64,000 bases of DNA. It comes from an uncultured Candidatus Bathyarchaeia archaeon. Its GTDB lineage: Archaea > Thermoproteota > Bathyarchaeia > 40CM-2-53-6. A program made the position numbers and the translations under genes. Below the pieces are notes generated by a model. That model saw only the letters and a list, made by a program, of their open reading frames with translations, had not been told where the DNA came from and made no database searches. Location of the stretch: the NCBI GenBank assembly GCA_964533505.1, contig CAZHKA010000042.1, forward strand, positions 26,656-90,655. The letters run 5' to 3'. Below are positions 1 through 64,000 of this stretch, in pieces. Each line of letters starts with the position of its first letter. Position 1 is the stretch's first letter.

Positions 1-617
1 ACCGTAAGGAGAACGAGCAGAACCGCTGGGAGAATGACTACATGTAAGTCGTAAAACCTGAGGAGTTCGGTTGCATCGCCGCCCGCGCCCACGATAAGAA
101 ACATGATGGCCGAAGAGATGGCTGCGGGTAACGCGCTGATGATTCCTATTCCGACATCGGTCGCAGATTTTGAAACCACCGTCCATGGTAGTAGGTATCC
201 GGTGAAGCCGAAGCCGAGCGTCACGAACCCCATGACCATGCCTACAACCCACATCAACTCTCGGGGTTTCTTATGTACGGACACGAAATAGCCTCGCATC
301 ATGTGCATGAATGCGAGCATGATCATTGCGTAAGCGGTGTAAAGGTGAACCGTTTCCAAGAACCTGCCAAAGTAAACGCTTTGGAAGATATACTGGGTAG
401 ATTCGAAAGCGTTGTTTGGACTTGGAATGTAGTATAGCATCATGATCATTCCGCTTATGCCTTGAATGAGGAACGCAACAAAAGTTAACGCGCCCAGCCA
501 GTAGAACGGATTGATCGAATATCTAGGGGCAGGCCGTAGAAGCGGATAGGTTAAGCCGACCCTACTATCCAGCCAACCCGCCAGCCGCGACCAGCGGCTA
601 GCTTTGGCTTCAGCCAG
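1..617 (-). CDS. cytochrome b (5' part of gene; 3' end runs off left edge)
   Basis: Own minus-strand translation gives ...FYWLGALTFVAFLIQGISGMIMMLYYIPSPNNAFESTQYIF..HLYTAYAMIMLAFMHMMRGYF..GFGFTGYLLPWTVVSKSATDVG..., a typical cytochrome b/b6 N-terminal domain with conserved His. It lies directly downstream of the Rieske gene. There is no ATG/GTG/TTG between the in-frame stop at 624-626 and the conserved region, so the start is unresolved. Confidence 0.8.
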   Translation of the reverse strand, partial: MAEAKASRWSRLAGWLDSRVGLTYPLLRPAPRYSINPFYWLGALTFVAFLIQGISGMIMMLYYIPSPNNAFESTQYIFQSVYFGRFLETVHLYTAYAMIMLAFMHMMRGYFVSVHKKPRELMWVVGMVMGFVTLGFGFTGYLLPWTVVSKSATDVGIGIISALPAAISSAIMFLIVGAGGDATELLRFYDLHVVILPAVLLVLLT

Positions 618-1257
618 TCTGCGTCACCGGGTTTCCGCCCTGTAGGTCCGCGGACACGTCATTTGATCCTGTCTGATGGCCGAAGATGGTTGGAGGGCCC
701 ATCCCAACAGCATAGATGTTTCCTGAATTATCGATTTCAAGTTTCACTTGTGGTTGGGGCCTGGGCGAGGGGCCGGAAATTACGTTAGCGGCGTTCGCCA
801 AGTCATAGACGGATCCGTGACAGCAGCAGTATCCCACCGGCCGATCGGCTTTGTAGGATTGATTGCAGGGGGGTGAACTGCCCGTGGTCTGGAATCCGTA
901 GATGCAGCCAAGATGTTGGCATATGCTGCTGAATGCAACGATGTCGCCGTCAGCGCCTATCCCTCCTAATGCTTTCACGCCAAGTTTAACGAGAATGTTA
1001 GGTTCATTGTCGAGCGGATAGTTGAAGGAGATTGGTTGGCCCACTTGCAAGTCGCTGAGTTGGGCGATTTTTATGCGAGGAAATTGCGCTTGCCCGGCAT
1101 TTGCCGTACCCGTGGGCGCCGGGTTCGTGATAGATTCTAGGACGGCGACAATTCCCCCTAAAGCTAGGAGACTTGAGAGCGCCATAGCGTATTTCAGGAA
1201 ATTTCGTCGTGAATCTGACGTGTTGGTCTCATGATCTTTAACCAGTTCCGAGCCCAA
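610..1257 (-). CDS. Rieske [2Fe-2S] protein with Tat-type signal
   Basis: CQHLGC...CCCHGS matches the CxH...CxxH Rieske motifs. The N-terminus SRRNFLKYAMALSSLLALGG is twin-arginine-like. Confidence 0.85.
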   Translation of the reverse strand: MGSELVKDHETNTSDSRRNFLKYAMALSSLLALGGIVAVLESITNPAPTGTANAGQAQFPRIKIAQLSDLQVGQPISFNYPLDNEPNILVKLGVKALGGIGADGDIVAFSSICQHLGCIYGFQTTGSSPPCNQSYKADRPVGYCCCHGSVYDLANAANVISGPSPRPQPQVKLEIDNSGNIYAVGMGPPTIFGHQTGSNDVSADLQGGNPVTQTG

Positions 1258-1307
1258 GAAGCCCTACACCCTGTCTTCCGTAGGTTTCCGCCGTATAGTG
1301 ACTCCGA

Positions 1308-2408
1308 TTATGTGCCAACAACCAATAGCCCAATTCCCACGGCTGCTGCTAAAGCCGGCGAGATGCCACTGGGAGTGCTTGACGTGGTCGTTGAAGTGGT
1401 TGTCGCCATGAGCGGTGGTTGGTCGCTGATGGTTAGCGTGTACCATTGGGATACGGATTTTATGTGTGATGACTCGCCCAGCTTTCCGTTCCAAACGGCG
1501 AAACCAACATAATATGTTGAGCCCGTCGTCAACTGCACCCTGTACGCCGAATCCGGCGTAGTGAAGCTCCTCACCATTTCCACGGTCCACGTCTTATCTG
1601 CGCTGGAGAAGTAGTTTCCAACGTGCACGATATACGGGTCGGCGTAGGGGTCAATGTTCGGCGACGTGGCACCAAAACTTCCACCTATCACAAAGAAGCC
1701 CGTAGTGTTCGTGTAATCATCTTCGGCGAATGAGGCATTATTGTTTGGAAAGATCGGTGCCCCCGCGGGGTTCGTGTACCCTCCCGGGAACCCTGTGTCG
1801 TTAAGGTCGTTGTCTGTTGGATTGGATTGCCAATGCCAAATGTTGGCGGCGCCGCCGGTAATGGCGCCGTCCGAGCCCAGCATCATGGCAGGGGACTGTT
1901 GCCTAGCCGCGGCGGTTGCCAGAAACCAGAGCATTGCGACTCTGTCGGGGTAATAATAGGTTGAGTTATAGAATAGCTTGGTCACGTTTGCCGTGTCTGC
2001 CGGGTTAAGCGGTAGCAACGAGCCGTTTGTAGATTCGTACATTTCACTGGATGAACCGAAAGATGGGCCGACCGAATCATTCCAGCGAAAGAGCATGTAG
2101 ATATTGAATCCATCATTCGCCGACTTAACAAGAACATTGGGCGTATGTCCGCCCCCTGGCGCCACCGACGCAGCTAAGGGAACCTCTGTCCATGGAATCG
2201 TATTCCAAAATGCCTCCCTCCCAGGCGCGGTATAGTTGGGTGCCCCCGTGACTCTGTACGAAACCAAATTAACGAATTGACTTTGCGCACTCACCGGACC
2301 CCGGGTAACTCCAACAACGATACCGGCACAGAATATGAAAGCAATCAAAATGAGGGCGACCGAGCCTTGTCGGTTACTGCGGACGAAAACGGAAGGGAAC
2401 ATGGACAT
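1308..2408 (-). CDS. secreted, C-terminally membrane-anchored protein with EB_dh/DOMON-like (heme-b binding type) domain
   Basis: N-terminal TM/signal, a Thr/Ser-rich linker and a C-terminal TM (GISPALAAAVGIGLLVVGT). Strings FWNTIPW, VKSANDGFNIYMLFRWND, DRVAMLW and NIWHWQS resemble the ethylbenzene-dehydrogenase gamma / DMSO-reductase heme-binding domain. Assigned from memory only. Confidence 0.5.
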   Translation of the reverse strand: MSMFPSVFVRSNRQGSVALILIAFIFCAGIVVGVTRGPVSAQSQFVNLVSYRVTGAPNYTAPGREAFWNTIPWTEVPLAASVAPGGGHTPNVLVKSANDGFNIYMLFRWNDSVGPSFGSSSEMYESTNGSLLPLNPADTANVTKLFYNSTYYYPDRVAMLWFLATAAARQQSPAMMLGSDGAITGGAANIWHWQSNPTDNDLNDTGFPGGYTNPAGAPIFPNNNASFAEDDYTNTTGFFVIGGSFGATSPNIDPYADPYIVHVGNYFSSADKTWTVEMVRSFTTPDSAYRVQLTTGSTYYVGFAVWNGKLGESSHIKSVSQWYTLTISDQPPLMATTTSTTTSSTPSGISPALAAAVGIGLLVVGT

Positions 2409-2465
2409 GTGAATGGCCAGAATCGCCCATTTAACACCATCGGATTCTAGTAGGTTAGAATCAGG

Positions 2466-3053
2466 TTAAGATGCGCTTCTTCGGCCTATTACGACTATGA
2501 TGCCCCCCATCAAGAACTGTTTCAGGTCCACTTCACGGAAGTGGCTTTGCATTTGCGAGAGAATTGAGCCGTTTGTCGGCAACGATTCGTAAGTGGGGAC
2601 GATCATACGCCATGGGTTACCTTTCAACTTCCCAATGATGGCGGCCTTAGCGATAAGAGGCATAAGGTGTTGGATGTAAAGCAAACTTCCTGCACGTTTC
2701 AATGGGCTGTCAGGTTTGCCGAGGTCGACATCTGCGAAAGCTCCGGACTCGGCGCAAATTCTATGGTACTCTCCGATTGCCTTTGGAATATCGACACTGT
2801 CTCGTAACGCATAACATGTTATTATTGCATCGAACACGCCGTCACGAAACGGCAAAAATTCGAACGCCCCACGCACGAGCTGCAAGCTCGTAGGCTTAAG
2901 GACCCTTAGATTGAGCTCGGCAGTCTTCAACTGCTTTGTCGAAGCATCAAATCCGACGAGTATACCGGGTTTGTATGATTCCAGGATGAGCCTAGAAGTA
3001 GTTCCTGGCCCAATACCCGCGTCAAGAACTACATTTTTTTCTGCAATTTGCAA
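2466..3053 (-). CDS. class I SAM methyltransferase, UbiE/MenG-like (demethylmenaquinone methyltransferase family)
   Basis: VLDAGIGPGTTS SAM motif. The upstream in-frame open sequence (to 3215) encodes PLYDRVNDLISFGKAQVARK, which resembles the UbiE N-terminus (YDVMNDLMSFG). The real start is therefore probably upstream of the TTG at 3053, but no canonical start codon exists there. Confidence 0.65.
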   Translation of the reverse strand: MQIAEKNVVLDAGIGPGTTSRLILESYKPGILVGFDASTKQLKTAELNLRVLKPTSLQLVRGAFEFLPFRDGVFDAIITCYALRDSVDIPKAIGEYHRICAESGAFADVDLGKPDSPLKRAGSLLYIQHLMPLIAKAAIIGKLKGNPWRMIVPTYESLPTNGSILSQMQSHFREVDLKQFLMGGIIVVIGRRSAS

Positions 3054-3373
3054 TTCTTGAAGTGCAAACTTGCGCGCAACCTGCGCCTTACCGAACGAGA
3101 TAAGATCATTTACCCGGTCGTAGAGTGGGATAGATTCTTCGATGGCTTCTACAACTCTCCTTGAGACCTCCGCTGAAAGCCCACCAGAACCCTCACCTCT
3201 ACCAGGTTGTGCCAGCTATCATCAACCACTGAGGGGCTAGCAAGTTCCCATCTAAAAGAGCTAATGAAACGGATGAAACAAATGAGCGGGGATGTGGGGC
3301 TTTAGCGTCCGCTAATCTTTAGGCATGCGATAGACGAATCGAGTCAGTATACAGGTAGGGCGGGTAGAAGGCT

Positions 3374-3790
3374 CTATTTTTCGAGCAGGCTGGTGAAGAA
3401 GTCGTGGTGTTCTTCTTCGTCTTCCTCTATCTCTTCGAATATCTCCTTCGTCGCGACGTCGCCTTCCTTCTCGGCGACTTGCATGATCTCCTTGTACATG
3501 GCGATGGTATCAACCTCTGCCTTTACATCGTTTCTCAACATCTCTTCAAGGGTTTCGCCGACATGGATCGGGTCAGGTTGAATTGTTGGCTTGTCTCCTA
3601 GGTACCAGAGCCTCTCGGCGATCTTCTCAGCATGCTTCATCTCATCCATCGCGACTTTCTTGAATCCCTCACTGACCGCATAATGTTCAACTCCCTTCCA
3701 TTGAATGTGTTGCCACATGTACTGAATAATCGCCTGCAACTCACCGGCAATCGCACGATTCAACATATCCTTAAGCTTCTGACTAGCCAA
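3374..3790 (-). CDS. bacterioferritin/ferritin-like diiron protein
   Basis: 138 aa four-helix pattern: AGELQAIIQYMWQH, DEMKHAEKIAERL, EVDTIAMYKE, EEDEEEHHDFF (E...ExxH twice). Confidence 0.7.
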   Translation of the reverse strand: MASQKLKDMLNRAIAGELQAIIQYMWQHIQWKGVEHYAVSEGFKKVAMDEMKHAEKIAERLWYLGDKPTIQPDPIHVGETLEEMLRNDVKAEVDTIAMYKEIMQVAEKEGDVATKEIFEEIEEDEEEHHDFFTSLLEK

Positions 3791-3904
3791 AACTGTTCAA
3801 CCAGACCGCGGGACTGCCCAACGGAGAATTAAACTGACTTTCAGAGAATCACGATTGAAATAGACCCTCAGCCGGCGCTATTCAGATAGAAAGTCTCGAG
3901 CAGC

Positions 3905-4354
3905 TCAGGAAAGATTCGTCCTATTTTGTGCGGCTCCTAGAACGCGGTTCAGAGTGGTGATAAAGGAGTCGATCTCTTGGTTTGACATTCCATCTATTGC
4001 TCGCTCAACAAATCTGTCATGTAATTTCGTGGCTCGCTTCAGCTTCTCGCCGCCCTTTCCCGTTATAGCAACATTGATCGCTCTTCTGTCCGCGTCGCTT
4101 CTAACACGCCGCACAAGCCCAGCCTCCTCAAGCTTGTCGACAACCATGGTCATGCCGGGGGCCGTCATTCCTTGCTCCGTAGCAAGAGTCACCATAAGTC
4201 GCGGTCCCGTTTCGAAGAGAACCCGCAACACTCGGAACGCCGCGAGAGACAATCCAATCTCTGATAGGTTACTCTCGGCGAGCTTATTCCATCGCCTAAA
4301 ACCATCCGATAATGCACGCCCAACATCGAATTTTGAGACAGCAGTCTGTCGCAT
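3905..4354 (-). CDS. MarR family transcriptional regulator
   Basis: 149 aa with winged-helix pattern LSLAAFRVLRVLFETGPRLMVTLATEQGMTAPGMTMVVDKLEEAGLVRRVRSDADRR. Confidence 0.8.
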   Translation of the reverse strand: MRQTAVSKFDVGRALSDGFRRWNKLAESNLSEIGLSLAAFRVLRVLFETGPRLMVTLATEQGMTAPGMTMVVDKLEEAGLVRRVRSDADRRAINVAITGKGGEKLKRATKLHDRFVERAIDGMSNQEIDSFITTLNRVLGAAQNRTNLS

Positions 4355-4628
4355 GAGGCCCCCTCGCTAGCTCCCATTAAGTAACTGAAACAAGACGGAA
4401 GTAAGAAAGATATCGACCGATTCCTGGCGATAAATCCGACCCCTAAGGAGCTTGAAGGTTAGATGGTTAAGTTCTTCAAGCGACCGAATGCAAGCTAGCT
4501 ACGATAACATAAGCGCTATCTCCGATTCGTCGCAAACGAATTGCCAAAAGTCCTGAGAATCGTCCCTAATCGTGCACAAACTTCGTCGTTCATAAAGGTG
4601 CAAAGATTGGTTTTCAAACGCACCCGAC

Positions 4629-4638
4629 TAATGATTAA
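4629..4638. promoter_or_regulatory. AT-rich motif TAATGATTAA upstream of amt copy 1 (partial second copy AATGATTA at 4649-4656)
   Basis: The same 10-mer occurs in reverse complement at 6177-6187 upstream of amt copy 2, at a similar distance (about 125 nt) from the start codon. Confidence 0.25.
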
Positions 4639-4764
4639 CTAGCTAACAAATGATTAGACAACAAATAATTGACCATCTAAGTTTTTTCACTTCCTGAAAT
4701 CAACGGTGACGGTAATATTCGCAGATCAGAAAGCGCCTGTAGACTACTCCAATTGGTGTTGAAA

Positions 4765-5994
4765 ATGCTGAACTCGGGCGATATCGCATGGGTACTGTCT
4801 GCCACAGCTCTTGTGATGATCATGACTCCGGCGGTGGGCTTCTTCTATGGAGGATTAGTGAGAAGAAAGAACCTCGTATCGACAATCGTACAGTGCCTAG
4901 CCATCTTCGCTGCAATAAGTTTGGTTTGGGCTATGTGGGGATATAGTCTTGCTCTCGGCGGACAGTCGATTGGAGGGATAATTGGGAATTTATCTGACTT
5001 CGGATTAACCAATGTCGGGATTGCGCCAAATCCGGCGTATGCTGGTACAATTCCGGAAGTTCTGTATGTGGCTTTTCAGCTAAAATTCGCGGCAATTACT
5101 CCAGCCTTGATTATAGGTGCATTCGCAGAGAGGGTTCGCTTCAAATCACTTTTGATTTTCGTGGTCCTCTGGACCACTTTCATCTATGTTCCTGTTGTTC
5201 ACTGGATATGGGCTGTGGGCGGCTGGCTGCGTGCGCTAGGAGTTGTCGATTTTGCGGGCGGCATGGTCGTTCATGAAACGGCCGGAGTCTCGGCACTCGC
5301 CGCAGCCATATTCATCGGAAGAAGAAAGGGCTTGACGCCTAAGGGGGAAATTAGGCCGAATAACATTCCTTTCGTAATTCTAGGAGCGGCAATATTGTGG
5401 TTTGGCTGGTTTGGCTTCAACGCCGGCAGCGCTCTTGCGGCTGACGGCATAGCGGCTAACGCTTTGTTGGTAACTAATCTAGCGGCTGCTGCCGGCGCAA
5501 TGAGTTGGATGATTACCGACTGGATGAGGAAAGGCAAACCATCCGCGGTGGGAATTTCAGTCGGAGCAGTATGTGCATTAGCGACGATAACACCAGCGTC
5601 CGGTTACGTAGGTCCAATGTCCTCGATCATAATAGGAGCCGCAGCAGGAGTTGTGTGCAACTTTGTTGCGAGTTGGCGTGCAAGAACACGACTTGATGAC
5701 TCCTTAGATGTGTTTGCCTGCCACGGTGCGGGTGGAATCTTGGGATCGATAGCGACGGGGATATTCGCTTCCACCGCTATCAACGCCGCTGGACCGAACG
5801 GATTGTTATACGGAAATATGTATCAACTTATCGTGCAGGTGTTCGGAGTGGTCGTCGTAGGGTTCTTTGCCTTTGCGGGATCGTACGTACTACTACGAGT
5901 AATCAACGTCTTTACACAAGTAAGAGTTAGCCCCACGGAAGAAGACGCGGGACTCGACATGTCGCAACACGGCGAGGAAGCATACACAGGCTAA
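4765..5994 (+). CDS. amt: ammonium transporter (Amt family), copy 1
   Basis: Multi-TM protein with Amt signatures DFAGG.VVH, LGAAILWFGWFGFNAGS and DDSLDVFACHGAGG. The ATG at 4765 is preferred over the TTG at 4753 by alignment with copy 2. Confidence 0.9.
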   Translation: MLNSGDIAWVLSATALVMIMTPAVGFFYGGLVRRKNLVSTIVQCLAIFAAISLVWAMWGYSLALGGQSIGGIIGNLSDFGLTNVGIAPNPAYAGTIPEVLYVAFQLKFAAITPALIIGAFAERVRFKSLLIFVVLWTTFIYVPVVHWIWAVGGWLRALGVVDFAGGMVVHETAGVSALAAAIFIGRRKGLTPKGEIRPNNIPFVILGAAILWFGWFGFNAGSALAADGIAANALLVTNLAAAAGAMSWMITDWMRKGKPSAVGISVGAVCALATITPASGYVGPMSSIIIGAAAGVVCNFVASWRARTRLDDSLDVFACHGAGGILGSIATGIFASTAINAAGPNGLLYGNMYQLIVQVFGVVVVGFFAFAGSYVLLRVINVFTQVRVSPTEEDAGLDMSQHGEEAYTG

Positions 5995-6176
5995 TCAACC
6001 GAACTGGTGACAATTATCAGTAGACACCGACCATATGCAGAGCCAAGCAGTAGAATCTATCCCGGAAATGCGGAGCTGATTGCCTGATCACGCTCTTATC
6101 TGGAGGTCCTCGACACGGGTCTAGTCGATAAGTAGCAATGGGATAAATAGCAAGGGTCCAGATACATCTTAGATGC

Positions 6177-6187
6177 TTAATCATTAA
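6177..6187. promoter_or_regulatory. TTAATCATTAA motif upstream of amt copy 2
   Basis: Its reverse complement contains the TAATGATTAA seen at 4629-4638. Confidence 0.25.
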
Positions 6188-6310
6188 CCCAATAACTTTA
6201 TTGCGAAATCTGTTAGAGCAATTTAGCAGCGGATATAATGACTCTCTATAGGGAGGTGTTATAACTGCTTCCTCTTCGCGTCAAGTCGACTAAGTAAGGT
6301 GTAGAGTGGA

Positions 6311-7537
6311 TTGCTAGACTCGGGCGATATCGCTTGGGTAATTACTGCGACCGCATTGGTCATGATAATGACGCCCGCCCTCGGATTTTTCTACGGCGGG
6401 CTCGTTAGAAGAAAGAACCTAGTGTCGACAATATCGCAGTGCTTTGCGATATTTGCAGTTGTAAGCTTGGTATGGGCATTTTGGGGATACAGCTTGGCCT
6501 TGGGCCCAAGTGTGAGCGGGTTCATAGGTAGCGCTGCAAACTTTTTCATGAATAATGTCGGTTATGCGCCCAACCCAGGTTACTCCTCTACCATACCGGC
6601 GTTGCTGTACTTTGCTTTTCAATTGAAATTCGCGGCCATCACTCCTGCCCTAATCATTGGAGCGTTCGCCGAGCGGATCCGTTTCAAATCACTGATGGTG
6701 TTCATCGTTTTGTGGACGACTTTCATTTATTGTCCCATCGCTCACTGGAACTGGGCCGTCGGGGGCATGCTTAGAGATTTTGGGGTGATCGACTTTGCTG
6801 GGGGCCTCGTAGTTCACACGGCATCGGGAGTTTCTGCGGTTGCAGCCGCCCTTGTGTTAGGTAAGAGAACCGGCGTCGACGCAAACCATGAGGTGCGTCC
6901 GAATAACGTCCCGTTCGTAATTCTGGGGGCGGCAATCCTATGGTTTGGATGGTTCGGCTTTAATGCAGGAAGCGCCCTAGCGGCGAATGCCCTAGCGGTT
7001 AATGCGTTGGTCGTCACGAACTTGGCGGCTGCCGCTGCAGCGGTCAGTTGGATGTTTACGGACTGGGTTAGAAAGGGTAAACCATCAGCCATCGGGCTTT
7101 CGGTCGGAGCAGTCGCTGGTCTAGTGGCCATCACTCCCGCATCGGGTTATGTTGGCCCTATGCCGTCGATAATTATCGGCCTAGTAGCCGGAGTGCTCTG
7201 CAATTACGTGGGCAGCCTACGGGCTAGAACTAGGCTCGACGACTCGCTGGACGTGTTTGCTTGCCACGGCGCGGGTGGAATGTGGGGAACTATTGCAACT
7301 GGCCTCTTTGCATCTACCCTCATCAACTCGGGTGGGCCCAACGGTCTATTTTACGGCAACCCAGCTCAGCTGGGGATCCAAGTCGTGGCTGTGGTAATCG
7401 TGGCCGCGTTCTCATTCGTGGGCTCATATGTGTTACTAAGACTGATCAATTTGGTTATGCCGCTTCGCGTAAGCCCGCAGGACGAGGATGCCGGGCTAGA
7501 CTTGAGCCAAATGGGCGAAGAAGCCTACGGCAGCTAA
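6311..7537 (+). CDS. amt: ammonium transporter (Amt family), copy 2
   Basis: Colinear paralog of 4765-5994 with the same signatures. TTG start. Confidence 0.9.
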   Translation: MLDSGDIAWVITATALVMIMTPALGFFYGGLVRRKNLVSTISQCFAIFAVVSLVWAFWGYSLALGPSVSGFIGSAANFFMNNVGYAPNPGYSSTIPALLYFAFQLKFAAITPALIIGAFAERIRFKSLMVFIVLWTTFIYCPIAHWNWAVGGMLRDFGVIDFAGGLVVHTASGVSAVAAALVLGKRTGVDANHEVRPNNVPFVILGAAILWFGWFGFNAGSALAANALAVNALVVTNLAAAAAAVSWMFTDWVRKGKPSAIGLSVGAVAGLVAITPASGYVGPMPSIIIGLVAGVLCNYVGSLRARTRLDDSLDVFACHGAGGMWGTIATGLFASTLINSGGPNGLFYGNPAQLGIQVVAVVIVAAFSFVGSYVLLRLINLVMPLRVSPQDEDAGLDLSQMGEEAYGS

Positions 7538-7608
7538 CACGATCTTACAAAAACGGTGCAGGACGGTGCAAAACACCGTCTTCTCTTCTTTTCCTTTACG
7601 TTCAAAGC

Positions 7609-7890
7609 TTAGGTTGATTTCGGTGACTTTCTTAGGGCCAAGCCCAGCCACACGATGCCCACGATCGCGATTACCACGGCAATAGTGGCCAACATACCTG
7701 ACAAACCGAAACCAAATCCTCCACCGAATTGGCGACCGCCTCCGAATCCTGAACCCGACATTCCGCTGGGACGAAACATTGCTCTGAACATCATTGCCCT
7801 AACGAAACTGTACACCTCGCTGAAAGCCATGAGAGCGACACCAACGGCGGTGACCAGGTATGGATACTTGGTTTGAGACACGTTACTCAT
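7609..7890 (-). CDS. small membrane protein, Gly-rich loop (hypothetical)
   Basis: 93 aa with two hydrophobic segments flanking GMSGSGFGGGRQFGGGFGFG. Confidence 0.4.
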   Translation of the reverse strand: MSNVSQTKYPYLVTAVGVALMAFSEVYSFVRAMMFRAMFRPSGMSGSGFGGGRQFGGGFGFGLSGMLATIAVVIAIVGIVWLGLALRKSPKST

Positions 7891-8212
7891 TATTCTCCAC
7901 CTCGCAACTACGATTTGTAGTTAAGTGAACTCAAGTCAGCTATATAATCGGTTTGGATGAATCGTCCACGGACTAAATTCGCATCAATCCTAGGCGGCCG
8001 ACATGCGATGTCGGGTATGTGTGTGAAGTGGGGGTGTAAGTCGATTCGAAATTCGCCGCGCCTCTCCTCTCCATTTCCCACAGTATTCGTTGGCCGTCTT
8101 CGACGGTTGTGGTCATTTTCTGGACACAAGCCCATCATAATACTTAATATAAGGTGAGGAAAGTTGAGGCGAATCGCGACGAAAAATCGGAGCATAGGAT
8201 CGATGAGTAAAC

Positions 8213-8488
8213 TTGCCACGACTATTAGCTTTTGTAGACATTTTTGTCGAGTCGCCCATGTTGGACGACGTCGTCAAAGCACTTAAGGCACTTCCTAACG
8301 TAGAGGAACTCTACGAGGTTACTGGAGAGTTCGATATCGTAACGCTCGTCTCCACGGCGGGCATTGAGGAATTTCGAGATTTACTGAAGAATAAGCTCTT
8401 GAAGATTCCGGGCATAAAGAGTACAGTAACCTCAATCGTCTTGAACGCCGCGAAGGGGCACAGAAACGGGCATTCAACCTCCGATTAG
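8213..8488 (+). CDS. stand-alone Lrp/AsnC ligand-binding (RAM) domain protein
   Basis: AFVDI.VE...LDDVVKALKALPNVEELYEVTGEFDIVTLV...IEEFRDLL..KL.KIPGIKSTVTSIVL is the typical AsnC_trans_reg fold pattern without an HTH. Confidence 0.65.
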   Translation: MPRLLAFVDIFVESPMLDDVVKALKALPNVEELYEVTGEFDIVTLVSTAGIEEFRDLLKNKLLKIPGIKSTVTSIVLNAAKGHRNGHSTSD

Positions 8489-8563
8489 CAGTAGGGTCCG
8501 GGACGGGCTGTTTCAGTAGAAATTCAAAGAGACTCACAATGATGGCGAAAATCGGGATAAACT

Positions 8564-10225
8564 TTGATCGACCTCATTCAGGCTTCGACGGTAGTTCTCA
8601 TTCTGGGCGCCGCCATCGCTATGGGCCGCCTGTTGGGGCCGTACGTTTCTAAGGTCTTTGAGCGGACGCCCAGCCGACTAGATAGAGTACTCGATCCAGT
8701 AGAGAACACAATTTATCGGCTTGGAGGGATCAACCCGAGCCGCACTATGAATTGGAAACAATATGCCTTTTCTCTCATGTTTCTTAACATGGTGCAGATG
8801 GCTCTGGCATTCTTCATCTTCATGTTTCAAGACAAATTACCTTTGAACCCGCAAGGATTTCCAGGGTTGAATTGGGACCTTGCCTTTATGCAGGTCATCT
8901 CCTTCGCCACAAATACAAACCTCCAGCATTACAACGGAGAGACCACACTCTCATACCTCAGCCAGATAAGCGCTGTACAGTTCCTACAGTTCACTTCAGC
9001 TGCATCAGGCATCTGTGTGGCCGTGGCATTTGTCAGAGGTTTCAAGGGAGGCACGAAGGATTTTGGTAATTTCTACGTGGATTTCGTGCGATCCCTGACA
9101 CGAGTGTTGTTTCCCTTTTGCTTCATAGCGGCGATGATTCTCGTCGCGCTCGGTACGCCACAATCGTTGAGTGGGTATACGACTGTGAAAACAATTGAGG
9201 GCGCTACACAGATGATCCTAGTCGGACCGGTCGCCTCGTTGGTATCGATTATGCAGTTAGGTACAAACGGTGGCGGTTACTACGGCGCAAACTCGGCCTA
9301 TCCGCTCGAGAACCCCACTCCGGCTACTGACGTACTTCAGATTCTGCTCATGCTACTCATGCCCACCGTTATGTGCTTCGTGTTTGGTGAGATGCTTGGG
9401 AAGAAGAAGGAGACACGCCCGATTCTTTGGGGATCTTACGCGCTCTTCGCCATAGACCTAGTAATTGCGTTCATTCCGAACTCCTCCACCCTGCTAGGTC
9501 CAGGCATGGAAGTTCGATTCGGCGGATTCTTCTCTTCTTTTTGGACGGTTGTTACGACTGCGGTCACCACAGGGTCCGTGAACGCTTCGCTTTACGGTAT
9601 GAACCAGTTCGTAATCGTCGCCGCCTTCATGGGAATGCTGATTCAATCAACACCCGGGGGTAAAGGTGTTGGATTGATGTACATGGTGATGTACGTCGTG
9701 ATAACCGTCTTTATTGTTGGATTAATGTCGGGCAGGACACCCGAATATCTTGGAATGAAGATCAACGGTCGAGACGTCCTCATAGTGATGATCACATTTC
9801 TCGTCCACCCAATCATCATCCTCATTCCCACAGTACTGGCCTTCGCCACGGGCGCCGCGAACGTGATCGGAGTCAGCGGTAATAGTCTCGGCTTCACCCA
9901 GGTCCTCTACGAGTTCACATCGGCGGCGGCGAACAATGGGTCCGACTTCTTTGGATCCTCCGCGAATACGGTGTTCTTCAACGTCTCGACTGGATTTGTC
10001 ATGTTTGCGGGTCGATTCGCGCCGATCCTCTTACTCATGGCACTCTCCGGATCGATGATTGGCAGAAAGAGGCATGTGGAAATCGGCTTGAAAACCGACA
10101 CAGCAGCTTTCATCGTCGTCTTGGTCGGAAGCATCATAATTCTCGTTGCACTGACATTCTTTCCGTTTCTCGCGCTGGGTCCGATACTCGCATGGTTCCA
10201 AGGCCATGCAACGGGCTTCGGGTGA
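8564..10225 (+). CDS. kdpA: potassium-transporting ATPase subunit KdpA
   Basis: Colinear with remembered E. coli KdpA: MNWKQY, TNTNLQHYNGETTLSY, LGTNGGGYYGANSAYPLENPT, GRTPEYLGMKI. TTG start with an in-frame stop 2 codons upstream. Confidence 0.9.
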   Translation: MIDLIQASTVVLILGAAIAMGRLLGPYVSKVFERTPSRLDRVLDPVENTIYRLGGINPSRTMNWKQYAFSLMFLNMVQMALAFFIFMFQDKLPLNPQGFPGLNWDLAFMQVISFATNTNLQHYNGETTLSYLSQISAVQFLQFTSAASGICVAVAFVRGFKGGTKDFGNFYVDFVRSLTRVLFPFCFIAAMILVALGTPQSLSGYTTVKTIEGATQMILVGPVASLVSIMQLGTNGGGYYGANSAYPLENPTPATDVLQILLMLLMPTVMCFVFGEMLGKKKETRPILWGSYALFAIDLVIAFIPNSSTLLGPGMEVRFGGFFSSFWTVVTTAVTTGSVNASLYGMNQFVIVAAFMGMLIQSTPGGKGVGLMYMVMYVVITVFIVGLMSGRTPEYLGMKINGRDVLIVMITFLVHPIIILIPTVLAFATGAANVIGVSGNSLGFTQVLYEFTSAAANNGSDFFGSSANTVFFNVSTGFVMFAGRFAPILLLMALSGSMIGRKRHVEIGLKTDTAAFIVVLVGSIIILVALTFFPFLALGPILAWFQGHATGFG

Positions 10226-10231
10226 AATCTA

Positions 10232-12366
10232 TGGCAACTCATAACAGCAAACCGGGGTCATTGCTTAGCGGCATGTCGGGAAGAACACTACTTGACTCGA
10301 TAATGCGCCTCAACCCCGTTACCCTACGATCGAATCCAGTCATGCTCATCGTTGAGATAACATTCTTCGTCGTCGCGGCGATGGCCATCTACCCACAAGG
10401 CTTCCTGCCCGTGGCGAACCCAAGCGAGACAACCTACTATGTGGAAGTCGCGGTTATTCTTCTCATAACGGTTTGGTTCAGCACACTCTCCGACTGCCTC
10501 GCCGAGAGGCAAGCCAAGAACACAGCAAACAGCTTGAGACAACTCGAACGAGAAGTCCAAGCGAAGAAACTCCCGTCGGGAGACGAGGGTAGCATCACAG
10601 TTACCCCATCGCACTCATTGCGCAAGGGAGACTGGATTCTACTTGAGAAAGGCGACATCATACCGATAGATTCCGAAGTCATGGAAGGAGTCGCTATGGT
10701 CGACGAGTCGCTTCTCACAGGCGAATCAATTCCGGTCAGAAAAGCCGCTACGGACCCATTAATTGGCGGCTCGAAACTCATCAGCGATACGCTGAAGGCG
10801 AAAGTCACGGTTAACCCGGAGGATAGTTTCATCAACCAAATGATTCGACTCGTGGAGGCTTCGAAAAGACCTAAGACACCCAACGAGGTAGCTGTCGAAA
10901 TCGTCCTCATTTCCCTAACAGCCATCTTCACGATCATCCTTTTCGCACTTCTGGGACTCACGATTACGCTAAGCCTGGGCGCCGACCTTTCGGTTCTGAT
11001 TGCACTTTACGTGTGCCTCTTGCCTACAACCATTGGCGCGCTACTGCCAGCAATCGGGATCTCGGGGATGTCGCGGCTTTACGCTCGAAAGATCGTGGCA
11101 AAATCCGGCCGCGCGATTGAGACAGCAGGCGATACGGACACAATCCTACTGGACAAGACCGGCACAATAACCGTTGGAAGTCGACAGGCGACCGAATTCA
11201 CACCCTTCGGAGATCACACGGAGCAGGAGGTGGGAGAAGCTGCATTTCTCTCATCTTGGCACGATGACACGCCGGAAGGGCGAAGCATCATCCGACTAGC
11301 ATACAACCATGCACTAATACCAAAAGAACTAAACGCTCTAGGGCTATCCGAAGCCTATGAATTCTCAGCCACAACCAGAACAAGCGGAGTGAAGTTCACT
11401 GGCGGTACAGGATTCATGCTACCAAAAGCTGCTAGAGCTACTTCAGAGAGAAGTAGGTTCAGACGCAAATTCACAGACTCGCTGACAGAGTCTTTAGCAG
11501 CAGATGAAGTTGAAATAATCAAAGGGGCGCCGGACGCGATTAGGGCAATTGCGACCGAGGTTCCCAAAGATTACGACGCTACCATCGATAGAGTTTCGCA
11601 AGAGGGCGACAGCCCCGTAGCGATAGCCAAAAACCGCGAAATCATCGGCGTAATCCGCCTTAGGGATGTTCTCAAGGAAGGAATCAGAGAGAAGATTCGT
11701 GATGTCAAGGCAATGGGAATCCGTCCGATAATGATCACGGGGGATCAGCCGCTGACTGCGAAGAGCATAGCCTCCGAAGTTGGCATTGACGAATACGTTC
11801 CTAAAGCGAAACCGGAGGACAAGTATCAGATTGTTCTCAAGGAACAAGCGAACACACGCATAGTCGCTATGATTGGCGACGGAACCAACGACGCGCCCGC
11901 CCTGGCGGTTGCGGACGTCGGACTAGCAATGAACTCAGGCACGCAAGCGGCGAAAGAAGCGGCAAACATGGTCGACCTTGAATCTAACCCATCGAAGATC
12001 ATCGAGGTCGTCATGCTCGGCAAACAGTTACTGATGACGAGGGGAGCGATAACGACCTTCAGCATTGCGAACGATGTTTCAAAATATTTCGCCATCGTAC
12101 CCGTTCTGTTCAGCGTCATACCCGAACTCGAAGCCCTGAACATACTTCATCTTGGATTGAAGACGGCAGTGCTCTCAGCCCTAATATTCAACGCAGTCAT
12201 AATTCCACTCCTCATCCCACTGGCTATGAGGGGAGTCTCATTCAAACCGACTGACACCATGACGCTATTCCTCAGGAACACGATGATTTACGGAGTGGGC
12301 GGCGTCATAGTTCCCTTCATCGGCATCAAACTGATCGACGTCCTGCTACTTGCGATTCACTTCTAG
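10232..12366 (+). CDS. kdpB: potassium-transporting P-type ATPase subunit KdpB
   Basis: DKTGTIT phosphorylation motif, MITGDQPLTA, GDGTNDAPALA, NSGTQAAKEAANMVDLESNPSKIIEVV. The ATG at 10232 follows the kdpA stop. Confidence 0.9.
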
Positions 12367-12372
12367 GAGGAT

Positions 12373-12816
12373 GTGAAAATGGAGAGAGATCTGTACGCAC
12401 CGATAGTGACATTGGCCATGATATCGCTCGTGCTCTGCGGACTGGCATTCCCCATCTTCGTAACCGGCGTAGCTCAGATCCTGATGCCCTACCAAGCTAA
12501 CGGAGAACTTGTTCAATACAACGGACGCCTCGCCGGGTCAATCCTGGTTTCAGAGAATTTCAATTCGTCCAAGTTCTTCCATCCCTGGAACGCATCAGCG
12601 TCCGGAGTTGATCCCGACATCACACTTCAGGATGCATATTCACAGATACCGCGGATACATGCCGCCACAGGAATTCCGACGAACGCGATCAAGCAGATCG
12701 TCGACGAGAACGTTGAGTGGACGCTATGGGTTACTGGCGACCCTTACGTAAATGTCCTAAGGCTTAACCTAATCCTCATTCAGAATTATCCATCCGCGTA
12801 CAGCGAATTTAGCTAA
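12373..12816 (+). CDS. kdpC: potassium-transporting ATPase subunit KdpC
   Basis: Single N-terminal TM, then QANGELV..NG...GS.L....F....FH.W.ASASGVDPDITL. Gene order matches kdpABC. Confidence 0.8.
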   Translation: MKMERDLYAPIVTLAMISLVLCGLAFPIFVTGVAQILMPYQANGELVQYNGRLAGSILVSENFNSSKFFHPWNASASGVDPDITLQDAYSQIPRIHAATGIPTNAIKQIVDENVEWTLWVTGDPYVNVLRLNLILIQNYPSAYSEFS

Positions 12817-12837
12817 GGGTCGGGACAGAACCTAAGA

Positions 12838-14319
12838 ATGAGGTCGAAACGGAAGGTATCTCTTCGTAGACAGCTCAACACTTTTGACACGACCAGCCTC
12901 GTTGTAGGCTCTGCGGTTGGAGCCGACATATTCGTCATACCATCCTTAATCGCGGCCCTAATCGGTCCTGTCTCGATTCTGATCTGGCTCATTGGCGCTG
13001 TCATCGCGATCGCCATCGCCCTGTGCTTTGCCTACTGCGCAACAATCCTTCCGAGAGTTGGAGGATCATACGCCTACGCGAAGGAAGTCGCCGGTCCATT
13101 TCCTGGTTTCATGGTAGGATGGGCGCTGCTTCTCGCAGAATGGTTCACGCTCGCAGTCTACCCCGTCGCGTTCACGCAGTATTTCCAAGCTATCGTGCCA
13201 AACCTAACGCTCCCCGAAGTCATCTTCTTGAAAACAATTTTCACGGCGACAATCATTATAACCAACGTTTACGGTGTCAAGGCGGCGAGCAGATTCAACG
13301 ATGCGTTAACAATCGCGAAATTGGGCCCTCTCTTATTGTTGATCTGTCTTGGAATCACCTTCATTCTTCTCAGGCCTAATTTGGCGACATCCCATTTTGT
13401 GCCCTTTGTAAATGGAAGCTTGTCCAACGCAGGCCAAGTGTTGATTCTAGTAATTTGGGCTTACGCGGGCTTCGAACTCTCTAGCCTACCGGCAGATGAA
13501 ATCGAGAACCCGCGCAAGACGCTTCCGAAGGCCCTACTTCTTGGGATGTTGATTGTGGCCGCATTCTATATCATCACTAACTTCGTTGTGATTGCAATTG
13601 TAGACCAAGCCAGTCTAGGCGCGTCAACCCATCCGTTGAGCCTTGCGGCCTCTACCGCACTACGTTTCTCACCAACACTCTCCATCATCGGAAGCCTCGT
13701 TCTTACCTTTGGTGCACTCGCATCAATCCTTGGTGTAGACGAATCAGGGACGATTGGAACCTCCAGGTTAGCTTTCGCCATGTCGATCGATGGGATGCTG
13801 CCTCGAGTCTTCAGTAAACTGCACAGTTCCTCAAAAGCCCCCTATGTCAGCATAATTGTACTCTGTGCGACTGCCCTGATCGCGAGCCTCACGAACAGCT
13901 TATCGGCATTGATCAATGCATCAGTTTTCCTGCTCTCATTTGCATACCTCGCCACTTGCATCTCAGCATACTTCCTAGAAAAGAAACGTTCCAAGTATCA
14001 GACCACATCACATCGTTACAAGCTAATTGTATTCTTCGGAGTCGCTTTCTCAGCCCTATTAATGACTCAAGTAAACATGCAACAAGTGCTGATCTCAATC
14101 GCACTCTTCGCAATTGGTCTACCCATCTATGTCTTCTTCGCGCCGAGGAAAGAGATGACCGAACTCAAGAAAGATTTCATGTCGAGAGACGCCATATTAG
14201 AAAGAACGTACCAGCAAGGGCAAGTCTATCTGGCCAATGTTTACCGACATGCCAAATTGCTCATTTACCGCAGGAAACACATACCAAATGCCTGGGAAGT
14301 CCATGAGAGCGAACATTGA
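12838..14319 (+). CDS. APC-family amino acid/polyamine permease
   Basis: 493 aa, about 12 TM, with GSAVGADIFVIPS and AYAGFELSS typical of APC transporters. Starts 22 nt after the kdpC stop. Confidence 0.75.
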   Translation: MRSKRKVSLRRQLNTFDTTSLVVGSAVGADIFVIPSLIAALIGPVSILIWLIGAVIAIAIALCFAYCATILPRVGGSYAYAKEVAGPFPGFMVGWALLLAEWFTLAVYPVAFTQYFQAIVPNLTLPEVIFLKTIFTATIIITNVYGVKAASRFNDALTIAKLGPLLLLICLGITFILLRPNLATSHFVPFVNGSLSNAGQVLILVIWAYAGFELSSLPADEIENPRKTLPKALLLGMLIVAAFYIITNFVVIAIVDQASLGASTHPLSLAASTALRFSPTLSIIGSLVLTFGALASILGVDESGTIGTSRLAFAMSIDGMLPRVFSKLHSSSKAPYVSIIVLCATALIASLTNSLSALINASVFLLSFAYLATCISAYFLEKKRSKYQTTSHRYKLIVFFGVAFSALLMTQVNMQQVLISIALFAIGLPIYVFFAPRKEMTELKKDFMSRDAILERTYQQGQVYLANVYRHAKLLIYRRKHIPNAWEVHESEH

Positions 14320-14378
14320 CTTGCTACATACACCGAAACTCTCATCCTAGATAACTTCGAAACCGTTGACTCCCCGAA

Positions 14379-14917
14379 ATGACCCAGCTCATCTCCATGA
14401 CGAAGATCTCCTCAGCGTTCAAACCCTATACAGACAAGTGGCTCAAGGTGTTAAGAGAGATTTCCGATCCAAAACGGGGTACTGGGACAGCCCGAGCCAG
14501 CGTGATCTTACTTGGCGACCAAGCCCCGGAAGTTAAACAAGGAACACATCGCCTCATCTCCGACGAGCCCCCAGCCATTGAAGGGAGCGACATGGGCCGA
14601 CTCCTGGACTACACAGCGGCAATCGGATTCTTTGAGAACGTGGCATTCGTATGCCACCCTCAACGGATTAGACTTCGACTCATTACAGGCAACCGTGAAA
14701 AGGCCCCTTGACAGACGAAGGCAAGCAGATTTCTGTGAGATCGAGCCTGCATTCAGAGACTTCGTAGTTGAGACAACAGTAACGTCAAGACTCGATCGAG
14801 AAGATCAAGAAGGTTACAATGATCGCTAACAAGCGATGCCACATGCACTCAACAATTGCAAAAGTGGGCAGAGTCGAGGACAAACTCTTCGTTAATGGTG
14901 CAGAAGCATCTCTCTAG
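14379..14917 (+). pseudogene. OsmC/Ohr-family protein, interrupted by two +1 frame changes
   Basis: Frame 0 gives ...HRLISDEPPAIEGSDMG..AAIGFFENVAF. Frame +1 gives YATLNGLDFDSLQATVK...FRDFVVETTVTS.LDREDQE. Frame +2 gives VTMIANKRCHMHSTIAKVGRVEDKLFVNG*. Together they read like one OsmC-like protein. The shifts are near 14641-14655 and 14808-14815. Confidence 0.5.
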
Positions 14918-14996
14918 AGCACCAGGGAGCGCAACCCGCGCATTTCACGCGCGAAAGCAATCCATGCACAGTAAAGATTAGACGGAGATCTAATGC

Positions 14997-15641
14997 TCAG
15001 CGAGCGATTCTGAAATTGAAGGGACGATTTTGATATAATCCCCAGAGTCGTAGCCAAATAGGTAGGACCATCTCGGTGCCTCTCGCGGCCGTGATGTCTC
15101 CTAGGTCTATTATTGACTGCCAACCGAACGATTTCATGATCTCGACTACTTTGGCCTTTGCCTGCGGGTCATTTCCGCAAACGAATGCGTCATGGTCTCC
15201 CGGCACGATGGAGGGTTCGACCATTACCTTACAATTCATCGTGTTGAATGCTTTTACGACTTTCACGTTTGGGAATGCGCGTTGTATCTGCTCCCCCAAA
15301 GAGTCCGAATTACAGACCGATAATGTGGGAGGCATTCCTTTCGAAAAGTCCAGAGGGTTAGCAACATCGACTAGTACTTTTCCCTTGAGGTTACTTCCGC
15401 CGGCGGATCTTAGAGCGACTAGTGAAACTGTGCCGGCTGTACAGTTGAAGACTACGTCGCCGAACGAGGCTGCGTCGGCGAAGGTTCCGTGAAATGCCCG
15501 GTCGCCGTTGTTTTTCGCCCAGTCGGCAGCCTTCTCGTTAGTCGCGGAACGTGAACCCATCTTAACATCGTGACCAAGCTGAAGTAGCTTTGACCCGAGC
15601 GTCGCGCCGACAATGCCGGTGCCGAGAATTCCAACTTTCAT
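14997..15641 (-). CDS. NADP oxidoreductase, F420-dependent family (Fno/NpdG-like)
   Basis: MKVGILGTGIVGATLGSKLLQLGHDVKMGSR Rossmann N-terminus and the overall 214-aa architecture of the F420_oxidored family. Confidence 0.6.
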   Translation of the reverse strand: MKVGILGTGIVGATLGSKLLQLGHDVKMGSRSATNEKAADWAKNNGDRAFHGTFADAASFGDVVFNCTAGTVSLVALRSAGGSNLKGKVLVDVANPLDFSKGMPPTLSVCNSDSLGEQIQRAFPNVKVVKAFNTMNCKVMVEPSIVPGDHDAFVCGNDPQAKAKVVEIMKSFGWQSIIDLGDITAARGTEMVLPIWLRLWGLYQNRPFNFRIAR

Positions 15642-15747
15642 AGTCGGGTCCCCTAGATTGGCTTACGATTGTGAACTGTATATATTGACTACACTTTCGG
15701 GCCCTTGATGCTTTTAGCGCAGGAATGTCTAAGCTGACGAGATTCAT

Positions 15748-16128
15748 TTGGTCGATTTGGCGGGCGAGAGTGCTGAGATTCTTCGTAAGGAGAAGTTTGC
15801 TTACCTTACGACAGTTGGGAGGAAGACTGGAAAGAAGCACACCGTTCAACTATGGTTTGCATTCTCGAACGGTAGCATATTCCTCAGCCATGAAGGCGAC
15901 TATACGGATTGGATTAAGAACATGACTCACGAGAGACGGGTGCAGCTTAAAATTGGGACGTTAAGCGTCGAAGCGAATGGGGTAATAGTCAAAGAGGGTC
16001 GCTCCCGCGAGTTAGGTAAGAAGGCGTTATATGAGAAATACTATGGGCCTGCGCCTAAAGCAACGATTGACGATTGGTTTGAACGCTCAGCCGTAGTCGA
16101 CCTTACTCCCATAAAATACAGCTCTTGA
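15748..16128 (+). CDS. deazaflavin (F420H2)-dependent nitroreductase/DDN-family protein
   Basis: AYLTTVGRKTGKKHTVQLWF...DWIKNM motif pattern of the small split-barrel DDN family. Confidence 0.55.
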   Translation: MVDLAGESAEILRKEKFAYLTTVGRKTGKKHTVQLWFAFSNGSIFLSHEGDYTDWIKNMTHERRVQLKIGTLSVEANGVIVKEGRSRELGKKALYEKYYGPAPKATIDDWFERSAVVDLTPIKYSS

Positions 16129-16238
16129 GATATGTTCGTCAAACACCGGACATTACAGGCAACTGGAAAATGCTGCGCGTACATGGGCAGCTCAGATGCG
16201 CTACGTTTCTCTTCGGGGAGCGAAACGCCTGCATGAGT

Positions 16239-17558
16239 CTAAAACTTCAGGTTTCGAGGTCGGATTGTTGAAATAATCCAGTCCTGGGTCAATATGAGAG
16301 GCATATTGAATTCGGCCAAGTCAATTATGCTGTTAGGCTTACCGAATGTTGGCCTATGCAGCCGAAAGATATGCGCGCCTATCCAGTCCACGTATGTATA
16401 ATTGCTAACTAGTGATGATATATTACTTAACGACCCTTCGGTGTATTCATAAAGTGAACCTTTGCCGTTGAAGTATCCGCCGATAATCCACGTGCCGGTC
16501 GTTGCCGCAATCGAGAGTATACTTGAGTCAGGAAGCTGGTCATTGATCTTGGGGGAGACCTCTGCAGTCAAGTCCGTAAAAATACCGTTAGCGTACTTGG
16601 CGAGCCAGGCGTGACCATAGTCAGTTTGCGCAATCGGTGTTCCACCGCCAAGTATCCACCCTTCACCGTCCCAAGCAATCGCATTCACCGAACTGCAACA
16701 ACCGCCGTTCATCTCCAACACGGAATCTAGCTTTGCGGTCAAATCGGTAAAGTTACGGCCGTCATATGATACCAGAAAATTGACTCCTCCAATTAGCCAA
16801 TAGTAGCCGTTCCAAGATAACGCTTGGACTGAGCCGAAGTAGCCAACTGCTTGCTCCAACCTCTGAGTCAGATCGACAATTTTCTTTCCGTCGAAGCTGA
16901 ACAAAGCGCCGTTGTATTGGTAACCTCCGCCAATTAACCAGTACTCACCGTTCCACGCATTCGCGTACAAGATGGCGTCCCTTTGTTCCGGGACGATGGA
17001 AGACAGGTCTGTGAAATTACTTCCATCGAAGAGCGCGAGGGACATGTGGTTGGAACCATAGTAGAACGCGTTGTCGGTTGTCAAGTTGCCGGAGCCCAAG
17101 CCAGAGAGCAGCCATTCTTTGCCATTTGCGCTCGCGGCAAAGATATCACCACCGTGCCATGTGTTCTCAGCTTGGTACTGATCTAGGGACCCCCCATCGA
17201 CTTGGTTCTGACCATTGTATAGGAAAATGTAGGGGTTAGAGCCGTTAGGGCCGTTGTCCTCTCCCCAACCCGAGATCAGCCATTGGGAGCCGTTCCATCC
17301 GCCCCCCCACACGGTTCCTTCGGTGGGAGCGGGAATCAGCGAGGCAATGGAATAATTGGTAAGGTCTATCTTCTCCAGTCGAGGGGCTTGATTAAACTTA
17401 AACCAAGTTCCATTCTGGCCGCCGACCATTACGTAGCTCGAATCGGCAGGGCTGGAGTTGTCTGCAGACGGACTTCTAGTCGCAGCAAATGGAATGCTGC
17501 ATGCAGCCATAGTAACTATTAGAAGGACCAAAACCCATCTTGCTGACTTCACCGGCAA
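16239..17558 (-). CDS. secreted repeat protein, probable beta-propeller (possible lipoprotein)
   Basis: Signal peptide with Cys (LIVTMAACS). Six to seven ~55-aa repeats with W(L/I)(I/L)(S/G)G cores: QWLISGWG, EWLLSGLG, YWLIGGGY, YWLIGGVN, GWILGGGT, TWIIGGYF. Repeated DG.NFTDLT also occurs. Confidence 0.6.
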   Translation of the reverse strand: MPVKSARWVLVLLIVTMAACSIPFAATRSPSADNSSPADSSYVMVGGQNGTWFKFNQAPRLEKIDLTNYSIASLIPAPTEGTVWGGGWNGSQWLISGWGEDNGPNGSNPYIFLYNGQNQVDGGSLDQYQAENTWHGGDIFAASANGKEWLLSGLGSGNLTTDNAFYYGSNHMSLALFDGSNFTDLSSIVPEQRDAILYANAWNGEYWLIGGGYQYNGALFSFDGKKIVDLTQRLEQAVGYFGSVQALSWNGYYWLIGGVNFLVSYDGRNFTDLTAKLDSVLEMNGGCCSSVNAIAWDGEGWILGGGTPIAQTDYGHAWLAKYANGIFTDLTAEVSPKINDQLPDSSILSIAATTGTWIIGGYFNGKGSLYEYTEGSLSNISSLVSNYTYVDWIGAHIFRLHRPTFGKPNSIIDLAEFNMPLILTQDWIISTIRPRNLKF

Positions 17559-17939
17559 CCCATCCTCAGAGCTGAGCGCCTAATTCTCCGGCCAACCCCT
17601 GGTCAGGAACCGTGAAGGCATGAAGGGTTTCATAGCGAACGACCTGAGAGATTCATCTTCACCGAAATCCGCTATTTGAAATGACGCGCTGCAATCTTTT
17701 GGTTAATAAATTAAGTGGATGAACGATTAATCACAACCCAAACAGCCGGAGCGATTATTCAAGCATGTAGGTTCTCAAGTTATCTACGTCAGATTGATAA
17801 TTGTATATCAAATTGTTTGTCAAACCGTTCATCCAATGATAAAGGATTCCCGCGCCGTTCTCTCGACCTATTGGGCGCCGCTTATTTTTCTAACTCATCC
17901 TATAGGAGCGGCGGTTTCCAAGTCTCTCGTGGAATGTGG

Positions 17940-20312
17940 TCAGAAGGCTTTGTGTTCCGTTCGTGCGATAATTTCATCCTGTAGAGTTTTGCCGAGGTCG
18001 CAGAAGTAGTCGCTGTACCCTGCCACTCGGACGATCAGGTCGCGATATTTCTCGGGGTTTGCCTGTGCTTCGCGGAGGGTTTCTGCCGTCACGACGTTCA
18101 TCTGGATGTGGTGGCCGTCGAGTTTGAAGTAGGACCGCACCAAGTGTGCTAGGTTGTCGATTCCTAATTCGCCTTCTAGGAGTGAGGGTGAAAATTTCTG
18201 GTTTAGCAGTGTTCCTCCTGACCTAACTTGGTCCATCTTGGCTACTGACTTGATTACGGCCGTAGGGCCGTGGGTGTCGGCTCCCTGAACCGGCGAGACT
18301 CCTTCGGAGACTGGTTCGTGTGCGTGTCTTCCATCAGGCGTTGCGCCTACTTTAGAGCCGAAGTAGACGTGGCATGTTGTGGAGAGGTAGTTCACCGCAT
18401 AGAAACCCCCTTTAGTGTTCTTTCTGCCGCTGATCACGTCATAAAGTGAATTGAATGTCGCTTTCAACAACTCATCCGCGTAGTCATCGTCGTTCCCATA
18501 CTTCGGTGTCTTGTTCCAAAGCATTTGGCGTATCAGTTCATGCCCTTCAAAATTCGTGTTCAGCGTCTCGAGCAGTTGCTCCATGCTCAGACGATTCTCT
18601 TCGAAGACGTGGCGTTTGATTGCGGCGAGGCTGTCGGTAAGCGTGCCGATGCCGACCGGCATTATGTAGGTTGTATTGTAGCGCGGACCTCCGTCGTTGT
18701 AGTCTCTGCCCTTCTTGATGCAATCGTCTATTAGGGTCGATAGAAATGGGGCGGGCATTTGTTCGGCAAATATCCTCTCAATAATGTTGCTGCCTCTAAC
18801 TTTGGTCTCAATGAAATATCTCAACTGCTTGTTGAATGCAGTGAAGAGTTCTTCGAAAGAAGTGAAACTTGTAGGGTCGCTCGTGGTAGCGCCAACTTTC
18901 TTTCCCGTGCTTGGGTCGACTCCGTTGTTTAGTGTAAATTCTAAGATCTTTGGGAGATTCAAGTAACCGGTGAGTATGTAGGCCTCCTTACCGAAGCACC
19001 CTGTTTCAATACAACCGCTTATGCCTCCCGAGCGTGCGTCTTCAACCGTCTTACCTTGCCGGACCAGTTCTTCGACGATCAGGTCGGCATTGAATATGGA
19101 CGGTTGTCCCCATCCCTTCCTGATGATTTCACATGCACGCTTTACGAACCGGTCGGGACTCTTCCTGCTGAGTTGGATGTTTGAGGAGGGTTGTATGAGC
19201 GTCATCTCATCTATAACGTCCAAGACCAAGTAGCTCAGTTCGTTGACACCATCTGAACCGTCCGGCCTGAGGCCTCCGACGTTGATGTTTGCGAAGTCCG
19301 TGTAGGTTGCGCTCTCCTCGGCGGTCACTCCGACCTTTGGCGGCGCGGGTTGATTGTTGAATTTAATCCAGAGACATTCTAAGAGTTCTTTTGCTTGATC
19401 TCTCGTTAGTGTCCCATCTCTTAGCCCGTTTCTATAGAACGGGAAAAGGTGCTGGTCCAAATGGCCCGGGCAGAAAGAGTCCCAGGTGTTAAGTTCGGTG
19501 ATTACACATAGGTGAACGAACCAATAGGCCTGCAGCGCCTCCCAGAAGTTACGTGGCGCATGTGCGGGTACGTTTGAGCAGACCTCGGCGATTTTCTCCA
19601 GCTCCTCTTTTCGTTGAGCGTCGGTTTCATGCTTAGCCATCTCTTGTGCTTTGTCTGCATGGCGCTCAGCAAATCGTATAACGGCGTCACAACAAATCGA
19701 CATAGCCTCTAGCTCTTTCTGTTTGCGGAAAGCGTCGGGGTCGTTGTAGAAATCGAGCTTCTCTTTAGCACTCTCAATGTCGGCTTTGAAATCTAAGAAG
19801 CCTTTACGGTATATCTTGTCATCCAAGACCGTGTGCCCAGGGGCTCGCTGCTCCATGAACTCGGTGTAGACACCCGCTTCGTACGCTGCTTTCCACTGTT
19901 CCGACATTTCGGAGAAGAGACGATCACGAATAGTTCGCCCTTGCCAAAATGGGATAATTCTGTCCTCATAGAGTCTGCGGGTTTGATCGTCAACCGTAAA
20001 GGAGATCTTCTTGCGGTCGTTGAGAATTTGAAGGTCCTTAAGGCTGTGACAGCACAGCTCTGGGTAAGTAGGGGTAGCCTTCGGACTAGGCCCCCTTTCC
20101 CCGACGATCAGTTCCCTGTCACCCAAGTAGATTTCTTTCTTCTCGAGCAAGTGCTTGAATGCAAGGGCTCTCTTGATCGGGCTAGCGGGTTCCGAGGATC
20201 TTTCATAGAACTCAGTCATCAGCTCCGCTCTTTCGGTTGAGATTCGAGGTTTCGTATCTAAGCTACGTTGCCTAAGTTTTCTCACTCTTTCATTCATTTG
20301 ACTATCCTCCAA
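17940..20312 (-). CDS. glycyl radical enzyme (PFL2 / dehydratase-lyase type)
   Basis: 790 aa. C-terminal RVAGYSDYF Gly-radical fingerprint. A single catalytic Cys sits in GISGCIETGCFGKE (Cys-x-Glu). An activase gene lies immediately upstream. Confidence 0.9.
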   Translation of the reverse strand: MEDSQMNERVRKLRQRSLDTKPRISTERAELMTEFYERSSEPASPIKRALAFKHLLEKKEIYLGDRELIVGERGPSPKATPTYPELCCHSLKDLQILNDRKKISFTVDDQTRRLYEDRIIPFWQGRTIRDRLFSEMSEQWKAAYEAGVYTEFMEQRAPGHTVLDDKIYRKGFLDFKADIESAKEKLDFYNDPDAFRKQKELEAMSICCDAVIRFAERHADKAQEMAKHETDAQRKEELEKIAEVCSNVPAHAPRNFWEALQAYWFVHLCVITELNTWDSFCPGHLDQHLFPFYRNGLRDGTLTRDQAKELLECLWIKFNNQPAPPKVGVTAEESATYTDFANINVGGLRPDGSDGVNELSYLVLDVIDEMTLIQPSSNIQLSRKSPDRFVKRACEIIRKGWGQPSIFNADLIVEELVRQGKTVEDARSGGISGCIETGCFGKEAYILTGYLNLPKILEFTLNNGVDPSTGKKVGATTSDPTSFTSFEELFTAFNKQLRYFIETKVRGSNIIERIFAEQMPAPFLSTLIDDCIKKGRDYNDGGPRYNTTYIMPVGIGTLTDSLAAIKRHVFEENRLSMEQLLETLNTNFEGHELIRQMLWNKTPKYGNDDDYADELLKATFNSLYDVISGRKNTKGGFYAVNYLSTTCHVYFGSKVGATPDGRHAHEPVSEGVSPVQGADTHGPTAVIKSVAKMDQVRSGGTLLNQKFSPSLLEGELGIDNLAHLVRSYFKLDGHHIQMNVVTAETLREAQANPEKYRDLIVRVAGYSDYFCDLGKTLQDEIIARTEHKAF

Positions 20313-21264
20313 CTTTAACCATTAATCCAAAACCTTCCAATTTCTCCACTATCCTATCTACGCTCGAGGAAGAAGGTGGTTTGACTTCCGGCATTTGGTT
20401 TACCATTCCGAGCCGCTTGTACTTTTCGATTCCAAGGTCATGGTAGGGAAGAACATCAATCTCCTTCACCTTTCCTAACGAAGACACGAATTCGCCCAGT
20501 CGTGAAAGATTCGAGTCATCGTCATTCACGCCGGGGATGAGAGGGAAGCGAACGATGACGTGGTCGTGAACCTTCGCGAGCTGTTGTAAGTTCCTCAAAA
20601 TCACGGCATTTGTTGATCCCGTGAACTTACGATGGATATCACCATCGATGACTTTCAGATCATACAAGAACAATCCTACATATGGGGCGAAATTCAGTAA
20701 GGTCTCGGAGCCTACGAGACCGCAAGTCTCCACGGCCGTATGTATGCGCTTTTCATTGCAGCTTTGCAGCAGACCTAGTAGAAAGAGGGATTGCGCGAAG
20801 GGTTCGCCGCCTGAAAAAGTCACTCCTCCGTCAGATTCATCGTAGAAAACCGTGTCTTTCTCTATCTCCGCCATGACTTCGGAGACTCTAACACTCTTCC
20901 CAGCCATTTCTCTGGCCTTCGCTTGGCATGCCCGGACACACATGCCCGAAAGCTTGCACGAGGTTCTGAGCATACTTGGGATCGAATCTACGATCTTGAT
21001 TGCGTGATTCGGGCAAGCCTCAACACAGCTGAAACAACGAATGCATCTCTCTTCTGTGTAAACAACTTGGGCTTCTGCGAACTGTCCTTCCGGATTGTGG
21101 CACCACCAACAGTGAAGAGGACAACCTTTGAAGAAGACGGCGGTCCGGATGCCTGGGCCGTCGTGAGTAGAGAATTTTACTATATCAAAAATAGTTCCAG
21201 CAGCCTCTTCGATTCGGTTTTCGTGAATCAGATGACCGCTTAGGCTCGACGGCTGCTCTAACAA
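20302..21264 (-). CDS. glycyl-radical enzyme activating protein (radical SAM)
   Basis: CPLHCWWC (CxxxCxxC) cluster, GPGIRT, plus ferredoxin-like CIRCFSCVEACP and CKLSGMCVRAC inserts. Overlaps the GRE start by 11 nt. TTG start. Confidence 0.9.
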   Translation of the reverse strand: MLEQPSSLSGHLIHENRIEEAAGTIFDIVKFSTHDGPGIRTAVFFKGCPLHCWWCHNPEGQFAEAQVVYTEERCIRCFSCVEACPNHAIKIVDSIPSMLRTSCKLSGMCVRACQAKAREMAGKSVRVSEVMAEIEKDTVFYDESDGGVTFSGGEPFAQSLFLLGLLQSCNEKRIHTAVETCGLVGSETLLNFAPYVGLFLYDLKVIDGDIHRKFTGSTNAVILRNLQQLAKVHDHVIVRFPLIPGVNDDDSNLSRLGEFVSSLGKVKEIDVLPYHDLGIEKYKRLGMVNQMPEVKPPSSSSVDRIVEKLEGFGLMVKVGG

Positions 21265-21549
21265 CTACTAGTTCGCAAGTGCCTACGTAGTTGAACTGTG
21301 CTATATCTCCTTTCAACGATTTTCATTTTCCGACCACACGTGTTTGTCGTGAGTTAATGGAGGGTCAAAGGTTTGGTCAGAGCAACTCATGTCGTGCTGT
21401 TATGTCGCGTTAGATCAGAGCCGCCAGCGACGTTCGACAATATTATGTGAGCGGGTCAAATATTCTTGGAATGCATTGACGTGGGGGAACCGAAAGCTGA
21501 AACGATCCGGCAGTCCATACCATGATTTGAGTTATCTTCGAAGTAGGTT

Positions 21550-21580
21550 AAACATGTTAATAACTTGCGGCCAAATGTTT
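21550..21580. promoter_or_regulatory. inverted repeat AAACAT-N19-ATGTTT upstream of nikR
   Basis: Half sites at 21550-21555 and 21575-21580. An AT-rich TATA-like tract follows at 21582-21593. The nikR ATG is at 21613. Confidence 0.25.
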
Positions 21581-21612
21581 GTATTATTTATTAACCACAA
21601 AGGTCCGTCGAA

Positions 21613-21999
21613 ATGACGATAGTCAGCCTATCTTTTCCCGAGTCCATGATACGTGAAATGGATCAAATTCAAAAGTCTGGTGGCTTTGCAGGTAGGTCCG
21701 AACTAGTTAGGGCTGCGGTCAGACTGCTGATTGAGGATTCGAAAGAAAAAGATACGTTGTCCGGCCATATGAATGCGATTGTGCTCGTTACGCACGATGA
21801 GTCTGACGAAGCGCCTGTAACCAGGCTCAAACATGAGTTTGAGGACATCGTCAGAACACATATTCACAACAAGATTAGCAAGAACAACTGTGTCGAACTA
21901 TTTCTTTTGGAAGGTGAAGGAAAGACAATCGGCACGATGGTACGAGAATTTCAGAAAGAGGACAAACTGAAAAGCGTTAAGCTAGTTATCATCGACTAG
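21613..21999 (+). CDS. nikR: nickel-responsive regulator NikR (RHH + ACT-like domain)
   Basis: N-terminal ribbon-helix-helix (IVSLSFPESMIREMDQI...GFAGRSELVRAAVRLL). C-terminal domain has the His/Cys pattern (VLVTHDE...THIHNK...NCVE). Confidence 0.75.
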   Translation: MTIVSLSFPESMIREMDQIQKSGGFAGRSELVRAAVRLLIEDSKEKDTLSGHMNAIVLVTHDESDEAPVTRLKHEFEDIVRTHIHNKISKNNCVELFLLEGEGKTIGTMVREFQKEDKLKSVKLVIID

Positions 22000-22108
22000 G
22001 CTATTATGCGTGCGGATGAATGTTATGGAGATTGTGCGTCTTCTGCAATTGTGTTTACATCAGAGTAACCCCATTTTGCTCTTACAGAAAACTCGTAGGT
22101 AAACCAAA

Positions 22109-23086
22109 TTGTCTAACTCGATTTCCGGGATTCATCACATCACCGCGATTGCGGGCGAGCCCCAAGAGAACATCGATTTCTACACGTCGATTCTTGGCCT
22201 TAGGCTCGTGAAAGTGACCGTGAACTTCGATGATCCAAGCAGTTACCATCTATACTACGGAGACACGGTCGGAACACCCGGGACCGTAATGACGTTCTTC
22301 TCCTGGCCGGGAGCGCCTAAAGGGTGGAGGGGAACAGGGCAGGCTACGGCCGTGTCATTCTCCGTCGCATCCGACTCTCTGCGCTACTGGGCGGAGCGCT
22401 TGGGCAGTCATGGAGTAAAGCCTGGAAATGTGTCTGAACGTTTTGGCGACAAATTAATCACGTTTCATGATCCCGATGGTTTGCTCCTTGAGCTGGTTGC
22501 GGATCCTGACGATGAACGGGAAGCTTGGAGCAACGGCCCCGTGCCTACGGAATTCGCCATCAGAGGCTTCCAAGGAGTGACACTCTCAGAAGCGAGATAC
22601 GAGCAAACCGCTTCACTTCTAAGAGATACGATGGGTTTCCGCGTGGTAGACCAAGAGAATAACCGTTACCGATTTCGCGCCGCGGAAGGCCAACCCGCCT
22701 CATTCGTTGAAGTACTGTCCTTGCCGGAAGTTGGGATGGGACAGGTGAGTGTGGGTACGGTCCACCATGTGGCGTGGAGAACACCCGACGATGAGCAGCA
22801 GAAGAGATGGCGGGAAGAATTAGCAAACGATGGACTGAACGTCACTCCGGTAATAGACCGTTGCTATTTTCACTCCATTTACTTTCGTGAACCCGGGAAA
22901 GTGTTATTCGAGATCGCAACCGAGCCTCCAGGTTTCACGATTGACGAAACCCGTGAAAGCCTCGGCAGCGCACTGAAGCTTCCGCCGTGGCTCGAACCCA
23001 TGCGCGCCCGTATCGAGAGCGAACTGCCACCGGTTGAGCTTCCCAGTCCCCGAACCGGTTCGGCGGCTCACGTGCCCACTAACTAA
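22109..23086 (+). CDS. VOC-family ring-cleaving dioxygenase/glyoxalase-like protein
   Basis: Two VOC modules: GIHHITAIAG..ENIDFYTSILGLRLVK...YHLYYGD and VHHVAWRTPDDE...SIYFREPG.VLFEIAT. Confidence 0.7.
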   Translation: MSNSISGIHHITAIAGEPQENIDFYTSILGLRLVKVTVNFDDPSSYHLYYGDTVGTPGTVMTFFSWPGAPKGWRGTGQATAVSFSVASDSLRYWAERLGSHGVKPGNVSERFGDKLITFHDPDGLLLELVADPDDEREAWSNGPVPTEFAIRGFQGVTLSEARYEQTASLLRDTMGFRVVDQENNRYRFRAAEGQPASFVEVLSLPEVGMGQVSVGTVHHVAWRTPDDEQQKRWREELANDGLNVTPVIDRCYFHSIYFREPGKVLFEIATEPPGFTIDETRESLGSALKLPPWLEPMRARIESELPPVELPSPRTGSAAHVPTN

Positions 23087-23112
23087 GCGCGCAATCGATC
23101 CTGAGTGTTAGC

Positions 23113-24630
23113 CTAGTCTAGTCGGAGGTCTCGCCTGGGAGACCCGACCATCTTCTTCGGATCTACAAGCCTGTCGAAATCTTCTGGGCTCACACCCTCC
23201 TTCAACGCGGCGTGACGCAGCGTGGTATTCTCCGTGAGCGCCCGGTGGGCGATCCTAGCTGCTTTGTCGTAACCTATTGCGGGATTGATTGCCGTGACGA
23301 GCATTAACGACTCGCTCACATACTTGTCGGTCCGGCTTCGGTCTAGCTCGATGCCTTCAATTCCGTATTTGCGGAACTTAGTACATGCATCACCGAGCAC
23401 ACGGGCGGAATGCAGAACGTTCTTGATGATTACAGGGCACATGGTGTTAAGCTCAAAGTTTCCCTGCGAGCCCGCTAATGCGACGGAGGTGTCTTCTCCG
23501 ATCACTTGAATGCACACCATTATCATAGCTTCCTCCTGCGTCGGATTGACCTTGCCGGGCATGATCGAACTCCCCGGCTCGTTACTGGGAAGAATTAATT
23601 CGTGTATTCCCGCCCTCGGCCCCGACCCTAGCCACCGCAAGTCATTTGCAATCTTCAACAACGCGACGGCTAAGGAACGTAAAGCCGCGCTGGCGCCAAC
23701 CATCGCGCCCTGCCCTCCCATCGCAGCAAATTTGTTTGAAGCAGCAACAAACGGATGACCGGTTAGCTTAGCAATCTGAGCCGCCGCCCTTTCCCCAAAA
23801 TCAGGAGGCGCATTAACACCGGTTCCTACTGCTGTCCCTCCGATAGCTAATTTATACAGACCCTGAAGGGCTTCCCGCAACAATTCCAGCGCGTCCCCGA
23901 GTTGGGTTGCGTACCCCGACCATTCCTGACCAACGGTCAGCGGCGTCGCGTCCTGCAGATGCGTGCGCCCAATCTTGACCACGTCAACCCATTGCTGCGC
24001 TTTCGACCACATAACGTCCCTAAGCTCCGTAACCGCTGGGATAAGTCGACCACTGACCTCCAAGACGGTCGCGACATGCATTGCGGAGGGAAAGGTGTCG
24101 TTTGTCGATTGACTCATATTGACATCGTCATTCGGATGTATTGGTCGTTTGCTCCCCAGCTTCCCACCTACGAGTTGAATTGCCCGGTTGCTGATCACCT
24201 CGTTCAGATTCATATTGGATTGAGTACCCGAACCGGTCTGCCAAACAAAGAGTGGAAACTCAGCGTCCAGTTTGCCTGCGATGACCTCGTCCGCGACTCT
24301 AGCTATCAATTCCGCTTTCCATCGAGGCAGCAATCCTTCAGTAGCGTTCACCAGAGCCGCTGCTTTCTTCACGTAGCCATAGGCGCGATAGAGCTCCTTG
24401 GGCATTTGGTCTCCGCCGATGGAGAAGTGAATTAGAGAACGTTCCGTCTGTGCACCCCAATAATGGTCGGCGGGAACATCAATCTCCCCTAAGGAGTCGC
24501 TTTCAATCCGTCTACCAGTTGCTCCTGTTCCCACCGGTAGGTCTAGAACCGTCGGACCCGATTCCTCGCTTGATTTCTTCGCTTCGGCTTTGACCGAGAT
24601 CGTTCCTCTCCTCCTATCGCTCGTATGCAC
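23113..24630 (-). CDS. fumC: class II fumarate hydratase
   Basis: GSSIMPGKVNPTQEEA signature, SDSLGEIDVPADHYWGAQTERS, TGSGTQSNMNLNEV. It has an N-terminal extension of about 40 aa and a GTG start. Confidence 0.85.
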   Translation of the reverse strand: MHTSDRRRGTISVKAEAKKSSEESGPTVLDLPVGTGATGRRIESDSLGEIDVPADHYWGAQTERSLIHFSIGGDQMPKELYRAYGYVKKAAALVNATEGLLPRWKAELIARVADEVIAGKLDAEFPLFVWQTGSGTQSNMNLNEVISNRAIQLVGGKLGSKRPIHPNDDVNMSQSTNDTFPSAMHVATVLEVSGRLIPAVTELRDVMWSKAQQWVDVVKIGRTHLQDATPLTVGQEWSGYATQLGDALELLREALQGLYKLAIGGTAVGTGVNAPPDFGERAAAQIAKLTGHPFVAASNKFAAMGGQGAMVGASAALRSLAVALLKIANDLRWLGSGPRAGIHELILPSNEPGSSIMPGKVNPTQEEAMIMVCIQVIGEDTSVALAGSQGNFELNTMCPVIIKNVLHSARVLGDACTKFRKYGIEGIELDRSRTDKYVSESLMLVTAINPAIGYDKAARIAHRALTENTTLRHAALKEGVSPEDFDRLVDPKKMVGSPRRDLRLD

Positions 24631-24725
24631 CTTATTCGTGCCTGCAGAACGCGCCTGTTAGTCGTAGTAAATATTTAACCACATTCTCATCGCCCGAACG
24701 AACGTTGTTCGTTCGTCTGATCCTG

Positions 24726-25910
24726 CTAGGCGCAGAATCTTCGGGCGACGTTGCAATATGTCTCTGCCGCCCGTAGCACCTCTTCCAGATTTACATATTC
24801 ATCCGGGGAATGGGCTTGGCGGATATCACCGGGCCCGAAGAGGCATGTTGGGATTGATCCCGAGAGCGCTAAGAGAGCGCCGTCGGTCCAGTATGGTGCG
24901 CCCGTCACTTCGGCATTAGTTCCGCCAGCGTCAATGATCGCTCGCTGCAACTCCTGAACGACTGGCTCAGTTGTGGCTGTTTCAAGCGGAGGTCTCTCGA
25001 AGACCTTGCGTGCTGAAGCGGTGAAGTTCTCATTTTGTTCCTTGAGAGCATCAAGGACTTGCTGAATCTCATTCAAGACGGAGGCGTCCGTTTCTCCAGG
25101 AATCGTTCGACGTTCAAGCGTTAGTATGCAGTGGTCCGGGACAATGCTCCAGTGGGTTCCGCCTTCTATGGTCGAAGTGTGGATCTTCGGCGGCCCGAGG
25201 AGCGGATGTTGCTTGCTGTTGAGCCGCTCTTGCAATTTCGGGAGTTGAGCAACGAAGGTGGTTGCTTGGACGATGGCGTCGACCCCTTTCTCGGGGACGG
25301 ACCCATGGGCTGATTTTCCCTTGAAGTCAATTTCAATCCAGATGAAACCCTTGTGCGTAGTCGCTAGTCTCATGGCGGTTGGTTCCCCTACAATGCACGC
25401 GTCGGCCTTGTAGTCTTCAACAAGTTTCTGGGTACCTAGGCTCAGATGTTCCTCGTCGACCACAAAAGTGAACATCACATCTCCACGCAACCTTACCTTT
25501 ACGAGGGATTTCGCTGCCCCAATCATTGCCGCGATGGCCCCTTTCATGTCGCACGCGCCCCTGCCGTGGAGAAGCCCATCCTTTACGAACGGCTTGAACG
25601 GATCGATGGTCATTCCTTCGACACCCACCGTGTCCATGTGGCCGTTCAGCATCAGGCTTCTTCCTCCGCCTATTCCTTTTAGGATTGCAACTATGTTCCA
25701 CCTGTCGTCTATGACGTGTTGTTTTCGCACTTCAAGCAGAGAGATAGAAGCAAGTCGATCGTACAGTAAGTTCGATATGGCTAACTCGCCTCGTCCTTTG
25801 CCCACGGATGGGTTGACGCTGTCAGTAGCCACTAGTTCATTCAAGACCTCGCGAACATACGAGTGGTCAATGGAGGGTTTGCTCATAGGCGCCGAGCGTG
25901 AAAGCATCAT
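24726..25910 (-). CDS. M20 family metallopeptidase (ArgE/DapE-like deacylase)
   Basis: LMLNGHMDTV, GRGACDMKG, VVDEE and SAHGS motifs of the M20 family. Confidence 0.8.
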   Translation of the reverse strand: MMLSRSAPMSKPSIDHSYVREVLNELVATDSVNPSVGKGRGELAISNLLYDRLASISLLEVRKQHVIDDRWNIVAILKGIGGGRSLMLNGHMDTVGVEGMTIDPFKPFVKDGLLHGRGACDMKGAIAAMIGAAKSLVKVRLRGDVMFTFVVDEEHLSLGTQKLVEDYKADACIVGEPTAMRLATTHKGFIWIEIDFKGKSAHGSVPEKGVDAIVQATTFVAQLPKLQERLNSKQHPLLGPPKIHTSTIEGGTHWSIVPDHCILTLERRTIPGETDASVLNEIQQVLDALKEQNENFTASARKVFERPPLETATTEPVVQELQRAIIDAGGTNAEVTGAPYWTDGALLALSGSIPTCLFGPGDIRQAHSPDEYVNLEEVLRAAETYCNVARRFCA

Positions 25911-25944
25911 TATGGGGCTTAAGAGCGTTTAGCGTTTTGTTCGA

Positions 25945-26700
25945 TCAGTCGTTCAGTTTTCGGAATATCGCCTCAGGGTCCCGATGGGATGCTTCATACA
26001 GACCTTGGGCTTGACCTATGCGAATCTCCTCTTTGTCTTCCTCAATCCCTTTCGCAATTGCTTCGGCGACTTCTCGTGGGCTGATCCCTCGATATGCTTG
26101 TTCCTCCGGACCGGCAAAGGTGGCGTCAAGCTCAGTGTCGGTTGTCGGTGGAACCGCTTCAAAAACGCGAACTGACGTACCCCGTAGTTGATGGCGTAGG
26201 GAGAGGGTGAAGGAGTGAATTGCAGCCTTGGTTGCACAGTAGATTGGCATCGTCGCGATTGGCACGAACGCCAACCCAGACGAAACATTCACAATCGCTG
26301 CCGTCCGCATTTTCAAGAGCTTGGGAGTAAACAGAGCACAAAGGCGAATCTGTGAGCCCAAGTTGATCGTGACTTCGTCATCTTTCGCAAGGGTAGGACG
26401 TTGGATGGTGCGGGAAGTGAAGTCTACTTTCCGCTGAATTCCGGCGTTATTGACCAGTACGTTAAGATCGGGAAAATGGGTCGTAGCCCAATGGAGCAAA
26501 TGCTTCGTTTCTGATTCAACGGCTACATCACATCGAGTAACATGAATCGGCGGCAGTTGACGCTTTGCTGTGTTGAGCTTACTTCGGCGTCGTCCGCATA
26601 CAATCACTTCGCTGCCCGCCTCAACAAATCTCTCCGCTAACGCATAGCCTATGCCCGTCGCGCCTCCCGTTATGAGAATCGTATTGCCCCCGAGTTTCAA
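25945..26700 (-). CDS. short-chain dehydrogenase/reductase
   Basis: ILITGGATGIGYALA (TGxxxGxG), NNAG, YCATKAA catalytic motif. TTG start. Confidence 0.85.
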   Translation of the reverse strand: MKLGGNTILITGGATGIGYALAERFVEAGSEVIVCGRRRSKLNTAKRQLPPIHVTRCDVAVESETKHLLHWATTHFPDLNVLVNNAGIQRKVDFTSRTIQRPTLAKDDEVTINLGSQIRLCALFTPKLLKMRTAAIVNVSSGLAFVPIATMPIYCATKAAIHSFTLSLRHQLRGTSVRVFEAVPPTTDTELDATFAGPEEQAYRGISPREVAEAIAKGIEEDKEEIRIGQAQGLYEASHRDPEAIFRKLND

Positions 26701-26950
26701 CTCGATTTCCCAGCCGCCATTTTAGCTAACTTCTCCAACATTACTACTCGGACGTTTCGGATACATGGATAAGATGGCCACTGCCAACGACCCTTCCGCC
26801 AACTAATCATACGCAACTATTCATGATAACTGTAGCACTCAGTGCCAGAGAAATCAGGGGTCAGGCTTTCGCATCGGAGGTACGGCGACTTCTAGTGTGG
26901 AATAGTTGCCTAATGGAACGGCGAAAAAGGCAGAATCACGTTGCTCGACA

Positions 26951-27637
26951 CTATTTCTTGAGCAGCCCATCTTGGAATTTGATGCTGGCGTGGCTGCCGT
27001 TGCAGAAAGGCATGTTGTTCGAGGCGCCGCAGCGGCAAAGCGTTACGCGGTTTCGTACCTCATAGGGTTTGCCGTCCTCAGATTCAATTGTTATCCCCCC
27101 GCGGACCCACAACGGCCCGCTACAGCCGACCTCCGGATCCTCAATCACACCAATCGAGGGTGGGAGTTTGTGTTCAATCATTTTCCCCGTCTCCTTGTCG
27201 TTCACGACCAATCGGCCTGCGGGGCAGTGATTTGCCTCACGTATGACTAACTTCCGAGCCTCCGGGTTGTTGGTCTGCTCAATCAAACTCCAAATCTTCC
27301 CGGCAGGGTCGCAGAATCGGGCGAAGGCACATAGATTCTCGGCATCGCTCAAAGTCATTGTGGGCCCGTCAAATGTTTCCGCTTGCCTTGCAAAGGGTGT
27401 GCGCGTCGCGGTCTCCCTTCCGTCGAACCTCATCTTCGTATGACTACCATCACAGAAGGGTTTAGTTTTCGAATGCCCGCAGCGACAAAGTTTGTACTCC
27501 GATTTTGTGTCGAAAGTTTTGCCCTGCTTCCAATCCCAGGAAAAGCCCTCACGATTGGCAGTGATTACCTGCACCGCAAGCCGAACGCCACCTGATACAA
27601 TGTAAGGTCCATCCTTAGACACGACGACCTTCTTCAA
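26951..27637 (-). CDS. CDGSH-type iron-sulfur protein with two CDGSH motifs
   Basis: CRCGHSKTKPFCDGSH and CRCGASNNMPFCNGSH, with additional Cys (CPAGR) between them. The start overlaps the DUF302 stop (ATGA). Confidence 0.8.
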   Translation of the reverse strand: MKKVVVSKDGPYIVSGGVRLAVQVITANREGFSWDWKQGKTFDTKSEYKLCRCGHSKTKPFCDGSHTKMRFDGRETATRTPFARQAETFDGPTMTLSDAENLCAFARFCDPAGKIWSLIEQTNNPEARKLVIREANHCPAGRLVVNDKETGKMIEHKLPPSIGVIEDPEVGCSGPLWVRGGITIESEDGKPYEVRNRVTLCRCGASNNMPFCNGSHASIKFQDGLLKK

Positions 27638-28067
27638 CTCATCAGCACCTTAGCCTGATCCTGAAGCGCGCCGTCGATTAATGTGTCGATTCCTGCGATG
27701 TTCTTTGTCAGGTCGCTTGGCAGATTGTGGCGGTTGGCTAGGTAGGATACACTTTTGTAACTAACCCTAACACGACCATCCCTATCCTCCCAAACAAGAG
27801 CTTTCAACGGCAAATCCAGCGCGACCAAAGGTGAGGCCATCATCAACGGTGTTCCCGCCTTCGGACTTCCGAAAGGTATCAACTTAGCCTCCTGCATTTT
27901 GAGGCCGACCTTCTCCGCTCCGCTGTGGTCAACCACATGAAAATCACAAGGCCCTTCGCGCGTATGACAGTCTCTAGCCGATCCAATGTCTCCGGCAAGG
28001 AACGTCGACTAGCCTTAGTCACTACACCAGCGGAACCCAATGTGTTGATGCCCACAGCCCCGTACAT
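27634..28067 (-). pseudogene. DUF302 domain protein, one frameshift
   Basis: ORF 28067->27879 (..LPETLDRLETVIRAKGLVIF) and ORF 27936->27634 (VVDHSGAEKVGLKM..FGSPKAGTPLMM...DLPLKALVWEDRDGRVRVSY) together form a DUF302-like protein. They join if the A4 run at 27940-27943 (T4 in gene sense) had one more base. Confidence 0.6.
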
Positions 28068-28172
28068 TAGCGAGTTGACTCTAAAAACGCTGACTCCGAA
28101 GATAACGATGCAGTGCGTGGACTCTCAAAAATGAAAGAAAATGTCGGCTACCTTGTGACGGGTACGGTCGCC

Positions 28173-29108
28173 TTATCTGGTTTCGTCTTCTTCGGTGGGG
28201 GTGATTGTCACTTTGACTAGTCTTTCTGCTCTCAGTATGCCAACTTCGATCGGTTTCCCGATGGCGTCTCTTGTCAGGAGACGGTAGAGGTCGTTGTGAC
28301 CGGTGATTGGTGAATGGGCGAATGTTACCAGAATATCTCCCACCACCAGACCCGCTTTCTTGGCGGGGCTGTCGCTTTCAACTTCGAGTATCATCAGCCC
28401 CTCGTCTTGGTCTATATTGGTCTGATCGACTAGGCGTTTGGGTATGGTTATCCCATCCGTACTGATTCCTAGGTGCGCCATTCTCACCCTGCCCTCTTTG
28501 ATCAGGGCGTCAATCGTACCCTTGACTGAGTTAATTGGAATTGAGATGCCGCGAGAGTTTGCGTAGGCAACGTTGATTCCGACCATCCTACCCGACGCGT
28601 TGACCAGAGGCCCTCCTGAGTAACCTGGGTTCAAGGGCGCATCCGTAACAATCACGTCCCCCGCCGAAAAAGGTCCCCAACCTAGTGAAGCCTTAGCGGT
28701 AGTGACGATTCCTGACGTGGTGCTTGGGCTTCCACCGAAGGGGTTGGCGAAAGCAAAGACAAGTTGACCGACTTCAACATCGTCCGAGTTCCCAACTTCG
28801 ACAGGTTTCAGTCCAGTTCGCTCGACTTTCAGTAGCGCCATATCCGAGTATGGGTCATGCCCAACCAGTCTCGCCTCAAGCCTAGGGCCTTCACGTAATC
28901 CCACCTCAACAGTCGTCGCTCTGCCGACGACATGGCTGCAGGTGAGGATGTACCCGTCTTCGCTCCAGATTACCCCTGAACCGAATCCCCTTCCCGACCT
29001 TACCCTGACCACTGAAGAACCGACCTTGTCTGCTAGCTCTGTCATAGCGTCGGAAAACGATTGTAGTATTTGCAACGAAGCAGTGCTTTTACTCATTTTG
29101 CATATCAC
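28173..29108 (-). CDS. HtrA/DegP-type trypsin-like serine protease with PDZ domain
   Basis: GSGVIW..GYILTCSHVV (His), DMALLKV (Asp), NPGYSGGPLV (Ser). C-terminal PDZ (GLMILEVESDSPAKKAGLVVGDIL). Confidence 0.85.
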   Translation of the reverse strand: MICKMSKSTASLQILQSFSDAMTELADKVGSSVVRVRSGRGFGSGVIWSEDGYILTCSHVVGRATTVEVGLREGPRLEARLVGHDPYSDMALLKVERTGLKPVEVGNSDDVEVGQLVFAFANPFGGSPSTTSGIVTTAKASLGWGPFSAGDVIVTDAPLNPGYSGGPLVNASGRMVGINVAYANSRGISIPINSVKGTIDALIKEGRVRMAHLGISTDGITIPKRLVDQTNIDQDEGLMILEVESDSPAKKAGLVVGDILVTFAHSPITGHNDLYRLLTRDAIGKPIEVGILRAERLVKVTITPTEEDETR

Positions 29109-29234
29109 AAGTAGAATTATGCTATCGGCCTATTTGCTGACGAGGAATGCAGCAAAACTAGTCACATGCGTGCGGTCTTTGACCGGGAAGATCGTAGACT
29201 TGACTCCGCATAATCTCCGAAAAATGGGAGGGCA

Positions 29235-30302
29235 CTAATCTGGTGGTAAGTACGTGCACACTTCTGAGGGCTTCTCCATGATACGGTTGATCGTGACTTC
29301 GCCGATGATTCTGCAGTATTTCGCGATCTGAGTTAGGTTCCGGATTATAATGCGGAGACTCGCTGCAAAACTCGCATCCTTCACGTACGTCATGACCTTC
29401 TGGGTTAACTTTCGCTCGTCGTCCTCCACGGTGTCAAGAGACTCCAGCGCTTCGTTGGCGAGGTTGATCTCACCGGTAAGAAATGACTTGAAGCTGTGCT
29501 CAGAGATCTGGGTAACCTGACCTGCAAACTTTGCGATCTCGCGAAAAATTGTTTCGCTACCAGGTTCTCTATCTTTCAACGCCAAGACTTCGGTCGCAAT
29601 ATTCTCCGCGGAGTCCGCCATCTCTTCCAGAACCCCAGCGACTAATCTATTGCCGACTATGTGGAGCGGGGATTCTATGCCAATGGCGGAGGCCGTAGTT
29701 CGATCGTATATTGCCAATATTAGCTGCCTAACTATGAGCCAGTAGATCCTATCCGACTCATCCTCCATGTGTCTAACCTCGGACGCAAGTTCATGACGAC
29801 CCTCAACTAACGCTTTGATTGACACCTCAATCATTGATGACATTATCACGTGCAGCCTGCGCATGAGCCCATAAATTGGGAATCTAGTTGGATCAATGAA
29901 GCTCTGCAGGGTTATCTGTCCGAGAGTCTGCTCAACAATACTCATACCAGTCAGACGCCGAATCGTTGCTCGAATCTCTTCGAGGTGCCTTTTCTTCAAC
30001 TCGTCTCTGGCGACAACCTTAGTCGTGTCGTGGCCGAGGATGTAGTTCCCTGTTATTATTCGAGTAAGAAGGTTAGGTGGGCCGCAGAGCTCTGCGTTTA
30101 CTACGCAGGTCTTCACTTCATCGCGCTTGCGCTCCGTCCCGGGAACAAGCTTCAATGAAGAGTCGTCTTCCCGCTTGATTGAGATAATGTCGCCCGCCTT
30201 GAGCTTCACATCTTCGACCCATCCTCGGGGGAGAGAGACGGTTAAGGTAGAATATCCGACCCTCTGAACCTTCCTTGCCTCCAACGGCCGACGCTCAATC
30301 AA
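29235..30302 (-). CDS. AbrB/SpoVT-domain plus PhoU-domain regulator
   Basis: N-terminus VQRVGYSTLTVSLPRGWVEDVKLKAGDIISI (AbrB-like swapped hairpin), followed by two helical PhoU-like repeats. Confidence 0.65.
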   Translation of the reverse strand: MIERRPLEARKVQRVGYSTLTVSLPRGWVEDVKLKAGDIISIKREDDSSLKLVPGTERKRDEVKTCVVNAELCGPPNLLTRIITGNYILGHDTTKVVARDELKKRHLEEIRATIRRLTGMSIVEQTLGQITLQSFIDPTRFPIYGLMRRLHVIMSSMIEVSIKALVEGRHELASEVRHMEDESDRIYWLIVRQLILAIYDRTTASAIGIESPLHIVGNRLVAGVLEEMADSAENIATEVLALKDREPGSETIFREIAKFAGQVTQISEHSFKSFLTGEINLANEALESLDTVEDDERKLTQKVMTYVKDASFAASLRIIIRNLTQIAKYCRIIGEVTINRIMEKPSEVCTYLPPD

Positions 30303-30474
30303 TATACTCTAAGAACTAGAATATACGCATAGGCCCGCTAAGGCTTCATGCCTCCTAGCTTCCTGTGTCTCTCATCTCTCGAAGCTACCATCAGAAATCA
30401 GCGGGAGAGGGAGAACTGTTTTTGGCTTGGAACTCAATCATCACCATGTCAAAGACCAAGGGAAGCTCTAACTA

Positions 30475-30681
30475 TTGTCCGAGACGGAACAAATAGAAAA
30501 GTTGAAGGAGGTTGCCATGAACGGTCCAACTCTCGACATGATGTTGAAGGCTGTTGACGCAATTGGCACTTTTGGCCAAAACGCAGTACCCACGCTGCTT
30601 GAACTAAGTCATTCTGCAACGAACCCTAACGTTGCCGCGCGGGCATTAAAGATTCTAAGAGCAGTGAAGGAAGGATTCTAA
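30475..30681 (+). CDS. small HEAT-repeat-like protein (hypothetical)
   Basis: 68 aa, AVDAIGTFGQNAVPTLLELSHSATNPNVAARALKIL. Its 3' end overlaps the convergent gene by 4 nt. Confidence 0.3.
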   Translation: MSETEQIEKLKEVAMNGPTLDMMLKAVDAIGTFGQNAVPTLLELSHSATNPNVAARALKILRAVKEGF

Positions 30682-30950
30682 GCTTCTTCTACCGTAGCCA
30701 ACTGTTGTTCTTCGTGTTCTTTCAACCACTTCGCTACGGATTCTCTGAATTCCTTAACAGATATGCAACCTCTTTGTCTTTGATCCTGCAACTGGCGCAC
30801 AAAATTCCCAAATTCTCGTTTGTGTAGGTCGATCTTTTCTGCTTTGTTGAGCAGTTCTTGATTCTGGTCAGCGTTCATAATGTCGTGAGAGACACGCAGG
30901 TGCGTCATGAGGTCTCGGTTTTCTTTTTTGCAAACCGGGCAGGTAGGCAT
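30678..30950 (-). CDS. small C2H2-like zinc-finger protein
   Basis: MPTCPVCKKENRDLMTHLRVSHDI (CxxC...HxxxxH), then a charged helical tail. Begins 14 nt after the preceding gene. Confidence 0.45.
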   Translation of the reverse strand: MPTCPVCKKENRDLMTHLRVSHDIMNADQNQELLNKAEKIDLHKREFGNFVRQLQDQRQRGCISVKEFRESVAKWLKEHEEQQLATVEEA

Positions 30951-30963
30951 TCGTCTCTGTCTT

Positions 30964-31656
30964 CTATTTCTCTTCAGCTAATTCCTCAAGCATCTTCTCG
31001 TGGCGTATCTCATCCGTAGCGATCTTCCTAAAGCTTTCGCGTATCGACCTGAGTACCTCTATCTGATCCCTTGAGTCCTCTACGAGTTTTGTAAGTGCGG
31101 TTTTCACATTACTCTCGCTTCTGTCGGCCATCTTCATGTAACTGTCGACGATGTCCTCTTCAACGGCTATCCAGTAGCTGATGTTTTCTTCAATCACACG
31201 CTGATATCCTGAGAGCACGTCTCTTTCCACTTTGATGGCTTGATCAAAATTCTCGATATTGGGCACTATTCGTTCGTGGAAGGGTTCCCATGCTTTCACG
31301 GTTCTCTGTTGCAGTTTCAGAGCGTATTCGTTTCCGAGTTCGTTCATAGCTTGGATTATAAGGCGATCTTCGACGTTTCGCAGTTCGCACTTAATCCGAG
31401 AGACAACATTCTGGCCGCAGCACCCGACACAGAACCCCAAGTACGCATCAATTTCTCGTGGTGTCAATTCACTAGGGTTAGGGTGAGTTTCGCATTGCGT
31501 GATAAGACTTCTCGTGCTTCTAAGCGATGTATAGGTTTCTGGTGCGACCTTTACTCCGCGATTCTCGAGATCTGCGCTAATCTCGTTCAGAGTATCCCAG
31601 GTTTTCTCTAGTAAGTAGCATTGTTCTCGCTCTTTGCTCACCTGTTCTTGCGTCAT
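30964..31656 (-). CDS. Cys-rich protein of unknown function (paralog of 38277-38744) with extra C-terminal helical domain
   Basis: 230 aa. Shares with the 155-aa paralog QC..LE..W..LNE, LITQC.THP, EID, GFCVGCCG, RIKCELRNVED, AMNELG..YALKLQ..TVKAW. The C-terminal part ends in DEIRHEKMLEEL. Confidence 0.6.
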   Translation of the reverse strand: MTQEQVSKEREQCYLLEKTWDTLNEISADLENRGVKVAPETYTSLRSTRSLITQCETHPNPSELTPREIDAYLGFCVGCCGQNVVSRIKCELRNVEDRLIIQAMNELGNEYALKLQQRTVKAWEPFHERIVPNIENFDQAIKVERDVLSGYQRVIEENISYWIAVEEDIVDSYMKMADRSESNVKTALTKLVEDSRDQIEVLRSIRESFRKIATDEIRHEKMLEELAEEK

Positions 31657-31825
31657 TTCAGCACCATCCGATTCCTCTGGAACTAGCTTTTGGCATAGTC
31701 CACACTCGCCTCACTTGAAACCCGTGAAAATAAATGGATGCGCCATAGACTTACCATAATAGCACATAGAACATATAATGGCCTTGAGTACAGCGTTTTC
31801 GACAGCGGCGCTGGAGTCAATCTCC

Positions 31826-33289
31826 TTACGGCCTTCTTAGAGTGTGGGTCACTATTCTCTGCTTGTTGTAGATCTTGATGTCGAGAGGCATTTGTCCCGG
31901 AAGAGTGTGCGTAGCGCAGGCGTAGCAAGGGTCGTAGGCTCTGAAGGCCATCTCGACCATGTTGAGGATGCCGTCCGACACTTCGCCTTTCTTGATCAAC
32001 CCTTCGGCGGCCTGCTTAATCGACATGCTAATCGCGGCGTGATTGTTGACGGTGGCTACGATTAAATTGACATTCTTCACCATTCCTTGCTCATCAGTTT
32101 TGTAATGGTGGATTAAGGTACCGCGAGGGGCCTCGATCGAGCCTACACCTTCGTCGGGTACTGCCGTTGGGAGGGTTTGAACGTTTGGACTTGTAATGTC
32201 TGGATCTCGGCTAAGTTCCAACATTCGCTCGGCCGCATACATGAGCTCCACAAGGCGCGCCCAGTGAGTGGCGAGTGTTGAATGAATCGGTTTCTTGCCT
32301 CCTAGCGTTTCATACATTCTCTTGTATTCCGCCTGCGCGATTGGAGTGGCCATACCTTCTGACGCATTCAATCGGGCTAGAGGTGTGGCTCGGTAAACAC
32401 CGCTGCCCTTCCCGCCAACCAGTCCTTTCCATCCAACTTTCTTGAGATATGGATACTTGAGGTATGTCCAGGGTTCGACGTGTTCCGAGATGTATTGCTG
32501 ATAATCTGCAGGTGAATATTTTTCGAACTCAATTCCGTCGGGATCGACTACTCTGTTTTTGCCGTCGTAGAAGTTTACGCGGTTTCGGTCGTCGACCGTG
32601 CCCATGTAGTATGTCTCTGTTGCGTAGATGTCGCTCGTTATGAGATTCACGTACTCTTTGTTGCCAAGTACGATATCGTCAAAGATTTTCAATGTGAACT
32701 TGGCGAATTCCACTTCGGACTCCGCTATTGCCTCGATTTTGGCTCGCTGGGCTTCGGTTATGGGTTTCCGTACTCCGCCTGGGACTCCGCAGATTGGGTG
32801 AATCCTCTTTCCCCCAATCATTGCAATCACGTCGAGGGCGTCTGAGCGATGTTTGATTACGGAACTACCGACATCAAGTCCAACTTTCGCTATGACGCTG
32901 AGTATGTTTCGTTCCGCTTTAGGAGCGGTGGGTCCCATTATGAAGTCTGGACCAGCGAGTACGTAGAAGTGCGTCGTGTGGTCGGCTACGAAGAAGGCGC
33001 TGTAGAGGAGCTCTCTCAACTTTTTGGCTGCGGGCGGTGGGTCGACATGGAAGACTGCGTCGAGCGCTTTTGTCGAGGCTATGTGGTGGGCTTCAGGGCA
33101 AACGCCACAGATTCTGCTGGTGATATCAGGCATTTCTTCGACGGGTCTACCCTCGCAGAATTTCTCAAAGCCTCTGAGCTCCGGAACTTGGAAGTAGGCG
33201 TTTTCTACATTTCCCTCATCGTTGAGGAAGATCGATATCTTCCCGTGCCCTTCAAGTCTAGTGACTGGATTGATTGTGACGGTTTTCAT
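31826..33289 (-). CDS. mvhA: [NiFe] hydrogenase large subunit, F420-non-reducing (Mvh, group 3c type)
   Basis: RLEGHG, RICGVCPEAH (N-terminal NiFe ligands), DPCYACATH (C-terminal ligands) plus a C-terminal extension. Gene context mvhD-mvhG-mvhA. Confidence 0.9.
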   Translation of the reverse strand: MKTVTINPVTRLEGHGKISIFLNDEGNVENAYFQVPELRGFEKFCEGRPVEEMPDITSRICGVCPEAHHIASTKALDAVFHVDPPPAAKKLRELLYSAFFVADHTTHFYVLAGPDFIMGPTAPKAERNILSVIAKVGLDVGSSVIKHRSDALDVIAMIGGKRIHPICGVPGGVRKPITEAQRAKIEAIAESEVEFAKFTLKIFDDIVLGNKEYVNLITSDIYATETYYMGTVDDRNRVNFYDGKNRVVDPDGIEFEKYSPADYQQYISEHVEPWTYLKYPYLKKVGWKGLVGGKGSGVYRATPLARLNASEGMATPIAQAEYKRMYETLGGKKPIHSTLATHWARLVELMYAAERMLELSRDPDITSPNVQTLPTAVPDEGVGSIEAPRGTLIHHYKTDEQGMVKNVNLIVATVNNHAAISMSIKQAAEGLIKKGEVSDGILNMVEMAFRAYDPCYACATHTLPGQMPLDIKIYNKQRIVTHTLRRP

Positions 33290-34242
33290 TTCTTGATCCT
33301 CCTCATCAAAGAACCAGCTAAGCTAAACCGGTAAAATGTTCCAATTGGATCGGCCACGGAATCCGCGAGTTTCTGCATCTCCTCCTCGTTTTCCGTTTCG
33401 AAAACTGATGCTAATGCAGAGAGCATCTTCCCGCCTTGATCTACCACGTTTGGCAGAGGACCGTAGCATCCACGGCATCCTGCATTCGCATCTAGGCATA
33501 TGCCGCCGCAGCCTCCTCGAGTTGCCGGACCCATGCACATAATGCCTTGTTCGAGTAGGCATTTTTCGGGATCCGCAATAGTCTGGTAGCTTCTGACAAG
33601 TTTTGTGATCTTTCTATCGGCTTTAATGCGTTTACATTCGTGGCATAGTGACTTATCGGAGGCTCCCAGGACTGCGCCTTTTGGCGGAAGATTTCCGTCA
33701 ACGAATTGGTTAAGGACTTTCTCCACCTGTGCGCCGACAGGTGGGCATCCCGGTACGTAATAATCGACGTCAACAGTTTGGTCGAGCGTTTTGACCGTGT
33801 TATAGAATTCAGGTATAGTGAGCACTCCTTCCCTCATTTCGACCTTAGTTCTGGGAATGATTTTTTCTGGGTTGTTTGTGGTTTGAGTCTCCTGGTAGGA
33901 GCTTGTGAATATCTCAGCTCGCGTAGTAGTGTTCGCGAGGGCCGGAATTCCGCCGCCGTAAGCGCATGCGCCAAACGCCACAAGCATTTTGCTTTTCGCT
34001 CTGAGGAGCTTGGCGACGTCTTCATTTTCTGAGTTCCGTATAGCCCCGTTGAAGAATGTAACATCGATGCTCTTGTCTGGCATGGCTTCAAGATCTGTGT
34101 ATTTGTAGTCAAATATCGCAGGCCAGAATACGACGTCGACTTTGTTCGACAGTTCTACGAGCTTGGTCCCTAACTCGAAGATCGCTATTTCGCATCCTCC
34201 ACAGCTGCTTGCCCAGTTGAAAGCGATTTTGGGTTTAGTCAT
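33286..34242 (-). CDS. mvhG: [NiFe] hydrogenase small subunit (Mvh)
   Basis: WASSCGGCEIAI, GACAYGGGIP, and Cys clusters CHECK, GPATRGGCGGICLDANAGCRGCYGP. 4-nt overlaps with both neighbours. Confidence 0.85.
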   Translation of the reverse strand: MTKPKIAFNWASSCGGCEIAIFELGTKLVELSNKVDVVFWPAIFDYKYTDLEAMPDKSIDVTFFNGAIRNSENEDVAKLLRAKSKMLVAFGACAYGGGIPALANTTTRAEIFTSSYQETQTTNNPEKIIPRTKVEMREGVLTIPEFYNTVKTLDQTVDVDYYVPGCPPVGAQVEKVLNQFVDGNLPPKGAVLGASDKSLCHECKRIKADRKITKLVRSYQTIADPEKCLLEQGIMCMGPATRGGCGGICLDANAGCRGCYGPLPNVVDQGGKMLSALASVFETENEEEMQKLADSVADPIGTFYRFSLAGSLMRRIKK

Positions 34243-34682
34243 GCTGCGATCGCCATTTCTTTCTTCCAGTTGAGTGGTCCTAGGGAGCGGATTTCTTCTG
34301 TCATGCTTTCTACGATACGAGCGTATCTTCCCCCTTCAGAAGCGGAAACCCATTCCAGCCTAACGCGTTCCTTCTCTATTCCAAATTGCTGAAGTAGCCT
34401 CTGTAGAAGTTTGAATCGCCGGATCGTTTTCGCATTGCCGTTTATGTAGTGGCAGTCTCCCGGATGGCATCCGGCTATCAGTACTCCGTCAGCACCCGTT
34501 GCGAGGGCCTTCAAAACTAGCGTTGGGTCGACTCGGCCGGAGCAGTTTACTCGGATCGGGGTGATGTTCGGAGGGTAGTTGATCCTGCTTAGTCCCGCAA
34601 GATCGGCCCCTGTGTAAGCACACCATCTGCAGAGGAAACCTACGATCTTTGGTTCAAATCGTGTTGCCAAATCAATCACCAT
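34239..34682 (-). CDS. mvhD: methyl-viologen-reducing hydrogenase delta subunit
   Basis: KIVGFLCRWCAYTGADLAG, VNCSGRVDP, GADGVLIAGCHPGDCHY. Confidence 0.9.
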   Translation of the reverse strand: MVIDLATRFEPKIVGFLCRWCAYTGADLAGLSRINYPPNITPIRVNCSGRVDPTLVLKALATGADGVLIAGCHPGDCHYINGNAKTIRRFKLLQRLLQQFGIEKERVRLEWVSASEGGRYARIVESMTEEIRSLGPLNWKKEMAIAA

Positions 34683-34686
34683 GACC

Positions 34687-36645
34687 CTATGAACAAATCG
34701 CCTCGATTTCCGCCATCAACTGCTTGTTGGTGAAATTCTGTTGCTCGATTGCTCCTGATGGACATGCGGCCACGCAGACGCCGCATCCCTTGCAGAGAAC
34801 TGAAGTGATTACGGCACGGCCGCTGGATTCATCAAAATTGATGGCGCCGTAGGGACAGAGGCCGATGCAGATTTTGCATCCGGAGCATGCTTCCTCTTTG
34901 AGGATTGCGATGGTGGGTTCCATCTCGATCTCTCCCTTATCAACGAAAGAGAGCACGTTCGCCGCTGCAGCGGCACCTTGGGCCACGCTGTCGGGGATGT
35001 CTTTGGGGCTTTGGCAGGCCCCTGCGACGTAGATGCCTTGTCCTGCGGTTGAGACAGGGGCGAGTTTGGGATGTCTCTCAAGGAAGAAACCATCTTTGCT
35101 TCTGCTGATTCGAAATACATGCGCTAATTGTCCAGCATCCTTTCTCGGTTCTAGGCCCACGCTCAAAACGACCATGTCGACCGGAATGCGACGCACAATC
35201 CCTAGGAGCGTGTCTTCGGCGACAACAATGAGTTTTCCTTCCTCAGAAGGATTCTGAGCGACGTCTGTGATTTCAGCTACCCTGCCTCTGATGAACGTAA
35301 CGTCTTCATGTAGTACACGTTTGTAGAATTCTTCATACCCTTTCCCAAAGGCTCGCATGTCAATATAGAACTCGTAGACTTTCGCGTCGGTCTTCTCTCG
35401 CACAAGATGGGCGGTTTTCAATGAGTACATGCAGCAAACTCGAGAGCAATGCTCGTTGTAGTTTTGGTCGCGGCTTCCGACGCAATGTACGATCGCAACA
35501 CTCTCGGGCAAGTTACCGTTCTTGAGTTGTATCTTGCCGGCGGTGGGTCCAGAGGCGTGTGTGAGCCTTTCAAATTCTATGCTGGTTATGACATTCGGAA
35601 GCTTGCCATAACCGTATTCTTTGATCCGTGAGGCGTCGAAGAGATCGAAACCGGTGGCTAGAATCGCTGAACCAACCGGAACTTCAATGTATTTCTCTTT
35701 TTGTTCAAAGTCTATTGCGTGATGAGGGCAAAACTTCACGCAAACCTTGCAGATATTTTTTGTGAAGTAGAGGCAGTGTTCACGGTCTATGACGGGTACG
35801 TTTGGCACGGCTTGCGGAAATGGTCTGTAAATTGCTTTTCTCTTTCCGAGCTTACAATCGAATTCGCTCGGGACGCTTAAGGGGCATTTCTCTTCACATA
35901 GGCCGCAACCTGTGCACTTGTCCTCATCAACGTATCTTGGCCTTTTGCGGATTTTCGCCGTGAACTTTCCTACGTATCCTGAGAAGTCTGTAACGTCACT
36001 ATAGGTTAGCAGTTCGATGTTTTCATGTTGTTCAACAGATACCATCTTTGGTGTGAGAATGCAGGCGGCGCAATCGAGAGTTGGAAAGGTCTTGTCAAAT
36101 CGAGTCATATATCCGCCTATAGTGGGTTCCTTCTCCACCAGGTAGACCTTCTTTCCGGAATCTGCGATCTGAAGCGCCGCTTCGATTCCGGTTATCCCAC
36201 CTCCAACAACGAGGACATTCGAATTGACTGGGATCTTTTCCACTTCGAGAGGCTCGTTGAAATTCACTCGCATTACGGCGGCGTTTACAATGGCCTTAGC
36301 TCTTTCCGTTGCAAGTTCTCTATTCTCCGTTATCCAAGAGCACTGCTCGCGAATGTTGGCCATCTGGAAGAGGTACGGATTGAGTCCTGCACTTTGCACA
36401 GCACGCCTGAACGTTGGCTCATGCATTAGCGGTGAACATGAAGCGACGACGACTCTAGTAAGCCCCATCTCGCGAATATCGTTCTTGATCATTTCTTGGC
36501 CAGGATTGGAACACATAAACTGATAGTCCCGAGCAACGGCAACGTTCGGCAGGTGACTGGCGTACTCCGCCAGACCTTTGCAGTCAACGGTCCTGGCTAT
36601 GTTCAACCCACAGTGGCAGATGTAGACCCCGATCTTTTCACTCAA
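34687..36645 (-). CDS. hdrA: heterodisulfide reductase subunit A
   Basis: 652 aa. N-terminal YICHCGLNI, FAD motif VVGGGITGIEAAL, ferredoxin motifs CTGCGLCEEKCP, CSGCKICIGLCP, CKGCGVCVAACP. Confidence 0.9.
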   Translation of the reverse strand: MSEKIGVYICHCGLNIARTVDCKGLAEYASHLPNVAVARDYQFMCSNPGQEMIKNDIREMGLTRVVVASCSPLMHEPTFRRAVQSAGLNPYLFQMANIREQCSWITENRELATERAKAIVNAAVMRVNFNEPLEVEKIPVNSNVLVVGGGITGIEAALQIADSGKKVYLVEKEPTIGGYMTRFDKTFPTLDCAACILTPKMVSVEQHENIELLTYSDVTDFSGYVGKFTAKIRKRPRYVDEDKCTGCGLCEEKCPLSVPSEFDCKLGKRKAIYRPFPQAVPNVPVIDREHCLYFTKNICKVCVKFCPHHAIDFEQKEKYIEVPVGSAILATGFDLFDASRIKEYGYGKLPNVITSIEFERLTHASGPTAGKIQLKNGNLPESVAIVHCVGSRDQNYNEHCSRVCCMYSLKTAHLVREKTDAKVYEFYIDMRAFGKGYEEFYKRVLHEDVTFIRGRVAEITDVAQNPSEEGKLIVVAEDTLLGIVRRIPVDMVVLSVGLEPRKDAGQLAHVFRISRSKDGFFLERHPKLAPVSTAGQGIYVAGACQSPKDIPDSVAQGAAAAANVLSFVDKGEIEMEPTIAILKEEACSGCKICIGLCPYGAINFDESSGRAVITSVLCKGCGVCVAACPSGAIEQQNFTNKQLMAEIEAICS

Positions 36646-37536
36646 CTATCCGAAAACCTCCAAATGTTTCTCCAAGAGTGCCCGACTGGAAATCATTTCC
36701 TCGTCGATTCCGAGCGCTTTACGTGAGAAGCCAAACGCCAACCCCATCAGCTGGGTGAAGTACAATGCTGGAATCTTGAAGTCTGTTCCAAACATTTTGT
36801 TGACATCGCCTTGGTATGTCTCAATGTTCATGTGGCACAGAGGACAAATTGTGACGATGCATTCTGCTCCCTTTTGCTTGGCACATGCAAGGATATTCCT
36901 GTTCAAGCCAAGAGCGACGTCCTCGTTGGTCATCATGAGAAGACCTCCACAACACTTCGTCTTGAGGGGGAAGTCTACCGGCGCTACTCCAATCCATGTT
37001 AGCAGTCTGTCAAGAATCACTGGGAATTGTTTATCGTCGATTTCACCGAAGGGCCGTGTCAATTGGCAGCCGTAGTAAGGAGCCACCTTAAGACCCGACA
37101 GTTTCCTCTTGATTCTGGCTTTGACCTCTTGTTCTCCAACTTCATTGACTATGACCTCCAGCAGATGCCTAACTCTGACACTACCCCGATACTCAAGATT
37201 GGCGGCTTTGAGAGCGGTTTCGATCGTCCTCTTAAATCTCGACTGCTCGGCCAAGTAGTGGTTTGTCTTGGTCAGGGTTGTTAGGCATGCAGGGCAGACG
37301 ACGACAAGATCTTTTTTCTCCTTCTCAGCGAGAACTAAGTTCCTCGCCGACAAAAGATGAGCTTTCATTTCGTCAATGGACATATAGGCCGAAGCTCCAC
37401 AGCAATTCCAATCATTCAGTTCGGCCAGATCGATGTCGAGAGCTTTGCAAACTAACTGCGTTGACTTATCATATGCCCTGTTCATTCCCTCAACAGAGCA
37501 ACCTGGATAGTAGGAGTACCCAAGCCGAGCCTGCAA
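36646..37536 (-). CDS. hdrB: heterodisulfide reductase subunit B (CCG domains)
   Basis: WNCCGAS and KCCGG CCG-type motifs, YYPGCS, VVCPACL. A TTG at 37536 lies directly after the hdrC stop (37539-37541). The longer ORF to 37611 would overlap hdrC. Confidence 0.85.
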   Translation of the reverse strand: MQARLGYSYYPGCSVEGMNRAYDKSTQLVCKALDIDLAELNDWNCCGASAYMSIDEMKAHLLSARNLVLAEKEKKDLVVVCPACLTTLTKTNHYLAEQSRFKRTIETALKAANLEYRGSVRVRHLLEVIVNEVGEQEVKARIKRKLSGLKVAPYYGCQLTRPFGEIDDKQFPVILDRLLTWIGVAPVDFPLKTKCCGGLLMMTNEDVALGLNRNILACAKQKGAECIVTICPLCHMNIETYQGDVNKMFGTDFKIPALYFTQLMGLAFGFSRKALGIDEEMISSRALLEKHLEVFG

Positions 37537-37538
37537 CG

Positions 37539-38165
37539 CTAACTTCCCTCCTCTTTCGTTGAACGGGCGTGAAGGCCTGAGACCATAGGCTCGGTCATCG
37601 CCCCGGCGCATTTCTCCAATTCCGCCATACCGTTAATCTTGTGGGATTTTATGGGCATCCGCCCGCGCTTGAACAGTCTCATGGCCCGTGGAATCATTTT
37701 GAAAGCTCCGAGTGGGTTTGTTTCTAGCATGAACCTGCTGATGAGGGGCACCTCAGCAATCCTTCCGTTCTTGTTGACAATATCGACAAACAGCTTGGCC
37801 ACCACTGGCGCTTTACCTCCCTTTGGTGCTAGCCCGAATTCGATGGCTAGCCGTTTCAGCTCATACATGATATCCGTGAGTTTGATGCCGGAAGGACAGC
37901 GAACTGTGCACGAGTAGCATGATGAACAGAGCCAGATCGTGTTGCTCTTGAGAACTCTTTCAAGCATTCCGGCTCTGAAAGCCGCAATGATCTCTCTGGG
38001 AGTAAAATCCATTGCGTAGCTTGTCGGGCAGGAGGCGCTGCATGTGCCGCACTGGATGCATTCCTTGATCTTGTCTCCACTGGGAATGCCGTAGACATCA
38101 TGGAGGAACACATCGCTTAGGGGATGTGCTGTTCGTTCTATACCCTCTTCTAGCAAGAGCATCAA
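37539..38165 (-). CDS. hdrC: heterodisulfide reductase subunit C
   Basis: CIQCGTCSASCP and CSSCYSCTVRCP. Alternative ATG at 38162. Confidence 0.85.
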   Translation of the reverse strand: MMLLLEEGIERTAHPLSDVFLHDVYGIPSGDKIKECIQCGTCSASCPTSYAMDFTPREIIAAFRAGMLERVLKSNTIWLCSSCYSCTVRCPSGIKLTDIMYELKRLAIEFGLAPKGGKAPVVAKLFVDIVNKNGRIAEVPLISRFMLETNPLGAFKMIPRAMRLFKRGRMPIKSHKINGMAELEKCAGAMTEPMVSGLHARSTKEEGS

Positions 38166-38276
38166 ATGTGGAGGTTTACGTAAGTGGGTATATACATAAC
38201 GCCCGTGTTCTATGTTGCCTATATAGACAGTGTGCGTTTTCTATGCTACGGAACCGTTCTAAAGCATTCTGCTGAA

Positions 38277-38744
38277 CTAACGTGTCGTAAGAGTGAGTGG
38301 CTTCATAGCCGACCACGCTTTCATCGTCTTTTCTTGGAGTTTTAGAGCGAAATCGCTTCCCACTTCATTCATTGCCCTAAGAATAAGCAAATCTTCGACG
38401 CTTCGTAATTCGCATTTGATTCGACCCACAATGTCGGAACCACAGCAGGCAACACAGTAGCCCTCATGGGAGTCGATCTCAGACGACGAAAGATCAGTCA
38501 CCGTCGGATGAGACTTGCATAGACTAATCAAATCCTTCGCTCCCCTCAGCGAGACAAAGATATCTGGCGGAAGACTCACAATACGGCTCGCCAGTTCTGT
38601 TGTGGCTTCATTCAAAATTTCCCATGCATCTTCAAGTTGATCGCATTGACGTTTTGTACGCTGTTCGGCTGTTTCCAACTCTCGAACCAACACCCCACAA
38701 GTACAACTTATAATATAATCACCGTGATGCGACAATATATGCAT
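38277..38744 (-). CDS. Cys-rich protein of unknown function (paralog of N-terminal domain of 30964-31656)
   Basis: 155 aa. QCDQLEDAWEILNE, LISLCKSHP, EID, GYCVACCG, RIKCELRSVED, AMNEVG..FALKLQ..TMKAW. Lies 112 nt upstream of hdrC on the same strand. Confidence 0.6.
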   Translation of the reverse strand: MHILSHHGDYIISCTCGVLVRELETAEQRTKRQCDQLEDAWEILNEATTELASRIVSLPPDIFVSLRGAKDLISLCKSHPTVTDLSSSEIDSHEGYCVACCGSDIVGRIKCELRSVEDLLILRAMNEVGSDFALKLQEKTMKAWSAMKPLTLTTR

Positions 38745-39052
38745 TATTTACATCGACCTAGAAACGTTTACTTTTCAAAAGCGTTAGAATCGGGGCTGCT
38801 ATAGAGGAATATCTTGCCTACAATTGTCTCTCCTATCTTTGCAGCATGGCTTGCCGATCGTACATTGGATTCAGCAATCTCGTTGATCAGGGTACGGATG
38901 CGCAATTACGCGGATAGATCCCAGATCCATTTAGAAAAGCGTGAACATCGGAATACTTCAAAAACCTATCACTGCCTCAATGTACAGAGAGAGATTTTAT
39001 ACTCGTATTCTGGGTGCGAAGACAAAAGGTCAAATGAGGTCCTGTCTGAGCC

Positions 39053-40255
39053 TTGGGCGCGGAGAGAAAGCGAGTAAACCACGGCCTTTCGTCCACTCTG
39101 TTCTTGTTGGTTATGACGCTCGGTTACGCTGTTTATGCAGCGGACCGAACCGTCCTCGCCTCTGTACTAGCTCTGCTGGCTCCAGCCCTCAGTTTGACGA
39201 ACTACGAAATCGGCCTGATAGGCTCGGCTCAGTACATTGGCGTTCTGTGCTTCGTCTTCCTCTCGGGTCACCTTTCGGACAAATACGGAAGGAAGACTGT
39301 GATAATCGTCGGCATATTGGTATTCACGCTATTCACTTGGATGATAGGGTTGGCCTCGAATTTCCTTCAAGCGTTCGTCTTTCGCCTCATCAGCGGATTC
39401 GGCGAAGGAATCTTCTGGCCTGTCGCGATGGCTGCGGTGGCGTCATACTTCAAGAATCGAAAAGGATTGGCATTAGGGATATTCTACGTAGGCTTTGATG
39501 TGGGAAGCGTTGCTGGTCTCTCGTTGGGAGGCCTCGCTTATTCACTCTCGGGTGACTGGCGCACCGCCTTCTTCGTGGCGCCATCACTGGGCATCCTCGT
39601 CATCGCTGGTGCAGGCTGGCTGAAAAACGAGTTCGGATCTTCCCCTGAGGACGAAGCCCGAATAAGACTGGGCAGGGACGCATTGGATCTTCTGAAACAG
39701 AGAAGTGTTAACCTCATGTTGATCTTTGCGCTTGTAGCGACTTGGGCTTCTGTCTGGCAAGTGATATTCTTGCCCTACTACTTCTTCAAAGTCCTACATT
39801 TCGGAATATTATCTTCTGCTCTCTTCTCCGCCGTAGTTGCGATTTCGGGAGGGGTCGGTAAGCTCATCTTGGGTGGAATGTCTGACGTTTGGAGAAGGAG
39901 CAGGATGCTTGCAGTAATTGCTCTTGCTGTGCTATTGTCGTATGCTGGTTTTTTCGCAACATCTAACCCGATCCTTGCCCTCGCGGTAGCGATCATCATG
40001 GGCTTCTTTAGCAGCTCAATCTTTCCAATCATGCAGGCGCTCGTGGCAGATATTTGCAAGGGTAGAACTGGAACGGCTCTCGGACTCACCACGACCTCCC
40101 AATCAGTAGCCACCGTTTTTTCACCCATAATCACCGCCTCGCTCTTCGCAATCGGCGTGGGAAGAGCCGTGGCGTTGAATGCTATGATACCCGCCGCACT
40201 TACATTGTTGCTGGCTCTGATGCTAAAGGACCTTCAACCGCCGACTACGCGATAG
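39053..40255 (+). CDS. MFS transporter
   Basis: 400 aa, about 12 TM, with an MFS loop motif (GHLSDKYGRK). Confidence 0.8.
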   Translation: MGAERKRVNHGLSSTLFLLVMTLGYAVYAADRTVLASVLALLAPALSLTNYEIGLIGSAQYIGVLCFVFLSGHLSDKYGRKTVIIVGILVFTLFTWMIGLASNFLQAFVFRLISGFGEGIFWPVAMAAVASYFKNRKGLALGIFYVGFDVGSVAGLSLGGLAYSLSGDWRTAFFVAPSLGILVIAGAGWLKNEFGSSPEDEARIRLGRDALDLLKQRSVNLMLIFALVATWASVWQVIFLPYYFFKVLHFGILSSALFSAVVAISGGVGKLILGGMSDVWRRSRMLAVIALAVLLSYAGFFATSNPILALAVAIIMGFFSSSIFPIMQALVADICKGRTGTALGLTTTSQSVATVFSPIITASLFAIGVGRAVALNAMIPAALTLLLALMLKDLQPPTTR

Positions 40256-40422
40256 TTCAGCATGACTTGCAAAATACGGGCGTAGACAAGTCCGACTGTG
40301 ATTATCGAAGTCGTTGGGCAGAGCACCCTACGCTGGCATACTAGGAGACCCCAGTTTGTCGCTAGGCGTAAATCCACGAATAGCTGCTGAGCTGTGAACG
40401 AAATCTCAAGAGTCTGTGGTCC

Positions 40423-41385
40423 GTGGCAATCGTTAGTATTAGAGGGTTGACTAAACGATATGGGCAAAATCTAGCAGTAGACCACCTGAACCTTGAGGCA
40501 CGAGAAGGGGAGATTCTTGGCATCCTTGGCCCTAACGGGGCCGGGAAGAGTTCAACTCTCCTTATGCTGTCGACAATAATCAAACCCACCGAGGGGACAG
40601 CAGAGGTTGGAGGTTATGATATCAGGACTAATCCTTACGAAGTGCGAGAACTGATTGGAATAGCCTTCCAAGAACCGAAGCTATTCTGGTTTAACACCCC
40701 CTGGCAGATATTGAACTGGCACGGTAAGGTTTGTGGAATTGAGAACCCGAGGCAAACAGCGGAACGCATGCTCAAAGAGCTCAACCTGTGGGATGCACGA
40801 AACAAGTACGCACACGAACTCTCTGGCGGAATGAAAAAACGTGTCGAAATCGCGAAGGTCATGATCCAACGGCCGAAAGTAGCGATCGTTGACGAACCGA
40901 CGGCGCAAATTGATGTCGCGGGCAAATACCAAATCTGGGATATGATTCACAAGCTACGAGATGAGGGCTCGACGATACTTCTGGCGACGAACGAACTAGG
41001 AGAAGCGGATAGGCTTTCGGACCGCGTGGCAATAGTTTTCCGTGGCCGGCTCCGCGTCCTAGACACACCAAGGAACCTTAAGGATAGCATACCAGGCGGC
41101 GACGTTATTGACGTACGGACACAAAACCCAATTGACGACAGTGTCATAGAGCAAGTGAAGAGAGTTCCTGGCGTAGTCGACTTCACTTTGGTGAAGGCAT
41201 CACATATGCGCATATACTTGAACCGGGCCGAGAGGATCCTACCGACGATTATGACCCGTCTCAACGAACTCGCGGTTGAGATCGCCTCAATTAACATGAA
41301 GGAGCCGTCGCTTGACGACGTATTCTTTCACTATACTGGCGAAGTGCTTGATGAGGCCGAGGAGCCTGATAGTGCGTCTTCATGA
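40423..41385 (+). CDS. ABC transporter ATP-binding protein (ABC-2/DrrA type)
   Basis: Walker A GPNGAGKSS, signature LSGGMKKR, Walker B VAIVDEPT. GTG start. Confidence 0.9.
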   Translation: MAIVSIRGLTKRYGQNLAVDHLNLEAREGEILGILGPNGAGKSSTLLMLSTIIKPTEGTAEVGGYDIRTNPYEVRELIGIAFQEPKLFWFNTPWQILNWHGKVCGIENPRQTAERMLKELNLWDARNKYAHELSGGMKKRVEIAKVMIQRPKVAIVDEPTAQIDVAGKYQIWDMIHKLRDEGSTILLATNELGEADRLSDRVAIVFRGRLRVLDTPRNLKDSIPGGDVIDVRTQNPIDDSVIEQVKRVPGVVDFTLVKASHMRIYLNRAERILPTIMTRLNELAVEIASINMKEPSLDDVFFHYTGEVLDEAEEPDSASS

Positions 41386-42140
41386 CGAAAATCCTCCTAG
41401 TCATTGAGCGTGATCTTCGCTCAATGGTGCAACAGAAGAGCATTCTGCTGATGAGATGGTTCTACGCGATTATCCAGATCGGAATCTTCGGCTTAGCAAT
41501 TTCGCGAATCGTCACCGTCATGCAAGACTACTACACCTACTACGCCATGGGGGTAATCGTGATGACAATGTACTCCGTGGCGATATACACGGGTTATGAG
41601 ATCTACGACGAAGCGGACCTTGGGTACACCGAATACCTCCTCAGCATCCCACTTACCCGCCGAGAACTCGTCTTAGGTCGCTCGCTTGCAGGAGGAATTC
41701 GTAGCTTAGTGTTCATGGCTCCCATAATTGCCGGCTTCATGTTCTTGATCGGTATAGTCGACCCTCTGAGGGTTGGGATGGCGATTGTGGCGTTGTTTGG
41801 TTTTACTTTCGGCGTCTCGGGTTTGAGCATCACGTTAGCCGTCGGATTGAGATCAGGGGACAAATTTGACATCATCATGGGCGCATTGGATGCGTTCATA
41901 GTGCGGCTAAGCTCAGCGCTCTACCCCCAGGCATTCATGCCAAAACCGATCGCCATCCTCTCCCAATTCAACCCCTTAACCTACGCCTCCGACCTTTTCC
42001 GTTGGTCGCTCAACTTCAACACGCACTTCCTAGCTAACCCAGTAACTTCCGTAGTCGTCTTGATCATATTCCTAACAACATTCAACGTTGCCGGCATAGC
42101 GATTTACGAACGTAACCTCGAGGGCGGAACTTGGAGATAG
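41382..42140 (+). CDS. ABC-2 type transporter permease
   Basis: 6-TM protein with a 4-nt overlap with the ATPase gene. Confidence 0.75.
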   Translation: MTKILLVIERDLRSMVQQKSILLMRWFYAIIQIGIFGLAISRIVTVMQDYYTYYAMGVIVMTMYSVAIYTGYEIYDEADLGYTEYLLSIPLTRRELVLGRSLAGGIRSLVFMAPIIAGFMFLIGIVDPLRVGMAIVALFGFTFGVSGLSITLAVGLRSGDKFDIIMGALDAFIVRLSSALYPQAFMPKPIAILSQFNPLTYASDLFRWSLNFNTHFLANPVTSVVVLIIFLTTFNVAGIAIYERNLEGGTWR

Positions 42141-42147
42141 AACGGGC

Positions 42148-42903
42148 ATGATACATGGCGTTCTTGCTGTACTCGAACATGACCTGAGGGTATTCTTCAA
42201 GTACCGATTCACTCTCGCCGGCTTGATCAGCATGAATTTGGCTGATCTGCTGATAATGGCGGTGGTCTACACGCGAATGGTATCGTTCAATTACTTCCAG
42301 TTCCTAGCGCCCGGAGTCACGGCGACAGGACTGTTCGCCGCAGCTTTCCTGATCGGCAGAGAGGTGAACATGGAAACACGGAGAGGTTACAACGAGTACC
42401 TACTAAGCCTGCCACTGCGGAGATCCGAACTGGTTCTAGGACGGGTGACTGCCGGAGGACTTAGGGGAATAATCTACGCTACCCCACTTCTCATTTTGGC
42501 CATGCTTATACTCAAATTCCCAACGCCCGCTCAATTCGGGCTTATGCTCTTCGCCATGTACCTCCTAAGCATGGGAATATCCGGTTTGGCAATCAGCCTA
42601 GCCGTAGCGCTAAGGAGCTTCGAACGGTTTACAACCGCGAGGAGTCTACTGTACTTGCTACTAATCTTCTGTAGCACCGTCTTTTACCCGTTGGCCGTTC
42701 TCCGCGAAATCCTCCCCGGCTCACTAATTCTATTCGCGCAGCTCAATCCGCTCAGCGCCGTCGCGGATTTAATCAGAGGCTACCTCATCGGCGTGCCACC
42801 CGTAACCACACAGAGTTGGACTGAACTACTCGCGTTTTCCGGAATCTTCATCATGGCGGGAGCAGGACTTTACAGAGTTGCGATTGAAAGATCCGTCCAA
42901 TAA
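42148..42903 (+). CDS. ABC-2 type transporter permease (second subunit)
   Basis: Paralogous in layout to 41382-42140 (YNEYLLSLPLRRSELVLGR versus YTEYLLSIPLTRRELVLGR). Confidence 0.75.
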   Translation: MIHGVLAVLEHDLRVFFKYRFTLAGLISMNLADLLIMAVVYTRMVSFNYFQFLAPGVTATGLFAAAFLIGREVNMETRRGYNEYLLSLPLRRSELVLGRVTAGGLRGIIYATPLLILAMLILKFPTPAQFGLMLFAMYLLSMGISGLAISLAVALRSFERFTTARSLLYLLLIFCSTVFYPLAVLREILPGSLILFAQLNPLSAVADLIRGYLIGVPPVTTQSWTELLAFSGIFIMAGAGLYRVAIERSVQ

Positions 42904-43280
42904 AACGGTTCAGACGCTCGGACCATAAGAATCCATTCGGGTTCAGCGCGACATCGTGCGGTTTGCAAAGCCATCTACCTAGTACAAAACACTTGGTTGC
43001 TCGTTTCAATTTTGTGCATGATCATGAGGAAGTTCCAAGAGCGATTGTCGCTGATGTGAGAAAGAAAGGAAGAATTGCGCTCTCCATCCCATTCATTTAG
43101 GATCGCCAACTCCTCCCTGACCTAGTGTTTCTCGCGCGTGGGACTTAATTTCTCGTCTGGTATACGAACTCGCAATTTGTGGGCTAATGGCGTTCCTAAC
43201 CGTTGTTACATCACCTGCAAGTTATATGTAGAACCGGTAGCGATTGCTACTCCAGCAGCAGCGAGGAGTATCACTATCTT

Positions 43281-43949
43281 ATGCAACAGGGAGGCTTCAC
43301 GGAAGATTTCGTGCTGAAGGTAGCGAAGGACGCGTACGAGCACGGATCCGCCACTTTCGAAATAGTTCCGGCCAAATGTGCTCTCATCGTGGTGGACATG
43401 CAAGATGAGTTTGTTGAACCATGTCGGACACCCTTTTGGGTGCCGGAAGCAACCAGGCAGGTTCCTAAGATAAGAAAGCTCATCGATTCTTGCCGAAAAA
43501 AGAACATGCCTATCATATTCACTGCACTTGCGGAAACCCATCACAACCTCGACAGACCAATTAGTGGAAAGACCATGCCCAACCGCTACGGCCAAATCGG
43601 CGTCCAGGATCCATCATGGTTCAGAGATGGACGTATCTGCAGCGGGTTGGGAGTGCTGGATAGCGACATTGTGATCCACAAACCCTCATACGGTGCCTTC
43701 TACGACACACCGCTAGAAACAATTCTCAAAAACCTAAGTAAAGACACAGTCATCGTCTGTGGAACACTGACCAACTTCTGTTGCGGAACAACCGCACGAC
43801 AAGCCTACGAGAGAGGATTCAAAGTAGTCTTCGGCAGCGATGTCACGGCAACCGACGACCCGAGCCTTCAAGAGCCGGAACTAAAGGTGCTGAGAAAAGG
43901 TTTCGCCCGAGTCATGACAATGGACGAAATCATTGCAACTCTCCAGTGA
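43281..43949 (+). CDS. isochorismatase-family cysteine hydrolase
   Basis: ALIVVDMQDEF, VIVCGTLTNFCCGTTARQA (catalytic Cys). The ATG at 43281 is preferred over the TTG at 43203. Confidence 0.8.
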   Translation: MQQGGFTEDFVLKVAKDAYEHGSATFEIVPAKCALIVVDMQDEFVEPCRTPFWVPEATRQVPKIRKLIDSCRKKNMPIIFTALAETHHNLDRPISGKTMPNRYGQIGVQDPSWFRDGRICSGLGVLDSDIVIHKPSYGAFYDTPLETILKNLSKDTVIVCGTLTNFCCGTTARQAYERGFKVVFGSDVTATDDPSLQEPELKVLRKGFARVMTMDEIIATLQ

Positions 43950-44098
43950 TACTTGACTGACTGTACATTGTCAGCCGCCGGGACCCGAACTTACATAGTT
44001 GAATTTCGCGGATTCGTGAAATATTCACGGGAGTGGACCCCACGGGCTTTATACCGAATGCGGTTCAAACCCGGACCTCTCTCAACACGCCCTCCCCG

Positions 44099-44515
44099 TC
44101 AGAAAAAGCTTGACCGGGTTCTCACATCGTCAGGATTTATTTTTCTATCGAATCCAGCCCTAACCATGTTGTTCAACATCGAATCGACTCTTGTTCGAAC
44201 GAGCGTTTCGCTATCAAACCCATACTCCTTAAACATCTTCATGAAAGCTTGCATGTTATCGAGTTCTTCGGTTTCGTAAACCCTTCCGCTACCCATTTCG
44301 AAATAGAGGGACACCTTGTTCTTTTTGATTTTCATGCTAACATCAGCGCGCTGTCCGTTCACATATGCAACCCAAGGAAAATCAAATACGAAGTCGTGGC
44401 CGGATTTGAGCGCGAGAAGCAAGTAAAGGTGGATATAGTTTTTCGCAGTTCTGTTGAGAATGTCCATGGCTGTATTGCTGTTTCGCAACGACTCTCTGAC
44501 TACTTCAGACATCAA
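44099..44515 (-). CDS. hypothetical protein
   Basis: 138-aa ORF with no motif I recognise. Confidence 0.35.
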   Translation of the reverse strand: MMSEVVRESLRNSNTAMDILNRTAKNYIHLYLLLALKSGHDFVFDFPWVAYVNGQRADVSMKIKKNKVSLYFEMGSGRVYETEELDNMQAFMKMFKEYGFDSETLVRTRVDSMLNNMVRAGFDRKINPDDVRTRSSFF

Positions 44516-44662
44516 AATACACTGCTTCAGAAGAAATAGACCCTAATTCAAAAGGTTCCGACAGTTTTCGAATCCTGCAAGAACGAGTTTTCACGCTTGA
44601 GGATTAGCAAAGAGATCGGGTTTGAGACGAACGAGCCGACCTTGTCGCTCGTAACAAGGAAG

Positions 44663-45244
44663 CTAGTGAAAGTGCAGTAGAACCTCAGATGGATGCTTCA
44701 AGAGAAAGTCCGGCCTCAAATCGTAAAGTGCGCGTCTGTGCTTTGAACCCCAGCAGGCGGCGGCAGTTCTCACGCCTGCGTTGCGAGAGGCCTCAATTTC
44801 GTTCGGATGATCAGCCACGTAGACCGTCTGATCAGAATGCACACGGATAGTCTCCATAACCATTCTGAGCCCTTCGGGGTTGGGCTTAGGTTCACTGACA
44901 TCATCAGCTGTCACAACGGTTGTAAAGAACTGTGACAGGCTAGATCGGGCAAGGGTATAGTCTGCTATTTGCTTGCCTGCGCCTGTACAAACAGGGATGA
45001 AGCTCATTCCTTTAACATGCTCGCTGACTTGTTCATTCGTTCTTGCCAGAAAATTCAGTCCGACGTACTCGTTTCCCAGTCGCTGGTAAAGGGCTAAGGG
45101 AGGGTTCTTTCTTCCATCAACTATCAACTTGTCGTTGGCTTTTAGGCACAATTCGCTCCTAACCTGAGCCGCATTCTTGGTTCTTCCCGATACGATGGGT
45201 GGGAATACGTGGTCGTAGTCGATTCGAGACTTTCTCAGGTCCAT
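44663..45244 (-). CDS. HAD-superfamily hydrolase (phosphatase-like)
   Basis: Motif I-like IDYDHV near the N-terminus, motif II PVCTGA, KPNPEG, and motif IV VYVADHPNEIEASRNAG. Confidence 0.6.
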   Translation of the reverse strand: MDLRKSRIDYDHVFPPIVSGRTKNAAQVRSELCLKANDKLIVDGRKNPPLALYQRLGNEYVGLNFLARTNEQVSEHVKGMSFIPVCTGAGKQIADYTLARSSLSQFFTTVVTADDVSEPKPNPEGLRMVMETIRVHSDQTVYVADHPNEIEASRNAGVRTAAACWGSKHRRALYDLRPDFLLKHPSEVLLHFH

Positions 45245-45567
45245 GCAGAAACGGTCGGTGAGAATCGATGATGCGTTAATAGCTGGGTCTATGAGCCCCT
45301 AGTAAAACAAGGATTGTAGACCTCCAAACACTCTTCTTACGTCGTCTTTCGTTTGAGGGAGTGTGTAATGCAGAACATTCATCACTTTGGCTACGGGGAT
45401 CCTGGCGATTTGTAGGTTCGCGTCGTTGACTATGACGTCATACCCGTCCTTCAACACGCGTCTGATGACCTTGACGTAGTCACGGAAGTATTGCGGGGTG
45501 TCGAAATAGGGCGTTAACCGTCGGAACTTGGGGAAGCCTTATGGCCTTTGGTTAGGTCAGATTACAT

Positions 45568-45840
45568 GTGATTTGGCTCTTGACTGAAGCTCAGAAGATA
45601 CGCGATAAGTACGAGAGGTTGATGTCAAGCGAAATTTCGGAATTACAGAGAACATGTCCTCATAATGAAATTTCCGATTGGAAAGATGAATCGCTGGCTT
45701 TAGGACATCCAACTGGCCGTAGAATCAGGCTCTGTCTGCGTTGTGATAAGATAGTAGCAGTGCGAGTACCAGAGTTGAGTGAGTTTGCTGACCCGTTTGA
45801 TGTTATAGAACGAGAGGAAGAACTAAAAAAAAGTGATTAA
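45568..45840 (+). CDS. hypothetical small protein with Cys/His pairs
   Basis: 90 aa, CPH...CLRC spacing suggests a zinc ribbon. GTG start. Confidence 0.3.
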   Translation: MIWLLTEAQKIRDKYERLMSSEISELQRTCPHNEISDWKDESLALGHPTGRRIRLCLRCDKIVAVRVPELSEFADPFDVIEREEELKKSD

Positions 45841-46002
45841 GCTACCCACAACAGAAATCCACCCCAAGGGATTATCACTCGCTCACGCAAGACCCTTGTT
45901 AGAATACAGGAAGGAAGAAAGACTTCAGCACCATCGTACGCGAGATCGAGCGCCTGAATGGGATGGTTCAGAAATTATCAGTTAGGAGTGTTGCCAATCG
46001 TA

Positions 46003-47010
46003 TCAATTGGACGCGAGGTTTGGGGCGATCTTTTCAGCCGCTAGTTGTGCGGCTAGTTTGCGGTCTGGTCCGTGAATGTAGAGGATTGGACATTTCAGTC
46101 CCGTACCAATGCGCTTGCGCAGCTTTTCGAGGCATTCGTCGGGGCTTCCAGCGAGTGCAAACTTATCCACGAGGTCGTCCGTGACGTGGCTTATTGCCGC
46201 GTCAAGATTCCCCCTCAGATAGCTGGTCTTTACCTTCTCAATGTCTGCCTCGGAGATGCCTTCCAAGTCGAGTACGTTTTGTGGTGTTCCGGGAATCGTG
46301 TACGTGCCCAGAATTTTCTTCGCGAACCGCCTCGCCTCATCTCCATCCTTGGCCAAGATGGTTTCGAAGAATCCCACAGAATCAATCTGTGATGGATCAC
46401 GGCCCACCTCTCTCGCTTTCTTCGTGACTCTCTCGATCGCATACTTCGTATATTTAGACGAAAACGTAGCTCTTCGTGAAAGAATTACCCCATCGGCTAA
46501 TTCGCCCGCAAGATCCAGCATTCGGGGTCCGAGGGCGCCCATGTAAATTCGCGGCTTAGGCGTAAGTCGAGTTTGCGGGGTTGTTATCGCAAACACCCTG
46601 CCATCGTACGTGAAGTCGCCTGACGCGTAGATTCCTCGAATAATGGCAAAAGCATCTCTCATTCCTTCGATAGGCGTTCCGGCTATCCGGAAGGTTTTGA
46701 TCAATCGTTCGGCCCCGCCCAATCCGAGGATGAATCGGTTGCCCGACAGTTCATTCAGAGTTGCGGTCTCGATCGCGAGAGTTTGCGGATGCCGTCGGAA
46801 TGGACTTGTAATCCCCGTTCCCACCACCAGTCGCTCGGTTGCATGCAGGACCGCGGCTGCAAGCACGATGGTACCTCTCTTGTCGTCTTCCTGAATCCAT
46901 AAACTTCGAAAATCAGAATCGTCAACCAACGTAGCTAACTCGACAAGTACTCCGACGGGCAGGTCGCTGAAACCTATTCCGACCGATTCGAAACTGCCGC
47001 TCATGAACAT
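46003..47010 (-). CDS. luciferase-like (LLM) F420-dependent oxidoreductase
   Basis: 335 aa TIM-barrel LLM pattern: FRSLWIQED, GTGITSPFRRHP, NRFILGLG. Confidence 0.7.
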   Translation of the reverse strand: MFMSGSFESVGIGFSDLPVGVLVELATLVDDSDFRSLWIQEDDKRGTIVLAAAVLHATERLVVGTGITSPFRRHPQTLAIETATLNELSGNRFILGLGGAERLIKTFRIAGTPIEGMRDAFAIIRGIYASGDFTYDGRVFAITTPQTRLTPKPRIYMGALGPRMLDLAGELADGVILSRRATFSSKYTKYAIERVTKKAREVGRDPSQIDSVGFFETILAKDGDEARRFAKKILGTYTIPGTPQNVLDLEGISEADIEKVKTSYLRGNLDAAISHVTDDLVDKFALAGSPDECLEKLRKRIGTGLKCPILYIHGPDRKLAAQLAAEKIAPNLASN

Positions 47011-47146
47011 ACAGTAAATGTCGCGTCAAAAATAAGTTGACCGCCAAATGTATCAACGAGAAGCTTTAGCAACATTTGGCCAAAACATTTCGTTTGCTCG
47101 TAATTTGGTATCAAAATCCTCGAAATAGGAATCGGATTGAGATCCC

Positions 47147-47414
47147 ATGGGATACAAGTACGTCGTGCTGACCAACACTACGATCGGTTCCTTCATGTCT
47201 CAACTGGACGCGAACATCATGCTGATTTCGCTTCCCACAATTATACGAGAGCTGCCCGGCACGACCACGTAATGACGCGATTTGGGTCATTACGTGATAT
47301 ATGCTCGTGACAGCCAATCTACTCCTGACTTTTGGTAGACTGACGGACATTTACGGACAGGTTAGACTATACAACCCTGGCTTCGCAGTTTTCACAATAG
47401 GATCGGCGCTGTGA
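47147..47414 (+). pseudogene. remnant of a DHA2-type MFS transporter N-terminus
   Basis: MGYKYVVLTNTTIGSFMSQLDANIMLISLPTIIRELPGTTT followed by TAA TGA. The next frame reads WVIT*YMLVTANLLLTFGRLTDIYGQVRLYNPGFAVFTIGSAL*. The fragment ends where the convergent SDR gene ends. Confidence 0.6.
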
Positions 47415-47431
47415 AGCCTTGCGCCGTTCGC

Positions 47432-48183
47432 CTACCTCGGGTAAATACCTCCGTCGAGAGATACGACTTGGTTGGTGAGGTAGGGGTTGCTCAGAATGGC
47501 GACAGCGAGATCGGCGACCTCTTGTGGTCGGCCCAGCCTTCCTACGGGCACATGTTCACGAAGTCCCTCCGGATCACCTGGCAGCATGCCGGTCTCAACG
47601 ATCAACGCTGGCGCGAGCACGTTGATTGTGACTCCGAAACGGGCTGCTCGCTGTGCGAGGAAATGAGCGAGTCCATGCAGGCCGGCCTTCGACGCTGCGT
47701 AATGCGGACCGACGATTCCACCAGTGAACGCGGCCACTGAAGAGATAAAAAGGATCCTGCCGAAGCGGCGCTGCATCATGCCGGGCAAGGTGCGTTGCGC
47801 CAACAGAAACGGGGCGCGCAGGTTTACCGCAATCGTTTGGTCGAAGTCGTCGACTGTTACCTGCTCGAACGATTTGGTCGTGCCCAGACCAGCATTGCTG
47901 ACAAGAACATCCAACGGTCCGAAGGCTGTTTCCACCGCATCGATCAGTTCAGTGGCCGCGTCCGGAGCCGTAAGTCAGCGCCAATCGCGACAGCCCGGCC
48001 GCCCCTAGCCCGGACCTTTTCGATGAGTGCTTGGGCTTCCACGGCGTTCTTGCCGTAACCAATCGCAACGACTGCGCCGGTTTCTGCCAGCCGAGTGACA
48101 ATCGATGATCCGATGCCACCGCTACCTCCCGTCACCAGCGCGACTCGGCCCCGAAGACTGTCCGACAACGAGATGGAAGACAT
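47432..48183 (-). pseudogene. SDR (FabG-like 3-oxoacyl reductase), one frameshift
   Basis: N-terminal ORF 48183->47944 (VALVTGGSGGIGSSI...AIGADL) and C-terminal ORF 47935->47432 (LDVLVSNAG...YAASKAG...). The alternate frame reads TAPDAATELIDAVETAFGPLD across the junction at about 47969-47978. Confidence 0.7.
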
Positions 48184-48225
48184 GAGTAGAACTCCCTACT
48201 CTCCCAGAGAGCTCCACCCTATAAA

Positions 48226-48720
48226 TTGAATAACGGACTTGATCTTGACGTTGTCAATCCGGTGAGTATGATCGTGGCTGTTGATCTGTCACAGATCTCT
48301 ATCCTGCTAGGTACGATCAGTTCGGTCGCGGTCGTCGCTGGTACAATTTTCGTCATTTTTCAGTTACGTCAGAACGCAAGACTGATCGAGGTCAGCGCTA
48401 GGGATTCGAGAATGAATATGTCTTTTGCTCTTCTCGAGAAGCTCACGGACGAGTCCTTTGCTCGAAGGCGCAAGAGGATGCATGATACGATACTAAACTA
48501 CCGGAAGAAGAATTGGGCCGGTTTCGACCACAGCCTTGATGACTTTGAAGCTCGAGACTTCGCATATATCTATGAGCTTCTGGGCCAGCTAACCCGGAAT
48601 GGAACTTTAGACATTGACACCGTCACGAACTCCGTGGAGTATCTGGTGGTCTTCGACTGGGAGATGTTTTCCCCTCTGGCTGAGCATTTCCGGAGAAAGT
48701 GGAAAAAATCGGTCTCATAG
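48226..48720 (+). CDS. hypothetical membrane-anchored protein
   Basis: 164 aa with one N-terminal TM (ILLGTISSVAVVAGTIFVIF), then a soluble helical domain. Confidence 0.4.
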   Translation: MNNGLDLDVVNPVSMIVAVDLSQISILLGTISSVAVVAGTIFVIFQLRQNARLIEVSARDSRMNMSFALLEKLTDESFARRRKRMHDTILNYRKKNWAGFDHSLDDFEARDFAYIYELLGQLTRNGTLDIDTVTNSVEYLVVFDWEMFSPLAEHFRRKWKKSVS

Positions 48721-48868
48721 AGAAACTTTGAGTGGTTAGCCCACGAGACTAAGAAGGTCATGGATGAAAGAGAACACGCAGTTTCGCGGTCGTTCCGCAC
48801 CACCAAAGAAGAGAGGCCCAGAGAAACAGCTGACAACTAAGAGGGCCTTAGCGAAGTTTTGGGCCGTC

Positions 48869-48890
48869 GACGGAATTAGACGGAATTAGA
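48869..48890. repeat. tandem direct repeat (GACGGAATTA x2 + GA)
   Basis: Read directly: tcGACGGAATTAGACGGAATTAGAac. Confidence 0.9.
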
Positions 48891-49236
48891 ACAGAAATAT
48901 AGCTCCGATAAGTTAGACAGGAAACGTAGGATTTGAATGGCCGCGATACTATCAAGACAATGTATCGAGTCGGCATTCCACCCATAGAATGGTGGGCAAG
49001 GTCTTGGAGTTCGTCGACCTTCGTGTGGCACCATTATCCGTAATTTTTGATGATCCGTGGATCGGGGGGTTGCGTGCGCTACAGGGTGTGACACGTATCG
49101 TGTGAATGTGTATCCCGGTCAACACACATAGGAACCCGTACAGGTACAGGTAGCGGTTGGCCCCTTGGCCTTATGGCGTTCAGTCCTCATGCGGTGTGAC
49201 GTTGTGCAACCTCATGTCTGAATGTGTGTTGAATGC

Positions 49237-49278
49237 TGGATACGAACCCACCAATATCGTGGGTACAATCCATCTCCT
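49237..49278. repeat. copy 1 of ~42-bp dispersed repeat
   Basis: TGGATACGAACCCACCAATATCGTGGGTACAATCC. Shares an identical 17-mer CCACCAATATCGTGGGT (49248-49264) and flanking similarity with 50349-50392. Confidence 0.8.
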
Positions 49279-49657
49279 AGCGCGAACAGTGCCGCTCAAA
49301 GTCGAACAAACGACGGTTCAATTTTGGTAGTCCGCACCCACTATACCACACACACAACTATGACTATCGGTGAATGCGTCTTGGTAGTCTTGGTACAGTG
49401 ATCCCCCCACCGACCACTCATGAGTCAAGCGCAGCGAGATTTAGTCGAAGTAATGGGCAATGTGTCTAGAAAGATTCACGATCGTATCGCGCTGAGCCGG
49501 GACCCAACCTACCAGCGGTTCTCACAATATCCAGACGCCCGCACCACGTCTACTTGAAATTCGTGGTTGGGCCGGTGGGGCTTAATTGGAAATCTCGGTG
49601 GGGCTATCTCTATGACGGTTCAGTTTGAGTCGTTTTTCCTTCCCGAAGGCGATTCAT

Positions 49658-50038
49658 TCACTTAGTCTGTTTCTCTTGGCTCAGGACACTAGATTGTTTG
49701 TTGTCGAAGGTGGCCAATTCTATTCTCAATTGCAAGGCGAGTGCGACAAAGATGGAGTCGTAGATTGGCAATCTGTGTTTGAGCGACAGCGCGTAGGTTT
49801 CATTGAGAAGCTTCCTGTCGGGTCTGACGAGTTGGACACGCTCATTAGATACCAAATCCAATAGAAGTTCAATGCGTTGTTGTGAGTCTCTAAGATCCCC
49901 GATCAGAGTCTCATGTTTCCAAAGCGTGTTGGCAACTTCGTACAGAACGAGATCCGGTGACACTAAAGTCTCGTTTTCCAGCAGGGTGGCGTCTCTCAGG
50001 ATTCCCTCAATGAGGTAGCTACTGTCAGCTATCTTCAA
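49658..50038 (-). CDS. vapC: PIN-domain toxin VapC
   Basis: Acidic PIN residues in IADSSYL, LYEVAN, IYDSIF and TFD. 4-nt overlap with the upstream RHH gene. TTG start. Confidence 0.75.
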   Translation of the reverse strand: MKIADSSYLIEGILRDATLLENETLVSPDLVLYEVANTLWKHETLIGDLRDSQQRIELLLDLVSNERVQLVRPDRKLLNETYALSLKHRLPIYDSIFVALALQLRIELATFDNKQSSVLSQEKQTK

Positions 50039-50253
50039 CGATCGCGATCAGCTCTTATCAACCGCAGGTCTTCCTGGATTGTGCTCCGAACCGGGGTTTT
50101 CTGTAATTCCCTCAGCCGACTAATAATCCGCCTCGAATTCTTCTCTCGAAGGTAGAGACTGAGCGCATCCCTCACTACGTCAGATATCTTTCCATGCCTA
50201 GCGAGTTCTTTTCTCTCTTTGTCCGAAAGTCTTACTGTGATCGTGCTTGTCAT
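50035..50253 (-). CDS. vapB: RHH (CopG-like) antitoxin VapB
   Basis: 72 aa, ITVRLSDKERKELARHGKISDVVRDALSLYL ribbon-helix-helix pattern. Confidence 0.7.
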   Translation of the reverse strand: MTSTITVRLSDKERKELARHGKISDVVRDALSLYLREKNSRRIISRLRELQKTPVRSTIQEDLRLIRADRDR

Positions 50254-50348
50254 ACGACACGTCCTACAGTCCGTAGTATTTAAGGGATAAAGTCAGATAA
50301 GTCCAAACCGGTTCAAGGTTCTTCTGAACCGAAAAACGGTGGGGCCGG

Positions 50349-50392
50349 TGGGATATGAATCCACCAATATCGTGGGTTCCATCAGGGCTCCA
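50349..50392. repeat. copy 2 of ~42-bp dispersed repeat
   Basis: TGGGATATGAATCCACCAATATCGTGGGTTCCATCAGGG, with the 17-mer at 50361-50377. It is preceded by GGGGCCGGTGGG (50341-50352), whose 11-mer GGGCCGGTGGG also occurs at 49569-49579. Confidence 0.8.
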
Positions 50393-50585
50393 ATTTACGA
50401 TTAACCAAAAGTTCAACGAGCGAAGCTTTGGCAACCCCCGCATACTTAGGGTGGTTCCTCCGCCACCCTTCTTCGTTGCGTACCGCGTCGTACCGCGATG
50501 CGTGAGTAGTAGTTGGTGCAGGCTTGTCACGATGTGAAGCGCTGCTATTAGCGCAAAGGAGCTGGTCCCGTTTCCTTGAATGTCA

Positions 50586-50804
50586 TCAGCAACATCCGCA
50601 GTTACATTCCACCCATACCATCTGGACTAGGCGGTTCCAATTGAATTTGTACGATATTTTCAGTTTCTTGGCAGCTACGCATATTGAGCCGTACTCCTCC
50701 ACGGCCTCCAGGATCTCAGCCTCGTCTTCACCAAAGACTCTTCGCCCATTGGCGTTGAGGTAAAGCCCGAAAGCATATTCGAGTCTCCTCTTTCTGACGC
50801 TCAA
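50586..50804 (-). CDS. ModE-like N-terminal HTH protein, probably truncated
   Basis: ILEAVEEYGSICVAAKKLKISYKFNWNRLVQM resembles the ModE/molybdate-regulator HTH (GS.s.AAk.lg.SY..aW). It ends abnormally in VWVECNCGCC**. Last gene of the Mo/W transporter operon. Confidence 0.45.
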   Translation of the reverse strand: MSVRKRRLEYAFGLYLNANGRRVFGEDEAEILEAVEEYGSICVAAKKLKISYKFNWNRLVQMVWVECNCGCC

Positions 50805-50869
50805 CAGTCTCTCTCGGTTTGTTCGGAAACCTCTCCAAAGTTATCGGACAAGAAAGACCTTCTCGGTTC

Positions 50870-51475
50870 CTAGAATAGCCTAGTTGATTTGCCTGACTCT
50901 AATCGGTAATGATGGTCTGATTGTGCTGAGTCTTCAGGGTATTGCGTCGTGAAGATTACATCAATTTTTGCTTTCGCAGCCAAATTCCTGAAGGCATCAA
51001 CGAAGTCTCTATGATTATCGATATTTGAGAGCGCCTCATCAACTAGAATTAATTCTGGTTTCGAGATGAGTGATGTGGCCAAAGCTACTCTTTCTCTCAT
51101 GCCCAGACTTAGTTTCCTTACTTTCCCGTCAAAGCTTATCCCAAGGCTTGTTTTGACTTCCGTTATGTAACCATGTTCCACGTTGAGCCCTTTTCTCTTA
51201 GCACCCCAGACCAGGTGCCGGTCAACGTCAAGATGTGGGATGCATGAGTCCGGCGTGATGATGGACACTTGCCTCTGCTCGATCGGTAGGTTCGTGATGC
51301 TCTTAGAGTTGAGCGTGACGTGGCCCTCGTCGAGAGTTAGTATTCCACCGATCAGGTTGAGAAGGGTGGTTTTTCCGGAACCGTTCTTGCCTGTGAGGCA
51401 GATGAAGTGCTCATCGGAGACGTTTGCGTCGAGAGAGAAGTTTCCGAGTTTCTTCTTCACTTCTGCCTCGATCAT
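50870..51475 (-). CDS. ABC transporter ATP-binding protein (molybdate/tungstate type, no TOBE domain)
   Basis: Walker A GKNGSGKTT, degenerate signature LSLGMRERV, Walker B LILVDEA. 201 aa. Confidence 0.8.
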   Translation of the reverse strand: MIEAEVKKKLGNFSLDANVSDEHFICLTGKNGSGKTTLLNLIGGILTLDEGHVTLNSKSITNLPIEQRQVSIITPDSCIPHLDVDRHLVWGAKRKGLNVEHGYITEVKTSLGISFDGKVRKLSLGMRERVALATSLISKPELILVDEALSNIDNHRDFVDAFRNLAAKAKIDVIFTTQYPEDSAQSDHHYRLESGKSTRLF

Positions 51476-51515
51476 CGATCGTTCGCCTTCTATTCATGTT
51501 TTCTGATTGGTTGGG

Positions 51516-52277
51516 TCAGCGTTTCACAAGCCTGAGGAGGATCATCATTGCAATTGATACCAGGATCATCACTGCTGAGGCTGTCACTGCCGGCCCTAAG
51601 CCGTAGTAGGTGTAGTATTGAAAGATAAGGACGGGTGCGGGATTAACGCCATAGAAAGGTTGCTGTAAAACATAATACGCGACTATTGCGATTGAACCGA
51701 ACTCACTCATGGCCCTACTCATCGAGATCAGGGACGCGCTGAGTATTCCTCTTCCAGAGTTAGGCAAAACAACCGAAACGAATGTTCGGAATTTTGACGC
51801 CCCCAACCCAAATGCGTAGTTTTCATAGGCCATATTCATAGATTGGAAGAATGGCTGCATAGATTTGATGTAAATCGGGGCTGAAACTATTGTGAGCGCG
51901 GTGATGAGACCGAGAAATGTATTGAAAAAGTTGATTCCGATGGAGAGAAGAAACCTGCCGAAAGGCGTTAGAGGGCTTACGATGACTAAGATTGCAATAC
52001 CAATTATTGGGTGTGGGATTGAAGCGGGTATGTCGGATAACGTTTCTCCGAAGCTGTTTTTGTTTCTGGCGAAATAGTACGCTAGGGGAGTGAAGAGTGC
52101 AACTGAGAGGGTTGCGGCAATTGCGGAGGATATGAGTGTTAGTTCTATGGCTCTGAACACTTCGTAGCCGTACCCTAGCGGGTCTCTGAGAGGGCCGAAG
52201 CCCTCGTAGAGGAGCAAGATTACGGGAATTACGAGTAGGGCTAGTGACAGAAATGAGATTAGTTTGAGCCAATTCAA
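51516..52277 (-). CDS. ABC transporter permease (ModB/WtpB-like)
   Basis: 253 aa, 6 TM, with an EAA-type loop SRAMSEFGSIAIVAY. Confidence 0.75.
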   Translation of the reverse strand: MNWLKLISFLSLALLVIPVILLLYEGFGPLRDPLGYGYEVFRAIELTLISSAIAATLSVALFTPLAYYFARNKNSFGETLSDIPASIPHPIIGIAILVIVSPLTPFGRFLLSIGINFFNTFLGLITALTIVSAPIYIKSMQPFFQSMNMAYENYAFGLGASKFRTFVSVVLPNSGRGILSASLISMSRAMSEFGSIAIVAYYVLQQPFYGVNPAPVLIFQYYTYYGLGPAVTASAVMILVSIAMMILLRLVKR

Positions 52278-52295
52278 GTCTGTCAGATGGATCCG

Positions 52296-53406
52296 CTATC
52301 CTGAATTGGGCCCGCTGGGTTGAAGATATCCCTGCGGGACAAGTTGTTGAAGCGGCTGTGGAACAGTGGTATCGTTGTACAGCCTTGCCGGCGTTATCGG
52401 AATTAGCCCGTATGAGGGTAATAGGGTTGGCGCGTTCTTTACTACGAAGACGACAAACTGTAAGGAATCAGTTGTATCTGTGCTGTCGACGGGGACGGTA
52501 ATCCAGAGGGTGATTACTTCGCCTGTCTCTACTCCGGTAGCTATCATGTATGAGAACTGAGAGTAGAACGAGGAATATTTGGGGTCGCCGAGGTTCACTT
52601 GGCCGGGTAGTTGTAGGTAGTTGAGTTTATGTGCGATTGCGGCGGATTTGTAGATCCAGAGGAACTGAATCTGCCCGGTCTCTAACGGGGCTATGAGGTC
52701 GGCAGCGCTTGCAGCTGTCACATTTCCGTTATTTGAGATCAATCTGTTTTCAAAGAAGCTGGAGTTGTTGGCGTAAGCTTGTCCAGCAGCTTCTAACACG
52801 ATCCACCCCGTGTAACCGGAGGGATCTGCGTTCGGGTTCCCAGTTCCAACTTTATCTGAACCCGAAGTAATCATAGAGAAGAAGTTGTCCCAGGCTTGCG
52901 TTGTGTTTGAGGCAGCGGCGGAATTGTATGCGGCGACCGTCGCATTTGCCGCAGGGTTTTGAAGGGTCACATTTGAGTATGCGAGAGTCATTTGATCGGC
53001 CGCGAATGCGATGGCCCACCCTGCAGATTCGTTTCCTAGGTGTGAGGCGGTTACTGCATCATGGGAGACTGATATGAACACGCTGACGGGATTACCTTCC
53101 GATATTTCTCGTGCAAGCAGTAGTGACCCTCCCGACTTCGGTGGAGCCATCATGATTCCAGTACTACTGGTAAAGAACCGTAGATTCAATGACGTAAGAA
53201 TCTGCGGAGTAGAGGATTAGCGGCGAGGAGGGGGCGGTTGTTGAAGACATCTCGGTCGAAGGGACAATGGTTGATGACATCGAGCTGGGGCTGGTGGAGC
53301 TAGTTGAGTAGTAGTAATATGCGGCTCCGCCGGCACCAATTACGATTAGGATGATTACAACTGCAGCGACTAAACGTAAATTCTTCTTACTTGTTGGTGC
53401 TGACAC
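52296..53406 (-). pseudogene. molybdate/tungstate-binding protein (WtpA/ModA-like), one frameshift
   Basis: ORF 53406->53164 encodes a TM anchor, a Ser/Thr linker and PLILYSADSYVIESTVL. ORF 53189->52296 continues FTSSTGI..PKSGGSLLLAREISEGNP.SVFISVSHD...GWAIAFAADQMTLAYSN (WtpA-like). The junction is at the A3 run at 53172-53174. Confidence 0.65.
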
Positions 53407-53552
53407 TTGTCCAGCCTTCTATCGGTGATTCGCCTAGACTGCCTGCCTGGACCTATAAGTCTTGGTAAGCATCTGCGCTTACATTCAGCAGCACGGAAGC
53501 ACAATCGATATGAATCGGCAACCATAACAATAATGCGCATAGGGCAAGGCAG

Positions 53553-53972
53553 TTGACAAGACTAAGGCCCCCCAGTACGACATTAACCCAGAGGCAGTGG
53601 CGCGTCGTGAGGCTTCGTTCGACGGGGCTGACTCAGGCTCAGGTGGCGAAAAAGCTTCGGACAACACGTGAAAATGTGACTATACTTGAGCGTAGGGCAA
53701 ATGAGAACCTCAAGGCAGCCAAGGCAACGATAGCTGCTATGGAGGGATTATCGGGTTCGAGAGAACTCGTTATTCCGAGCGGTGTAAGCGTCTTTGAAGC
53801 CGCGTCAATGATCTTACGTAGAGCTGACGTGCTTCGAACCAAGGTGAAAATGAACGCCGACGCAATTCTCGCCACACTACGGGCTAGACATAAGGGAAGA
53901 ATTCGAGGGCATCACCTTATCGTAGCAATCAGAGTCAAGATTGAACCCGACGGCTCGCTCAAATTGAAATGA
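53553..53972 (+). CDS. tfx: Tfx-family DNA-binding protein
   Basis: LTQRQWRVVRLRSTGLTQAQVAKKLRTTRENVTILERRANENLKAAKATI (LuxR-like HTH) plus a Tfx-type C-terminal domain. 139 aa, TTG start, divergent from the wtp-like operon. Confidence 0.7.
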   Translation: MTRLRPPSTTLTQRQWRVVRLRSTGLTQAQVAKKLRTTRENVTILERRANENLKAAKATIAAMEGLSGSRELVIPSGVSVFEAASMILRRADVLRTKVKMNADAILATLRARHKGRIRGHHLIVAIRVKIEPDGSLKLK

Positions 53973-54099
53973 GCTTATGGTACCGTGTGGTACCAGCATA
54001 CCCACACACAAATTACTACGAACTACGACGGTTTAAATTACCATCGAGCGGCTCCATAAGAAAGGGCCAGGGAAAGATGATTAAACATGAAAGTACGGT

Positions 54100-54326
54100 C
54101 TAGTCCACGCCCAAAATGACGTTTGATGCTTTGATTATCGCGTAGACGTCTTTTTCATTATGCTCAGATTCTCGACTGAAGTCTTAGTGATGACTGAGGT
54201 TATTTCGAATCCACCTGGCAGTTGCACTACGACCTCGGAGTTGACGGCGCCCTGTTTGACGCTCTTGACCTTACCCTTCAGAACGTTCCGTGCACCTAGT
54301 TTCACACACTCACCTCCATCAAACAT
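54100..54326 (-). pseudogene. Mop/TOBE (molbindin) domain protein, one frameshift
   Basis: KLGARNVLKGKVKSVKQGAVNSEVVVQLPGGFEITSVITKTSVENLSI..., then a premature stop. With one more base in the T5 run at 54151-54155 the frame continues MKKDVYAIIKASNVILGVD*, the expected Mop C-terminus. Confidence 0.65.
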
Positions 54327-54369
54327 GGTGATACAATGTATGTTCGCAACAAGCGTCTGGCATTATGGA

Positions 54370-54495
54370 TTAGCCTTTTAACCGTATACAAGTCGGACAA
54401 CAGACAATTTGTTTTGACGGATCGAAGCGAAACCGTCCGCCTGACGGCCCAGACCCCAGCACAATCACGTCATACTCTTGCAGAGACACACAGAT
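54370..54495 (-). pseudogene. N-terminal fragment of an FAD/NAD(P)-binding oxidoreductase
   Basis: The minus strand reads QEYDVIVLGSGPSG (GxGxxG dinucleotide-binding start), then degenerates and stops within about 25 codons. Confidence 0.35.
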
Positions 54496-54756
54496 CCCGA
54501 TAACTACCCTAGAACATGTCATTAAGACTACTTGTGAATGAACAAGTGCAACTCCGTAGTATGCCTCGACAAAACAGACCCCCACCATCGCTACACACGC
54601 ATGGATTAACAGAAGATCGGAATTTGAACACGCAAATCATGGAACTAATGAGTCTTTCAAGTGAGGAAGAGGATAGCGGGTCGGAGAGTGGCGCCGCAAT
54701 CCTTTTTTCGTTATTGAATACGCCTTGGACAGGCGGGTTTGGCGGTTATTCTTCGC

Positions 54757-54975
54757 CTACCATGTCTCGACGGCTAAACAGGGAATCTTCTGGAAATGTC
54801 CCAAGTCACGAGTGAGCATCGTTTGGCCATAAGCAAGAGCGATGGCTCCAATCATGAGGTCAAAATCCCCGATCAGTGTGCCCTTAGATTCTAACTCGCG
54901 CCTTACTCTACCAAATCTTTCGCATGCTTGAGTTGAGAATTCAAGCAACTCCATACGTGACGCAAATTCATTCAC
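54757..54975 (-). pseudogene. C-terminal fragment of a PIN-domain (VapC-like) toxin
   Basis: EFSTQACERFGRVRRELESKGTLIGDFDLMIGAIALAYGQTMLTRDLGHFQKIPCLAVETW matches the C-terminal half of VapC. No intact N-terminal half exists in any single frame upstream. Confidence 0.5.
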
Positions 54976-55365
54976 CCTCTTGATTTCAATATCTCTACCT
55001 ATCGACTCGGCTTGGTTTCCTGTTCATGCAGGCCGCGGCCAAAGATGGTTTTCGACTGGTGGGCTTCACTAGGATCCTTGTGAAGCTTGGTTGACGGCTA
55101 ACGTACTCTGCCTAGGTAAAGCATCATAAGGCCAAGCGGCGAAATGTCGAAATGTTTGGACATACCCTTGCGCCCGCGCGAGGCCTTACGTAGGGCATCA
55201 GGTTTTCCACGGGTAACTTCGGATTCACCTTCGAAAAAGTTATGACTGTGCACTCATTTTCTAGGCGAAGATGTGTTGCTACTGGACTCTCCGCGCGAGA
55301 AGCCCAGAGACAACTCAAATAACTGGATGAGACAGATTCGCGTAGTGTAAAGAGCTCCGCTCGTT

Positions 55366-56001
55366 ATGGATTTGTTGAGTTTCATTGTTACGACTGTCCT
55401 CGTAACAGCTTCTGGCGCGCTTGCTCCTGGACCACTATTCTTTGGGCTGCTCGTGCGTGGTTCTAAGGAGGGAGCCCGCGCGGGTTTTTCGGCTGCTATA
55501 GGCCATACTATGGTAGAGTTCCCCTTAGTCCTGGCTCTGGCAGCAGGCCTGCTGACTGCTGCTAGCCAACCAGTAATCAAAGGCATAATCGGCGTCGTGG
55601 GAGGCGTAGGGTTGATTGTTTTCGGTTTACTGCAGATCTATCAAACGGTCAAGAGCAAACCTGAGGCCACCAAGACGTCAAACGCGAAAAAATTACCTGC
55701 AAGTTCCCTCGTCTTAGGCCTCGCGCTAACCGGCCTCAATCCCTACTTCATCCTCTGGTGGTTAACGATAGGTTCAGTGCTCATAGTCCAAGCCTTAGCC
55801 TTCGCCGCAATCGTTGGCGTACTGATAATGTATCTCTCACATGTGTGGATGGATTACGCATTCCTGACGAGCATCACTCACTTAGGAAAGAAAGGCAAAG
55901 CAATAATTGGTTCACGATACTACAAACTTTTCCTCGTTTCTTTCGGTTTAATTTTAATCTACTACGGAATAACTTTCGCGATAAACGCGGTTGGCCTCTA
56001 A
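55366..56001 (+). CDS. LysE/RhtB-family amino acid exporter
   Basis: 211 aa, 5-6 TM, N-terminus ASGALAPGPLFFGLLVRGSKEGARAG typical of LysE translocators. Confidence 0.7.
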   Translation: MDLLSFIVTTVLVTASGALAPGPLFFGLLVRGSKEGARAGFSAAIGHTMVEFPLVLALAAGLLTAASQPVIKGIIGVVGGVGLIVFGLLQIYQTVKSKPEATKTSNAKKLPASSLVLGLALTGLNPYFILWWLTIGSVLIVQALAFAAIVGVLIMYLSHVWMDYAFLTSITHLGKKGKAIIGSRYYKLFLVSFGLILIYYGITFAINAVGL

Positions 56002-56118
56002 AGGCCTTCTCGGCTCGCTTCATTGTTGAGGGCCGCGGACAAACCACTCTGTTTGGTTGCCAATGCGACTCTTCCAGTTCTGTTTTTTTGCCTAAATTAG
56101 AAACAGGGGCTTCAGCGA

Positions 56119-56400
56119 ATGCTTTTGGCAGAGATTAGCAGTGAAGATAGTAGGATGGGGGTGGATCAGCAGATGGACAAGAGGGATAGGGAAGAAATAG
56201 CGAGAATCGTAAATCAACAGATAAGGAAAGCTCTTCTGCAGGGCGGTTTGATCAGCAACAAAATGGACGAAATCCACGCAGTCATTTGGAAAGATGTGCA
56301 GCCAGTCAAAGCCGACATAAAGAAACTGAGAGAAGACTTGGACAAGCACTTCGAGCGACACCTACGAGCTTTGGAAAGACGAAAACGAGCGAAAGCATAA
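56119..56400 (+). CDS. hypothetical charged coiled-coil protein
   Basis: 93-aa ORF with no recognisable motif. Confidence 0.3.
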   Translation: MLLAEISSEDSRMGVDQQMDKRDREEIARIVNQQIRKALLQGGLISNKMDEIHAVIWKDVQPVKADIKKLREDLDKHFERHLRALERRKRAKA

Positions 56401-56445
56401 TGACACTGCAGTCAGCATAGAGCATAGATCAACAAGATGACCGAC

Positions 56446-56525
56446 CAAAAAACAATGGACAAACGCCGGACCAATTGAAAATAGATCACCGAAGAGAGAA
56501 ATACAACTGGAAGTTTTTGCTTAAG
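56446..56525. repeat. copy 1 of ~80-bp dispersed repeat
   Basis: CAAAAAACAATGGACAAACGCCGGACCAATTGAAAATAGATCACC..GAAGAGAGAAATACAACTGGAAGTTTTTGCTTAA aligns with 57309-57388, by eye roughly three quarters identical. Confidence 0.75.
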
Positions 56526-56712
56526 ACAACTACATATTACAACACAAAGCCCTAGAGTACAGGACACCTGCCTCGGTAGCGGGAATAGAAGTTCTAGGAG
56601 AAGACCATAATCCAAACCGCAAGCCGTGTTCCTAAAAGTAAGAGCCAAACGGAAAAAAGGGATGCCGCATGAACATAACAGAGTCCAACGTTCATTCAAC
56701 GAAGGTAGCAAA

Positions 56713-56982
56713 ATGACTAGGGTTCACTCATCAGCATCTGCGATGGTATGGGAGGGGCTGTTCCTTCTTGTTTTCATCATTAGCATCGTTGGTATCGGTG
56801 CTTTGACGGATTACCATGTGAGGTACCCATCACCCGATTTCTACGCGATCAGTGGTGGATCGGGTGAGCTTTGGCTAACCTTGATTGCAATACTGGGCTT
56901 GGGAGGATTTATCATAGTCTTCTATGACGAGCAGATGAACAAGAAGGAACGGCTTCGTGAACAAAGAGAGAACCCGCCATGA
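56713..56982 (+). CDS. small two-TM membrane protein (hypothetical)
   Basis: The ATG at 56713 gives 89 aa with two hydrophobic helices and a charged tail. Confidence 0.4.
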   Translation: MTRVHSSASAMVWEGLFLLVFIISIVGIGALTDYHVRYPSPDFYAISGGSGELWLTLIAILGLGGFIIVFYDEQMNKKERLREQRENPP

Positions 56983-57116
56983 CTTCAAACCTTGAATTTG
57001 CCATGTCTCCTCGTCCTTGCTACACCATGTCCCGAAATTTGACAGATTGAGGTTCTAGGCGAGGATAAGTGGCGTACTATAATCGAGAATGCGACGAGAA
57101 ATAGGATGAAACATGA

Positions 57117-57341
57117 ATGAAGAGTATTTGGGAACAGAGAGACAGAAGATTTTCGAAAATCGTAATCGGCCTCTTTTTCGTAGGGCTTGTGTGTATAATT
57201 GTGAAACTTCTTTTGTTCAGCTCCAGCGACATTGGCCTCAATTACCTTGCAGCTTTCCTTTTTTTCATAGGTCTGGTCATCTGGTTTAACCGCTTGGACG
57301 ATAGCGATTCAAAAACAACGGACGAAGCGCAGGCCAATTGA
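57117..57341 (+). CDS. small two-TM membrane protein (hypothetical)
   Basis: 74 aa with two hydrophobic helices. Its 3' end lies inside repeat copy 2. Confidence 0.4.
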   Translation: MKSIWEQRDRRFSKIVIGLFFVGLVCIIVKLLLFSSSDIGLNYLAAFLFFIGLVIWFNRLDDSDSKTTDEAQAN

Positions 57342-57388
57342 AAATAGTTCATTCCAGAGAGAGATGTAACTCGGGAGCTTTTGCTTAA
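57309..57388. repeat. copy 2 of ~80-bp dispersed repeat
   Basis: See 56446-56525. It covers the last 11 codons and stop of ORF 57117-57341 plus about 45 nt downstream. Confidence 0.75.
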
Positions 57389-57491
57389 CCGGCATCTTTT
57401 GGCAAGACAATTGAAATTGTTAGCAGGATGATGAAGGGGACAGATGGTTAACCTTAATCCAGAATGCTAGTGAGAATTTACACGAAGAAGA

Positions 57492-57617
57492 ATGTCAGGA
57501 GTCTTTGAGTGCGTGAAGTGCGGGATAATCGCGCCCGTAAAGGTTTGTCCGAATTGCAGTATCGGCACTGTTTGGAAGCAGGCAATGGCTACGGGAAGTT
57601 TTGGTATGAAAATGTGA
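57492..57617 (+). CDS. 41-aa zinc-ribbon mini-protein (putative)
   Basis: Own translation: MSGVFECVKCGIIAPVKVCPNCSIGTVWKQAMATGSFGMKM (CxxC-N8-CxxC). Below the ORF-track length cutoff. Confidence 0.3.
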   Translation: MSGVFECVKCGIIAPVKVCPNCSIGTVWKQAMATGSFGMKM

Positions 57618-57623
57618 CTAGCC

Positions 57624-57812
57624 TTGAACTATAAGAAGAATCTATGGTTTGATGCTTTGATTATCATTCTCTCTGTAGCTGCACCTCTCTTAGGGTTGCT
57701 AATCACTCCTACTCTAGCCGCAGTTTTGGGAATAGCAGTTGGTCTATTCAACTGGTTCTTAGCTCCATACGCTAAGCTTCGCGTCCTCCAAATTATGGAG
57801 AGAACACCGTAG
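57624..57812 (+). CDS. small two-TM membrane protein (hypothetical)
   Basis: 62 aa, hydrophobic, TTG start. Confidence 0.3.
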   Translation: MNYKKNLWFDALIIILSVAAPLLGLLITPTLAAVLGIAVGLFNWFLAPYAKLRVLQIMERTP

Positions 57813-57940
57813 CTGTGTCATCAAAGAACAAGCATAACGAAAACGTAACCAAAAAATAACTGACATAGAGCAAGCCAATAGAGAACAGTTCGTTCCGGAG
57901 AGAAAATGAATAACGAAGAAAAGAAGTTGTTTTAGTGCAA

Positions 57941-58393
57941 TTATGGATGCTCTGACTGGGCGGTCCCCTCTCTTGTTCTTGACTTCAAGGTAATCCATCC
58001 CGTAAGCAGCGCAAGAGTCCCGATGACGATTATTGCTAGCAGGGTAAATGCTCTAGGAGACAGACCGACTGCTTCTGAAGCGGAGATATGGCTGGTTAAA
58101 GTTTGCGTGGTTGTATAGGTAGTCAGTGACGCGACGGAAGATGTTATCGTGTACGGAACAGGGGTGAGGGTATAGTTCGTTACGAAAGCAACTAAGATAG
58201 ATGCCTGTGGGAGCGTAACGTTAACCGTTGAACAACAGTAATTGGAAGTAAGCGTTTCAGTGTAGGCGTAATACCAAGACCACTTGGACTCTGTTGTTGT
58301 TTGAAGTACGGTTACGGGCGAGTAACCGAGACTTGTGAGCGCTAAGGCTGCAGCTATGAGAAGCAACGCAGAGATCATAATCCTAGAGTTCAA
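57941..58393 (-). CDS. Thr-rich secreted protein with C-terminal membrane anchor (hypothetical)
   Basis: Signal peptide, Thr/Ser-rich body and a C-terminal TM (FTLLAIIVIGTLALLTGWI). Confidence 0.45.
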   Translation of the reverse strand: MNSRIMISALLLIAAALALTSLGYSPVTVLQTTTESKWSWYYAYTETLTSNYCCSTVNVTLPQASILVAFVTNYTLTPVPYTITSSVASLTTYTTTQTLTSHISASEAVGLSPRAFTLLAIIVIGTLALLTGWITLKSRTREGTAQSEHP

Positions 58394-58506
58394 GGCGTTT
58401 GAGGATCGTTAGATTTGCTCTTAAGACTTGCCAGATTACGCAACTACGTAAGGAAGATTCACCAAACGCTTGCTCTTGAATCAACGCCCAACAGAACTAG
58501 TCCATT

Positions 58507-58782
58507 CTAAAACGCATTTGATTTGATCCGCCTTGCATGTTGAACTGAAGTAACTAAGGCCGCAGTTTTGTATCCAAGTGCCAATGCTTCTGATAACTGT
58601 CCAATGCCGCGAATAATGTCATCATGGCTGCTTTTTATTTCAATGGCAATCCTTTCGCGTTCATTTTCTGCTTCGCCATCAATTACACTGTTCCCTACTC
58701 TGACGCCCTTCATGTTCACCTTGTAGCCTTGCGTTCGGAAATGGCGTTGAATGGCCCATCTAAGCCAGCGTTCGTTTGTCAT
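58507..58782 (-). CDS. small PD-(D/E)xK nuclease-fold-like protein (hypothetical)
   Basis: From the ATG at 58782: ...GYKVNMKGVRVGNSVIDGEAENERERIAIEIKS (D...E.K spacing). Confidence 0.35.
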   Translation of the reverse strand: MTNERWLRWAIQRHFRTQGYKVNMKGVRVGNSVIDGEAENERERIAIEIKSSHDDIIRGIGQLSEALALGYKTAALVTSVQHARRIKSNAF

Positions 58783-58982
58783 CTTACTTTCTCTTGCGGA
58801 ATAGCATGTAGCCTTCGGGGGTTGTAACGACGTGTTGATAACCTGCTTATGTGTGTCTTGCACTAAACTGTTAGGTCGACACCCAAACGCCGACTCCAAA
58901 TTTACGATCCCGCGCCGGTAGGACCGTGCGTACGACGACGGTTGTTCTGGTATTTCGAGGAACGGCTTATACGGATGTATCC

Positions 58983-59001
58983 TATCCCCTCGGTGGGGAT
59001 A
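58983..59001. promoter_or_regulatory. perfect inverted repeat TATCCCC-TCGGT-GGGGATA, candidate CsoR-type operator
   Basis: 7-bp arms with a 5-bp spacer, ending 7 nt before the ATG (59008) of the CsoR-like gene. G/C tracts flanked by AT are typical of CsoR operators. Confidence 0.5.
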
Positions 59002-59007
59002 TCCTCA

Positions 59008-59271
59008 ATGTCATCGAATAAGAGGGCTGAGGTAACAAAGAGGATCGCAAGGATACACGGCCATGTTCACGGGATTCTACAAATGCTGGAGCGGGGCAGA
59101 TCCTATTCCGAAATAGTTCAGCAGATCTCGGCGGTGAAGGCTGGGCTGGACAGTGCGGTGCAGGTAATTGTTGAAGATTTAGTTGAAGATTGCGTTGCGA
59201 AGTCGGGTAAATACAAGTCCGTCAATGGGCCTGTTCTCGAACTGAAAGAAGTCATCGCAAGAAGCAGGTAA
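59008..59271 (+). CDS. CsoR/RcnR-family metal-sensing repressor (atypical ligand set)
   Basis: VTKRIARIHGHVHGILQMLE...EIVQQISAVKAGLDSA...VEDLVEDCV is the DUF156 helical-bundle pattern. Only the last Cys of the canonical C-H-C triad is present. Confidence 0.7.
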   Translation: MSSNKRAEVTKRIARIHGHVHGILQMLERGRSYSEIVQQISAVKAGLDSAVQVIVEDLVEDCVAKSGKYKSVNGPVLELKEVIARSR

Positions 59272-59291
59272 GCTACCGAACGTCGATTACT

Positions 59292-61157
59292 ATGAAGGAA
59301 GAAGAACCCCAGACTACCGTCTCGGGTCTCAAGGCAGAAAAGACCGGGGAACTGGCCAGACTTGGGATTATGGGACTAGCTGCGCTCGTCAGCTACTCAG
59401 GAGCCTGGCGGCATTTTCTACCTTTCGACCTCATAGCGATAGCGGCCACCCTGATCGGCGGCTACCCGATCTTCAAGGAAACCATCCTAAGCCTCAGGCG
59501 GAAACACATCAATATGGAAGTGTCGATGACCGTTGCCATCGCAGCTTCCCTCCTCTTAGGCCAGTTTACACCCGCCGTCGTGATAGCGTTCTTTGTCATA
59601 CTGGCCGAGTTCATTGAGGGGTATGCGGTTGACAAAGGCAGGGCTACGGTAGTCCAACTCGAAAAGTCAACTCCGAAGAGAGCGCTCACTAGGAGAAACG
59701 GCACCGAAGCCGAAGTTGACACGCAAGCACTTGTTCCAAACGAAGTAGTGATTGTGAGAGACGGCGAGCGAATACCTGTCGACGGGACGATTGTCAAGGG
59801 ATCAGCGTACGTGAATCAGGCCTCGATAACTGGTGAAGCAGTGGCGACGGAGAAGACCGCCGGCGACAGCGTGTATGCGGGCAGCGTGAATGAATCGGGG
59901 TTGATTGAAGTCCGCACGGAAAGAGTTGGCAGCGAAACGGTGTTCGGCAAGATAATCAAGCTCGTAGAAGAGGCTGAACACAGGAAAGCTCCTATTCAGA
60001 AGATTTCTGACAGGTTGGCTGCGTGGCTGGTTGAATTTGCCATCGGCTTTTCCCTCATCACTTTTCTTCTGACTCGAAATGCAATCTCAGCATTATCGGT
60101 CGTCGTTGTCGCTGGCGCCTGCGGCGTCGCAGCCGGAACCCCCCTTGCCATCGTCGCAACAATGGGGAAAGCGTCGAAAAGAGGCGTTATCGTGAAGGGA
60201 GGCATGTATGTCGAGGAGATGAGCAGGATTGATACCGTCGTCATCGACAAGACTGGCACGCTCACTTTCGGCGAACCCGTCGTCACTGACCTTGTGACCA
60301 TGGATGGGTGCAAGGAGGAGGAACTCCTCTCCTATGCGGCGTTGGCCGAGAAACACTCCACCCACCCTATAGCCCGCTCCATCATGAGGAAGGCGGAAGA
60401 ATTGCACATAGACTCCCCCGAGCATTCGACATTCAGCTACCTGCCAGGCAAAGGAGTCACCGTGAAGTACGACGGGCAGCAGGTGCTCGCAGGCAACGCC
60501 TCGCTAATGTCCGAAAACGGTGTGGAATTGTCTGAGAAGACACGTGCCTCGCTCGCGGATTTTGCTTCACATGGCAGCACAACCGTACTTGTTGCCCACG
60601 GGAAGGAAATCTGCGGAGTGATCTTGGTCGAAGACAAGGTAAGAGAGGAGAGCAGGAAAGCAATCGCAGACTTGAAGCGCATGAGTATCAAAACCATAAT
60701 GCTCACAGGAGACAACGAGAGCGCAGCGAAAACCGTAGGAGCGAAAGTTGGTGTGGATGAGGTGTTCGCGCAATTACTGCCGGCAGATAAGGTTAGGAAA
60801 ATAGAGGAGCTGGTTGCGCACGGCCACAAGATCGCCATGGTGGGCGACGGAATAAACGATGCCCCTGCGCTCGCTCATGCCAATGTCGGAATCAGCATGG
60901 GAACAGGCACAGATGTGGCGATCGAGGAGGCGGATATTGTTCTGATGACGAACGACCTGCGAAAGATTGCTGACATCATCCGCATGAGCAAGGGCGCATA
61001 CAGGACGATAATGCAAAACTTCTATGGAACAATCAGCGTTGACGGCCTCGGAGTCATCCTCGCATTCTTAGGCTTCCTGAACCCTTTGCTCGCAGCCTTA
61101 ATCCATGTAGTCTCAGAGTTTGTCTTCATAATGAATTCCGCGAGACTGATCAGGTGA
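59292..61157 (+). CDS. P1B-type heavy-metal-translocating ATPase, no N-terminal metal-binding domain, atypical TM motif
   Basis: DKTGTLT, STHPIA (HP motif), MLTGDN, GDGINDAPALA. Where CPC/CPH/SPC is expected, the sequence reads VVVAGACGVAAGTP. Confidence 0.85.
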   Translation: MKEEEPQTTVSGLKAEKTGELARLGIMGLAALVSYSGAWRHFLPFDLIAIAATLIGGYPIFKETILSLRRKHINMEVSMTVAIAASLLLGQFTPAVVIAFFVILAEFIEGYAVDKGRATVVQLEKSTPKRALTRRNGTEAEVDTQALVPNEVVIVRDGERIPVDGTIVKGSAYVNQASITGEAVATEKTAGDSVYAGSVNESGLIEVRTERVGSETVFGKIIKLVEEAEHRKAPIQKISDRLAAWLVEFAIGFSLITFLLTRNAISALSVVVVAGACGVAAGTPLAIVATMGKASKRGVIVKGGMYVEEMSRIDTVVIDKTGTLTFGEPVVTDLVTMDGCKEEELLSYAALAEKHSTHPIARSIMRKAEELHIDSPEHSTFSYLPGKGVTVKYDGQQVLAGNASLMSENGVELSEKTRASLADFASHGSTTVLVAHGKEICGVILVEDKVREESRKAIADLKRMSIKTIMLTGDNESAAKTVGAKVGVDEVFAQLLPADKVRKIEELVAHGHKIAMVGDGINDAPALAHANVGISMGTGTDVAIEEADIVLMTNDLRKIADIIRMSKGAYRTIMQNFYGTISVDGLGVILAFLGFLNPLLAALIHVVSEFVFIMNSARLIR

Positions 61158-61281
61158 GCGAGAATTGATTGGCAGAGAGCCTAGGGCCAACCTGTCGGTG
61201 AGCTCTATGCTTGTTTTCCTCTAACACAGCAGCATGAAAATATCGTGATGCGATGAGAAAGGGGTAACTTGGCGGGCGAGC

Positions 61282-61800
61282 TCAAAGCATAGCATGAGCA
61301 TTGCGCTTAAGTGCGTCTTCGATTCCGTTCTTTACCTCGAACGCTTTCACCGTAGGCGCCGGCGGTTTGATGGTGATCCTGTTAGTGACTCCCGAAATCC
61401 CTAGCATGTGACGTACGGCATCCTCCGCATACACTTTTTGGTACCACCAGTCCACATCGCGACTCAGAGTGATCCAACCGTTCTGCACCATCACCTCGAC
61501 GCGGTCACGCGGTACCCAAACATTCCAGTTGAGAACGTTTGTCGCCGACTGTGCAGTATCTTCGTCGCTGCGCTTGTAAGGGTCAGGCAGTTTGACCTTG
61601 ATCTCTTCAGCCACTGTCTTGACGCCGTAAACCCGCTTGGCAGCGCGCTCGGCAGCCCACCTCTTGGCGTAACTGTCAACGTCGCCGCTTAGCGTCACCA
61701 CTCCATCCTTGACAGCAACACCAATCTCCGCCGCACGAATGGTCGGCTCCCACTTGAGCTCAGTCATAACATCTCGTTGCAATTCTGAATCCGTCTTCAC
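61282..61800 (-). CDS. BON-domain protein (OsmY-like, two BON domains)
   Basis: KTDSELQRDVMTELKWEP..IGVAVKDGVVTLSGDVDSY..K.AAERAAKRVYGVKTV and a second GWITLSRDVDWW...VRHMLGISGVTNRITI. The GTG at 61800 is preferred over the ORF start at 61908. Confidence 0.7.
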   Translation of the reverse strand: MKTDSELQRDVMTELKWEPTIRAAEIGVAVKDGVVTLSGDVDSYAKRWAAERAAKRVYGVKTVAEEIKVKLPDPYKRSDEDTAQSATNVLNWNVWVPRDRVEVMVQNGWITLSRDVDWWYQKVYAEDAVRHMLGISGVTNRITIKPPAPTVKAFEVKNGIEDALKRNAHAML

Positions 61801-61920
61801 AACAATCCACCTCTCACATCGCGCTCTATATGTAATACTGGTCTCGCTCAATTCGTTTTCGGGAACAGGTTTTCGTGTGTGTATCTCCTGGTGCGCGCAC
61901 ACACACACTGAACGTGACTC

Positions 61921-62892
61921 CTATTTGATCAGGCCACACTGTTTCCTGAACTTCTCCACAAGTTCCAGGTATCGGGGATCGGCCCTTGCCTTGGCGAAGA
62001 GGGGCGAGTACATCACCGTTGAGGCAGTTATTGCATGTGCTTCGAGTGCCTTGTTCATGTACTCGAAGTAGGCGTCGAGGTCTCCGAGGGCATGGTAGAC
62101 GTACGCGATGAAGTTGAAGCCTACCGGACCCATCTTGGCGTCCTCGATCTTCCTGACTGCGAGGAGCGCCTTCTCCCTGTCGCCCTCCATGGCCGCGATG
62201 ACCCCGCCCATCCAGGTGACCCGAGGAGTGGTGGGATCGAGCTTCTCCAACTTCGCAAGCAACTCCTTAGCCTTCTCAAGGTCCCCCTTGGCTATGTAGT
62301 ACTCCGTCATACCCCTGTACGCGAACGCCGGGGCCAGCTGCCCAGTCTTCTTCCAGAACTCCAGCGCATCCTGCTCCCTCCCCGTATTGAGGTATGCCAA
62401 GCCGACCCGGTTGATGAAGTCGGGTCTGATGGGGTCCAAGCGGTAAGCTGCCTCGATCTGCCTCACCATCTCTTCTGACTCACCCTTGGCTGCCGCCAGC
62501 TCGGACAGGTTCCAGTAGGGGTCTGGGAGGTTAGGGTTGAGTTCCAGCGCCCTTCTAGCCTCCGCTTCAGAACCGACCACATCGTCCTCGCTGAAGAGCA
62601 GGTTCGAGAGCATCGAGTGGACCTCCGGGGAGTTCGGGTCGAGGTTGAGGGCGCGCTCGAGTAGTCGCCTCACAGTCGTGACGGAGACGTCACTGGGCTC
62701 GCTTCCTTTGTCGCCAAGGAATTGGTGGCATTCTGCCTGGCCCACGTAGGCTCTCGCGAATCCGGCGTCCAGCTCCATGGCCTTCTCGAAGAGAGCTATG
62801 GCCTGCTTAAGTGACGCCTCGGTCTGCTCTCTCAACAGTTCCCTTCCCTGCAGGAAGTAGGTGTACGCCTCCGTGTTCTCAGTAGCCTCCAC
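61921..62892 (-). CDS. tetratricopeptide-repeat protein
   Basis: Repeated 34-aa A..Y...G/A...L..A...F..AL.LDP patterns. G+C is higher than the surroundings. GTG start. Confidence 0.75.
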   Translation of the reverse strand: MEATENTEAYTYFLQGRELLREQTEASLKQAIALFEKAMELDAGFARAYVGQAECHQFLGDKGSEPSDVSVTTVRRLLERALNLDPNSPEVHSMLSNLLFSEDDVVGSEAEARRALELNPNLPDPYWNLSELAAAKGESEEMVRQIEAAYRLDPIRPDFINRVGLAYLNTGREQDALEFWKKTGQLAPAFAYRGMTEYYIAKGDLEKAKELLAKLEKLDPTTPRVTWMGGVIAAMEGDREKALLAVRKIEDAKMGPVGFNFIAYVYHALGDLDAYFEYMNKALEAHAITASTVMYSPLFAKARADPRYLELVEKFRKQCGLIK

Positions 62893-62997
62893 AATCTCAA
62901 GCGGATAAGACGAAACGAAGAAAGAGAAGAAAAACGACTACAGCTCACAATTAAAGCGAAGGGTTGCGTCTGTTTCGAAGTACATGTGGAGGTTTGC

Positions 62998-63219
62998 TTA
63001 GCTTACCCTGCGTCTCCCCTTTGTTGCTGTCGCTCGCCATTTTCTCTCATCACTCTTGCTCCTCGAGCCGTCTCCTCGCGAGAGGGTGAATGAATCACGG
63101 CATTGATCTGAGCAGAAGACATATCCCTTGAATTCGATAAGGCTCTCGACTCTCTTACCGCAGTTCGAACAATACTTCCTATGGGCTTCATTGGCTGTCT
63201 CGCTCACCGTTTTCCACAC
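62998..63219 (-). CDS. TRASH/zinc-ribbon-like small protein
   Basis: CSNCGKRV...GYVFCSDQCRDSF (CxxC...CxxxC) followed by a basic tail. Confidence 0.45.
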   Translation of the reverse strand: MWKTVSETANEAHRKYCSNCGKRVESLIEFKGYVFCSDQCRDSFTLSRGDGSRSKSDERKWRATATKGRRRVS

Positions 63220-63275
63220 TCATTCTCATTGCTACTCGTCATACTATTAGTCTCAAGAGATAGAAGCTTTCGGAA

Positions 63276-63494
63276 TCACTCCTCTGCGCCCTGTCTTTCC
63301 GCACTGTAGAATTCCAAGTAACGGCAGTTCATACAAACGAAGACCTCTACTGCGAGACTAGCATTGACGTCAACGCCACGATCATGTCGCAGCCTTGGTA
63401 TCGCGTGAAAGGGTTTTGTCTCACTCATGGGGTCATTGCACTTGGGGCAGATTTTGGCCTTGACTTTCGAATCTTTTCCGCTCAAACTCGCCAC
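63276..63494 (-). CDS. zinc-ribbon small protein (hypothetical)
   Basis: CPKC...CMNC pairs in 72 aa. Confidence 0.35.
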   Translation of the reverse strand: MASLSGKDSKVKAKICPKCNDPMSETKPFHAIPRLRHDRGVDVNASLAVEVFVCMNCRYLEFYSAERQGAEE

Positions 63495-63637
63495 ATGAAT
63501 CTCACATGTTTCATTTAGTAATGAAGATGATTCTTACGGCTAGCCAAGTACGATTCCCGGTACGGTCAGGGTCGTGCGAGACGAGTTTGGGCGGATTTTG
63601 TCCGGTTTGTTGGTTCGTGGAGGTCAACGGAAGACTC

Positions 63638-63661
63638 TTTATATGAGTTACCTTAGGTAAC
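63638..63661 (+). promoter_or_regulatory. thermosome promoter: TATA-like TTTATAT plus inverted repeat GTTACC-TTA-GGTAAC
   Basis: TATA-like box at 63638-63644, about 41 nt before the ATG. A perfect 6-bp inverted repeat at 63647-63661 lies between the box and the expected transcription start. Confidence 0.45.
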
Positions 63662-63678
63662 AGGTTTAATGATCGAAC

Positions 63679-64000
63679 ATGTCCGCACAAGGAATGCAAG
63701 TAATGATTCTGAGAGAAGGTTCCCAACGTACTACAGGGAAAGATGCTCAGCGAAACAACATACTCGCCGCGAAAGTCATCACTGAAACCATCAAGACCAC
63801 ACTCGGCCCGCAAGGCATGGACAAAATGCTGGTCAGTGGCATGGGTGACGTCGTGATAACAAACGACGGCGCAACAATAATGAAGGAACTAGATGTTCAA
63901 CACCCGGCCGCCAAGATGCTGGTTGAAGTAGCGAAGAGCCAAGACAGTGAAGTGGGCGACGGTACAACCACCGTCGTCGTGCTCGCCGGCGAACTCTTGA
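63679..64000 (+). CDS. ths: thermosome (group II chaperonin) subunit, 5' part; continues past right edge
   Basis: Own translation: [52 protein letters not shown]...[50 protein letters not shown]. Confidence 0.95.

Follow-up and report, generated by a model that had tools for sequence, protein, structure and literature searches.

The two cysteine-rich proteins described here, CysS (the short paralog) and CysL (the long paralog), flank a set of hdr and mvh genes and resemble several described systems in part. The closest is the DUF2096 family (PF23100), with detectable homology and the same four-helix bundle; relatives reach 63 bits. Both share a helix-1 W, the helix-2 motif L-R-x-x-K-x-L-I and, over helices 3 and 4, R-I-x-x-E-L-x-N-x-E-D ... 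N-x-L-G-x-x-Y-A. However, canonical DUF2096 proteins have neither an insert of ~20 residues nor the six cysteines, so the proteins studied here match the first half of the model only. Nor do they have the C-terminal part of DUF2096, whose place in CysL is taken by a ferritin-like hairpin.

Rubrerythrin and reverse rubrerythrin are, like CysL, small acidic proteins of anaerobes combining a Cys-ligated metal domain (predicted for CysL) with ferritin-like helices. The C-terminal domain of CysL shows weak profile similarity to the Rubrerythrin, Ferritin and DUF2383 models, all under the Pfam cut-offs. Unlike rubrerythrin, with its di-iron four-helix bundle and Cys4 iron domain, CysL has a hairpin of two helices with incomplete E...ExxH pairs, and its cysteines sit in a helical bundle instead of a rubredoxin knuckle. 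The CCG domain of HdrB (PF02754) holds non-cubane [4Fe-4S] clusters, and both adjacent cysteines ligate iron. CysS and CysL also contain a literal C-C-G in a multi-Cys motif and are encoded beside Hdr. However, there is no HMM similarity to PF02754, the fold is an all-alpha rather than an alpha/beta one, and the cysteine spacing is C-x41-C-x20-C-x2-CC-x9-C compared with C-xn-CC-xn-C-x2-C in HdrB.

DsrC, the trisulfide/disulfide substrate of the HdrD-like DsrK, is another small Cys protein tied genetically to an Hdr-type system without its small-molecule substrate. It has two cysteines on a C-terminal arm and no homology to the six-Cys proteins, in which six Cys and a His lie within or cap a helical bundle; the linkage of the latter also tracks HdrA-Mvh and not the CCG subunit. 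The MvhB/VhuB polyferredoxin of methanogens is similar in its gene position, directly after mvhA (or mvhA-hycI), and in a presumed auxiliary role in Mvh electron transfer. MvhB, however, is a 12-cluster polyferredoxin with CxxCxxCxxxCP motifs, which the six-Cys proteins lack, and its fold is different.

Layout of the locus

The window (the whole stretch of 64,000 nucleotides that was analysed) carries hdrCBA-mvhDGA as a tightly packed six-gene operon on the minus strand, bracketed by the paralogous CysS and CysL. The minus-strand order is CysS, hdrC, hdrB, hdrA, mvhD, mvhG, mvhA, CysL and a zinc-finger ORF; the initial annotation had the ORFs, their coordinates, strand, order and bracketing right. 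The features are as follows.

29235..30302, minus strand: AbrB(SpoVT)-PhoU type regulator (PF04014 and PF01895)
30678..30950, minus strand: C2H2-like zinc-finger ORF, 90 aa (C-x2-C-x9-H-x4-H), weak Pfam zinc-finger matches only
30964..31278, minus strand: C-terminal two-helix hairpin of CysL, residues 127-230 (AF2 helices 137-179 and 182-229)
31279..31656, minus strand: N-terminal six-Cys DUF2096_N domain of CysL, residues 1-126 (PF23100, 29.2 bits)
31692..31781, minus strand: conserved non-coding element, ~90-95 nt, in the 169-nt gap upstream of CysL
31826..33289, minus strand: mvhA, [NiFe]-hydrogenase large subunit (PF00374; VhuA model 381 bits, below cut-off)
33286..34242, minus strand: mvhG, [NiFe]-hydrogenase small subunit (PF01058; VhuG model 196.5 bits, below cut-off)
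34239..34682, minus strand: mvhD (PF02662 FlpD, E 2e-53)
34687..36645, minus strand: hdrA-like FAD/Fe-S flavoprotein (Pfam; NF040770 HdrA2 864 bits, below cut-off 1100)
36646..37611, minus strand: hdrB-like subunit with two CCG domains (PF02754 twice, E 6e-26; TIGR03288 219.8 bits, below cut-off)
37539..38165, minus strand: hdrC-like 4Fe-4S dicluster subunit (Fer4_8 and Fer4_17; TIGR03290 85.5 bits, below cut-off)
38166..38276, minus strand: CysS-hdrC spacer, 111 nt, with TATA-like boxes CTATATA and TATGTATATAC
38277..38744, minus strand: CysS, DUF2096_N-like four-helix bundle with Cys-rich insert (ORF as called 155 aa; PF23100 25.2 bits)
39053..40255, plus strand: MFS transporter, divergent neighbour of CysS (PF07690)

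Pfam and NCBIfam identify the subunits as HdrC (4Fe-4S dicluster), HdrB (two CCG), HdrA, MvhD (FlpD), MvhG (Oxidored_q6) and MvhA (NiFeSe_Hases). Every one of them scores under the NCBIfam equivalog cut-offs of the methanogen enzymes, and no methanogenesis genes were seen among the ~40 window ORFs scanned, as had been noted initially. The hdrA-like product is a candidate electron-bifurcating subunit. The true start of hdrB is probably near 37536, since its orthologs are 279-296 aa long. MvhA has a DPCxxCxxH motif and an extension at its C-terminus. Many relatives encode HycI after mvhA; the window does not encode it.

CysS and CysL stand 111 and 169 nt away from the six-gene operon. The 111-nt spacer is conserved among relatives, with upstream regions aligned by eye, and is probably the operon's own promoter. 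Within the element upstream of CysL are CTAT(N)ATG repeats, the tract ATTTATTTT, which is T-rich and TATA-like, and a 12-bp imperfect inverted repeat. It occurs once in the window and is conserved in loci L001, L005, L009 and L012; it has no match in Rfam, and its consensus fold contains one covarying pair. With conserved TATA-like or operator-like sequence in these gaps, and with genes whose orientation varies, independent regulation is a better fit than a role as stoichiometric subunits. On the outer sides, the zinc-finger ORF begins 13 nt downstream of CysL, and loci L001-L006 have an ortholog of it (68% identical) upstream of hdrC in divergent orientation. Homologs of the AbrB-PhoU regulator (40-71% identical) recur within ~6 kb in loci L001-L009, and the MFS-CysS adjacency is conserved in loci L001-L010, with orthologs 78-84% identical.

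The six-cysteine domain and the CysL hairpin

CysS and CysL are 48% identical over 125 aa (BLASTP, E 3e-46), which bears out the shared domain of ~120 aa recognized earlier. The cysteines of CysL (230 aa) are C13, C55, C76, C79, C80 and C90. The six, with the CxxCC motif, had been described as conserved, and they are invariant in the alignments of long (98/98) and short (96/96) orthologs. The same six are retained in a sister subfamily at ~35% identity, and their invariance spans three subfamilies. All short paralogs have a His 3 residues past the second Cys, and its conservation in a mixed alignment of 50 sequences is 90% or more.

The initial annotation could not place this domain in a named family; it matches Pfam PF23100, DUF2096_N. 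CysL scores above the gathering cut-off of 26 bits, with a match that covers model positions 1-47 only, and CysS slightly below it. The domain is a DUF2096_N four-helix bundle with a Cys-rich insert of ~20 residues, which precedes helix 3 and supplies G-F-C-V-G-C-C-G (C76, C79 and C80). C13, C55 and C90 are core positions of helices 1, 2 and 3 turned to Cys, relative to Cys-less relatives, and adjoin H58, a His conserved across the wider family. The Cys-less relatives match the whole PF23100 model and differ by the missing insert only.

The AF2 models of both proteins are all-alpha. That of CysS has a pLDDT of 81.9 and helices 3-35, 43-61, 81-110 and 113-128, while that of CysL has a pLDDT of 89.9 and N-domain helices 2-32, 39-57, 84-107 and 109-122. 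The Cys loop is the sole low-confidence stretch, as would be expected if a metal is missing from the AF2 model. No solved structure resembling either model, no structure or family with this site and no paper on the six-Cys family was found. The 155-aa ORF of CysS exists as annotated but is probably too long at its N-terminus. Of the 96 short-paralog sequences aligned, 86-91 show gaps opposite the first 17 codons, which contain a TATA-like TTATATTA at 38718-38711, suggesting a GTG/TTG start at 38693/38690 and a protein of ~137-138 aa. CysS orthologs (n=104) are mostly ~133 aa.

The C-terminal hairpin of CysL is a distant relative of half a ferritin/rubrerythrin bundle. Its profile matches a rubrerythrin-like protein of 139 aa in each of the two halves (hhalign probability 76.6%); this protein is encoded with pyruvate:ferredoxin oxidoreductase genes. 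Hairpin homologs also stand alone (105-120 aa) or are fused to a Ni_hydr_CYTB cytochrome b561; this fusion and the rubrerythrin-like homolog place the domain in a redox context. Some proteins join the hairpin and the Cys domain N-to-C and others C-to-N, and elsewhere the two are separate genes, implying that they work together. The helical ferritin-like tail proposed initially thus stands, but its ExxH signature does so in part: H219 is invariant, and among 98 orthologs 55 have E at the Glu position, 24 have D and 19 have another residue. The ferritin-like ligands are degenerate, with DSxxH in place of ExxH and, in the window, Gln where 71 of the 98 orthologs have His.

Linkage to hydrogenase genes and possible roles

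Searching 1.84 billion representative proteins gives 77 matches to the six-Cys family, and 185,579 species genomes contain 10 loci of it, every one from Bathyarchaeia; its carriers are a narrow group from soil and peat. In the window's clade, which has both paralogs, mvh genes lie within ~2 kb at every locus with usable flanks, and hdrA-like genes are also found at all of these except one short, truncated contig. Co-localization with hdr/mvh, a point raised by the initial annotation, therefore holds throughout this clade, but it does not extend to the whole domain. The sister subfamily is linked to hydrogenases in part only, and members without a hydrogenase in the vicinity lie between Trm1 and FtsJ (tRNA/rRNA methyltransferase) genes, so the Cys-bearing fold is not intrinsically a part of Hdr/Mvh. 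Cys-less DUF2096 proteins occur across Thermoproteota (Bathyarchaeota, Aigarchaeota and Nitrososphaerales).

Within the clade, the linkage is kept across five arrangements: bracketing, a convergent pair, a Qmo-like variant, a tandem pair and a permuted fusion. It outlasts inversion, hycI loss or gain and divergence of MvhA to ~45-57% identity. The up- and downstream bracketing recurs where MvhA is only ~57% identical and Qmo-like genes replace HdrBC, and a divergent member adjoins hdrA-mvhDGA without hdrBC; the L022 gene and hdrA are transcribed divergently. The conserved partner of CysS and CysL is HdrA-MvhDGA, rather than HdrBC. Part of this linkage could be inherited synteny because the clade is narrow.

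We favor, at a probability of about one in three (0.33), a lineage-specific, metal-centre-bearing DUF2096_N branch recruited as a dedicated accessory or redox partner of the hydrogen-oxidising HdrA-MvhDGA module in one Bathyarchaeia clade. In its favor are the invariant cysteines, the DUF2096_N scaffold, the AF2 models, the linkage within the clade, the redox context of the hairpin and its partnership with the Cys domain, and the acidity of both proteins. By helix register, C13, C55, H58 and C90 would lie level in the bundle and form a Cys3His site for Fe-S, Fe or Zn, and the CxxCC cap may hold a second metal, possibly between subunits. CysS and CysL may assemble into a hetero-oligomer, with hairpins pairing into a four-helix ferritin-like bundle. 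The acidic complex would dock on HdrA/MvhD and accept or donate electrons. Loose operon coupling, the unlinked sister subfamily, degenerate ferritin-like ligands, the absence of a structural precedent for the site and the narrow clade count against this reading.

A redox- or metal-sensing module is possible, though doubtful. Its Cys/His centre would sense redox state, O2, H2-derived reducing power or Fe/Ni, and hdr-mvh expression or activity would be controlled indirectly via a DNA-binding partner, such as the zinc-finger or AbrB-PhoU protein, both recurrent nearby. The two gaps with conserved TATA-like upstream sequence suggest separate transcription, the short paralog lies on either strand among genomes and the L022 gene points away from hdrA; like many regulators, the family is restricted to one lineage, and its sister subfamily is found in unrelated contexts. 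However, both proteins have a pI of ~5, typical of electron carriers or protein-binding partners and not of DNA binders, no DNA-binding domain is recognizable by Pfam or NCBIfam, and two paralogs with a ferritin-like domain would be an unusual sensor.

A clade-specific maturation or assembly factor, that is, a metallochaperone or Fe-S/Ni handler building or repairing the Fe-S-rich HdrA-MvhADG, seems unlikely. The best-conserved adjacency, mvhA-hycI-long paralog, is a position typical of hydrogenase accessory genes, and hypC, hypB-like and hypA genes are 3-5 kb off in loci L001-L007. The ferritin-like domain could hold iron, and the CxxCC motif loosely recalls the CxxCGC nickel site of HypB. 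However, no other archaea with Mvh have the family, which is thus no general requirement, hycI is missing beside CysL in the window and in loci L008-L010, the sister subfamily occurs without nearby hydrogenase, and Pfam and NCBIfam show no similarity to Hyp, Hup or Hox accessory families.

It is quite improbable that CysS and CysL are a protein thiol/disulfide substrate of HdrB, the paralogs or their Cys loops forming a hetero-disulfide that HdrBC would reduce in place of CoM-S-S-CoB. DsrK, with DsrC, offers the precedent of an Hdr-like enzyme acting on a protein; here hdrCBA is flanked by a conserved pair of paralogs, and vicinal cysteines lie within the low-confidence loop. The Hdr oxidant or substrate in non-methanogenic Bathyarchaeia is also acknowledged as unknown (PMC7886697). 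This idea, already raised initially, is weakened by the HdrA-MvhDGA partnership: the genes persist where QmoC/QmoA-like genes replace HdrBC or the locus has no HdrBC. In addition, six invariant Cys and a His suggest a metal site over a two-Cys redox pair, and there is no DsrC similarity or terminal-arm Cys. Just as improbable are general-purpose DUF2096-type proteins placed here by inherited synteny of a shallow clade, which would suit the ~10 species-level genomes, all Bathyarchaeia, the housekeeping contexts of the sister subfamily and the spread of Cys-less proteins over Thermoproteota, but not a linkage that survives the rearrangements above, tandem duplication and fusion included.

As accessory or redox partners of HdrA-MvhDGA, CysS and CysL would be an alternative electron acceptor or donor, or a sink that protects against oxidants, and not catalytic core subunits. 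The six-Cys proteins form a branch, not described before and probably metal-binding, of an uncharacterised archaeal family.

A complete Hdr-Mvh operon between two six-Cys paralogs

The gene cluster described by the initial annotation is present in the ORF list in full, on the minus strand and in the order stated there. The six enzyme genes are also identified by Pfam and NCBIfam.

38744-38277, minus: short paralog, 155-aa ORF
38165-37539, minus: hdrC
37611-36646, minus: hdrB (longest ORF, 321 aa)
36645-34687, minus: hdrA
34682-34239, minus: mvhD
34242-33286, minus: mvhG
33289-31826, minus: mvhA
about 31781-31692, minus: non-coding element of about 90-95 nt, within the mvhA-long paralog gap
31656-30964, minus: long paralog, 230-aa ORF
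30950-30678, minus: C2H2-like zinc-finger ORF, 90 aa (C-x2-C-x9-H-x4-H)

The domain said to be shared by the two flanking proteins makes them paralogs, with 48% identity over 125 residues (E 3e-46). The six Cys residues proposed as conserved are invariant in the ortholog alignments, in 98/98 long and 96/96 short sequences. With the ORFs confirmed, the paralogy clear and the Cys residues invariant, the paired flanking is real and lies far beyond chance. Two gene starts need adjustment. The 155-aa ORF is probably overlong; the 104 orthologs of the short paralog are mostly about 133 aa, and of the 96 sequences aligned, 86-91 have no counterpart to its first 17 codons. In-frame GTG/TTG codons at 38693/38690 follow about 25 nt after a TATA-like TTATATTA that these 17 codons overlap. 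The N-terminal extension, with its two extra Cys residues, is not conserved and was rejected as part of the protein. The longest hdrB ORF overlaps hdrC by 73 nt; given orthologs of 279-296 aa, translation probably begins near 37536.

All six subunits of HdrABC-MvhADG are present and adjacent, each with its Pfam domain, and neighboring genes from hdrB through mvhA either overlap or leave 0-4 nt between them. All six score under the NCBIfam equivalog cut-offs for the methanogen CoB-CoM heterodisulfide reductase/Vhu, among them HdrA2 (864 bits, cut-off 1100), HdrB (220, cut-off 345), HdrC (86, cut-off 160) and VhuA (381, cut-off 800). No methanogenesis genes are seen among about 40 ORFs scanned in the 64-kb window. 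The substrate or oxidant of Hdr in non-methanogenic Bathyarchaeia has been stated as unknown (PMC7886697). Other redox and metal genes of the window are as follows.

610-2408, minus; 3374-4354, minus; 26951-27936, minus: Rieske protein and ethylbenzene-dehydrogenase-like heme protein; ferritin beside a MarR regulator; CDGSH iron-sulfur protein with a DUF302 neighbor
17940-21264, minus: glycyl-radical enzyme (PFL-like, 790 aa) and radical-SAM activase
21613-21999, plus: nickel-responsive regulator of the NikR type; the hydrogenase genes lie about 10 kb away

The spacers next to the Cys genes are long. The stop of the short paralog is separated from hdrC by 111 nt with two conserved TATA-like boxes, and the long paralog begins 169 nt past mvhA. 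The non-coding element in the latter gap is almost invariant in four other, related genomes and keeps with the long paralog, hycI intervening or not. Its sequence combines CTAT(N)ATG repeats with a ATTTATTTT tract and an imperfect inverted repeat of 12 bp, in which one pair covaries. No second copy lies within the window, and Rfam gives no match across the cluster and its spacers. The element could serve as a promoter/operator, terminate the mvh operon or be transcribed as a leader RNA. Spacing and conserved spacer features suggest that the Cys genes may be transcribed as units of their own. A comparison of the Cys-gene promoters in the window finds chance-level shared repeats only and no operator-like motif. 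The zinc-finger ORF starts 13 nt behind the long paralog, and a 68% identical ortholog lies divergently upstream of hdrC in six of the fetched relative loci (L001-L006; L001 2369-2614, minus). The small protein that it encodes is a candidate regulator of the gene cluster.

The six-Cys domain and the C-terminal hairpin

The initial annotation could not place the shared domain in a family. In Pfam it falls within PF23100, 'DUF2096 N-terminal four-helical bundle', with 29.2 bits for the long paralog (gathering cut-off 26) and 25.2 bits, slightly under the cut-off, for the short one; many orthologs have precomputed PF23100 matches. The alignment of the window proteins spans positions 1-48 of the 96-position model because the Cys-rich insert interrupts it. 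Homology in the second half is supported indirectly, since Cys-less or Cys-poor relatives of 100-125 aa match positions 1-94 with up to 63 bits and the Cys-less ones align with helices 3 and 4 of the window proteins. Named Cys-less or Cys-poor relatives are 'DUF2096 family protein' or 'hypothetical protein' entries from Bathyarchaeota, Aigarchaeota and Nitrososphaerales. Searched exhaustively with a profile, 1.84 billion representative proteins yield no more than 77 relatives with E of 1e-3 or lower. As judged by these matches, the six-Cys proteins are divergent members of DUF2096_N. Neither matches an NCBIfam family. No paper was found on DUF2096, PF23100, PF09869 or these genes, and papers on Hdr diversity and on Bathyarchaeia make no mention of the six-Cys genes.

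AlphaFold2 builds both proteins from helices alone and with confidence, the long paralog at pLDDT 89.9 and the short one at 81.9. The Cys domain of each is predicted as four helices in an up-down bundle, and the only weak stretch is the Cys loop, with pLDDT 61-80. Compared with the Cys-less relatives, the window proteins carry an insert of about 20 residues between helices 2 and 3 (…L-T-P-x-E-I-D-S-Y-L-G-F-C-V-G-C-C-G), and single Cys residues have taken the place of hydrophobic or aromatic ones: C13 in helix 1, C55 where helix 2 ends and C90 near the start of helix 3 (long-paralog numbering). The His after the second Cys is nearly invariant in the ortholog alignments, and Gly, Glu and Asp residues are invariant too. 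Read from the helix boundaries, C13, C55, H58 and C90 would lie at one height of the bundle, with C76, C79 and C80 capping helix 3. The six-Cys DUF2096_N subfamily is probably metal-binding.

Known redox families do not account for the two proteins. The CCG domain PF02754 gives no match at E up to 0.1 for either, while HdrB reaches 90.7 bits in the same scan; their Cys spacing differs from the HdrB pattern C-xn-CC-xn-C-x2-C, and they are not members. No DsrC family match is found for them in Pfam or NCBIfam. DsrC has two conserved Cys residues on a flexible C-terminal arm, whereas here the Cys residues are internal, at positions 13-90, and the C-terminus has none; membership does not apply here either. 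They are also unlike the MvhB polyferredoxin, which has the equivalent operon position in methanogens. Sequence and profile searches of the PDB give nothing significant for either protein, and Foldseek against the PDB with the full long-paralog and short-paralog domain models returns generic helical bundles only, with best E of 1-2.

Residues 127-230 of the long paralog are predicted to form a hairpin of two long helices. This module also occurs as a stand-alone protein of 105-120 aa, behind a prokaryotic cytochrome b561 (Ni_hydr_CYTB) membrane domain (database protein P0225, 353 aa), and, in a permuted architecture, ahead of a Cys domain of the short-paralog type (database proteins P0102 and P0222, locus L019). 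Its nearest full-bundle relative is a 139-aa rubrerythrin-like four-helix protein encoded next to the hdr-mvh cluster, directly upstream of and overlapping the delta/alpha/beta genes of pyruvate:ferredoxin oxidoreductase (POR).

L001 1740-2159, minus: 139-aa rubrerythrin-like protein
L009 10637-11053, plus: 139-aa rubrerythrin-like protein

The initial annotation had called this tail ferritin/rubrerythrin-like. As distant ancestry, half a bundle, this is right, because the hairpin profile matches both halves of the 139-aa protein (hhalign probability 76.6%); the canonical ligands, however, are incomplete. Ferritin and rubrerythrin (PF02915, PF00210) have two E...ExxH pairs in a four-helix bundle, whereas the hairpin has two helices and is not a member. 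The window protein scores 15.2 bits against Rubrerythrin in Pfam (cut-off 22.8), which the best stand-alone relative barely attains. The motif aligned with E-x-x-H reads D-S-x-x-H in long paralogs, its His being His in 71/98 orthologs and Gln in 25/98, including the window protein. In the terminal E216-x-x-H219 motif pointed out earlier, the His holds in 98/98 but the acidic residue varies (E in 55, D in 24, other in 19 of 98), and the motif is gone in more distant stand-alone relatives. A canonical di-iron site was rejected on this ligand conservation; dimerization of the hairpin may complete a di-iron-type site. Y151, N158, W162, E166, E167, D168, S172, E200, R206 and K211 are near-invariant. 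The 130-aa database entries annotated 'rubrerythrin' are C-terminal halves of the long paralog and represent gene-caller truncations, since a full 233-aa ORF is unbroken in L009; selenocysteine or a frameshift was rejected on the same intact ORF. We are confident that the six-Cys(+His) set is a previously undescribed DUF2096_N subfamily with an optional half-ferritin-like partner domain.

Linkage to HdrA-MvhDGA in Bathyarchaeia

The clade carrying the six-Cys pair is narrow. Named database matches are Bathyarchaeia, and a pattern scan of one genome per species (185,579 species) gives 10 loci, all in Bathyarchaeia/Bathyarchaeota. The window proteins were compared with 33 fetched loci by tblastn and HMM search; the window-paralog clade was taken as at least about 45% identity, and only loci with enough flanking DNA were judged. 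The initial annotation had named missing linkage to hdr/mvh in related genomes as a finding against it. The linkage withstands this test: at every judged locus of the clade, mvh genes lie no more than about 2 kb from the Cys genes, and hdrA-like genes are present at all of these loci but L033, a short contig where only mvhG and mvhA are detected. The gene order varies.

L008-L010, L012, bracketing as in the window: short paralog - hdrCBA - mvhDGA - (hycI) - long paralog
L001-L007, convergent: hdrCBA - mvhDGA - hycI - long paralog, facing an opposite-strand short paralog
L011, L014, Qmo-like: short paralog - QmoC-like - QmoA-like - HdrA - mvhDGA - (hycI) - long paralog
L017, tandem: two Cys-domain genes in a row behind mvhA
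L016, L020, L033, single: one Cys-domain gene behind mvhA-hycI (L016, L020) or straight behind mvhA, hycI undetected (L033)
L019, permuted: hairpin-Cys domain fusion upstream of a Qmo-like/Mvh operon
L018, split: short paralog adjoining mvhD-hdrA, with a separate C-domain gene nearby

Bracketing recurs across loci and is therefore no peculiarity of the window. A single inversion between the bracketing and convergent arrangements was ruled out, as the zinc-finger ORF moved too. In L001-L007, hypC, hypB-like and hypA genes lie 3-5 kb beyond the convergent pair. In the Qmo-like variant, HdrC and HdrB are replaced by a full-length QmoC-like protein (NF038018, 205 bits) and a 445-aa HdrA-core (QmoA-like) protein; MvhA is only about 57% identical, and hycI is present in L011 and undetected in L014. 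The hybrid operon of QmoC-like, QmoA-like, HdrA and MvhD/G/A (L011 2016-9469) is also found in L014, L016, L019 and L020, and reads as if a Qmo-like module anchored in the membrane had been joined to an Mvh hydrogenase. The constant partner of the Cys genes is HdrA-MvhDGA, not HdrBC. In this one clade of Bathyarchaeia, the six-Cys genes are, with good confidence, genetically dedicated to the HdrA-Mvh module.

A sister subfamily of six-Cys DUF2096_N proteins, about 35-40% identical, retains all six Cys and the His. One of its loci (represented by L022, L023 and L025) is divergent from hdrA-mvhDGA beside a group-4 hydrogenase/Mrp-like cluster, and another, L028, lies directly against a cluster of the group-4 [NiFe] hydrogenase or complex-I-like type. 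In three low-GC (36-39%) metagenomic contigs the gene lies, with conserved synteny, between Trm1 (tRNA m2,2G) and FtsJ/RrmJ.

L026 5355-5789: six-Cys DUF2096_N gene
L030 9920-10387: six-Cys DUF2096_N gene
L032 2742-3152: six-Cys DUF2096_N gene
L024 114-1447: three tandem DUF2096_N genes on a short contig, Cys-less (117-120 aa), partly Cys (186-207 aa) and six-Cys (135 aa)

Near the first three, Pfam identifies RsmB and TFB genes, a large ORF looks SMC-like by eye, and the 3-10 kb of flanking sequence available gives no mvh/hdr match. The tandem genes, of which the middle one has an N-terminal extension, suggest that the DUF2096_N family forms hetero-oligomers. They are followed by a CBS-domain gene and a membrane-protein ORF, possibly FeoB-like by eye.

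Possible roles of the six-Cys proteins

We tentatively favor a role as accessory or redox-partner proteins of HdrA-Mvh, with a probability of about one in three. It is favored because the putative ligands, six Cys and a nearly invariant His, are kept across subfamilies, because redox settings are where the C-domain repeatedly occurs (fused to cytochrome b, in the rubrerythrin-like relative next to POR, and at Hdr-Mvh), and because Cys domain and C-domain stay together in three architectures. Both proteins are also acidic, with pI of about 5, which argues against direct DNA binding. A sensor or regulatory partner, possible though unlikely, would fit the apparently separate promoters of the Cys genes, their variable or divergent orientation and the regulators in the neighborhood. 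The order mvhA-hycI-long paralog and the nearby hyp genes would fit a clade-specific maturation or assembly factor, which we find rather unlikely; the family is absent from all other Mvh-bearing archaea. A protein disulfide substrate for HdrB would suit organisms whose Hdr oxidant is unknown (PMC7886697), but loci without HdrBC exist and all six Cys are invariant, and we hold this improbable. Mere synteny is an equally improbable account of the gene order.

A more far-reaching reading is speculative and quite unlikely: the short and long proteins would together make up the physiological partner still missing for Hdr-Mvh in non-methanogenic Bathyarchaeia, a protein-borne redox couple in the form of a new type of helical-bundle Fe-S carrier or an inter-paralog hetero-disulfide. 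If true, this couple would replace CoM-S-S-CoB or ferredoxin and explain a bifurcating enzyme outside methanogenesis. Uncultured archaea that are not methanogens commonly carry electron-bifurcating hydrogenase complexes of the Hdr-Mvh type, and an invariant-Cys pair that stays beside HdrA-Mvh through many rearrangements is a testable candidate accessory, partner or sensor. Small and soluble, the two proteins lend themselves readily to expression, metal analysis and pull-downs, offering a cheap handle on the roles of Hdr-Mvh and DUF2096. For DUF2096, a family without literature, this is a first functional foothold, in which three core substitutions and one insert have given a plain helical bundle its probable metal site.
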